From positions 1-32,653 of the forward strand of contig JANNWY010000251.1 of NCBI GenBank assembly GCA_031409335.1: a stretch of DNA of 32,653 nucleotides, read 5' to 3'. Positions within the stretch are counted from its first letter, which is position 1; each line of letters opens with the position of its first letter. The DNA comes from Chthoniobacteraceae bacterium. GTDB lineage: Bacteria > Verrucomicrobiota > Verrucomicrobiia > Chthoniobacterales > Chthoniobacteraceae. Below the pieces are notes generated by a model. It ran no database searches. It saw only the letters and a program-made list of their open reading frames with translations, and was not told where the DNA came from. The position numbers and the translations under genes were made by a program. This document shows, piece after piece, positions 1-32,653 of this stretch.

Positions 1-108
1 GAGATCTTCGCCTATATCGAATCTTACTACAACACCCATCGGAAACATTCCTCCTTGGGCTACCTTTCACCAGCTCAATTCGAGTCAAATCTCTCCCAAA
101 ACATCTAA
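1..108 (+). CDS. IS3-family transposase (OrfB integrase core), 3' end only
   Basis: Frame 1 reads EIFAYIESYYNTHRKHSSLGYLSPAQFESNLSQNI*, matching the IS3 OrfB C-terminal pattern (YIE.FYN..R.HSSLGY.SP..FE). Truncated by the window start. Confidence 0.9.
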   Translation, partial: EIFAYIESYYNTHRKHSSLGYLSPAQFESNLSQNI

Positions 109-140
109 CTAAAAATGGTCCAGAAATCGGTTGCACCTCA
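1..140 (+). mobile_element. IS3-family insertion sequence, right end
   Basis: Transposase stop at 106-108 is followed by ...TGGTCCAGAAATCGGTTGCACCTCA ending in CA at 140, as expected for an IS3 terminal inverted repeat (5'-TG...CA-3'). AT-richer than the flank. Confidence 0.8.
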
Positions 141-145
141 AGCGC

Positions 146-1210
146 GTTTTCCCCACCCGCGTGGGGATGGTCCGCGGCGGCAACGCCAGATTGAATCGTT
201 GTGGTAGTTTTCCCCACCCGCGTAGGGATGGTCCGTGGCGGCTGCGATTCCATCAGAAAAGCCAGTGGTTTTCCCCACCCGCGTGGGGATGGTCCGTGGC
301 GGCTGCGATTCCATCAGAAAAGCCAGTGGTTTTCCCCACCCGCGTGGGGATGGTCCGTCTTTCACCCGCGCATCCGCCGCCGCCTCGGCGTTTTCCCCAC
401 CCGCGTGGGGATGGTCCGCGGAGTTCGAGTCGCGCCAAAAGGGCTAACGCGTTTTCCCCACCCGCGTGGGGATGGTCCGCCGCTTCGAGCGCACTCATGC
501 CGCCTCCTTCGGTTTTCCCCACCCGCGTGGGGATGGTCCGCCTTCTTCAGGCCACGTGATCGTCGCGTTCCAGTTTTCCCTCCCGCGTGGGGATGGTCCG
601 GCCGCGCTCATTGATGACGCGGACAAGCGCGAGTTTTCCCCACCCGCGTGGGGATGGTCCGCGGCTTGCGGAGCTGGGTTACGATCCGGCGATGTTTTCC
701 CCACCCGCGTGGGGATGGTCCGCTCGTCGGGCCCGCTCCCGTATTGTTTCATCCGTTTTCCCCACCCGCGTGGGGATGGTCCGCGGCTGGTGCATCTCGG
801 CCCGCGCACGGTGATGTTTTCCCCACCCGCGTGGGGATGGTCCGCAAACAGCGATTTCAAAGGCCACGGAATGCCAGTTTTCCCCACCCGCGTGGGGATG
901 GTCCGCGTTAAAGGAGCCCAATGCTCGCACATTCTGTGTTTTCCCCACCCGCGTGGGGATGGTCCGACCTGCTCGATGGCTGCGTTACGGTTGGCCTCGT
1001 TTTCCCCACCCGCGGGGGGATGGTCCGCGCATTGCGTATCGCGGCCTGAGCGAGGATGTGTTTTCCCCACCCGCGTGGGGATGGTCCGTCGAATCCTGAG
1101 ACGCCGATGGAATGGCTATCGTTTTCCCCACCCGCGTGGGGATGGTCCGCTGTTCCGGCGTGTCGCTCTTGATGTCAGCAAGTTTTCCCCACCCGCGCGG
1201 AGATCCTCTG
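146..1210 (+). CRISPR. CRISPR array, type I-E-like 29-bp repeat GTTTTCCCCACCCGCGTGGGGATGGTCCG; 18 repeats, 17 spacers of 32 bp
   Basis: Repeats start at 146, 207, 268, 329, 390, 451, 512, 573 (28-bp variant), 633, 694, 755, 816, 877, 938, 999, 1060, 1121 and 1182 (degenerate terminal). 61-bp period, internal TCCCCAC/GTGGGGA hairpin, and resemblance to the E. coli I-E repeat. The degenerate repeat on the right places the leader on the left. Confidence 0.98.
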
Positions 1211-1373
1211 CGAAGGCGCGAGCAAGACGAATGAAGAGCGCCTGACGGGCCGTTCGCCTGGCAACAAGATCGTGATTATCAAAGGCGGCGCGCGGCACAT
1301 CGGCGAAGTCTTGGACGTGCAGATCGAGCGTTCGAGCGGCTTCAGCCTCTACGGAAACCCGGCGGTAATGTAG
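1200..1373 (+). pseudogene. miaB: 3' fragment (TRAM domain) of tRNA methylthiotransferase MiaB
   Basis: Reads EILCEGASKTNEERLTGRSPGNKIVIIKGGARHIGEVLDVQIERSSGFSLYGNPAVM*, like the MiaB C-terminus (EILxEG.SK....L.GR...NK.V......IG...DV.I......SL.G). No start codon or upstream radical-SAM part; it begins inside the last CRISPR repeat. Confidence 0.8.
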
Positions 1374-1379
1374 GAACGG

Positions 1380-1417
1380 GAAACGAAACAATCACGGCGC
1401 GGAAACATTTCGGTAAC
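1380..1417 (+). promoter_or_regulatory. Possible OmpR/PhoB-family binding site (11-bp-period direct repeats)
   Basis: GAAAC (1380), ATCAC (1391), GAAAC (1402), GTAAC (1413) at exact 11-bp spacing, just upstream of the ATG at 1440. Confidence 0.3.
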
Positions 1418-1439
1418 ACCCTGCCGGGATGCTGGCGGC

Positions 1440-2108
1440 ATGAAAACCATGCCGCTCCCGCCCCGCGCGTTCACCCTCATCGAACTCCTCGTGGTGATCT
1501 CCGTCATCGCGATTCTCATGGCCCTGCTTTTCCCCGCGCTCAACAGCGTGCGTGAGCAGATGCGACGCGAACAGGCGCACAACGATGTGCTGAGCATCGT
1601 GAACGCGGTAAAAAACTATCAGACAGAATACGGAAAGCTCCCGCGCGTGACGCCAGCATCTGCCAACGCGCCGGACGGCGATGTGCTCGTGGGAGACGCG
1701 GACGCGAAAGCCGCGATCGACAACAGCGCGCTCATGGACACGCTCCGCGCCATCGCGCGCGGCCTCAATGAGCGCCACGCTTTGAACCCGAGGCAGATCA
1801 TTTTCCTCGAAGGCAAAATCGCGCGCGCCGCCCGCGCGCCGCGAGCTGGCTTTGCTGACAACGCGGAGTCAGAGAAGCGCGGGTGCTTCTACGATCCCTG
1901 GGGAAAACAATACTGCGTGGTGATGGACACCGACTACGGCAACTCGATCGACGTCGCCGCGCAATACAGCGACTTCAGCGGCGAAAGCGCGCCACGCGTG
2001 ACCGTCGGCGCTTTCGCGATGGGAAAAGACGGCACGCTGGGCACCAAAGGCGACGGCAAGTTTCGGAAAGGCGACGCGATCTCGGACGATGTGCTCTCGT
2101 GGCGGTAA
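1440..2108 (+). CDS. Prepilin-type N-terminal cleavage/methylation domain protein (pseudopilin-like)
   Basis: RA|FTLIELLVVISVIAILMALLFPA N-methyl motif, then Y..EYG.LP and a later DPWG..Y motif. Confidence 0.9.
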   Translation: MKTMPLPPRAFTLIELLVVISVIAILMALLFPALNSVREQMRREQAHNDVLSIVNAVKNYQTEYGKLPRVTPASANAPDGDVLVGDADAKAAIDNSALMDTLRAIARGLNERHALNPRQIIFLEGKIARAARAPRAGFADNAESEKRGCFYDPWGKQYCVVMDTDYGNSIDVAAQYSDFSGESAPRVTVGAFAMGKDGTLGTKGDGKFRKGDAISDDVLSWR

Positions 2109-2121
2109 GCGGGCCCGCTGC

Positions 2122-2232
2122 TGAAAGCCGAAGGCCCTGGACTGCGGTGATTCCTTCACCGCTCTGGGAAAACGCGCACTGCCGAGGAAAAGCGGTGAAG
2201 GAATCACCGCAGTCCAGAGCCTTCGGCTTTCA
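2122..2232. repeat. REP doublet (REPIN-like) long inverted repeat
   Basis: 42-bp arms 2122-2163 and 2191-2232 with one mismatch. Each arm holds its own GCGGTGA/TCACCGC hairpin. Intergenic. Confidence 0.85.
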
Positions 2233-2262
2233 TTGTCCGAGGAAGTTTGCTGCGATGCGCGG

Positions 2263-3462
2263 ATGAATATCGCGATCATCGGCGGCGGACCCGCAGGCTT
2301 GCGGGCGGCGGAAGTGGCGGCGTCCGATGGGGCGGCGGTGACGCTTTTTGATGCGAAGGCTTCGGTCGGAAGGAAGTTTCTTGTCGCGGGAAAGGGCGGG
2401 CTGAATCTGACGAATGCGGTTTCGCGGGAGGAGTTCGTGCCGCAGTATTCGGGGCCGGCGGAGTTGTGGGCTTCCCTTATCGCGGACTTCGATGCGGATG
2501 CGCTGCGCGAGTGGGCGGCGGAATTGGGTGTGGAAACTTTCGCGGCTTCGACGGGGCGGGTTTATCCGCGCGAGATGAAGGCTGCTCCGTTGTTGCGGCG
2601 GTGGGTGCAGCGGTTGCGCGAGGCGGGCGTGAAATTTGCCGCGCGTCATCGCTTCACCGGGCTGCGGCGCGGCGATGGATGGGAGCTGGATTTTCAAACG
2701 CCGGAAGAGCCGCGAACATTCCGCGCCGATGCGGTGATCCTAGCTCTCGGCGGTGGCTCGTGGCCGGAGACGGGATCGGATGGGGCGTGGGTTTCGCCGC
2801 TGGAAAAACTCGGCGTCGAAATCGCGCCGCTGCAACCGGCGAATTGCGGATGGGAATTTCCGTGGCCGCGCGCAGTGCTCGATGCGGCGGAAGGGCAGCC
2901 GCTGAAAAGCATCGCGGCGCGCGCGGGCGGCGTGGAAGTGCGCGGCGAATTGCTCGTGACGAAATACGGACTCGAAGGCGGCGCGCTTTACCAGCTCGGC
3001 CCGCAACTCCGCGCGCTGCCGGACATCGCGATCGACTTCAAACCTTCGTCCGCGATCGAACAGCTCGTCGCGAAGATGGGACCGGTCCGGCGCAACTTCC
3101 TAACCGAGGCACGCACGCGCTGGAAACTCAACGATGCGGTTTTCGCGATCGTGAGCCACGTCCCCGGACCGCGCGAATGGGCGTCCGCCGCAGCGCTCGC
3201 CGCTCACGTGAAAAACTGCCCGCTCCGGCTCACCGGTCCGCGCCCGATCGCGGAGGCGATCTCCAGCGCGGGCGGCGTTTGCTGGCGGGAGCTGGATGAC
3301 AATTTGATGCTGCGCAAATTGCCCGGCGTTTTCGTCGCGGGCGAGATGATCGACTGGGAAGCGCCCACGGGCGGTTATCTCATCCAGGGATGTTTTGCGA
3401 TGGGCACACGCGCGGCGCGCGGGGCGCTCACCGCGGGGTCGGCGTCGGGATTTCTCGGATGA
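2263..3462 (+). CDS. HI0933/YhiN (BaiN-like) family FAD-dependent oxidoreductase
   Basis: IIGGGPAGL FAD motif, GRKFLVAGKGGLNLTN, GRVYP, LALGGGSWPETGSDG, EAISSAGGV, AGEMIDWEAPTGGYLIQ. Start set at ATG 2263. Confidence 0.92.
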   Translation: MNIAIIGGGPAGLRAAEVAASDGAAVTLFDAKASVGRKFLVAGKGGLNLTNAVSREEFVPQYSGPAELWASLIADFDADALREWAAELGVETFAASTGRVYPREMKAAPLLRRWVQRLREAGVKFAARHRFTGLRRGDGWELDFQTPEEPRTFRADAVILALGGGSWPETGSDGAWVSPLEKLGVEIAPLQPANCGWEFPWPRAVLDAAEGQPLKSIAARAGGVEVRGELLVTKYGLEGGALYQLGPQLRALPDIAIDFKPSSAIEQLVAKMGPVRRNFLTEARTRWKLNDAVFAIVSHVPGPREWASAAALAAHVKNCPLRLTGPRPIAEAISSAGGVCWRELDDNLMLRKLPGVFVAGEMIDWEAPTGGYLIQGCFAMGTRAARGALTAGSASGFLG

Positions 3463-3940
3463 TTTTCGGCGGCTCCTTGCGCGGGGCGGGTTTTTTCTTG
3501 CCGCAATCCTTCACGATCAACGCGAGGCCCAGCAGGATGACGACGAGCCCGACCCAATTGAGCACGCTCATTTTCGTATCGATCATCTGCCAAGCCGGGA
3601 TGCGCTTCACCGTTTTCTCGATCTCATTCGTCAGCCGCTCGCGCGCTTTCGCCAGCGGCTCCGGCGCGCCGTTCTCGCCGCCGATGCGGAAGACGCCGGC
3701 GGACGGCTCGATCACCACGTCGATGTCTCCGCCCGAAGCATACCGACGGAAGTGCATGTGAAACGCATTCCCATTTCCGAGCCACGTCAACGCGCCGTCC
3801 CAGTCCGAGCCCATGAACAAAATCTCCTCGCCCGTCGCCGCCCATTTCACCACTGGCGAACAGATCACATGCGACATCCGGCCATCGAATTCCTCCCACT
3901 CGATCCGCACCGTGCCATCTGGCGAAAGGCTCGGCTCCAT
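3428..3940 (-). CDS. Hypothetical protein with one C-proximal transmembrane helix
   Basis: ATG 2 bp after the C25 gene stop. Hydrophobic stretch VLNWVGLVVILLGLALIV followed by a basic, Pro-rich tail. Overlaps the flavoprotein 3' end by 35 bp tail-to-tail. Confidence 0.7.
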   Translation of the reverse strand: MEPSLSPDGTVRIEWEEFDGRMSHVICSPVVKWAATGEEILFMGSDWDGALTWLGNGNAFHMHFRRYASGGDIDVVIEPSAGVFRIGGENGAPEPLAKARERLTNEIEKTVKRIPAWQMIDTKMSVLNWVGLVVILLGLALIVKDCGKKKPAPRKEPPKIIREIPTPTPR

Positions 3941-3942
3941 GC

Positions 3943-5364
3943 CTAACCGACCGCCAGCCGCACCGCCGGATCGCCGATGATGATGTAGCTGCGCGCGTCA
4001 TTGTGCGCCGTCCACATCCCGGAAAGCTCCACGTCATCCGGGACTTTTCCGTATTGAATTTCCTCCTTCTCGCTGGTGAGGACGGTCGCGAGTTCGGCGT
4101 AGCGTTCGTTGAAAAATTCCATCGCGCGCCCGACGGGCTGGCCTTGCAAAAGCCGGATCAGCGATCCGTCGAAAACCGCGAGCTGTTCGCCCGCGCGTTT
4201 CCACATGAACGAGCAACCCCACGCGCGCTCGACGTGGCCGACCACCGCGAGCATTCCACGATTCAGCAGCCGCTTCGGAAGTCGCCCGAGGAATCCGTGC
4301 GGCGCGATTTCGGAACGCACCCCCGTCGCGACGTGCGCGAAATCATCCAGCTTCGGCGTGCCCGCGCCGTAGCACGCGAAGAAAAATCCGATCGTCCCTT
4401 TCATCGCAGGCGAATCGCCGAGATCGTCCGCGGCGAAATAGAATTCCGGCGGAATCGCTTTCCGCCATTGAATCGGTCCCGGCCAATCCTGGCACAGCAG
4501 CGCGCCTTGATGTTCGAGCTGGCGCGCGTCCCCGTTTGGAAAACCCATGCCGTGACTCGCGGAGAAAAAAAACGCGGGAGCGTCCGCGCCGCCGAGGTAA
4601 TTGGAAAGTCGCGCCTTCGTCGCATCGGCGGCGAGTACGGTGTCGCATTTCCAATCGGGAAGCTCGCCCGCGAGTTTGGCCGCGAGCGGCTTCACGAGAT
4701 GATCCGCGCTCAATTGCGTCGCCTGATCGCCCGCATTGCGCACTCCGAAAAACACCGCGCGCCGCTCCAGCACGCGCGGCTGCGTTTCCGCCTCCACGAC
4801 GTTTCGCGCGTACTGCGCGTACTCTTCGATCGTATCGAAATGAATCCGTCCGACCGCGTACTGCACATCGAGCAGATACTGAAACCGAAACGGAATCGCC
4901 TCGGGATCGCCGACGAGCAGCAGATAGTACGGCACCTTGTCGGGATCGGCAGGCCCCGGCCCCACGCCGTGGCGCGCGAGAAATTGCGGGCTCGATTCAC
5001 CCGGCCGCAGCCCGCGCACGCCGGAGTATTCCTGGTAGCGTTTCTCGATCGCCGCCGTGGCCTGCGCCTTTCGCAGATCGAGCAGCGGCGCGAGCGCTTC
5101 GCGGATCGCCGGGTCGGCATCGTGCGCGAAAATCACGCCCCAGCCGGTGTACACGAGTTGCGTCTCGTCGCCTTTCACCAGCGAGCGCACGCCGAAATGC
5201 GGCTGGCTCACCTGCTCCCATTTTTGCGCGAGCGCGCGCAGTTGCGCGGGGTCCAGTTTTTCGCCCTGCGCGATTTTTGAAATGTCGTTCGTCGTCAGCG
5301 GCGGCAGCAGATAGCTGCCCGTCGCGCCGTCGATGCCGTTGAAAATGATGGGCTCGGGTTCCAT
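3943..5364 (-). CDS. Peptidase C25 (gingipain-like, clan CD) cysteine protease, no signal peptide
   Basis: YYLLLVGDP..IP, AVGRI, FFFSASHG (His-Gly), FFFACYGAG (Cys) and C-terminal YIIIGDPAVRL, the motif order of C25 proteases. Confidence 0.8.
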   Translation of the reverse strand: MEPEPIIFNGIDGATGSYLLPPLTTNDISKIAQGEKLDPAQLRALAQKWEQVSQPHFGVRSLVKGDETQLVYTGWGVIFAHDADPAIREALAPLLDLRKAQATAAIEKRYQEYSGVRGLRPGESSPQFLARHGVGPGPADPDKVPYYLLLVGDPEAIPFRFQYLLDVQYAVGRIHFDTIEEYAQYARNVVEAETQPRVLERRAVFFGVRNAGDQATQLSADHLVKPLAAKLAGELPDWKCDTVLAADATKARLSNYLGGADAPAFFFSASHGMGFPNGDARQLEHQGALLCQDWPGPIQWRKAIPPEFYFAADDLGDSPAMKGTIGFFFACYGAGTPKLDDFAHVATGVRSEIAPHGFLGRLPKRLLNRGMLAVVGHVERAWGCSFMWKRAGEQLAVFDGSLIRLLQGQPVGRAMEFFNERYAELATVLTSEKEEIQYGKVPDDVELSGMWTAHNDARSYIIIGDPAVRLAVG

Positions 5365-5388
5365 GGATTTGGAGTGGGTGAAATGACG

Positions 5389-8300
5389 TTATTTCGCGGG
5401 TTTCACCTCGACGTCCGGCAATCCCGGCCATGTCTTTCGCAGCGGGCCGTCACCCACGTAGGCGGCCCATTCGGTGTCGATTAAATTTCTGTTTGCGCGT
5501 TCGCGGCAGACGATTTTCAGTGCGTCGGGATGGAGTTCCCATTTGCGCAATTCACCGTCCCAACTTCCCGTGTATAGCCGTCGGCTGTCCGCGCTGAACG
5601 CGAGCGCGCGCACGGAATCGGTGTGCGCGGTGAGCCGCCCGGCGGGTTGCTTCGATTCCACATCCCAGAGGATCACCGAATGATCGTCGCTCCCCGACGC
5701 GAGCAATTTCCCATCCGGGCTGAACGCGGCGATCACCACCGGCGCGTGGTGTCCCGCGAGCGGCGGGGAAAGGCGCATCCGTGTTTCCGTATCCCAAATG
5801 ATCAGCGTGTTGTCGCCGCTCGTGGTCGCGAACATTTTCCCATCCGGGCTGAAGGCGACGCTGCGAATCTTGCCGGTGTGATCCTCGGGAAACTCCAGCA
5901 TTTGCGGCTTCTGATTTTTCACGACGCTCCAAATCACCGTCCGCTCGCCATCGCCACCCGTCACGAGCCGGTTGCCATCCGGGGTGAATTCGAGCGCGAA
6001 AAGTTCGTCGTCTTCTGGATTGGTGAGGGGATTGGCAAAAAGGAGTTCACCGCTCGCGACATCCCACACGAAAACTTTCGCGGGAACGGCGCTCACGCCG
6101 ACCGCGAGCTTCGCACCATCGCGACTCAGGCTGATCGTGGAGATCTTCCGCGCCGCGTCCTCCGCTTTCAGCGCGAATTTTCCGACGACCGTCGGCAAGC
6201 CATCCGCGCCGCTTTTTTCCAAATCGTGAATCCGCACGCCGCCATCCGGCGTGGTCGCGGCGAGCCGCCGGTTGTCTCTGCTGAAAGTGACGACGGGCAC
6301 CCACTTCGCGGCATCGTCCACGCGCTTGCGCGCGGCATCGGGGGGCAGCATTTCCGCGCGCACCTGCGCCTCGGCGCGCTTCATCGCTTCCGCGAACGTC
6401 AGCATTTGCTCCGAGGACGCTGGCCACTTCGTGAGGTCGCGCGTTTTCAGGACGACGCTGCCGCCGGCAAAGCCATTCGCCTCGCGTGTGCCATCCGCGC
6501 TGAAGGCGATGCTGAACGACGACTCGGATGCCTCCGCGCGACCCATCTCCGCCACATGAAACCATGTGTCCCACAGGATCGCCCGCCGATCCGCGCCGCC
6601 GGAAATCACGGTCTGCTTATCCGCGCTGAATGCGACGCTCAACACGCGGCCCACGTGGCCGGTGAAAGACGGACCCACGGTTTCCATCGACGGCACTTTC
6701 CACAGCCGCAGCGTCCCATCGAAACTCGACGTGACGAGCCGCGTCTCGTCCGGCCCGATGCCCGTGGTGCCCGGCGAAAACGCGAGCCCGCTCACGCCGC
6801 CATCGTGCATGCCAAATGCCGCGACGTTAAAGACCTCGCCCGGCTCCATCAGATTATACAAATCCACCGCTCCCGAACTACGGCCCGCGGCCAGGAATTT
6901 TCCATCCGCGCTGATCGCAAGACAGCGCACCGCGCTCACCGGCTGGTCTTTCCCCGCATCTTTCGGATGCTTTGCGGAAAAGGTCCACGGCTCGGCCGGC
7001 CACGCGTCGCCCTTCCGACTCAGGATCACGATGCGGCCATCCCGGCAACCCACGAAAAGCCGCGCGCCGGGAAGATCAAATGCCACCCCGCGAATCTCGA
7101 CATTCAACGACGGCAGCGCCTGGATCTTGCCGGTCGCGATATCCCAAAGATTGATTTGCCCCTTGCTGTCCGCGGACGCGAGCAGCGCGGATTTTCCACT
7201 GAACGCAACGGCCCACACGTCGCCCCGATGCGCGAATTCGGGCGGCAGGCGCTTCAACTCACCACTGCCCATATCGCGCACGACGATCGTCTGATCCTTG
7301 CTGCTCACGGCCATGTAGCGGTCATCGCCGCTGAAGGTGATCGTGCGCACCGCGTTCGCCACGAGGCCGGGCAGCCGCTCGACGATGCGGTGCGTCTTCA
7401 CGTCCCACACGAGCACCAGCCCGGTGTAGTCGCCGGTCACCACGCGCTTCTTGTCATGGCTGAAAGCGACCGCGCCAATCGACGACGGGGAACCGTGCAG
7501 ATAGGTCGTGAGCCGGGGATTGTGATACGCGGACGTGAGCAGGCTGCCGAGCGCGTCGGGCAATTGGCCGAGCCCGTTTTCCTCGGTGATGAGCTGCCCC
7601 TGCGTGGCCAGCAGCAGCGACACGTCGAGCCGCTCGTCCCGCATCTGGAATGCCCGCGCCGCAATGCTGCGCGCGTTCGCGATGTTGCGCTCGCGCGTCG
7701 CCTTGTCCCGCTGCTCTGTCGCCAGGTTGCGCTCGTTCTTCGCCATCTCCGCCTGGCCCAGCGCGTACCACGTCAGCCACGCGAAACCGCCCATCACCAC
7801 GGCCATCACGCACGCCGCCCAAAACGCCCATTTGTTTTTCCGCGCGTCGTGATTGCGCTGGCAGACTTCCAAAAAATCGCGCTCCGTCTGCGTCAGTTCG
7901 TCCGCGTGCTCGTCCGCCCACGCCTGCGCCTGCTTCCGCGCATCGCCGCGCAGACACAGCGCATCCGCGCGGCCCTGATTATTCCACACCGCCGCCTGGT
8001 GCTGGAGAACGCTGAGATTCCGCTCGCGCCACGCCGCGTTGTCCGCGCGGATTGGCTTCACCATGCGATCGTGCGCCAGCTCCAGCCACGTCACGCCGCG
8101 GCGCTCTTCACCGCGGATGAGATGCACATCGACGAGCTTCTGGATCGCCGTCTCATTCACTTCGCGGCTGTTCTCCGAGCCCACCATCACCTGGCTGCGG
8201 ATCCCGCCCTCCGTGATTAGCCGCCGGTCGAACCACTCGCGCAACACCCGCTCCGGCAGCTTGCTCGCCGCCGCGATCTGCGCCACCCGCTCCGCGTAAT

Positions 8301-9198
8301 AATCCGCCAGCGCCGAATCCACCGTCCCCGTCCCGACGATGTGCCCCGCCGTGATTTCCGTCACGCCGGCATCCAGCTTTTCCCAAAGCCGGTAACACAC
8401 CACCTGAAGCTGCACCGGCTCGATGTAAGGCCCGAGTTCCTTCTTCGCTTCACCGGTTGGCTCCTGCACCACCACCTCGCGTAAATCATCCACCAGCTTC
8501 GTCGTCGCCTCTTCCGTGAAAGTGACGCCGCATTCCTTCGCCGGCCGCTGCACGGCGACGCGCGCACTTTCCACACCCAGCAGATCGAGCCGGAACGTCG
8601 ATTTCAACCGCGTCGGAATCGGCCTCAGAAAAGGATCCAGCGCCGCCACGTATTCCTCGCGCATCGCAAACAGCGCCCACCGATTCAGGTCGCGCAGCGC
8701 CTCGCCGACTTGATTGAAAAAATCCATCTTCTGCTCCCGATGCGTCGGATCGAGCGTCAGGATTTCCTCGAACTGATCGAAAATCAGAAACGTCCCCTCG
8801 TCCCGTCCGCTTGCCGCCTCACGACGATTCAGATACTCCGCAAAAGACAACGTCGCGAGTTCCTCCGGCGCGATCGCCTGCTCCGCCGGCACGCCCTGCT
8901 CCAGCGAGACCAGCGCGCTCATCACGTAAAGATTGCGCGGACGCACTCCGCCACCCGCATCGCGATTCACGCGGATCACCGGCAGCACATGGAATTCCTC
9001 CTTCTCCAACTCCGGAATCAATCCTGCCTGAATCAGCGAAGTCTTCCCCGCGCCCGACGGCGAATACAGCAGCACGATCCGCTCGGCGATCAGCAGATCG
9101 AGCAACTGCCGCGCCTCCCGATCCCGCCCGTAAATGCGCTCGCCATACCGCAGCGACCGCGGGCCGACGTAGGGATTTTGCGACGCGGATTTGCTCAC
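5389..9198 (-). CDS. nSTAND1-type P-loop NTPase + TM helix + WD40 repeat protein (NLR-like)
   Basis: NPYVGPRSL...YGRD.E, Walker A YSPSGAGKTS, Walker B FLIFDQFEE, AMREEY, LELAHD; TM WAFWAACVMAVVMGGFAWLTWYA; more than a dozen repeats of the GH...V..VAFSPDG..LASGS.D..V.LWD type. GTG start overlaps the upstream TGA. Confidence 0.9.
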   Translation of the reverse strand: MSKSASQNPYVGPRSLRYGERIYGRDREARQLLDLLIAERIVLLYSPSGAGKTSLIQAGLIPELEKEEFHVLPVIRVNRDAGGGVRPRNLYVMSALVSLEQGVPAEQAIAPEELATLSFAEYLNRREAASGRDEGTFLIFDQFEEILTLDPTHREQKMDFFNQVGEALRDLNRWALFAMREEYVAALDPFLRPIPTRLKSTFRLDLLGVESARVAVQRPAKECGVTFTEEATTKLVDDLREVVVQEPTGEAKKELGPYIEPVQLQVVCYRLWEKLDAGVTEITAGHIVGTGTVDSALADYYAERVAQIAAASKLPERVLREWFDRRLITEGGIRSQVMVGSENSREVNETAIQKLVDVHLIRGEERRGVTWLELAHDRMVKPIRADNAAWRERNLSVLQHQAAVWNNQGRADALCLRGDARKQAQAWADEHADELTQTERDFLEVCQRNHDARKNKWAFWAACVMAVVMGGFAWLTWYALGQAEMAKNERNLATEQRDKATRERNIANARSIAARAFQMRDERLDVSLLLATQGQLITEENGLGQLPDALGSLLTSAYHNPRLTTYLHGSPSSIGAVAFSHDKKRVVTGDYTGLVLVWDVKTHRIVERLPGLVANAVRTITFSGDDRYMAVSSKDQTIVVRDMGSGELKRLPPEFAHRGDVWAVAFSGKSALLASADSKGQINLWDIATGKIQALPSLNVEIRGVAFDLPGARLFVGCRDGRIVILSRKGDAWPAEPWTFSAKHPKDAGKDQPVSAVRCLAISADGKFLAAGRSSGAVDLYNLMEPGEVFNVAAFGMHDGGVSGLAFSPGTTGIGPDETRLVTSSFDGTLRLWKVPSMETVGPSFTGHVGRVLSVAFSADKQTVISGGADRRAILWDTWFHVAEMGRAEASESSFSIAFSADGTREANGFAGGSVVLKTRDLTKWPASSEQMLTFAEAMKRAEAQVRAEMLPPDAARKRVDDAAKWVPVVTFSRDNRRLAATTPDGGVRIHDLEKSGADGLPTVVGKFALKAEDAARKISTISLSRDGAKLAVGVSAVPAKVFVWDVASGELLFANPLTNPEDDELFALEFTPDGNRLVTGGDGERTVIWSVVKNQKPQMLEFPEDHTGKIRSVAFSPDGKMFATTSGDNTLIIWDTETRMRLSPPLAGHHAPVVIAAFSPDGKLLASGSDDHSVILWDVESKQPAGRLTAHTDSVRALAFSADSRRLYTGSWDGELRKWELHPDALKIVCRERANRNLIDTEWAAYVGDGPLRKTWPGLPDVEVKPAK

Positions 9199-11246
9199 GA
9201 CGTTTTATTCATCTGCCGTTGCAGCTCTTTCAGAAAATCCTCCGCGCGGCCCCAGTAGATGCTGATTTTCGTGTTGGAAAAGTAACGCTCCAAGTATTGC
9301 CGGGCGCGTTTCGGGTCGATGGTGCGGTCTTGCTCGGGGTCGATTTGCACGGCGACGTGGGCGTATTTTCCGAGGAGGGCGCGGCCTTCGCGGCCTTTGA
9401 TGCTGCTGAAGAAAACGCGGAAATCCCAATCGCGAAGCTGGAAGCCGAGGAAGAGCAGCGCCGTGTTCGTGAGCTTCGCGCGGACGCTCGTGGGGATGAT
9501 GTCGTTGTTGCGCGTGACGTCGATGAGGTAGTCGAAGTAGTTGTCCTGCGTGAGCACGATCGACTCGGGGTCGCGCAGGTGGCCGAAGAGGTGATAGACG
9601 AGCGGCGCGTCCTTGGTCGGCTCGAAGCTCGGCTGCTCGGCGGCGGTCTCGTTGCCATCGTCATCGCGGCGTGGGCAGAGCGCGACGGCGGGCGTTTTTT
9701 TTGCGGCGGTGAGCGCGTCGGCGAGGAGGTTGTCGGGATTCGTCGTGAGATACACGGGGAGATCGAGACTCGCGAGGATCGCGTGCGGTTCGTCGGGCTC
9801 CTGTTCGCGCCGGATCGCGCCCGCGGTGGAAATGAGCTGCTGGATGTCGCCACTCGCGACTTCTTCGGAAATCTCGGGATACTGCCGCAGCACACCGGCG
9901 CGGAGTGCGTCGCAAAATTCATCGCGCACGAAGGTCTCCTCGCCCTGATCGACCGCGATGTATTGCGCGACGAGCGGCAGCTCCTCGCACTCGTCTCCCT
10001 CCATCGGGTAGCGATATTTTTTCGCCCACTGCCGCGCGATTTCGCGGAAGGAGCCGACGAGCGATTCCAGCAAACCGGAGCCGAGGATCGGCGTGCAGCG
10101 GCCTTTGCGAATGTTGCTCACCAGCGAAGGCCAGCGATCGAAACCCGGCTGCTCGCCGGTGAATCCCGGCGTGTACCACCAGATGCGCCCGCGTTTCAGC
10201 GACATGAAAAGCACGGGCATCCACCAATCCGGCCGCGTCCGCACCGCGCCGCGCGCCGCCGCCATCGCGCGGTCGATCTGGCCGTCCTCCTGCAGCTCCT
10301 TGAAAAAGACCGGCAAAAACGCGCCCGCGGTTTGCATGGTGACGCTGCCCTGCATGGCGACCACCGCCGGAATCCCCGCCTCCGCGAGCCGCGGCCCGAG
10401 CGCGGCCAGCACGCCGTCATCCCCGCTCGCGCCGGTGCCCGCGCTTTCACAAGAAGCGAGCACGACAAGCCGCGGACGCTGCTTCAGTTCGCTCAACCGC
10501 GTCGCGAGATCGGCCCCCTGCACGATGGCCGCGCCGCCCGCGTCGTCTTCCAAATATAGCAGCGGTTTTCCGTCGATGAACGCGCCGTGGCAAACCAGCA
10601 GCAGGATGTCGTAACCCTCGCGCAGTTTGCCGAGGATGTTATTCAAAGTCGCGGTGCCGCCGCCGCCGAGCACGGTCGTGGGGATCGTGCCGAGCCCGGT
10701 CGTCGCGCGCTGCGTTTCCCCCGCGACATCCACCGGCGCGAGCGCGCGTCCGCCGGGTTTGTAATTGCCGACATTCACTGGACTCGCGATCGCCACCAGC
10801 GCGCGCATCTCGTCTTTCGCGCGCAAATTCACCGGCCGCCAGTCGTCGCGGCTGATGAAGCGCGAGATCAGCATCCGCTCGCGCGTCGCGAGCCATTCGC
10901 CGGAATCCACATCGCACAACGTTTCCCAAACCAGGCTGTGCAAATCCGCCGCGCTTTTATCCACCAAGAGCCGCAGCCGGATCGGCATATCGAGCGACTC
11001 CGCCATCACACAGCCTTTTTCAAAAGCCGACTTGATCTTCGGATCGGCGAACAGCGACTGCGAAAGCAGCCGCCCGTATTCCCTCCGATCGCCGCTCACC
11101 GCGCGCAGCGCATCGAGATCAAACGCCGCGAGCCCGAGCACCGGTGCCACATCGGATTCGCTGTCCGAACGATCGAAACGGAGAGCCACCCGCACCGTGG
11201 CGTCGATTCGCTGGAGACTGATTTCGAGTTCGACAAATTGAGTCAT
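9195..11246 (-). CDS. CHAT (caspase-like) protease fused to a C-terminal SIR2-like (SIR2_2) domain
   Basis: CHAT: IRLRL...LH.L.WE.L, LLLVCHG (His), LVVLASCES (Cys), IPAVVAMQ, DWWMPVLF. SIR2-like: CTPILGSGL, YLTTNPDNLL, LVYHLFG, SIVLTQDNY, LLFLGFQLRDWDF. Confidence 0.85.
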   Translation of the reverse strand: MTQFVELEISLQRIDATVRVALRFDRSDSESDVAPVLGLAAFDLDALRAVSGDRREYGRLLSQSLFADPKIKSAFEKGCVMAESLDMPIRLRLLVDKSAADLHSLVWETLCDVDSGEWLATRERMLISRFISRDDWRPVNLRAKDEMRALVAIASPVNVGNYKPGGRALAPVDVAGETQRATTGLGTIPTTVLGGGGTATLNNILGKLREGYDILLLVCHGAFIDGKPLLYLEDDAGGAAIVQGADLATRLSELKQRPRLVVLASCESAGTGASGDDGVLAALGPRLAEAGIPAVVAMQGSVTMQTAGAFLPVFFKELQEDGQIDRAMAAARGAVRTRPDWWMPVLFMSLKRGRIWWYTPGFTGEQPGFDRWPSLVSNIRKGRCTPILGSGLLESLVGSFREIARQWAKKYRYPMEGDECEELPLVAQYIAVDQGEETFVRDEFCDALRAGVLRQYPEISEEVASGDIQQLISTAGAIRREQEPDEPHAILASLDLPVYLTTNPDNLLADALTAAKKTPAVALCPRRDDDGNETAAEQPSFEPTKDAPLVYHLFGHLRDPESIVLTQDNYFDYLIDVTRNNDIIPTSVRAKLTNTALLFLGFQLRDWDFRVFFSSIKGREGRALLGKYAHVAVQIDPEQDRTIDPKRARQYLERYFSNTKISIYWGRAEDFLKELQRQMNKTS

Positions 11247-11471
11247 CCTAACTGGAAAATTCCTGTTTTTTTCGCCGCGAGACCTTCATGGCGAACGCCC
11301 TTCAGCAAATGGTCTCCGAGCCGCGAAGGCAAGCTCAAGAAACGGCGAAAGGACTCTGCGCCGCGGGAACGCCCTTTTGCCTACTCGGTCAACTTGCCAA
11401 CCGACTCTCCGTTTGCGCGACGATTGCAGTTCGACCAACGCGAGTCTTGAAGACCGGGAAAACGCCCCCCC

Positions 11472-13385
11472 CTATTGCGGCAGGACCGCGCAGTCCGCGG
11501 ATCGGACGAGCGCCGATTCCGAAAGCGTGGACTCGAGCCGGGCGCATTTGAGGGAGCCGCCGTCGATCAGGTGGCAGTCGGGGAGCGGACTGGTGGGGAA
11601 TTCGCTGCCGACCAGCGCCGCGGCGGATTCGCCGAGCACGAGATCCGCGCCGGCGAGCTTGCTGTATTCCTGGAGGCGCCACGCCATGTTCACGGCGTCG
11701 CCGATGACGGTGAATTCCATGCGGCTCGCGGAGCCGATGTCGCCGACGACGACCGGGCCGGAATTGATGCCGATGCCGATCTTCAGAGTCGGCTGGCCGG
11801 CGGTCGCCCATTGCAGATTGAGCCGCGCAAGCGCCTCGCGCATGGCCAGCGCGCAGGCCACGGCATTGCGCGCGTCGCCCGCCGGGCCAGCGCTTTTCAC
11901 GTTTCCCCAGACGGCCATCACGGCGTCGCCGATGAATTTGTCGAGCGTGCCGCCGTGGGCGAAAACGCAATCGACCATCGCGCTGAAGTATTCATTCAAC
12001 TGCGCGACGAGCGCGCGTGAATCGACGCTGGCGGCGAAGCGGGTGAAATTGCGGATGTCGGAAAAGAGCACGGTGACCGGGCGCAATTCGCCGCCGCTCA
12101 CGCGGGCGTAACGATCGCGGTCGTCGAGGATTTCGTTCACGACGTTTCGCGACACGTAGCGTTCGAGCGTGGTGCGGAGTTGTTTCTTTTCCCGGCGCTC
12201 GATCACGATGTCGAGAAAGAGGCCGCTGATGCCGTTGAGATTGAAAGCGATGAGCGGCGCGACGGCTGGCAGGAAGAGGCCCGCCGAATCGTAGATCGCA
12301 AACACGGCGACGAGCCACGCCGCGCAGCCAAGCAGCAGCGCGATGAAACGCGCATACGGCTTTGGCACGAAGCGGCGCAGCAGCGACGGGATGAGCGCGA
12401 AGGCGGCGACGATCGCGGCGTTCGCGGCGGGCGGTGGTTCGTGGATGAAGTCGGGATGCAGCAGGCTGTTGATCGCGTTGAGATGCAGTTCGGGGCCGGG
12501 CATCCTGCCCATCGGCGTGGGATGCTCGTCCTGCTGCCAGTTTCCGTGCGCGCCGATGACGACGATTTTGTCGCGGAAAAATTCGCCGCTGCCGAAATTT
12601 TGCCGCCAGTAGCGCGGCGCGAAAAACATCAAAAGCGAACGCGGCACGAATGTGCCGGGAGGCCCGGCGAAACGGAACCGGTGAAGGTCGTCGCCGGATG
12701 GAATTAGGTCTCGGAGTCCTGCGCGTTCGAGGGCGCGGGCCGCGAGGGAAAACGATTCGTGGCCGACACCGCTGTCATTTGCCCAGCGAAATCTGGCACG
12801 CCGTATCGCACCTGTGGAGTCCCCCGAGTCAGACCAGAAATTGTCGAAACCAACGCGCGAATCGCGGGTCTCAGTATCGGCGATGAGCGTGGGTGTGGGG
12901 CCAACGACGAATGGCAGCACATCGCTGGAGATATTACCGGCGACGACGACGCGGTCGCGGTGGCGGTCGAGCATTTCGCGGAAAAGGTCGTCGTTCGAGG
13001 AGGGCTTCGGGAACGTCATATCGAAGATCACGGCGCGCGCGCCCGCTTTCACCAGACGGTCGAGCACGAGGCCGTGGATTTCGCGCGACCACGGCCACTC
13101 GTGGGCCATCAATTCCAGGGCGCGGCGCGATTCCGGCTCGGAGTCATCGGCTTCGAAAATCAGATCGCGATCGTGCTCCCGATCGAGCGTCGCGGAGGCG
13201 GTGTCCACGGCGAGGAAAACCAGCGACGGATCGCGGATGGCCGGACGCCCGGCGCGCGTGATCGCATCCTGCACGGCCAGTTCGATCCGCATCATCGGCG
13301 CGAAGCCGCTGAACTGGAGCGCGGCCAGGAGCGCGGTGCAGGCGCAGGCGAAAATCAGGTGTGGGAGCGTGCCACGGCGCTTCAT
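11472..13385 (-). CDS. CHASE2-domain class III adenylate/guanylate cyclase
   Basis: N-terminal TM, CHASE2 motifs (WPWSRE.H..VLD.L...GA.AV.FD..F; DKIVVIG; MPG.ELH.NAI..L), three TMs, then VLFSDIRNFT, DKFIGDAVMA and EFTVIGDAVN.A.RL (Lys/Thr suggest adenylyl specificity). Start set at ATG 13385. Confidence 0.93.
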   Translation of the reverse strand: MKRRGTLPHLIFACACTALLAALQFSGFAPMMRIELAVQDAITRAGRPAIRDPSLVFLAVDTASATLDREHDRDLIFEADDSEPESRRALELMAHEWPWSREIHGLVLDRLVKAGARAVIFDMTFPKPSSNDDLFREMLDRHRDRVVVAGNISSDVLPFVVGPTPTLIADTETRDSRVGFDNFWSDSGDSTGAIRRARFRWANDSGVGHESFSLAARALERAGLRDLIPSGDDLHRFRFAGPPGTFVPRSLLMFFAPRYWRQNFGSGEFFRDKIVVIGAHGNWQQDEHPTPMGRMPGPELHLNAINSLLHPDFIHEPPPAANAAIVAAFALIPSLLRRFVPKPYARFIALLLGCAAWLVAVFAIYDSAGLFLPAVAPLIAFNLNGISGLFLDIVIERREKKQLRTTLERYVSRNVVNEILDDRDRYARVSGGELRPVTVLFSDIRNFTRFAASVDSRALVAQLNEYFSAMVDCVFAHGGTLDKFIGDAVMAVWGNVKSAGPAGDARNAVACALAMREALARLNLQWATAGQPTLKIGIGINSGPVVVGDIGSASRMEFTVIGDAVNMAWRLQEYSKLAGADLVLGESAAALVGSEFPTSPLPDCHLIDGGSLKCARLESTLSESALVRSADCAVLPQ

Positions 13386-13453
13386 TGGCGGGATGTTTAG
13401 CCGGAAACATGCCGCCACCCGCGGCGGCACGACCGCTGCTTTTTTAGTTGCGA

Positions 13454-14395
13454 ATGGTCCGATCCAAACTGCTTTGCGCTGCCGCCATCGCGGCTCCCCT
13501 GCTCTGCGCACACGCGCAGTTGGCACCGGTGCAGCGCGAATACGCGCGCCAGTTTCAAAGCCCGCCGGGAACGGTCGATCTGCAAGGCCAGCGCAACGCG
13601 CCGGATGTCTCGCGCTTCGACGGCACTGCGATCGACGACGATGCCTTCGGGCAGCAGGTCTTCTTGAAACGCGAGGAGCGTCCGCGGCCGTTCAGCGCGT
13701 ATGCGGAAATCGGCGCGTTTGTGACGAACAACGTCGCGCTCGCGAAGCGTGATGCGCAGGAGGATGGCTTTCTCGTGGCAACGACGGCGGCGGCATTTGC
13801 ACACCGCGTCACCAACACCATCCGCATCGACGCACGCGCGCAGGCTGCGGCGTATCGCTACAACGAATACCGCGAGCTGGATTTCCAAAGCACGGATCTC
13901 GCCGTGAGCGTGACGTGGACCGCGCCCGTCGCTGGTGGCGTCGATCTGTCGGCGCGTTATGCCTTCACCGATCTCACCACCGCGGAGCGGACGCGGGAGT
14001 TTTACAAGAACCACGCGATCATCGTCGGCGCACAAACGGCGATCCCGATTTCGCGGGCGCAAATGGTGTATTTCGGAGCCAGCGCGCAGTGGAGCATGGC
14101 CGATCCGAAACCAGCGGGCCGCGATGAATACGGCGCCTACGCCGGCTACCGCGCGCAGATCGCGCGGCGGTTCTATGCGGACCTTTACTACCGGTACGGT
14201 CACTACGTTTACCGGGATGGCGCGGGCCGCAGGGATCACAATCACACCGTCTCACTGTCGCTCCACTACAAGGCCGCCGACTGGCTGGGCATGTCCGCGT
14301 CCACGTTTCTCGGCGCAAACCGGTCGAATCGCGCGGCCTTTGAATACGACGTGATGAACGCCGGCGTGGGCATCCAATGCTCGGTGCAATTTTGA
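13454..14395 (+). CDS. Putative outer-membrane beta-barrel protein
   Basis: Signal peptide (KLLCAAAIAAPLLCAHA|Q), Tyr-rich alternating amphipathic strands and a terminal Phe (GVGIQCSVQF*). Confidence 0.75.
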   Translation: MVRSKLLCAAAIAAPLLCAHAQLAPVQREYARQFQSPPGTVDLQGQRNAPDVSRFDGTAIDDDAFGQQVFLKREERPRPFSAYAEIGAFVTNNVALAKRDAQEDGFLVATTAAAFAHRVTNTIRIDARAQAAAYRYNEYRELDFQSTDLAVSVTWTAPVAGGVDLSARYAFTDLTTAERTREFYKNHAIIVGAQTAIPISRAQMVYFGASAQWSMADPKPAGRDEYGAYAGYRAQIARRFYADLYYRYGHYVYRDGAGRRDHNHTVSLSLHYKAADWLGMSASTFLGANRSNRAAFEYDVMNAGVGIQCSVQF

Positions 14396-14537
14396 GCGAG
14401 GAACCGCAATCACCTGCATCGTGACACTTCGTTCGGGGATTCACCTCCGTGGACAACGTGGTGCCGCAACCCAACGGAGCCCTCCCAGACTCCGCCAGTT
14501 AGATTGATCTCGGTGATCCGTTTCGCATTTTGCGAAA

Positions 14538-14855
14538 CTATTCGCCTAACACCCTTCTCCACCTTTTCCCGGAGCGGTTAGGCGTTTCGGTTGTTGGTGA
14601 AAGGCTCGGCATAGCCAAGACGAAAAAGAGCTGCGCCAAACGCCACAAACGCCTCCACGGTCGTAGTGCGTGCTCGCCGACGAGGACGAGCACAAGAAAC
14701 AGCGGAATAAGAAGAGAGACAGAAGTGGTGGTGATACCGCGCCAAGCGAGGAAGCCTGCGAGTGGAGAAAGGATGAACAGCAACCAATAGCTCACCAGGG
14801 CCGCGCGCTCACGACGCGGATGCTTTGGCTGCTGCGGCTGCTGAATTTCGGTCAT
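14538..14855 (-). CDS. Small hypothetical membrane protein (possible gene-cassette ORF)
   Basis: 105 aa with three hydrophobic segments in a lower-GC patch. The C-terminus reads through an attC-like palindrome (TPN...VLGE*). Confidence 0.5.
   Translation of the reverse strand: MTEIQQPQQPKHPRRERAALVSYWLLFILSPLAGFLAWRGITTTSVSLLIPLFLVLVLVGEHALRPWRRLWRLAQLFFVLAMPSLSPTTETPNRSGKRWRRVLGE
14543..14584 (-). other. Shortened attC-like site
   Basis: CGCCTAAC...GTTAGGCG gives RYYYAAC / GTTRRRY core pairs with an inner CTCC/GGAG pair. About 40 bp, shorter than canonical attC. Confidence 0.4.
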
Positions 14856-14886
14856 ACAGGCTTCCGTGGAAGGATGCGCGCAGAAA

Positions 14887-14911
14887 CGCCCGACCCCAAG
14901 CTAAGGCGCTG
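14887..14911 (-). other. Degenerate attC-like right end
   Basis: Minus strand CAGCGCCTTAGCTTGGGGTCGGGCG, related to the copy at 15171-15200 and just upstream of ORF 14538-14855. Confidence 0.35.
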
Positions 14912-14959
14912 TAGCGCATAAGCGGCGGTGAGGTATCAACACTGCCACCGAAATCCCCG

Positions 14960-15145
14960 TCATTTTATGACTTTCTGGAGGATATTGCTAATGAGAAGGG
15001 CCATTGGACCTGCCATGCCAATAGCAACTGCATTGTTGCCCGTTGCTAGCCATATGACCCACCCAATACCGGCTCCTCCGCTCGCGGCCAAAAGTGCGAT
15101 AGCAGCAGAGCGTCCCAATTCTTTGTCGTTTGGTTTTTGTTCCAT
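14960..15145 (-). CDS. Small hypothetical membrane protein (possible gene-cassette ORF)
   Basis: 61 aa, two Gly/Ala-rich hydrophobic segments, ATG start, low GC3, flanked by attC-like remnants. Confidence 0.55.
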   Translation of the reverse strand: MEQKPNDKELGRSAAIALLAASGGAGIGWVIWLATGNNAVAIGMAGPMALLISNILQKVIK

Positions 15146-15170
15146 AGTCTTTGTTCTTTCGATGTTTGGA

Positions 15171-15236
15171 GCCGCCTAGACTCCAGCTAAGAGACTGCGG
15201 AGGGCGGCAGCGCGACGCGCGCTGGCTGCGCGCGGG
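15171..15236 (-). other. Degenerate attC-like right half
   Basis: Minus strand ...CGCAGCCAGCGCGC...CCCTCCGCAGTCTCTTAGCTGGAGTCTAGGCGGC, resembling the ...GTCGCTGAGCTTGGAGTCGTTAGGC end recalled from verrucomicrobial attC-type repeats. Confidence 0.4.
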
Positions 15237-15241
15237 GGGAG

Positions 15242-15359
15242 CAGAAGGTCAGTCTGTGAATGTCGCTCATTTCTTGAAGATCCTTCTTCCCGGAAAACGT
15301 AAGGCGCTAACATCACTGTAGCGACAAGAAAGAAGCGGCATTCACAGACTGACCCTCTG
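15242..15359. mobile_element. MITE-like element with 35-bp terminal inverted repeats
   Basis: CAGAAGGTCAGTCTGTGAATGTCGCTCATTTCTTG (15242-15276) versus the reverse complement of 15325-15359: 31/35 identical, with a 48-bp non-coding interior. Confidence 0.65.
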
Positions 15360-15473
15360 ATCTTCGCCCAGATATCTCTGCCCCACGACGAAGCGCCCGA
15401 TCTGCTCCTGCAAGGGCGCGATCCATTGGTTGTGCTGCGTGACTTGGTCAGTGTTTTCCTGGGTGTTGGACAT
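15342..15473 (-). pseudogene. moxR: 5' fragment of a MoxR-family AAA+ ATPase
   Basis: MSNTQENTDQVTQHNQWIAPLQEQIGRFVVGQRYL resembles a MoxR N-terminus (L..EIGR.IVGQ..L). Similarity stops at about 15368 and the frame terminates inside the MITE. Confidence 0.65.
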
Positions 15474-15590
15474 GGAGCGGGATACGACCGCCAAATCGCG
15501 CGAAAGTTCAACCCGGCAATTTGCGCAAAAAAGGAGCCGCCCACCGCGAGGTGGACGGCTCCCATGGCAAACGCAACGTTGTCGCGACGA

Positions 15591-17450
15591 TCAACCCTGG
15601 CGGCGACGCATCCCAAGCAGCGCAGTGGCGCCGACCATCAGCAGCATGGCCGAGCCGGGTTCCGGCACGACCAGATAAACGCCGATGCCGCCGTCGCCGA
15701 TGATCGCCCCAGTCGCGGACGAGCTGGCGAAGCCTTCGTAGCCGACGAGCAGCATGTCGAATCCGCTCGGGCTGTCTGCCGCCGGGATGAAGAACATGCC
15801 TTCCGGCGAAACAAGACGGTCGCTCGCGCCGCCGAGGTAGGTATTCGAGTAGTCGAGGAAGCCCGGCGCGGAGGGATCGGTGATGTCGAAAAGCAGCAGA
15901 CCATTCTGCCGCTCGAGCGCGAGCGCGAGAATCGTCTTGCCGTCGATTTCAAAGACGCTCAGGCCTTCCGGCTCCGGGCCTTTGTCATCCGAGCGCGTGT
16001 CTGTCAGGGAAAGCGTGCCGCTGCTGATATTGTGTGCGGCAGGATCGAGGCCGAGGAGGAGTGGTTCGAGCGAGCCGGAGTCATACTTGATCACCAGCGA
16101 CCCATCGGGCTGCACTTCCCAGATGGTGTAAGACCGGGTGCCGATCATCGTGATGTCGTCGATCTTTCCATCGGCATCGGTGTCGCCATCAATCCGCGAG
16201 AGGTTCAAGCGGCCCAGCTCTGCGTTTGCGCGGATGCCGGTCGCGGTTGCCGGATAATTGTCGTCGAGAAGGCTCGGGACGGGGATCACGGCTGCGGCAT
16301 CTCCATCCATATCCGCGAGGCCGCTGGTGGTGCCGAATTTGGTGACATCGCGGTCGTCAAAGCGGGCATCACCTTCATTGGCCGTCACTAGATAGGTTTT
16401 TCCACCAGAAACATAGCTCGCGATCGTGTCGGGCATGGGCAGCCCCTTGACCGTCTTGTTGATCAACACCGCCGTGACGCTGCCGGGGCTGCCGGGGCCA
16501 TCCTGATCGGAGGCGTCGATCGTTTGCGTGATCGTCCCGAGATTATTGATCCTTTCCCACTTCTCCGTGGCGAGGTCGAAGACGCCGATTGCGTTGTTAT
16601 CCTGCAAAGTCACGTAGGCTTTCCCGCCCTTGACCGTGATGTATTCCGGCTCGATCGCCCGGAAGTCCTGATTGATCGCGAGCGTGAAGTCCGGGACGCT
16701 GTTGATGAAAGTTTGCGTCGTCCCCACTCCCACTCCCGCAACGTTGGAATTGCGGATCCCGCTCAGGCTTGCGCTGCCGACGAGATTTCCCGCGGAAAAA
16801 TCGAACGTCCTAGCCGTAGTCGTTGTGAGGTAACCGAGATTGGCGGCGGTGACGCTGGACACGTCGATGATGCTGATCGAGCCCGGTGCCTGCACGGCAG
16901 TCGCCGCCGGGTTGAATTCCCCTTCATTCGCCACGTAAATTTTCGTCCCGTCGGCGGAGAATGAAACGTTATCCGGGTGAAAGCCGACGTCGATCGTGCC
17001 GATCACAGCGCCGGTCTCGTAATTGAAATAGGCGAGCTTCCCGAGCACGTTCGTGTTGTCCGTCGGGACGATGCTCGCCACACCGAAATTGCGTCCCAGC
17101 GGATCGAGCGCGGTGCTCGTGACGGAGAGAAGCGAAGTGAGGCCGGTGTTAGTCGGATTCAGGTCGATCTGGAATCGTTCCGTCAGGCTTCCATTTGCGC
17201 CGAGGGTGAGGATCTGCACGCCGAACGTCGTCGGGACCGTGGCGCCCGTACCGTCCGTATCGCTGACATAGATTCCCGCCACCGTGAAATCGTCTGGCGT
17301 GTAGCCAACGATCTCGATGCCGCCTTGCTTGGCACCGTCGGTAAACGTGAACGTGTTGACGAGATTGAAATCAAGCGCTGCGTGGGCCGCGCTTGCGGTG
17401 GTGGCCACGGCGAGGCCGCGGAACAGGTTTTTGAACAAACGTTTTTTCAT
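15591..17450 (-). CDS. Choice-of-anchor I family (alkaline-phosphatase-associated beta-propeller) protein with PEP-CTERM sorting signal
   Basis: Signal peptide; VANEGE, IEPEYIT, MPDTIASY, VTANEGDAR, DTRSDDKGPEPEG, LALERQNG, VSPEG; ends VPEPGSAMLLMVGATALLGMRRRQG. Confidence 0.88.
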   Translation of the reverse strand: MKKRLFKNLFRGLAVATTASAAHAALDFNLVNTFTFTDGAKQGGIEIVGYTPDDFTVAGIYVSDTDGTGATVPTTFGVQILTLGANGSLTERFQIDLNPTNTGLTSLLSVTSTALDPLGRNFGVASIVPTDNTNVLGKLAYFNYETGAVIGTIDVGFHPDNVSFSADGTKIYVANEGEFNPAATAVQAPGSISIIDVSSVTAANLGYLTTTTARTFDFSAGNLVGSASLSGIRNSNVAGVGVGTTQTFINSVPDFTLAINQDFRAIEPEYITVKGGKAYVTLQDNNAIGVFDLATEKWERINNLGTITQTIDASDQDGPGSPGSVTAVLINKTVKGLPMPDTIASYVSGGKTYLVTANEGDARFDDRDVTKFGTTSGLADMDGDAAAVIPVPSLLDDNYPATATGIRANAELGRLNLSRIDGDTDADGKIDDITMIGTRSYTIWEVQPDGSLVIKYDSGSLEPLLLGLDPAAHNISSGTLSLTDTRSDDKGPEPEGLSVFEIDGKTILALALERQNGLLLFDITDPSAPGFLDYSNTYLGGASDRLVSPEGMFFIPAADSPSGFDMLLVGYEGFASSSATGAIIGDGGIGVYLVVPEPGSAMLLMVGATALLGMRRRQG

Positions 17451-17638
17451 AGTGATGATAGGTTTTTCGCGCTGGGGTGGAAGTGATGCCGGGTCTTGTG
17501 GCGGGTTCGCTGGAGGGACTCAAGGCTGGCACTGTAAAGTTCCCGCGGCATCTGTGCGGAGATCAGGTGACGGGCCGGAGACCTAGTGTCTATCAAGGTT
17601 CAGCGGGTATGCGGCACGCAGCGATTTGCCTTCATTCC

Positions 17639-17676
17639 GTCACATGGTTGTTCAGAAAACGTCACGTTTCTGTCGC
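17639..17676 (+). promoter_or_regulatory. Pho-box-like / OmpR-PhoB-family direct repeat array
   Basis: GTCAC (17639), GTTCA (17650), GTCAC (17661), GTCGC (17672) at exact 11-bp spacing in the divergent intergenic region. Confidence 0.45.
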
Positions 17677-17860
17677 CGAACGAACACACGCGCATTTCGC
17701 GGACAATGGATGAAAAGTTTTTCGAACAACCTTCGCCTTCGGCTTTGGCTCTTGCTCAAATCGTTCAACCTCGCCGACTGCCGCGCCAAGTGGAGTCATC
17801 ACATTCGCCAAACTTACCCACTGCGGGTCCGATCGCTGCTTTTCCAGCATTCGGACATCC

Positions 17861-18739
17861 ATGAAATTCACCGCCATCGCCATCGCCGCAGCTCTCGCGA
17901 TCCTCAGTCCTGCGCTCACCGCTGGCGCGCTGAAAGGCGCGACCGTGAGCCGCATCGTTAATGACGTGCAAGTGATCGCGCCGCAGGGGAAAGATCGGCG
18001 CGCCGCGGAGTGCGAAATCCTCGGCGACGATGCCAGCGTGCGCGTGGGTGCGCGGTCGCGGATGGAACTCGTTTTTGCCGATCAAACCATCGCCCGGCTG
18101 GGTGCGGAAACGGCGCTAAGATTCCAACCCGGAAAGCGCGCGCTGCGGCTCGATCGCGGCACGTTGCTGCTCCAGGTGCCGGGGTTTCGCGGCGGCGCGA
18201 GCATTCTCACCGGCCCGCTCAAGCTCTCGTGCGGCGAAGCGACGATTTTGATCGAACATCTGCCCGGCAAAAGCCTCAAGGCCGTCGTGCTCGAAGGCGA
18301 GATGCGCGTCTCGGTCGATCGTTTCCTCGGCGACAGCATCATCGTCCCTGCCGGGAAAATGCTGATCACGAGTGCCGACGTGAAACGCATTCCCGATCCC
18401 GTGGACACCGACCTGCGGACGCTCGTGACGACCTCGGCGCTGATCAATCCCAGCGCATTTCGCGGAGCGGAACCCGGGCCGGAAATCGCGCCGCTGCCGA
18501 GCCTGCCGCGGATCCTGCGGCAGATCGCGCGGCAGGAGGTGGCGCTGAATGCCAGGCGGCTGATTCGGACGAATCTGGTGATCTTTGGGAGCGGGACGAA
18601 CGTGGTGATCCCCGGCGCGGTCGATGCGTCGGTCACTTCTCAAAACCCTGAGAGCGCGGATCGCAGAACTGCGGAAATCGCGGTGGCACCGATGCCGGAG
18701 CAGCCGATGGCGATCGCGCCCGCTCTGCCAGAACCATAA
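17861..18739 (+). CDS. Secreted FecR-domain protein (short paralogue)
   Basis: Signal peptide MKFTAIAIAAALAILSPALTA; V.VG..SR.EL.F.D.TI.RLGAET...F......L.LDRG.LLL FecR pattern; VVLEG. Confidence 0.85.
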   Translation: MKFTAIAIAAALAILSPALTAGALKGATVSRIVNDVQVIAPQGKDRRAAECEILGDDASVRVGARSRMELVFADQTIARLGAETALRFQPGKRALRLDRGTLLLQVPGFRGGASILTGPLKLSCGEATILIEHLPGKSLKAVVLEGEMRVSVDRFLGDSIIVPAGKMLITSADVKRIPDPVDTDLRTLVTTSALINPSAFRGAEPGPEIAPLPSLPRILRQIARQEVALNARRLIRTNLVIFGSGTNVVIPGAVDASVTSQNPESADRRTAEIAVAPMPEQPMAIAPALPEP

Positions 18740-18799
18740 TCACCATATCTCGGCATCGGATGTGCTCGCTTGGGAGAGCGGCTGCAAACGCATCCGAAT

Positions 18800-21700
18800 A
18801 TGAAATTCACCGCTCTCCCTGCTTTCATCCTTACCGGCCTGATTTCCCACGCCCTCGCTGGCCCGCTCAAAGAGGCAAAAATCAATCAAATCGTCAACGA
18901 CGTGAAAGTGGTCGAGCCGCGCAAGGGCGCGCACCCGGCGACGCTTCAGGAATTGATCAAGGATGACCGCGGCGTCGCCACCGGGATCCAGTCGCGCGCA
19001 GAGCTGCTCTTTCAAGACAACACGCTCACGCGCCTCGGCGCGGAGACGTATTTCACGTTCCAACCCGGCACGCGGAATATCGACCTCGATCGCGGCTCGA
19101 TCCTGCTCCAAGTGCCGAAAAATCTCGGCGGCGCGCGCATCCGCGCGGCATCCGTCACGGCGTCAATCACGGGCACGACCATCATGGTCGAGCATCTGCC
19201 GGGGAAAAGCGTGAAGGTGGCCGTGCTGGAAGGCAGCCTGAACATCGGCCTGGACCGCCGGCCCGGCGAGACGGTGACGCTGCGGGCTGGGAAAATGGTG
19301 ACGCTCGATCCCAATGCGAAGGATCTGCCAAAGCCCGTGGACGTGAATCTGCGCAAGCTCGTGCTCACCTCGCCGCTCGTCGATCCGACCCTGTTCAAAG
19401 GCAAATCAAAGGCCCGCATTGCCGCGCTCCCGAGCATGGGTTTGATCGAGAAAGAGATCGCCGCGCAAATTGCGACGGTCCCCGCCGCGGACACGGCGAT
19501 GGCCGTTTTCGAGACGACCGCAGTCGCGGAAGATGCCATCAAACCGGAGACCGCGGCACCAGCGTTTGACGCCGAAAAACCAGCCACGAGCGTCGCGAAA
19601 ACAGAACTTCCGCTGCCCGCGAGCGAGCTGACACCGGAACTGGATGACTCGGACCCGCAAGCACCGGGAAAAACTCCGGCCAACCGGGGAGGTTTGACCG
19701 GACAAACGGGCGGCGTTTTAACCACCGCCACGGTGACGCCGACGGAATCTCTCGCGAACACTTCCGCAAACGCGGATACCGCGACCGGCAACGAAACGAC
19801 CAACGGCGCGCTCACCCGCACCGCGCCCGTGAGGCCCTCGGGAATCGCGACGCTGACACCACCAACGACGCCGCCAACGACGCCGCCAACGACGCCACCA
19901 ACGACGCCGCCAACAACGCCGCCAACGACGCCGCCAACAACGCCGCCGACAACGCCGCCAACAACGCCGCCAACAACGCCGCCGACGCCTACCGCGACGA
20001 ATCCCGCATTCATCACCGCGCCCAGTCCCTACGTGATCTCAAACGCAACCACGATCACGACTGGCAATCAGACGATCGCGACCAGTGGCGCGGTGGATGC
20101 GGGTGGCCTGTTCCAATCGGCGGCGGTGAACGGTTCGCCTTCCGCATTTCTTTTCGACACGCCGTCGGCCTTCGACGCGGCGAGCGGGATTGATTCCAAA
20201 TTTGGCGTGATGACCGGCGGCCCCGCGCCCGCGAACGGCGTGGCGGTCTATCGCTTTGCGGGCCTCGATATTCAGGGCGGCCCCACGACTGCCATCACTG
20301 GCGGCCTGACCGACCTCGCCCTCGTCTCGCAGTCCGGGATCACCTCCGGTTCCAGCGGTAGCGCGTGGACCCTGGACTCACTGCACTCGCTCTTTTTTGG
20401 AACCGTGAACGGACCGATTGTGATCGGCAACGAATTAAAAAAGACCTCGCTCATGTCGGGCTTCAAATATCTCCAAATGAATGCCCGTGGCAGCAGCGGC
20501 ACCGTGACGCTCGACAGCAACATCACCGTCCCATTTGCGAACCTCTACGTGGATGCGGAGCAAGGCATCACAGTTTCCAGCAACGGAAAAATCACCGCTT
20601 TCGAAACGGTGTTCAACACGCCCGGCACGATCGAAATCAACACGAGCCCGCTGGTCGCGACATTGAAGCTCAATGCAGGAACCGGCATCCGATCCACCGT
20701 CCCACTCGGAGCCGGGCTCGTCGAGATGACTGCACCGAGGCTCGAAACCACGGGCAACCTCTCGGCCGCAACCGGCTTCCTCAACATCGGCGCAGGCGGC
20801 ATCCAGGCGGGTGGCTCGACGCTGATGGGATTCGATCGCATCGACGTCGCGGGAAATGTGGAGTCCGGCACCGTCGGCGTAAGATACGCGCTCAATATTG
20901 GAGGCACATTTGCGACGCAGGCAGTGAACGGAGCCGTGAGACTGACAGCGAGCACGGTCGCGATCGGTGGCGGAATCGATCTAACGGCAGCGAACAACCA
21001 AGCCGGCGGCGCGCTCACCATCGACGCGACCGATGTGGACCTGAGCCCGGCGGGAATCAATGGCATCAAAGCTGACGGAGCTGACAGTCCACTCGCGTCC
21101 GGGGCCGGAGGCGACGGCGGCACGGTGAACCTGGGCACTTCGGCAAAACCGATTAAGAATTCCATCACGGTCTCGCGACCCATGTCCGCGACCACCGGGG
21201 CGAACGCCACGGGCGTGCTGACTGGCGGCACTGGCGGCACCGTGAACCTCGTCGCGACCGGACCGATCGCGGTGAATTCGACGGTGAAAGTCTCCGACAG
21301 CGCTCCGACCCGCGCGAGTAGGAACGGCGGAAACATCACTCTCGACAGCCGCAAAATCACCGGCACCGCCATCGCGATCAACAACTCCGGCCAGCTCCTC
21401 TCGCTCTTGAGCAGCGCTTCGCCCGGTTCGGGCGGAAACATCACCTTCGTCTCGTCCGGCGGCGACATCCTCGTCAATGGCGGCACCGTGCAGGCGGACA
21501 AAGGGACGGTCGATATGCGCAACAACGGCGCCGGCAATGTCGCGCTCACCAACGCGACCATCCGCGGCGATGTCGTGAAAATCGGCGCGCTCGGCGCGAA
21601 CGGCCAGCTCCTCATCGGCGGCGGCACGATCAGCGCCGACACGTCGCTGAAACTTTACGGCGGCACGAGCAATGGGCAGGTGCGCTTCACCGATGACGTG

Positions 21701-21910
21701 ACGCTCGGCGGCGCGAGCACAAAGATCATCGCCGGAAAAACGGTGACGATCGACAACACCAAGACCGTGACGATCGGCGGTTCCGCGGCGGCGAAAGTCT
21801 ATACCGATCGCGGAAACTACACCGGCTCGGGGGGCAACGGTTCGACGACCGGCAGCTTCGGGGGGGCTGGCGCTGGCACGCAGAGCTTCAACAAACGGCC
21901 CACCTTCTAA
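18800..21910 (+). CDS. Large secreted FecR-domain protein with Pro/Thr linker and Gly/Thr/Asn-rich (beta-helix-like) C-terminal region
   Basis: Signal peptide; VATGIQSRAELLFQDNTLTRLGAET, ASITGTT, VAVLEG; (PPTT)n linker; repeated GG.GG.V.L / GG.IT motifs. Start set at ATG 18800. Confidence 0.87.
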   Translation: MKFTALPAFILTGLISHALAGPLKEAKINQIVNDVKVVEPRKGAHPATLQELIKDDRGVATGIQSRAELLFQDNTLTRLGAETYFTFQPGTRNIDLDRGSILLQVPKNLGGARIRAASVTASITGTTIMVEHLPGKSVKVAVLEGSLNIGLDRRPGETVTLRAGKMVTLDPNAKDLPKPVDVNLRKLVLTSPLVDPTLFKGKSKARIAALPSMGLIEKEIAAQIATVPAADTAMAVFETTAVAEDAIKPETAAPAFDAEKPATSVAKTELPLPASELTPELDDSDPQAPGKTPANRGGLTGQTGGVLTTATVTPTESLANTSANADTATGNETTNGALTRTAPVRPSGIATLTPPTTPPTTPPTTPPTTPPTTPPTTPPTTPPTTPPTTPPTTPPTPTATNPAFITAPSPYVISNATTITTGNQTIATSGAVDAGGLFQSAAVNGSPSAFLFDTPSAFDAASGIDSKFGVMTGGPAPANGVAVYRFAGLDIQGGPTTAITGGLTDLALVSQSGITSGSSGSAWTLDSLHSLFFGTVNGPIVIGNELKKTSLMSGFKYLQMNARGSSGTVTLDSNITVPFANLYVDAEQGITVSSNGKITAFETVFNTPGTIEINTSPLVATLKLNAGTGIRSTVPLGAGLVEMTAPRLETTGNLSAATGFLNIGAGGIQAGGSTLMGFDRIDVAGNVESGTVGVRYALNIGGTFATQAVNGAVRLTASTVAIGGGIDLTAANNQAGGALTIDATDVDLSPAGINGIKADGADSPLASGAGGDGGTVNLGTSAKPIKNSITVSRPMSATTGANATGVLTGGTGGTVNLVATGPIAVNSTVKVSDSAPTRASRNGGNITLDSRKITGTAIAINNSGQLLSLLSSASPGSGGNITFVSSGGDILVNGGTVQADKGTVDMRNNGAGNVALTNATIRGDVVKIGALGANGQLLIGGGTISADTSLKLYGGTSNGQVRFTDDVTLGGASTKIIAGKTVTIDNTKTVTIGGSAAAKVYTDRGNYTGSGGNGSTTGSFGGAGAGTQSFNKRPTF
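19859..19990 (+). repeat. 12-bp coding tandem repeat, (PPTT)x10 + PPTP
   Basis: Eleven in-frame units of consensus CCRCCRACRACG; the first ten vary only at third codon positions and the last ends CCT. Confidence 0.95.
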
Positions 21911-23047
21911 ATGATCTCCCGCCTCGAATCCGCCGCCGAGCCGGAAACACTCTCGCAAAACCGCCTCTTCGCCGGCATCTCGACGGCGCTGCTGACGGAC
22001 ATCGGCGCGGATGTCGATCTCCTGCAATTCGACGCCGACGACGTGGTCTTCAACGAAGGCGAACCGGGCGACTGCCTGTTCCTCGTCGTCAGCGGCAGCG
22101 TGCGCATTTCCAAACTCGGCCGCGGCGGAAAACAGGAAACGCTGGGCATCATCCAGCCGGGCAATTTCTTTGGCGAAATGGCGCTCATCGACGGCCATCC
22201 GCGCTCCGCCCAGGCCACCGCCGCCGTGCCGACGATCCTCGGGAAAATCGACTCCGCCTCGTTCACCCGCATCCTCGACAATGCGCCGCGCGATCTGCAC
22301 ATGAATTTCCTGCGCTCCGTCGTCGAGCGCCTGCGCGGGATCAATTCGCACTTCATCACCGAACTCATGCGCAGCGAGCGCCTGAGCCTCGTCGGCACGA
22401 TGGCAAACTCGATCATTCACGATCTGAAGAATCCGATCCAGGCCATCCAGTCCTGCTCGGAACTCATCGCCATGCGCACGAAGGATCCCGACGTGGTCGA
22501 GTTCACCGGCATCATGCAAAAAGCCGTCGGCCAGATGACGGACATGGCGCAGGAACTCCTCGATTTCGCGCGCGGCCAGAGCAGCCTGCAAATGAAACCG
22601 CGCTCGCCAAAAGCGGTCATCAGTGAATTCGATTCGCTGCTCGTCCGGCTGCTCCCCGCCAACGTGCATCTGCTGCGCGAATTCCATTTCTGCGACGAAA
22701 TCAACGTCGATGTCGGCCGCTTTGTGCGCGTGCTGCTGAACCTCACGAAAAACTCCATTGAGGCGATGCCATCCGGCGGCGTGCTGCGGCTTGGCCTGCG
22801 GCAGACTGGCGCGTGCGCGATCTTCAGCATCGCCGACACGGGCAGCGGGATCTCGGATGAGCTGCTGGGAAAAATTTTCGAGCCCTTCGTGACTTACGGA
22901 AAATCGAAAGGCACCGGCCTCGGCATGGCCATCGCGAAAAGTGTGGTCGAGGCGCACGGCGGGACGATCTCCGTGCGGAGCAAGTCGGGCATCGGCACGA
23001 CGGTCGAAGTATCCGTACCGACGCTCGCGCAGACGATCGCGATGTAG
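21911..23047 (+). CDS. Cyclic-nucleotide-binding domain sensor histidine kinase (soluble)
   Basis: cNMP domain (F.EGE.GD.LFLV.SG.V.I; FFGEMALIDG.PRSA.A), H-box IIHDLKNPI, N-box LLNL.KNS.EAM, DTGSGI, IFEPFVT, GTGLGMAI. ATG directly follows the upstream TAA. Confidence 0.93.
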   Translation: MISRLESAAEPETLSQNRLFAGISTALLTDIGADVDLLQFDADDVVFNEGEPGDCLFLVVSGSVRISKLGRGGKQETLGIIQPGNFFGEMALIDGHPRSAQATAAVPTILGKIDSASFTRILDNAPRDLHMNFLRSVVERLRGINSHFITELMRSERLSLVGTMANSIIHDLKNPIQAIQSCSELIAMRTKDPDVVEFTGIMQKAVGQMTDMAQELLDFARGQSSLQMKPRSPKAVISEFDSLLVRLLPANVHLLREFHFCDEINVDVGRFVRVLLNLTKNSIEAMPSGGVLRLGLRQTGACAIFSIADTGSGISDELLGKIFEPFVTYGKSKGTGLGMAIAKSVVEAHGGTISVRSKSGIGTTVEVSVPTLAQTIAM

Positions 23048-23052
23048 GCGCG

Positions 23053-24939
23053 TCAGGGCAGGGTCGCGGCGACGCGATAGAAACGCGGGGCCGTGTTGTT
23101 TTCCAAAATGCTGACGGCGCCGGCGACGTCGCTCACATTCACACCGGGATCGGCAGTCCAGCCGATGCCGGTATTCCATGTGGCGACGGGTGTCCACGGC
23201 GTCGCGGCGAGGTCGTGGGTGGCTTCGACGCGAAGCGTGATGTCGGTGGCGTCGAGGTTGCGAGTGAAGGTGAAAGTGTGGGTTCCGGCGTCACTGGTTA
23301 CGACCGGCTGCTCTGCGGCGAAGGAGCGTAGCGGGTTCGCGTTGAGCGTGTATTCGAGCAGGTTCACAGTGCTGTCTGCGTCGGGGTCGTCTTCCGGGAG
23401 CGTCCCTGTCGCGCCCGCGTTTGCGCCGAATTTTCCGAGCTGCCACGCGGCGTACCCCGGCGCGACCGGGAGCGTGTAGGCGATTTGCAAGGTGGGCCGT
23501 TGGGTCGTGGTCGCGTGCTCCGACGAGTACGCGAACCAGCCGTCCGGGCCGGTGCATTGAATGACCCAGCCGTGATTCAGCGCGCCCGCGAGCATCGCCG
23601 CGATGTCGCCGGTCACGTCGAGAATGACCGGCGCATTTTCCAGTTCCGGCAAATGCGTGAACGAATCCGCGAGCACGGCATCCGTGTCGTCCACCGCGAT
23701 CCCGTCCACGAGCGAGTCCCATGTGTTGGTGTCGGTCCACGGGACGAGCATTCGGTGCGCGGAGGCGAGGTCGTCGCTGTCATCGTTCGCGCCCGCACCG
23801 GTCCAGAGGCTCAGCTTTGCGCTGACGATGATCGCGTTCAGCGGCACCTGCCCGGCGTCGGGACCGAAGAGGTTTTCAAACTTAACGAGCACCTGCGCGG
23901 GCTGATCTCCCGCCGTGACGGAATCCGTGTCGAGGTCCGCGGAAAGCAGCGTCGTCGCCGATTCGTCGGTCGTCGGCGTGGCGAGTCGGATCATCGTGTC
24001 CGCGCAATCGGCGTAGCCATTCAGCCCCAGCCGGAATCGCTTCGCCAGCACCGGCACATCGCCCGGAAGCACGCCGGTGATCGGGCGCACTTTCGCGGCG
24101 CGTCCGGCGTGCGTCGTGCCGTGCATGTCTTCGAGCGTGCGGAGAAGATTGTGCAGCGTCCAGCGCGTCGCGTTCACGGTGCCCGGCATGAGGCCCGCGC
24201 CGTAAAAGACCGTCGGGATCTTGTTCGGCCCGGAAAGATTGTCCTCATCGAAGGTGATGACGAGCAGGCTGTTGTGGGTGCGCGCCCATTGCGCGTAGGC
24301 GGTGAAGTTCGCGCGAAGCCAGTCATCGCCCATGCGGACGGTGCCGTCGTGCATGTCGTTCTGCTGATTTGGCACGACGATGGCGACATCGGGAAGCTGG
24401 GAAAAGTCGGCGGGGAAATCGAGGAAACGCGCGTTCGTATCGAAGGCGAGTTGATTCTCCGGGATCGGGTCCACGCCTTCGGCCGCCTGCCAGTTGGCCC
24501 ACGGATTATGTTTGCGGCGGTAGAGCGTGTAGGTCGTGCCGCCGATGATGATGTCCGTCCCCGTCGTGTCACGGTCGCCGATGGCTGGCAGGTCTTCGCT
24601 GTATCCGCGAAAAGTCCGTCCCGCAGCGATGAGCGCAGCGCCGAGATTTGGCACGCTCCACGGATAGGTCGCGGGCCGCGTGTTGCTCGTGACGCCCTGG
24701 TTGTCGCCGGAGAAGAACTGGATGTAGTTCGGCTGGCTCGGGTGCGTGATGGCATAGAACTCGGTGAAGTTCACACCGCCGTCGGCGAGTTCATTGATGA
24801 ACGGCGCATCCACGCGGTTGCCGAGCACCTGCGCGTAGTCGGTGTTCTCTTCGATGACGATGACGACGTGATCGTAGCGATGGGGCGCGGCATCCAAGAC
24901 GGTGGCGAGGGTGAGAAAAGCGAGGAAGAATGTGTGCAT
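23053..24939 (-). CDS. Secreted phosphoesterase-family (acid phosphatase/PLC-like) protein with a DNRLRE-like domain and C-terminal tail
   Basis: DHVVIVIEEN, THPSQPNY..FSG, YRRKHNPW, NDMHDG, LLVITFDE; then DT.I...P, I.SAKL.L, LDVT, NHGW, SSE....RP.L.I.Y; tail D.DAD...NLLEY...NP...RFYRV. Start set at ATG 24939. Confidence 0.87.
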   Translation of the reverse strand: MHTFFLAFLTLATVLDAAPHRYDHVVIVIEENTDYAQVLGNRVDAPFINELADGGVNFTEFYAITHPSQPNYIQFFSGDNQGVTSNTRPATYPWSVPNLGAALIAAGRTFRGYSEDLPAIGDRDTTGTDIIIGGTTYTLYRRKHNPWANWQAAEGVDPIPENQLAFDTNARFLDFPADFSQLPDVAIVVPNQQNDMHDGTVRMGDDWLRANFTAYAQWARTHNSLLVITFDEDNLSGPNKIPTVFYGAGLMPGTVNATRWTLHNLLRTLEDMHGTTHAGRAAKVRPITGVLPGDVPVLAKRFRLGLNGYADCADTMIRLATPTTDESATTLLSADLDTDSVTAGDQPAQVLVKFENLFGPDAGQVPLNAIIVSAKLSLWTGAGANDDSDDLASAHRMLVPWTDTNTWDSLVDGIAVDDTDAVLADSFTHLPELENAPVILDVTGDIAAMLAGALNHGWVIQCTGPDGWFAYSSEHATTTQRPTLQIAYTLPVAPGYAAWQLGKFGANAGATGTLPEDDPDADSTVNLLEYTLNANPLRSFAAEQPVVTSDAGTHTFTFTRNLDATDITLRVEATHDLAATPWTPVATWNTGIGWTADPGVNVSDVAGAVSILENNTAPRFYRVAATLP

Positions 24940-25195
24940 GAACGTGAACTGCGGGATGCGGAATGCGGGACCGCATTCGCACGTTGGGATAGGCAATGAA
25001 GGTGACTTGGCAAAGGAGGAAACGTTACGGAACGGGCGGGCGGTTGGGTCAGGTTTTTTCGCTTCGCAAAACACCAGCGGACATCCCGTGAACAAGATGA
25101 CGCCTTCTGTAAGCCAAAAAAACCGGTGCGAGAGTTCGCACCCGGAATATGTTGCGGCCCCGTTTTTTCAATCCCCGCCTTCCCTCCCTCGCCCA

Positions 25196-28100
25196 ATGAC
25201 CCACACCCGTCTCCTCGCCTCCTCGTTGCTGTTCGCCTTGTCCGCCTTTGCGCAGGCCGATGTGCTCATCAATGAAATCATGCATCACCCGTCGTCGGAA
25301 AATCCGGCGGAGGAATACGTCGAACTCTATAACAGCGGGGGCGCGCCGGTCGCGCTCGCGGGCTGGCAGTTCACGAGCGGGGTGACGTTCACGTTTCCGG
25401 CGGTGTCGATTCCTGCCGGCGAGTATCTCGTGGTGGCGGCGAGTTCGCCGGCGTTCGCCGCAAAATATCCGGCTGTGACGAACTTTGTCGCGGGCTGGAC
25501 GGGGCAGCTTTCCAACAGCTCGAACACGATCACGCTGCGCGATGCGCTTTCGGTGAAAGTGGATGAAGTGGACTACGCGGACGATGGCGATTGGGCGGTG
25601 CGCGTGCGGCAGGATCCGCCGGACTTCGGGCATCGTGGGTGGAAGTGGAAGAGCGACGCGGATGGATTCGGGAAGTCGCTCGAACTCATCAATGTGCTCT
25701 TTGACAACTCCGCCGGGCAGAACTGGGCGGCGAGTGCGACGGCGGAAGGGACGCCGGGCGGCGCGAATTCCGTCGCGGCTTCGGACATCGCGCCCGTGAT
25801 TTCCGACGCGGAACATTTTCCCCTCGTGCCCAGCTCGACGCAGAGCGTGACGGTGACTTGCCGCGTGGTGGACGATCATGCGACGGCAATGACGGTCGAG
25901 TTGCATCACCGGCTCGACGGCGCGGCGCTTTTCACGACGGACACGATGTTCGACGACGGCGCGCACGGCGATGCGCTGGCGGGCGATGGAGTCTTCGGCG
26001 CGTTGCTCGGGCCGGAGGCGAATGGGACGATCGTGGAGTTCTATTTTACGGCCACGGATGCGGCGACGAATACGCGGACGTGGCCGGCGACGGCGCGCAA
26101 TTACACGGGCGCATTCGTGCAGCGGTGCAACTGCCTGTATCAAGTCCACAACTCCGTCTATGCGGGCGCGCAGCCGCTTTACCGGATGGTGATGCTCGCC
26201 GCGGATCGCTCCGAGTTGAGCGACATCAACACGGACACCGGCACGCCGCCGTTTCCGTTCAATCCGAATGAAGACCCGGACCAGACGCACAGCCACGCGC
26301 GTTTCAATGCGACGTGGATTTCCACGGACGGCACGGGCGCGGAACTGCGCTATCTCACCGGCGTGCGCAATCGCGGCAACGGATCGCGCACGGCGACGAT
26401 TCCGAATTTCAACGTGCAGTTTGCGAATGCTGACATGTGGAACGGCCTCGCCGCGCTGAACCTAAACTCGCAGAACACGCCTTATCAGCTCCTCGGCAGC
26501 GCGCTTTACCGGAAGGCCGGGCTCGCGATGGCCGAGGCACGCGCCGTGCAGATTCGCGTGAACAACGTCAACCTCGCCAGCGGCACCGGCGCGCCGACCT
26601 ACGGCTTTTATGTGTGCAATGAATTCCTCGATTCGGATTTCGCCGAGCACCACTTTCCGCTCGATAGCTCCGGCAACATCTACCGCGCGCAGCGTCTTGC
26701 CACAGGCAGCACGGCGGGCGGCACGGACCTCGACGGCGCGAATCTCGAAATGATCGTTCCGGCGGCCGGCGAGACACTCTCGCTCGTCGATCTCTATAAA
26801 CTCAACTACCGCAAGGAAACGAACGTCTCGGAGGACAACTGGAGCGATCTCATCGCGCTCACGACCGCGCTCGCGAAAGGCCACAACGGCGGCACGCCGA
26901 CTTCGCCGACGAGCTACGACGGCGACTATCTCACCAGCGTCGCCGCGACCGCGGATGTGGCGCAGTGGATGCGCTGGTTCGCCGTGAACGCTTTTGCCGA
27001 CAACGAGGAAACCAATCTCAGCAACGGCGACGGCGACGACTACACGATCTATTTCGGCAAAACCGATCCGCGCGCCCGCCTCATCGCCTACGACCTCGAC
27101 ACGATCCTCGGTCGCAGCGCGACGTCGAACGACGCGACGCATGGCATTTTCCGCATGACGGATTCACCAGGCGGCGCACCGACCCCGGTGAATCCGCTGA
27201 TGAAGCACCCAAATTACGCGCCGCTGTATTTCGGGGAACTCAAGCGCCTGCTCGACGGCCCGTTCGCGCCCGCGCAGTTCGGCGTGCTGTGCGATCAAGT
27301 GCTCGCGGGTCTCGCGCCCGGCAGCGTCATCACGGCAATGAAAACTTTCAACGCGACGCGCCACGCGCACATCGCCTCGCTCGCGCCGCTGGCGATTTCC
27401 GTTACGGATTCCCAGGAGACCGGCGGTGCCGCGCTCACGCCGCTGAATGGCTACCCGCGCACGCTGAATCCTGCGTGCAGGCTGATCGGCGTCGCGCACG
27501 CCGTCACCACGCGCAGCGTGAAAGTGAACGGCGTGCTCGCAACTTGGAGCGCGTGGCAGGCGCGGTGGACGGCGAACAACATCGCGCTCACGCCGGGCAT
27601 CAATCGCGTGCTCATCCAGTCCTTCGACGGCACGGGGGCGGAGACGGAGCGGCTGAATTTCGACGTGTGGTTCGACGACCTCGATCAAGTCACCGCGCCC
27701 GCGGCCATCGCGGCGGACACGACGTGGACCGCGGCGGGCGGGCCGTACCGCGTGAGCGCAGACATGACGATCAACGCGGGCGCGACGCTGTCCATCGAGG
27801 CGGGCGCGACGGTGTGGCTCGGGAGCAGTACGACGGGCGTGGATGTATTTGTAAACAGCGGCGGGCGCATCGTCGCCGTCGGCACGGAGACGAGTCCGAT
27901 TCGGTTCATGCGTCCGCCGGGCGCGACGTATCAATGGGCGGGCTTCGATGTGAACGGCGCGGTCGGCTCGCCGATGTCGATCTTCCGGCATTGCACTTTC
28001 GAGCAGTCGAGCAGCTACGCGATCGACGTGAACGCGGGCGACGTGGAAATCGACCACTGCGCCTTTTCGCCGACCTGCGTGGACTATGTCTCGCTCGATG

Positions 28101-31100
28101 GCGCGTCGTTCCTCATCAGCAATTGCATCTTCCCATCGCCGGGCACCGCGGGCGAAGTCGTCCACGGCTCGGGCGGCGTGCGCAGCGACGGGCGCGCGAT
28201 CGTGCGCGACTGCTTTTTCGGCGCGCAGCGCGGCTACAATGACGTGTTCGATTTCACCGGCGGAAACCGACCCGGCCCGATCTTCCAATTCATCAACAAC
28301 GTGTGCGTCGGCAGCGACGACGACATCCTCGATCTGGACAGCACGGATGCGTGGGTGGAGGGAAATATCATGATGCACGTCCACCGCGTCGGCACTCCCG
28401 ATTCGGCGAGCGCGGTGAGCGGCGGCAGCGACAACGCGGACAACTCGCACGTCACCGTCGTCGGAAATCTCATCTTCGATGTGGACCAGGCCTGCACCGG
28501 AAAGCAGAACAACTTTTACACTTTCCTGAACAACACCGTGGTCGATCAAAACGGGCGCGGCTCGGACGACACGGAAGATTTTCTCGCGACGAACGATCCG
28601 CAATTCATCGTCGGCGTGCTGAATTTCGCGGACGACGGCACGACCTCCGGCGTGGGCATGTATGCAGAGGGAAATATCATCCACAGCGCGCGCGCGCTCG
28701 TCCGCAACTACACCGGCGCGCAGGCGGTGACGTGGAATAACAACCTCCTGCCGCCCGGCGCAACGTGGAGCGGACCGGGCTCGGGCAATGTCAGCATCGA
28801 CCCGCTGCTGAACGATATTTTCGTGGATGCGACGACGGGCGCTTCCAATATCCCGACGCCGACCGAGGCGAACTTCCGCTATCTCGTGCCGAAAATTCGC
28901 GCGCAATTCGGGCTGGATGCGTGCTCGCCCGCGCGCGGCACCGGGCCAAATGGCACGGACAAAGGCGGCATCCGCCCGTTCGGCGTCTCGCTCGGTGGCG
29001 CGCCGACCGGCACGACGAACGCGACAAGCGCAACCGTCGTCGTCGGCACACGCATGACGGGAAGCGGCATCCCCGCGACCGCGGCGGCATTTCCGCAGGG
29101 CAGCGGATGGACGCATTACAAATGGCGGCTCGATGGCGGCGCGTGGAGCGCGGAGACGGTGAACAATGCGCCGATCGTGCTCGCGGGTCTCGCGAACGGT
29201 CCGCACACGCTCGAGGTCGTGGGGAAAAACGACGCGCGCTATTTTCAGGATGACGCCGCGTTCGGCGCGAGCGGGCGCATCGCGAGCGCAACTTGGACGG
29301 TGGACACGGCCTTCACGCCGCCCGCGCCCGCGCCGCTCGTGCGCATCCACGAAGTGCTCGCGCAGAACACGGAGACCGTGAATTTCGGCACCGCATTTCC
29401 CGACCTCATCGAGCTGCACAATTCCGGCAGCGCGCCCGCCGTGCTCGACGGCTGGGGCCTCACTGATAACGCGGCGCTGCCGTACAAATACACGATCCCT
29501 AATGCCACGACGCTCGCGCCCGGCGCGTACCTCACGATCTACGCGAGCGGCGCGGGCGCGGTGCCGCAGCCGAAGACGGGCTTTGGCCTGAAGGCGGAAG
29601 GCGACACGCTCGCGCTCACGCGCAGCGCGGCGGCGGGCGGCGGTGTGGCGGACAGCATTCCGTTTGGAAATCAGCTCGCCGACACTTCGATCGGGCGCTG
29701 TGCCGACGGCTCGTGGGCGCTGTGTCGGCCGACTTTTGGCTCCGCCAATGTGCTCGCGAACACCGGCCCGCTCACCGCGCTCCGCATCAATGAATGGCTC
29801 GCCGCCGCCGCCGCGCTCGCGGGGCAGGATTTCATCGAACTCCACAACACCGCGCCCGCGCCCGTGAACATCGGCCTCGGCTACCTCACGGATAATCCGA
29901 GTGACTGGCCGAACCGGCATCAGATCCGGCAACTCACGTTCATCGCGCCCGGCGGCTACATCAGCTTCAAGGCCGACAGCGATCCCGGCCAGGGACCGGA
30001 TCATCTCAATTTCAAGCTCAGCGCATTGCAGGGCGAAATCGGTCTGTTCGATCCCGCGCTCGTGCTCCTCGACAACGTGGTCTATGGCCCGCAGCGCACC
30101 GACATCAGCGAAGGCCGCACGCCGAACGGCGCGAGCACCGCCGCCTTTTTCACCCAGCCCACGCCCGCCGGGCCGAACCCCGCGGTCGCCGGTGGAAACA
30201 GCGTTTCGACGATCAATCTGATGACGGCCACGCACGGCTGGCGCTACCGCCAGAACGCCACCGCCGCGCCACCGGATGACAGCCTCGCGCGCACCTTCAC
30301 CGCCTCCGCGTACGACGACACCGAAGCCGGCCTCGGCTGGCTGCCCGCGAGCGGCAGTGCGGCCCAGCTTCTTTACCTGGAAGACAACGCGCTCGCGAAC
30401 GCCGAGGGCTTTGCGAAGACCACGCTGCTCACCGGCTTCGACGCGAACAGCCCATACCAGACCTACTATTTCCGCACGCACTTCACCTACAATGGCCCGC
30501 TCACCGGCGTCACGTTTTCCGCGAAGATCATGTGCGACGACGGCGCGAACATTTACATCAACGGCAATCCCGTGCCGATCCGCGTGCGCATGAATGAGGG
30601 CGCGACCGGTTTCGCGGATCGCTCTCCGACCAATGTCGGCAACGCGGTCGTCGAAACGATTTCGATTCCCGCGGCGAGCATCGTCCTGGGCGATAATGTC
30701 ATCGCGGTTTCGGTCCATCAGGAAGGCACCGCCGCGCAGAGCGCGACGACGGGCAGCTCCGACATCGTCTGGGGCATGAAGCTCGATGCCACGATCACGA
30801 CCTCCGGCTCGGCAATCTCGCTCGTGCTGAACGAAGTGCTGCCGATCAACGCGACTTTGCAAAATCCGGACAGTTCATTCGCCGGATGGATCGAGCTGCA
30901 CAACACGGGAGTGCTCGCCTTCGACGCCAGCGACATGAGCCTCAGCAATGATGTCGCGCTGCCGCGGAAGTTCGTCTTCGCGAATGGCACGAGCATTCCC
31001 GCGGGCGGAAATCTCATCGTGCAATGCAATCCGCTCGCCGCGCCGAATGCGACGAACACCGGCTGGGCGCTCGCGGGCGACGGCGGAACCGTCGGCCTTT

Positions 31101-32053
31101 ACCACAAACTCGCGAACGGCGGCGGCCTGCACGACAGCCTCAGCTACGGACGGCAGATCCCGGACTTCTCGCTCGGTCGCACCCCGCACGGCAGCGGCCC
31201 GTGGGCGCTCTGCGTGCCGACGCGCGACGCGCTGAATTCCGCCGCCGCCATCGGCCAGCTCACCGACGTAAAACTCAACGAATGGCTCGTCACCGGCGCG
31301 GACTTCCTCGAACTCTTCAACATCGGCGCAATGCCCGTCGCGCTCGGCGGCAACTACCTCACCGACACGCTCACAAACAAAACGAAACACCTCATCCCCG
31401 CGCTCAGTTTCATCGGCGGCAGCGGCGGCGCGCGCTGGCAAAACTGGATCGCCAACAACAACAACACCGGCACGCCCGCGCATGTAAATTTCGCCCTCGA
31501 AAGCGGCGACGCCCTCGGCCTTTTCACATCAGCCGGATTCACGCTGGACAGCACGCCGCTGCTCGGCACACCCGCCGCCAGCCAAAGCGCGGGCAAGTTT
31601 CCCGATGGCACCGGCCCGATCCTCGCGCTCACACCGACCCCATCCGCCGCGAATGTGCAATCGCTCGCGGACACCGATGGCGACAGCATCCCCGACGCGT
31701 GGGAAATCGCCAACGGCCTGAATCCCAACGACCCGCTCGACGCAGCGCTCGATCGCGATGGCGACGGAAAATCAAGCCTCGCCGAATACCTCGCGGGCAC
31801 CGATCCGAACAATCCGCTGAGCGTGCTCACGAGCAGCATCGCAAAATCGCTCGGGCAAACCGTGATCCGTTTTACCGCCGCCACGAACAAGGGCTACACG
31901 ATCCAATTCAAAAACACGCTACTCGACCTGACCTGGCAAAAGCTCACCGACATTGCCGCAGACCCATCCGTGCGCGGCCTCGAAATCCCCGATCCCGCCG
32001 CGAGCGGCTTCCCCACACGCTTCTACCGCGTCGTCACACCGGTCCAGCCGTGA
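25196..32053 (+). CDS. Giant secreted lamin-tail-domain / CotH-kinase-like / beta-helix multidomain protein (2285 aa)
   Basis: Signal peptide ending AFAQA|D; several I(N/H)E......(D/E).IEL.N lamin-tail repeats; MFDDG.HGD..AGDGVFG; CotH-like GVRNRGNGSR, YGFY...E, IAYDLD; beta-helix region; DTDGD.IPD.WE...GLNP, EY.AGTDP and RFYRV tail. Start set at ATG 25196. Confidence 0.87.
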   Translation: MTHTRLLASSLLFALSAFAQADVLINEIMHHPSSENPAEEYVELYNSGGAPVALAGWQFTSGVTFTFPAVSIPAGEYLVVAASSPAFAAKYPAVTNFVAGWTGQLSNSSNTITLRDALSVKVDEVDYADDGDWAVRVRQDPPDFGHRGWKWKSDADGFGKSLELINVLFDNSAGQNWAASATAEGTPGGANSVAASDIAPVISDAEHFPLVPSSTQSVTVTCRVVDDHATAMTVELHHRLDGAALFTTDTMFDDGAHGDALAGDGVFGALLGPEANGTIVEFYFTATDAATNTRTWPATARNYTGAFVQRCNCLYQVHNSVYAGAQPLYRMVMLAADRSELSDINTDTGTPPFPFNPNEDPDQTHSHARFNATWISTDGTGAELRYLTGVRNRGNGSRTATIPNFNVQFANADMWNGLAALNLNSQNTPYQLLGSALYRKAGLAMAEARAVQIRVNNVNLASGTGAPTYGFYVCNEFLDSDFAEHHFPLDSSGNIYRAQRLATGSTAGGTDLDGANLEMIVPAAGETLSLVDLYKLNYRKETNVSEDNWSDLIALTTALAKGHNGGTPTSPTSYDGDYLTSVAATADVAQWMRWFAVNAFADNEETNLSNGDGDDYTIYFGKTDPRARLIAYDLDTILGRSATSNDATHGIFRMTDSPGGAPTPVNPLMKHPNYAPLYFGELKRLLDGPFAPAQFGVLCDQVLAGLAPGSVITAMKTFNATRHAHIASLAPLAISVTDSQETGGAALTPLNGYPRTLNPACRLIGVAHAVTTRSVKVNGVLATWSAWQARWTANNIALTPGINRVLIQSFDGTGAETERLNFDVWFDDLDQVTAPAAIAADTTWTAAGGPYRVSADMTINAGATLSIEAGATVWLGSSTTGVDVFVNSGGRIVAVGTETSPIRFMRPPGATYQWAGFDVNGAVGSPMSIFRHCTFEQSSSYAIDVNAGDVEIDHCAFSPTCVDYVSLDGASFLISNCIFPSPGTAGEVVHGSGGVRSDGRAIVRDCFFGAQRGYNDVFDFTGGNRPGPIFQFINNVCVGSDDDILDLDSTDAWVEGNIMMHVHRVGTPDSASAVSGGSDNADNSHVTVVGNLIFDVDQACTGKQNNFYTFLNNTVVDQNGRGSDDTEDFLATNDPQFIVGVLNFADDGTTSGVGMYAEGNIIHSARALVRNYTGAQAVTWNNNLLPPGATWSGPGSGNVSIDPLLNDIFVDATTGASNIPTPTEANFRYLVPKIRAQFGLDACSPARGTGPNGTDKGGIRPFGVSLGGAPTGTTNATSATVVVGTRMTGSGIPATAAAFPQGSGWTHYKWRLDGGAWSAETVNNAPIVLAGLANGPHTLEVVGKNDARYFQDDAAFGASGRIASATWTVDTAFTPPAPAPLVRIHEVLAQNTETVNFGTAFPDLIELHNSGSAPAVLDGWGLTDNAALPYKYTIPNATTLAPGAYLTIYASGAGAVPQPKTGFGLKAEGDTLALTRSAAAGGGVADSIPFGNQLADTSIGRCADGSWALCRPTFGSANVLANTGPLTALRINEWLAAAAALAGQDFIELHNTAPAPVNIGLGYLTDNPSDWPNRHQIRQLTFIAPGGYISFKADSDPGQGPDHLNFKLSALQGEIGLFDPALVLLDNVVYGPQRTDISEGRTPNGASTAAFFTQPTPAGPNPAVAGGNSVSTINLMTATHGWRYRQNATAAPPDDSLARTFTASAYDDTEAGLGWLPASGSAAQLLYLEDNALANAEGFAKTTLLTGFDANSPYQTYYFRTHFTYNGPLTGVTFSAKIMCDDGANIYINGNPVPIRVRMNEGATGFADRSPTNVGNAVVETISIPAASIVLGDNVIAVSVHQEGTAAQSATTGSSDIVWGMKLDATITTSGSAISLVLNEVLPINATLQNPDSSFAGWIELHNTGVLAFDASDMSLSNDVALPRKFVFANGTSIPAGGNLIVQCNPLAAPNATNTGWALAGDGGTVGLYHKLANGGGLHDSLSYGRQIPDFSLGRTPHGSGPWALCVPTRDALNSAAAIGQLTDVKLNEWLVTGADFLELFNIGAMPVALGGNYLTDTLTNKTKHLIPALSFIGGSGGARWQNWIANNNNTGTPAHVNFALESGDALGLFTSAGFTLDSTPLLGTPAASQSAGKFPDGTGPILALTPTPSAANVQSLADTDGDSIPDAWEIANGLNPNDPLDAALDRDGDGKSSLAEYLAGTDPNNPLSVLTSSIAKSLGQTVIRFTAATNKGYTIQFKNTLLDLTWQKLTDIAADPSVRGLEIPDPAASGFPTRFYRVVTPVQP

Positions 32054-32099
32054 TCGTGGAATGTCTGCGCGATTCCGGCGCGGACGATTTCGCGGAAGC

Positions 32100-32218
32100 G
32101 GCAAAGTAGTTCCGACTTTAGCCGGCAGGCGCGTGGCGATCGGGGCGCGCGCGCGGAAACGAACGCCACGCGCGACTAAAGTCGGGACTACTTTGCCCAA
32201 GCGCAGCTTGGGAACGAG
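32100..32218. repeat. GTAG-type REP doublet abutting a second REP-type hairpin
   Basis: Arms 32100-32124 and 32173-32197 (23/25 complementary; GTAG followed by CCGACTTTAGYCG), inner GCGCGTGGCG/CGCCACGCGC stem, then CCCAAGC-GCA-GCTTGGG-AACGAG at 32196-32218. Confidence 0.8.
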
Positions 32219-32459
32219 GTGTGCGTCCGACGCGAGGATATCGCGGGAGTGCATGGCGGAATCGGCGAAAACCGAAACTGATCGGCCTGATTCGCGGCTC
32301 CGTTTTTTCCCAAATCTTCACCGGATCGTCGATGGTTCTCTCGCTTACTTCGGTGGCGTACTTCGTCTTCGCCGCATTCATAAATGCGCCTGGCTTTCAT
32401 AGCGCAAGTCTTTGCCTGCACATAAGTATCGAGACTCTCCTTGCCTTTGGGCGAGTTAT

Positions 32460-32653
32460 CAGTCTGTTGAAAAACCCTCAAGCGGCGGCGGACAGAGGGT
32501 AGCCTTGCTGGAATTGGAGATATTCGCGGCCAAAGCGCGCAGAGTGCGCGAATCGGCAGAGTAACCTCAGAAACGGTCGCCAGAACCGATCATAGGCCAT
32601 CACCAGGAGCCCGCGCACGCCCGCCAGGGCTTGTTTGGGTGTGCCTATCCCAA
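32460..32653 (-). mobile_element. IS5/IS1182-like insertion sequence, right end with transposase tail
   Basis: Minus frame 32651-32478 reads GIGTPKQALAG...YPLSAAA* (G.GTP motif typical of these transposase tails). It is followed immediately by GGGTTTTTCAACAGACTG, a typical CAG.CTGTTGAAAAA terminal repeat. Confidence 0.65.

Follow-up and report, generated by a model that had tools for sequence, protein, structure and literature searches.

The window, a stretch of 32,653 nucleotides, is contig C251 of genome G000, a draft assembly of 326 contigs with 3% estimated contamination. Near its left end lies a CRISPR array whose last repeat runs directly into the end of a miaB gene, which is followed by a prepilin gene (Table 1).

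Table 1. Features around the junction of the array and the miaB fragment (window coordinates)
Feature	Position	Strand	Basis or remark
Right end of multi-copy insertion sequence	1..140	+	identical 140 nt at ends of contigs C136, C152 and C154
Trailer part of type I-E CRISPR array	146..1149	+	17 full repeats (29 nt, period 61), 32-nt spacers
Last (leader-distal) spacer	1150..1181	+	
Hybrid terminal repeat	1182..1210	+	alignment of repeat consensus with miaB
Displaced 3′ end of miaB allele (last 59 codons and stop, TRAM domain)	1194..1373	+	PF01938, TIGR01574
Intergenic stretch of displaced allele	1374..1439	+	unrelated to the sequence after intact miaB on C301
Gene with prepilin-type N-terminal methylation signal, downstream neighbour of displaced allele	1440..2108	+	PF07963, TIGR01710/TIGR02532

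Within the array, the repeat at 573 lacks one base (a 28-nt variant) and carries one further change. The consecutive spacers at 236–267 and 297–328 are identical. A search for self-targeting spacers returned no full-length match in G000 outside the array, and an Rfam search gave 0 families at the gathering score. Apart from the window, the repeat occurs on only one of the 326 contigs, C301, in the same orientation and on the same strand as the miaB copies. The order on that contig is intact miaB, cas3, cse1, cse2, cas6e, cas7, cas5, a vapB/PIN pair, cas1e and cas2e, followed at the contig end by an AT-rich leader and the first four repeats. All eight cas genes match type I-E models, and the 29-nt repeats form hairpins and alternate with 32-nt spacers.

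The array is interrupted, and the assembly broken, by an insertion sequence (IS) of about 1.25 kb that is present in at least 4 copies and is presumably IS3-like. It sits inside an array spacer, 5 nt before a repeat (window 1–145). A 1248-nt contig of run X1 ends in the same IS sequence, and two other copies are flanked by 3-bp target duplications. We infer that C301 and C251 are neighbours across this element, over which no contig bridges the link. The simplest order across the IS would then be miaB, cas genes, leader, array, IS, array, half repeat, miaB end and prepilin gene, so that the window would hold the trailer end of the array.

The hybrid repeat is real. From 1182 it follows the consensus over its first 16 nt (1182–1197) and then diverges, just as the earlier note had described, with 24 of 29 positions matching in all. 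Four of the five mismatches (repeat positions 20, 24, 25 and 28) are the bases of the genome's own miaB, and the fifth, at window 1198, agrees with neither the repeat nor the own miaB. Thus, positions 1182–1193 belong to the repeat only and those from 1201 onwards to miaB only, with a shared microhomology at 1194–1200 in between. Inside it, 1194–1197 are exact, 1198 is private, and 1199–1200 equal both the repeat and the miaB of the congeners. Single Logan contigs of run X1 (1121–2151) and run X2 (1122–2142) cross the joint with 0 differences. As these runs are perhaps the source samples, they rule out a peculiarity of one assembly and do not represent independent strains; the misassembly that the earlier note wished to see checked is countered at the contig level. 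The predicted hairpin is weaker in the hybrid repeat than in the consensus (−3.5 versus −12.4 kcal/mol). A normal hairpin is probably missing on the 3′ side of the last spacer, which, given this folding prediction, may be processed poorly.

Downstream of the joint, the frame 1191–1373 reads TRAEILCEG...GNPAVM-stop. The diverged bases had been taken for the codons T-R-A-E-I-L-C of miaB, and profile searches with this frame support this identity: the fragment matches the TRAM domain PF01938 (E 8e-9) and positions 382–435 of 437 of the MiaB model TIGR01574 (E 4.8e-7, far under the cut-off for a full MiaB). The T codon (1191–1193), however, derives from the repeat, as miaB has Q there; homology begins at 1194, and the A codon is V in miaB. 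The full gene, whose presence in the same genome the earlier note proposed to verify, is found intact on C301 (18540–19907, 455 aa, TIGR01574 458 bits). It is the only other miaB end in G000, and cas3 starts 51 bp past its stop. The miaB function is predicted to rest on this copy.

Compared across 180 nt, the fragment has an identity of 85.6% with the own miaB, 84.4% with that of congener G001 and 87.2% with that of G002; the own intact gene shares 86.7% and 88.3% with the same two congeners. The fragment is as distant from the intact copy of its own genome as another species is. The identity of 85.6%, together with the fact that 16 of the 26 differences from the own miaB fall at third positions, indicates that the fragment is another lineage's allele and not a fresh duplicate.

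The fragment has about five private amino-acid changes at conserved sites (V2A, F29I, E30K, F40L and L59M, numbered along the fragment). In runs X4, X5 and X6 there are alleles about 95% like it that retain the conserved F, E, F and L at four of the five; runs X5 and X6 cover small shares of the stretch and were used for named contigs only. One X5 contig (1306–1419, 6 differences, depth of about 3) joins a miaB end to the 1374–1439 stretch. It carries two further non-synonymous differences and is too short to show whether its miaB is intact. We read the fragment as a probable decaying relic of a once-functional allele that formerly stood ahead of the prepilin gene. A stand-alone expressed TRAM protein was considered and rejected: there is no in-frame start from the upstream stop to codon 27, and conserved residues are lost.

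Among relatives, no intact miaB was found beside this prepilin gene, an arrangement that the earlier note had suggested looking for. A prepilin match was present in 3 of 4 congeners, and the closest ortholog (G002, 70%) is cut by a contig end. Four metagenome prepilin loci are distant (47–62%).

Other features were observed further along the window. An imperfect inverted-repeat element of very high contig depth (2110–2240), located between the prepilin and HI0933-like genes, is probably a dispersed REP- or MITE-like repeat. On the minus strand, at 5392–11246, the gene of a CHAT and SIR2-like protein (683 aa) lies directly upstream of that of an nSTAND1 NTPase with WD40 repeats (1269 aa); the two look like a defence or signalling pair. 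Finally, a 1046-aa FecR-domain gene contains a tract of about 12 copies of a 12-nt tandem repeat (19832–20011).

At the register of the joint, the miaB genes of congeners G001 and G002 have 7 exact bases, and 10 of 11, in common with the repeat. Among 1339 miaB positions, this exact run ranks first in G001 and in the joint top 2, tied with one other, in G002; by matches over 29 nt (16/29), the site is in the top 3–4. Random array–miaB joints reach 7 exact bases with a frequency of 0.0006–0.0008 and 10 of 11 with one of about 0.0002, where the 7-base figure uses the congeners as stand-ins for the unseen parent. The window itself has only 4 exact shared bases (chance about 0.024), and the own miaB shares 5. 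We infer that the unseen parent had all 7 nt of the match and that a single T-to-C change occurred later at 1198, which is plausible because the fragment is decaying. The match is of HFIR length (3–10 bp) and present at one joint. Only 4 of the first 11 repeat bases are matched by miaB, and this means that miaB is not a whole pseudo-repeat. The claim that the miaB coding sequence resembles the repeat therefore holds for the repeat's 3′ part alone, and with 7 exact bases only in the congeners.

In our opinion, two related bacteria probably recombined with a homologous anchor, and the hybrid would be the illegitimate joint at which the exchange was closed by microhomology (HFIR-like). One parent would have carried miaB-cas-CRISPR and the other miaB-prepilin; neither arrangement turned up in the relatives searched, which counts against this reading. 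On one side, a crossover would have taken place in shared homologous DNA; on the other, the exchange would have been completed where a CRISPR repeat and miaB codons 397–399 share a short GC-rich stretch. The repeat would have played no CRISPR-specific role and would have supplied microhomology only, and the relic would have decayed after joining. The cas side would be the incoming DNA, while a mirror case, with the prepilin side coming into a resident array, would give the same joint.

The product consists of intact miaB (allele 1), cas3-cse1-cse2-cas6-cas7-cas5-vapBC-cas1-cas2, the leader, the array, half a repeat, the last 180 nt of miaB allele 2 and the prepilin gene, so two distinct miaB alleles bracket the module. 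A joint at a repeat/miaB microhomology with a displaced miaB 3′ end was one of the options in the earlier note, and it is the one that the data bear out, including the intact miaB directly upstream of the cas locus. A search for the homologous crossover (informative sites, codon style) gave no significant break; the best one was near nt 233 of the intact miaB, with a permutation p of 0.056. Natural transformation, with the RecA-dependent uptake that belongs to HFIR, may have been the vehicle: G000 has ComEC and DprA, one each, but both also give matches in 10–11 of 14 control genomes.

The distribution of the cas genes was also studied. The cas3 of this clade is found in 6 of 150 family genomes and in 0 of 4 congeners (71–90% complete), a patchy pattern that fits horizontal gain, and the DNA behind miaB differs in each congener examined. 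The hybrid repeat pattern had 0 matches in a genome contig collection from which the own genome may be absent. A gene end duplicated from upstream of cas3 was seen in 0 of 4 related loci with the trailer in view (L069, L073, L080 and L086).

It is worth stressing that the same anatomy, that is an intact gene, an insert and a displaced end, recurs in G000 at lepA, argF, glgE, pdhC (twice), mqnA and cas1. These clear cases are HMM-named genes only, from 21 rows hand-picked from screens; three further scar genes we take, from their motifs, to be priA, prfC and hisI. When 3685 gene tails were searched in G000, 27 same-contig, same-strand downstream copies were obtained. A second screen was limited to 3452 genes that have no close paralog and returned 94 same-strand matches nearby (22 3′-downstream, 20 5′-upstream, 16 5′-downstream, 5 3′-upstream and 31 internal). 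Many of the screen matches are repeated domains or paralogs, and the counts are for G000 alone. The inspected relics range from 58 to 508 nt and are of both types, 3′-downstream and 5′-upstream.

Two of these scars mirror the hybrid, with no repeat involved. On C325, the order is lepA, cargo, an argF fragment fused to a lepA fragment, cargo and argF; two alternative cargoes thus stand in tandem. The argF 3′ fragment (minus strand) and the lepA 3′ fragment lie at L058:8674–8933 (G000:C325:61673–61932) and meet at 6 shared GC-rich bases (chance 0.003). The lepA relic, 194 nt long and 93% identical, has 13 synonymous and 0 non-synonymous codon changes. The other scar is inside the cas operon itself, after its cas5, at L001:17167–17430 (G000:C301:27167–27430). 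There, 35 codons from the C-terminal end of a foreign cas5 allele are fused to a 5′ fragment of cas1 (the first 54 codons, 93.8% to intact cas1), which lies 885 bp upstream of the intact cas1, with the vapB/PIN pair in between. This fusion is a second recombination scar and brought the TA pair into the operon. From their sequence arrangement, both joints appear to be products of unequal exchange between two allelic loci. An automatic search for joints with both parents readable yielded, among 40 candidates, lepA/argF only, besides repeats and paralogous domains.

Two more loci of G000 deserve mention. At pdhC (L060:1009–18030, G000:C212), displaced 3′ ends of 63 and 58 nt lie 0.7 and 15.7 kb downstream, suggesting serial insertions, and the nearer insert encodes a Uma2 putative endonuclease. 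A second cas1-like gene, presumably type II-like (G000:C252:172–1906), has a 60-nt 5′ fragment 794 bp upstream and a small two-gene insert between.

Outside G000, a genome of another genus, G014, has an intact miaB, a 0.5-kb insert and a displaced, frameshifted miaB end (L041:2060–2140, G014:C505), with no CRISPR. The breakpoint is about 80 nt further 3′ than that of G000, which means that the insertion site is not fixed. Two TRAM matches were found in 4 of 150 other family genomes (G098, G124, G130 and G158), all of them uninformative pieces at contig edges; this search overlooked the short relic of G014, which was found by blastn.

The earlier note had also raised an array born or seeded at miaB, off-target integration by Cas1-Cas2 and an integrase island; none of the three is supported by what is seen at the locus. 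Cas1-Cas2 joins DNA at the ends of a repeat and leaves a duplicated target of repeat length. Here, the joint falls mid-repeat, miaB fits the first repeat bases poorly, and at the miaB-cas3 side the intact miaB has neither a second repeat-like copy nor a reciprocal half repeat. In other Verrucomicrobia, this cas3 clade likewise comes with near-identical repeats (e.g., L066, L072–L077, L080 and L081), amid unrelated neighbours and with no miaB nearby, and the same anatomy occurs at genes without any repeat. Array birth and Cas1-Cas2 seeding are not supported, because this repeat family occurs widely and the likeness of miaB is confined to the 3′ part of the repeat; nor is the locus a fresh snapshot, as the fragment carries private changes at conserved sites. 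The idea that off-target integration at a repeat-like miaB site seeded the array or inserted the module is thus barely credible, even though the site is among the 3–4 most repeat-like in miaB and, in the accessible text of PMC7054753 (citing Nivala 2018), such integration is reported in E. coli. As for an island, 0 of the 18 PF00589 and 3 PF00239 matches (tyrosine integrase and resolvase) lie on C301, C251 or the scar inserts, with the IS gap out of view, and the G014 breakpoint differs. The upstream neighbours of cas3 all differ among 23 GTDB loci and 6 family loci (from the 150 genomes screened), and miaB adjoins cas3 in none of them, so a fixed attachment site at miaB was not reused there.

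Other histories would lead to a similar structure. A larger island may have entered at miaB, by integrase or recombination, and a microhomology-mediated deletion between a repeat and a longer displaced end may have followed. The same microhomology joint would be expected, the fragment is old enough to have decayed, and, according to the part of PMC12839519 that we could consult, arrays lose DNA through repeat misalignment. We nevertheless find this unlikely: C301 and C251 hold no integrase remnant (the IS gap is unseen), the 180-nt length is within the range of the G000 relics and needs no trimming, and viral contigs contain no close miaB end, only 1 distant match (32%). Alternatively, a segment from the miaB site to the repeat may have been excised by microhomology in the donor as a circle and integrated by one crossover within the 180 nt of miaB. 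Such a circle gives the same gene order, makes an integrase unnecessary and accords with the position of the module between two copies of one 180-nt segment. It requires two rare steps, however, and predicts reciprocal mosaics in the 180 nt, whereas the X4 allele tracks the fragment over 1220–1329 with 5 differences and no switch. Since the lepA/argF and cas1/cas5 joints directly fit unequal recombination between two allelic loci, we judge the circle quite improbable. An artefact, either a chimeric assembly or two organisms in one bin giving an intact gene and a fragment, is conceivable in a draft with some estimated contamination in which C301 and C251 are unbridged. Contigs from two runs agree fully with the window across the joint, the private decay changes are absent from functional alleles in four other runs, and both array halves have one repeat and one orientation; an artefact is therefore very improbable.

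Homology-anchored recombination closed at a microhomology, which we favour, makes the hybrid one old scar, specific to this lineage, of a process already known, and no new machinery is revealed. It does give a base-by-base view of how a complete CRISPR-Cas unit may arrive without a mobile element, through a housekeeping-gene anchor and a few shared repeat bases. Most joints of this kind cannot be read, since the arriving DNA past the breakpoint has gone; in this one, that sequence survives in the array consensus. Displaced gene ends and 3′-degenerate terminal repeats are already known, and the one special point is that the joint can be read thanks to the repeat. The locus is also a warning that gene fusion can lie behind a terminal repeat that diverges. 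One could go further and propose that CRISPR repeats, being many-copy, GC-rich and short, are recurrent landing points for illegitimate joints of integrase-free CRISPR-Cas units moving between species, and that a sizeable share of 3′-degenerate terminal repeats are scars fused to host genes and not point-mutated repeats. We regard this generalisation as rather unlikely, and the four related loci with a visible trailer, none of which had such a duplicated gene end, speak against it so far; if true, such scars could date and place the arrival of each CRISPR-Cas system. In a literature search, mostly of open-access titles, nothing linked HFIR or microhomology with CRISPR terminal repeats, and miaB was not named as a CRISPR integration site.

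Several known systems resemble this locus in part. In the work of Nivala et al. of 2018, neo-CRISPR loci reportedly arose from off-target Cas1-Cas2 integration, with a repeat-length duplication of the chromosomal target and a repeat derived from the site. The miaB locus likewise has a repeat-like chromosomal site adjoining array sequence; it differs in that no chromosomal target is duplicated, the repeat belongs to a widespread family not copied from the miaB site, and the joint is mid-repeat. Islands in the 3′ ends of the tRNA-modification genes trmE and dusA, as described in the available sections of PMC8409611, also have an intact gene upstream and a displaced 3′ end downstream. Here, in contrast, there is no integrase and no short att core common to both ends, the breakpoint varies between lineages, and G000 has 5′ relics too. 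Degenerate terminal repeats, whose differences are treated as accumulated mutations in the text seen of Touchon and Rocha 2010 (PMC2886076) and of PMC12839519, share with ours a leader-distal repeat that departs from the consensus in its 3′ part, but in the present case a recombination joint accounts for 4 of the 5 differences, which are coding sequence of foreign origin. The HGT hotspots that Oliveira et al. 2017 (PMC5635113, in the portion available) describe as integrase-free and as lying between core genes agree with our locus in having accessory genes behind a core gene and no mobility genes. They are ascribed there to a double homologous crossover (replacement) with no displaced gene end, whereas here one side is illegitimate and the outcome additive.

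HFIR and our locus have a single short-match joint in common, as well as the lack of an integrase and the former end of a gene pushed behind the new DNA; the one homologous side of HFIR would have its counterpart here too. As a rule, HFIR removes the recipient's sequence past the anchor; in this respect our locus departs from it, as a gene end was retained. In the text available, HFIR was described in three competent species with 3–10 bp segments (PMC6382021); PMC5361080 reports that it is rare in the laboratory and puts it forward as the source of the displaced 3′ ends of T6SS clusters in Vibrio. The present case differs from these in that the anchor is a housekeeping gene and the cargo a CRISPR-Cas unit of 11 kb or more, with the anchor crossover and the vehicle being our reconstruction. 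Its joint, moreover, falls inside a CRISPR repeat, so that the parent sequence on the cargo side is known from the array consensus.

Follow-up and report, generated by a model that had tools for sequence, protein, structure and literature searches.

In the SIR2 NADases BcThsA and DSR2, the catalytic His belongs to an HG motif (H152 and H171, respectively). Excerpts of a preprint on Avs5 (bioRxiv 10.1101/2025.07.08.663546) report that PaAvs5 has NG instead of HG and is still a NADase, and that Avs5 keeps GAGXS and TTNXD and hydrolyses NAD+. For the SIR2-like domain of SAMD9, parts of PMC13600222 judge NAD binding unlikely and describe a contact with the NOD for autoinhibition as well as SIR2/SIR2 contacts that are required for activity. 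The type IV Thoeris caspase, according to excerpts of another preprint (bioRxiv 10.1101/2024.10.24.620036), is activated by N7-cADPR through its C-terminal domain. Operons that combine caspases with nSTAND1 ATPases have also been catalogued: supplementary file 1 of Kaur, Iyer, Burroughs and Aravind (eLife 2021, PMC8195603) contains 'nSTAND1+TM' 461 times and includes the operons 'CASPASE-> nSTAND1+BetaPropeller' and 'TIR+DrHyd-> nSTAND1+TM+BetaPropeller'. In the same file, 0/8 'SIR2' entries belong to a caspase/nSTAND1 operon and there are 0 instances of 'CASPASE+DrHyd'; neither a dead SIR2 nor membrane topology comes up in the main text. Caspase/nSTAND1+TM operons are already known; what is new relative to that file is the dead SIR2 domain in them, which we describe here from a window (the whole stretch of DNA analysed) of 32,653 nucleotides (Table 1).

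Table 1. Positions of genes, domains and key codons of the CHAT-pseudoSIR2 locus in the window.
Feature	Position	Strand	Basis
CHAT-pseudoSIR2 gene (P0001), 683 aa	9195..11246	-	ORF + Pfam CHAT + SIR2_2
CHAT (caspase-like, clan CD) protease domain, residues ~3-351	10194..11240	-	VIA-align + Pfam
CHAT catalytic His220 codon (VCHG)	10587..10589	-	motif position + homologue alignment
CHAT catalytic Cys266 codon (ASCES)	10449..10451	-	motif position + homologue alignment
Pseudo-SIR2 (SIR2 fold without catalytic His), residues ~362-683	9198..10163	-	VIA-align + Foldseek
Asn503 codon, at SIR2 catalytic Asn site (BcThsA N112)	9738..9740	-	alignment
Phe554 codon, at SIR2 catalytic His site (BcThsA H152)	9585..9587	-	alignment
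nSTAND1 ATPase - TM helix - WD40 gene, 1269 aa	5389..9198	-	Pfam
Predicted transmembrane helix, STAND residues 457-480, between NOD and WD40 array	7759..7830	-	Kyte-Doolittle
Gingipain-like (Peptidase_C25) clan CD cysteine peptidase gene, 473 aa	3943..5364	-	Pfam, AF2, Foldseek

The AF2 model of the CHAT-pseudoSIR2 protein has a pLDDT of 83.1 and a pTM of 0.80. Pfam CHAT (PF12770) covers residues 56-340 in its N-terminal half (E 2.4e-25; score 90 bits, cut-off 24), and VIA-align superimposed residues 3-351 on Craspase TPR-CHAT (8d9f_A; Z 20.9, rmsd 3.4, 282 aligned) and the CHAT half on SAVED-CHAT (8tl0_C; Z 20.5); a Z of 18.5 to separase (5fc2_B) likewise places it in the caspase-hemoglobinase fold. 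The protein was compared with two sets of relatives, 120 close homologues and 150 diverse cluster representatives with 39-68% identity. A first-pass annotation of this DNA had read an intact CHAT dyad in VCHG and ASCES; both motifs are where it put them (10595-10584 and 10457-10443 on the minus strand), and His220 and Cys266 are each found in 120/120 homologues. These results indicate a caspase-like CHAT protease with an intact, invariant His-Cys dyad, whose proteolytic activity is predicted from the sequence.

The C-terminal half matches Pfam SIR2_2 (PF13289) over residues 498-656 (E 1.7e-22; score 80.4 bits, cut-off 24.5), and VIA-align superimposed residues 362-682 on SeThsA (7uxt_B; Z 21.8, rmsd 3.1, 266 aligned), DSR2 (8wyc_C; Z 21.6) and KomC (9v0g_E; Z 19.9). 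Foldseek searches with the domain gave 6.8e-11 to 1e-10, and similarity to defence SIR2s is detectable in the sequence as well (PADLOC ThsA, 1.1e-15; PDB phmmer, 3.9e-6). In the predicted model the SIR2 fold is thus complete and of the ThsA/DSR2 type. When aligned by phmmer to EcThsA (8wc0), SeThsA (7uxt), KomC (9v0g) and BcThsA (6lhx), 'vyhlFgh' lies over 'vyk[ml]Hgd' or 'vikfHgt' in 4/4 cases, and counting residues along the BcThsA row pairs Asn503 with N112 and Phe554 with H152. The first-pass reading of TTNPD and YHLFGH (9746-9732 and 9596-9579 on the minus strand), with Phe at the usual His position, thus holds against all four solved SIR2 NADases. As to the conservation of HLFG, about which it had asked, a His at position 554 was absent from the 120 homologues (F116 L2 Y2) and from the 150 representatives (F131 L9 Y9 M1), and the catalytic His of the HG motif is missing from the window protein itself. 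Matches of this strength are far beyond chance, and the substitution is family-wide.

The precedent of PaAvs5 means that loss of the His is by itself no proof of inactivity. The window protein has both the Asn and the Asp of TTNxD (N503 and D505); among its relatives, position 503 is Asn in 82/120 homologues and 93/150 representatives, and position 505 is Asp in 71/120 and 86/150. Neither the GAGxS loop nor the Ser of the G-F/Y-S motif of SIR2 NADases was found: the nucleotide loop reads G-S-G-L-L in place of GAGxS, its Ser position 393 is occupied by L53/T40 of 120, and the Ser position of G-F/Y-S, 603, by Q76/R41/H3 of 120. We take these two sites to be NAD-contact motifs. The assignment comes partly from excerpts of the Avs5 preprint. 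The first Gly of the nucleotide loop, Gly389, is retained in 142/142 ungapped representatives; with N503 and D505 also kept in the window protein, some nucleotide binding may persist. His552, two residues before Phe554, is His in 110/120 close homologues and 106/150 representatives (Y18, Q16), and His556 is found in only 36/150. Mean column identity is 0.70 for the SIR2 domain, many of whose positions are invariant, against 0.74 for CHAT, and the NAD-contact positions other than 554 lie at or below the SIR2 mean of 0.70. Judged by these columns, the SIR2 domain is constrained overall while its NAD-contact positions are relaxed. Their degeneracy is greatest among the members fused to TIR, which read D,N,N,S,H,S,N,H at position 503 and T,N,N,N,S,N,D,S at position 505.

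The GTG start of the nSTAND1 gene overlaps the stop of the CHAT-SIR2 gene by 4 nt (GTGA). Pfam identified nSTAND1 at residues 20-410 of its product (8.9e-30, 105 bits against a cut-off of 27.1) and WD40 repeats (1.1e-68); both Walker A (G49-A-G-K52) and Walker B (D141/E144/E145) show no variation across 49 sequences. The NOD begins at about residue 8 (NPYVGPR) and so comes without an adaptor domain of its own. The hydrophobic segment that follows it reaches a Kyte-Doolittle value of 1.79 over 19 aa, and an equivalent segment is found in 52/57 partner STANDs, with the N-terminal flank richer in K+R in 50/53. Intact Walker motifs, a C-terminal repeat sensor and an adjacent effector gene are all present, as in nSTAND1 conflict systems; no PADLOC model matches the STAND protein. 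Where the CHAT-SIR2 gene is full-length with at least 1500 nt downstream, an nSTAND1 gene follows immediately in 54/61 loci, and it lies upstream on the same strand in 2 more; one locus (L010) has the CHAT-SIR2 gene and no STAND gene within 7 kb, and in 4 further loci, with the gene at a contig start, the neighbour could not be judged. A complex prediction of the NOD (1-455) with the SIR2 domain (368-683) scored 0.36 (runs 0.00, 0.42 and 0.36) against 0.00 for the best of 3 controls, with contact agreement between runs of at least 0% and a partner pLDDT of at least 76. The mark for this score is passed by 116/157 solved complexes and 2/215 mismatched pairs, and scores of 0.60 or less that pass it came from only 18 of the 157 solved complexes and from both passing mismatches. 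The prediction gives weak backing to docking of the two modelled domains.

A third gene, encoding a C25-like peptidase, starts 24 nt downstream of the STAND gene and is found in 24/38 testable loci. All 15/15 members of its family match Pfam C25 (best 2.9e-9), the window copy doing so at 2.7e-4 and 20.7 bits, under the 23-bit cut-off; His271-Gly272 is invariant in the family and Cys331 nearly so. The AF2 model (pLDDT 85.8) retrieved Kgp (6i9a, 1.5e-7) and RgpB (1cvr, 6.2e-7) in Foldseek. The first-pass annotation had passed over both this gene and the overlapping nSTAND1-TM-WD40 gene. Natural fusions run in the order effector-SIR2-nSTAND1: one protein of 1199 aa (P0272) holds CHAT-SIR2(HLFG)-nSTAND1, and two others (P0132 and P0130) hold SIR2 and nSTAND1 in a single ORF. 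The Phe-type SIR2 also occurs behind TIR, CHAT-TIR, CHAT-metallophosphatase, C25, C25-CHAT or EAD1 modules, with a TIR domain in 8/32 variant architectures scanned, and six proteins of ~350 aa consist of it alone. Across these architectures, the SIR2 is constant and the effector varies. TIR was seen solely in fusion with other domains, within some distant relatives. A Pfam scan of 13 window ORFs detected no TIR domain, and so no adjacent TIR signal-producing gene as in type IV Thoeris.

What the pseudo-SIR2 does can be read in several ways. It might be a rewired SIR2 NADase, or another NAD consumer, that uses His552 or some other residue and makes the protein a dual protease and NADase effector. 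The prevalence of His552 in close homologues and the Asn503 and Asp505 of the window protein point that way, as does the replacement of HG by NG in Avs5 with NADase activity retained; but the excerpts that describe this also state that Avs5 keeps GAGXS and TTNXD and that defence was lost with Ala or Gln at the His/Asn position. Here position 554 is hydrophobic (Phe, Leu, Tyr or Met), His552 drops among diverse relatives, Asn503 is replaced in 57/150 and Asp505 in 64/150 of them, and the SIR2 stays constant behind CHAT, TIR, metallophosphatase and C25, where one would expect an effector domain to alternate with other effectors. We regard a rewired enzyme as very unlikely. The first-pass annotation had offered a choice between such a site and a dead, regulatory domain: the frequencies of His552, His556 and Asn503 among the representatives go against the former, and the latter fits the conservation better.

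That annotation had added that a dead domain could sense NAD or ADP-ribose. On this reading, NAD+, ADP-ribose or a cyclic ADPR-type signal would be bound uncleaved and would switch CHAT allosterically. Retention of the complete SIR2 fold and its helical lid, the first Gly of the nucleotide loop in all ungapped representatives, the TIR domains in the same protein in some relatives and the established design of ligand-gated caspase-like effectors (excerpts of bioRxiv 10.1101/2024.10.24.620036) are consistent with this. However, positions 393, 503, 505 and 603 vary across the family, and NAD sensing is unsupported because they are most degenerate where an ADPR-type signal is most expected, in the TIR fusions; most loci have a STAND partner without a TIR or other signal-making gene, and a sensor would leave the nSTAND1 fusions unexplained. 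We therefore consider sensing unlikely; it and NAD destruction are both less likely than an adaptor role. The pseudo-SIR2 might instead act independently of STAND, either by assembling with itself into a dimer, tetramer or filament and so activating CHAT through proximity, or by recruiting substrates. The closest solved SIR2 relatives are helical or tetrameric by their entry titles (8bto, 9v0g, 8y13), SIR2 domains assemble likewise in ThsA, DSR2 and KomBC, the SIR2/SIR2 contacts of SAMD9 fit, the gene has no STAND neighbour in L010, and stand-alone Phe-type proteins exist. The near-constant nSTAND1 adjacency and the fusions argue for a functional link, which makes STAND independence quite improbable, although self-assembly and STAND docking are compatible and the two explanations overlap.

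We lean slightly towards the pseudo-SIR2 being an adaptor/control module that couples CHAT, or the effectors swapped for it, to a membrane-spanning NLR-like nSTAND1 switch; the nSTAND1-TM-WD40 neighbour and the C25-like gene point to such a role rather than to metabolite sensing. The STAND protein would pass through the inner membrane, keeping its NOD inside and exposing its WD40 array outside, and a ligand on the array would cause ATP-dependent opening or oligomerisation of the NOD. Directly N-terminal of the NOD, the pseudo-SIR2 would keep CHAT inactive on it and, upon activation, gather the CHAT domains, as in SAMD9 through SIR2/NOD and SIR2/SIR2 contacts. Active CHAT might then cut its targets. 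The gingipain-like peptidase encoded nearby is possibly among them and would form a second tier, much as PCaspase does downstream of SAVED-CHAT. In a conflict/defence setting, the cell would finally stop growing or die. A bolder version, which is tentative and on balance doubtful, is that a formerly NAD-destroying SIR2 has become a universal plug, a dead fold that docks interchangeable killers (CHAT, TIR, gingipain-like, metallophosphatase, EAD1) on a membrane-spanning NLR-like ATPase with WD40 outside. If true, bacteria would here have their own counterpart of a death receptor, one that feeds a caspase cascade of two tiers, and the same effector-to-adaptor route would account for the enigmatic SIR2-like domain of human SAMD9.

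Compared with ThsA, DSR2 and KomC, the pseudo-SIR2 has the same fold across the whole domain, including the helical insert; it differs in the family-wide Phe for the catalytic His and in the relaxed NAD-contact positions (Asn, Asp, Ser and Gly loop). The protein also has neither SLOG nor any other known sensor domain, and its SIR2 stands behind a protease and is paired with a STAND ATPase. Avs5, as described in the preprint excerpts, shares a SIR2 directly N-terminal of a STAND NTPase and a non-His at HG tolerated in part of the family, but is a single cytosolic polypeptide with the SIR2 as effector. The Avs-type layout, one cytosolic polypeptide with an N-terminal effector, was not found in this locus: an overlapping gene of its own encodes the effector, the break falling between SIR2 and NOD, the STAND has a predicted TM helix, the SIR2 motifs are degenerate and a CHAT effector is added. 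SAMD9/SAMD9L, by domain order and role as described in parts of PMC13600222, share the series effector, SIR2-like domain, STAND NOD and repeats. SAMD9 itself is a single cytosolic polypeptide that carries a tRNase effector and a TPR-OB sensor, and its SIR2-like domain has no NAD-binding lid, whereas the lid is kept here (266 residues aligned to SeThsA). The nSTAND1 counter-invader systems of PMC8195603 share the nSTAND1 NTPase with a TM segment and a beta-propeller.

In SAVED-CHAT/PCaspase (type III-B CRISPR) and Craspase, a regulatory module holds CHAT inactive until an upstream sensor switches it on, as is proposed here, and, according to excerpts of bioRxiv 10.1101/2024.10.24.620036, SAVED-CHAT is accompanied by a gene for a second clan CD protease. 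In this locus, a pseudo-SIR2 with a STAND ATPase would be the regulator in place of SAVED or TPR and CRISPR; a gingipain-like (C25) enzyme is the second protease, and any cleavage cascade is putative. In the Apaf-1 apoptosome, a STAND ATPase with a WD40 sensor controls a caspase-family protease, as is proposed for this locus. Apaf-1 is cytosolic and recruits procaspase-9 via CARD-CARD contacts, whereas here a SIR2-fold module stands in place of a CARD/EAD and a predicted TM helix separates the NOD from the WD40 array.

The CHAT-SIR2 protein carries two Pfam domains that score far over their cut-offs, CHAT at residues 56-340 (90 bits) and SIR2_2 at residues 498-656 (80.4 bits), and the top PADLOC model for its C-terminal half is ThsA (1.1e-15). 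The four motifs read in the first-pass annotation (VCHG, ASCES, TTNPD, and YHLFGH) were all found where it had placed them. An AlphaFold2 model of the protein, built with 64 sequences in the alignment, had a mean pLDDT of 83.1 and a pTM of 0.80. By structure superposition and also by Foldseek, model residues 362-682 matched the entire SIR2 domain of SeThsA (Z 21.8, rmsd 3.1 Å, 266 residues aligned), DSR2 (Z 21.6), and KomC (Z 19.9), and residues 3-351 matched Craspase CHAT (Z 20.9), SAVED-CHAT (Z 20.5), and separase (Z 18.5). As modelled, both the CHAT fold and the SIR2 fold are real, which removes the concern that the C-terminal part might not be a SIR2 fold.

Coordinates of the CHAT-SIR2 gene, its motifs and the surrounding genes in the window
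Feature	Position	Strand	Note
CHAT-SIR2 gene	9195-11246	-	ORF, 683 residues
VCHG motif, His220 codon	10589-10587	-	CHAT
ASCES motif, Cys266 codon	10451-10449	-	CHAT
TTNPD motif	9746-9732	-	SIR2
YHLFGH motif	9596-9579	-	SIR2
nSTAND1 NTPase followed by WD40 propellers	5389-9198	-	1269 aa; Pfam
Hydrophobic helix, STAND residues 457-480	7759-7830	-	strongly hydrophobic 19-residue segment between NOD and WD40
Peptidase_C25 (gingipain-like) cysteine peptidase	3943-5364	-	24 nt downstream of STAND gene
CHASE2-adenylate/guanylate cyclase	11472-13526	-	225 nt upstream of CHAT-SIR2 gene
Two FecR-domain proteins (292 and 1046 aa), then histidine kinase with cyclic-nucleotide-binding domain	17861-23047	+	
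Giant protein, four Lamin Tail Domains and CotH kinase domain	24902-32053	+	2383 aa

SIR2 domains of prokaryotic immunity are regarded as NAD-depleting effectors. In this protein, all four phmmer alignments to solved SIR2 NADases set 'vyhlFgh' over 'vykmHgd', 'vyklHgd' or 'vikfHgt', so the annotated Phe does occupy the usual His position. Counted along the BcThsA (6lhx) row of the alignment, Asn503 corresponds to N112 and Phe554 to H152, which we take to be the catalytic residues of BcThsA; the canonical position thus holds no His. The equivalent His is the residue mutated by PDB depositors (titles 'DSR2 (H171A)' and 'KomBC(H146N)').

We then examined these positions across homologues. A word-indexed search with an E limit of 1e-5 returned 1973 proteins, and 120 of them, those listed, were aligned; all 120 contain CHAT and SIR2_2, with 50-100% identity to the query. 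Among these listed homologues, the CHAT dyad proved as intact as annotated (His220 and Cys266, 120/120 each), and the Phe of the HLFG motif was conserved (position 554: F116, L2, Y2). The other SIR2 positions varied: N82, D23, T4, A3, S3, E2, and 3 others at position 503; D71, S34, G6, T4, N2, H1, and 2 others at position 505; L53, T40, and others at position 393, the Ser site of the GAGxS loop; and Q76, R41, and H3 at position 603, the Ser site of the G-F/Y-S motif. When the SIR2 part was used by itself in an exhaustive HMMER search, 3884 representatives of 50%-identity clusters matched at E up to 0.001, 995 of them at E up to 1e-30; with relatives at 580 or more genomic loci in a scan of a genome collection, the family is large and widely spread. 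In the best 150 representatives (39-68% identical), position 554 was F131, L9, Y9, and M1, Asn503 was kept in 93 and Asp505 in 86, and the first loop Gly (Gly389) was present in 142 of 142 ungapped sequences. Ser was outside the seven commonest residues at position 603 in this set; of the 19 variant-architecture proteins listed, 1 has it. Mean column identity was 0.70 for the SIR2 domain vs 0.74 for CHAT; the fold is therefore under constraint, and the classic NAD-contact positions are conserved no better than the domain average. Judged from these alignments, the His-to-Phe substitution is a family-wide trait with a pseudo-enzyme signature, and the SIR2 fold appears to be retained under purifying selection, with the catalytic His gone and the NAD contacts relaxed. 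His552 and His556 were considered as substitute catalytic residues, a proposal weakened by their variability (106/150 and 36/150).

The CHAT-SIR2 stop codon and the GTG start codon of the STAND gene overlap (GTGA). The STAND NOD starts at about residue 8 and is therefore without an N-terminal adaptor; a Pfam search for a Death-like or EAD adaptor in the CHAT-SIR2 protein and the STAND N-terminus found none, and no PADLOC model matches the STAND protein. Both its Walker A and its Walker B motif are invariant in 49 sequences. From the genome-collection scan, 78 loci were retained, mostly from Chloroflexota and also from Verrucomicrobiota, Acidobacteriota, Actinomycetota, and Proteobacteria. A full-length homologue is present in 66 of the loci, of which 61 extend 1500 nt or more downstream of it; 54 of these 61 carry an nSTAND1 gene as the immediate downstream neighbour of the CHAT-SIR2 gene. 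Among the exceptions, L014 and L048 have the STAND gene upstream on the same strand; in L001, L004, L005, and L047 the contig starts 70-411 nt upstream of the CHAT-SIR2 gene; and in L010 the CHAT-SIR2 gene (6974-9073, + strand) is an orphan, no STAND gene being present within 7 kb of it. A WD40-only protein of 919 aa is encoded 4 kb from the L010 orphan, on the opposite strand. Loci L018, L026, and L069 carry two or three nSTAND1 genes each, and L018 has two tandem CHAT-SIR2 genes, which points to duplication of the module in place; in the window's genome it occurs once.

Of 57 partner STANDs, 52 have a single hydrophobic helix after the NOD; in 50 of 53, Lys and Arg are more frequent on its N-terminal than on its C-terminal flank. 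By the positive-inside rule, this bias predicts a cytoplasmic NOD and a WD40 array on the outer side of the membrane. The STAND is thus predicted to be a membrane-spanning NLR-like protein with its WD40 sensor outside the cytoplasm.

The third gene was identified through Pfam matches of its family members (Peptidase_C25 in 15/15 aligned) and a fold search, in which its model (pLDDT 85.8) was closest to the gingipains Kgp and RgpB; sequence searches against PDB chains, single and profile, gave chance-level matches only. Its His/Cys pair is intact (His271 invariant, Cys331 nearly so), and homologues occur in 24 of 38 testable loci. A scan of 3300-11600 found no promoter-like sites, and its 11 terminator-like sites vs 9.6 expected are uninformative. 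Beyond these three genes, the same-strand cyclase was considered as part of the module and set aside, a homologue being present in 1 of 78 loci. The FecR and histidine kinase genes may form a separate signalling cluster. The closest genomic relative, L001, encodes near its CHAT-SIR2 gene a 1567-aa relative (3503-8206, + strand) of the same Lamin Tail/CotH make-up as the giant protein of the window.

To determine the fusion partners of the Phe-type SIR2, 32 length-variant representatives were scanned with Pfam. These comprise TIR-(CHAT)-SIR2 (six proteins), TIR-SIR2, SIR2 alone (six proteins of ~350 aa), SIR2 with nSTAND1 in one ORF (P0132 and P0130, both N-terminally truncated fragments), and C25-CHAT-SIR2, a fusion found in the protein P0254 and as a single ORF (5354-9067) in locus L059. 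CHAT-TIR-SIR2 (P0226), CHAT-metallophosphatase-SIR2 (P0219), and EAD1-SIR2 (P0140) are rare metagenome proteins, and the 13 others scanned are shorter, with a partial CHAT followed by SIR2. A search of longer proteins gave P0272 (1199 aa), in which CHAT (50-329), SIR2 (479-600), and nSTAND1 (680-1039) form one chain with HLFG kept. The SIR2 domain is constant beside the NOD and the N-terminal part varies, a pattern of an adaptor and not of an effector.

We consider it somewhat more probable than not that the pseudo-SIR2 is an adaptor and control module between CHAT and the STAND NOD. It would dock CHAT onto the NOD and hold it inactive; upon STAND activation, it would bring CHAT domains together, and active CHAT could then cleave the gingipain-like neighbour or bulk proteins, leading to growth arrest or death, in analogy to the cascade from SAVED-CHAT to PCaspase that the available text of a type IV Thoeris preprint mentions (bioRxiv 10.1101/2024.10.24.620036). 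A predicted complex of NOD (1-455) and SIR2 (368-683) scored 0.36 (runs 0.00, 0.42, and 0.36; best of three controls 0.00), with contact agreement of at least 0% and partner pLDDT of at least 76. Of 157 solved complexes, 116 pass the mark for such scores, as do 2 of 215 mismatched pairs, and passing scores of 0.60 or under came from only 18 of the 157 solved complexes and from both passing mismatches; the prediction lends weak backing to the adaptor model. A role of the pseudo-SIR2 in self-assembly or substrate recruitment independent of the STAND, which overlaps this model, seems distinctly improbable.

That the domain binds a nucleotide is unlikely, and that it is a residual or rewired NADase very unlikely. 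Both readings gain from Asn503 and Asp505 being kept in the window protein, from the invariant first loop Gly, and from the retained helical lid. They also gain from PaAvs5, in which, according to the available text (bioRxiv 10.1101/2025.07.08.663546), NG replaces HG and NAD+ is still depleted, so that loss of the His is no proof of inactivity. However, PaAvs5 keeps GAGXS and TTNXD, and Ala or Gln at the HG position abolished its defence, which counts against a rewired NADase here. Degeneracy at the Asn and Asp positions is greater still among members fused to TIR, which argues against a canonical pocket sensing a TIR-made ADPR-type signal. Of the two branches offered in the first-pass annotation, the dead regulatory domain therefore fares better than the rewired site; its suggested NAD-derived ligand does not, since the variable NAD-contact positions and the STAND pairing make the STAND ATPase the likelier partner.

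If the pseudo-SIR2 is a docking and control module, it would show how effectors can be recruited to split NLR-like systems in the absence of Death-like adaptors, and would caution annotation pipelines that a SIR2_2 match is not always an NADase. The predicted outside WD40 sensor and the gingipain-like protease raise the ideas of extracytoplasmic sensing and a bacterial protease cascade.

The module is an nSTAND1/NLR-like conflict system with a pseudo-SIR2 as its proposed coupling module and not a new category. The name nSTAND1 comes from Kaur et al. 2021 (PMC8195603, as available), where 'nSTAND1+TM' appears 461 times in supplementary file 1, together with operons such as 'CASPASE-> nSTAND1+BetaPropeller' and 'TIR+DrHyd-> nSTAND1+TM+BetaPropeller'; the caspase/STAND/TM layout is thus already catalogued. 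In that file, none of the eight 'SIR2' entries is in a caspase/nSTAND1 operon and 'CASPASE+DrHyd' occurs 0 times, leaving the dead SIR2 as the part uncatalogued there. The main text of Kaur et al. 2020 (PMC7159879) is without 'SIR2', 'sirtuin', 'CHAT', and 'nSTAND', and two of its supplements are without 'SIR2'. Among the papers listed by full-text searches, none describes a SIR2 that lacks the His and is joined to CHAT or nSTAND1, and the relevant matches on dead SIR2 were limited to the papers on Avs5 and SAMD9. In human SAMD9, as far as the available text states (PMC13600222), a SIR2-like domain between effector and NOD is judged unlikely to bind NAD and clamps the closed state, and antiviral activity needs SIR2/SIR2 contacts. 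On that text, SAMD9 is the closest mechanistic precedent for the adaptor model, although its SIR2-like domain is without the helical lid; a docking pseudo-SIR2 would in turn offer a tractable bacterial model of the SAMD9 domain.
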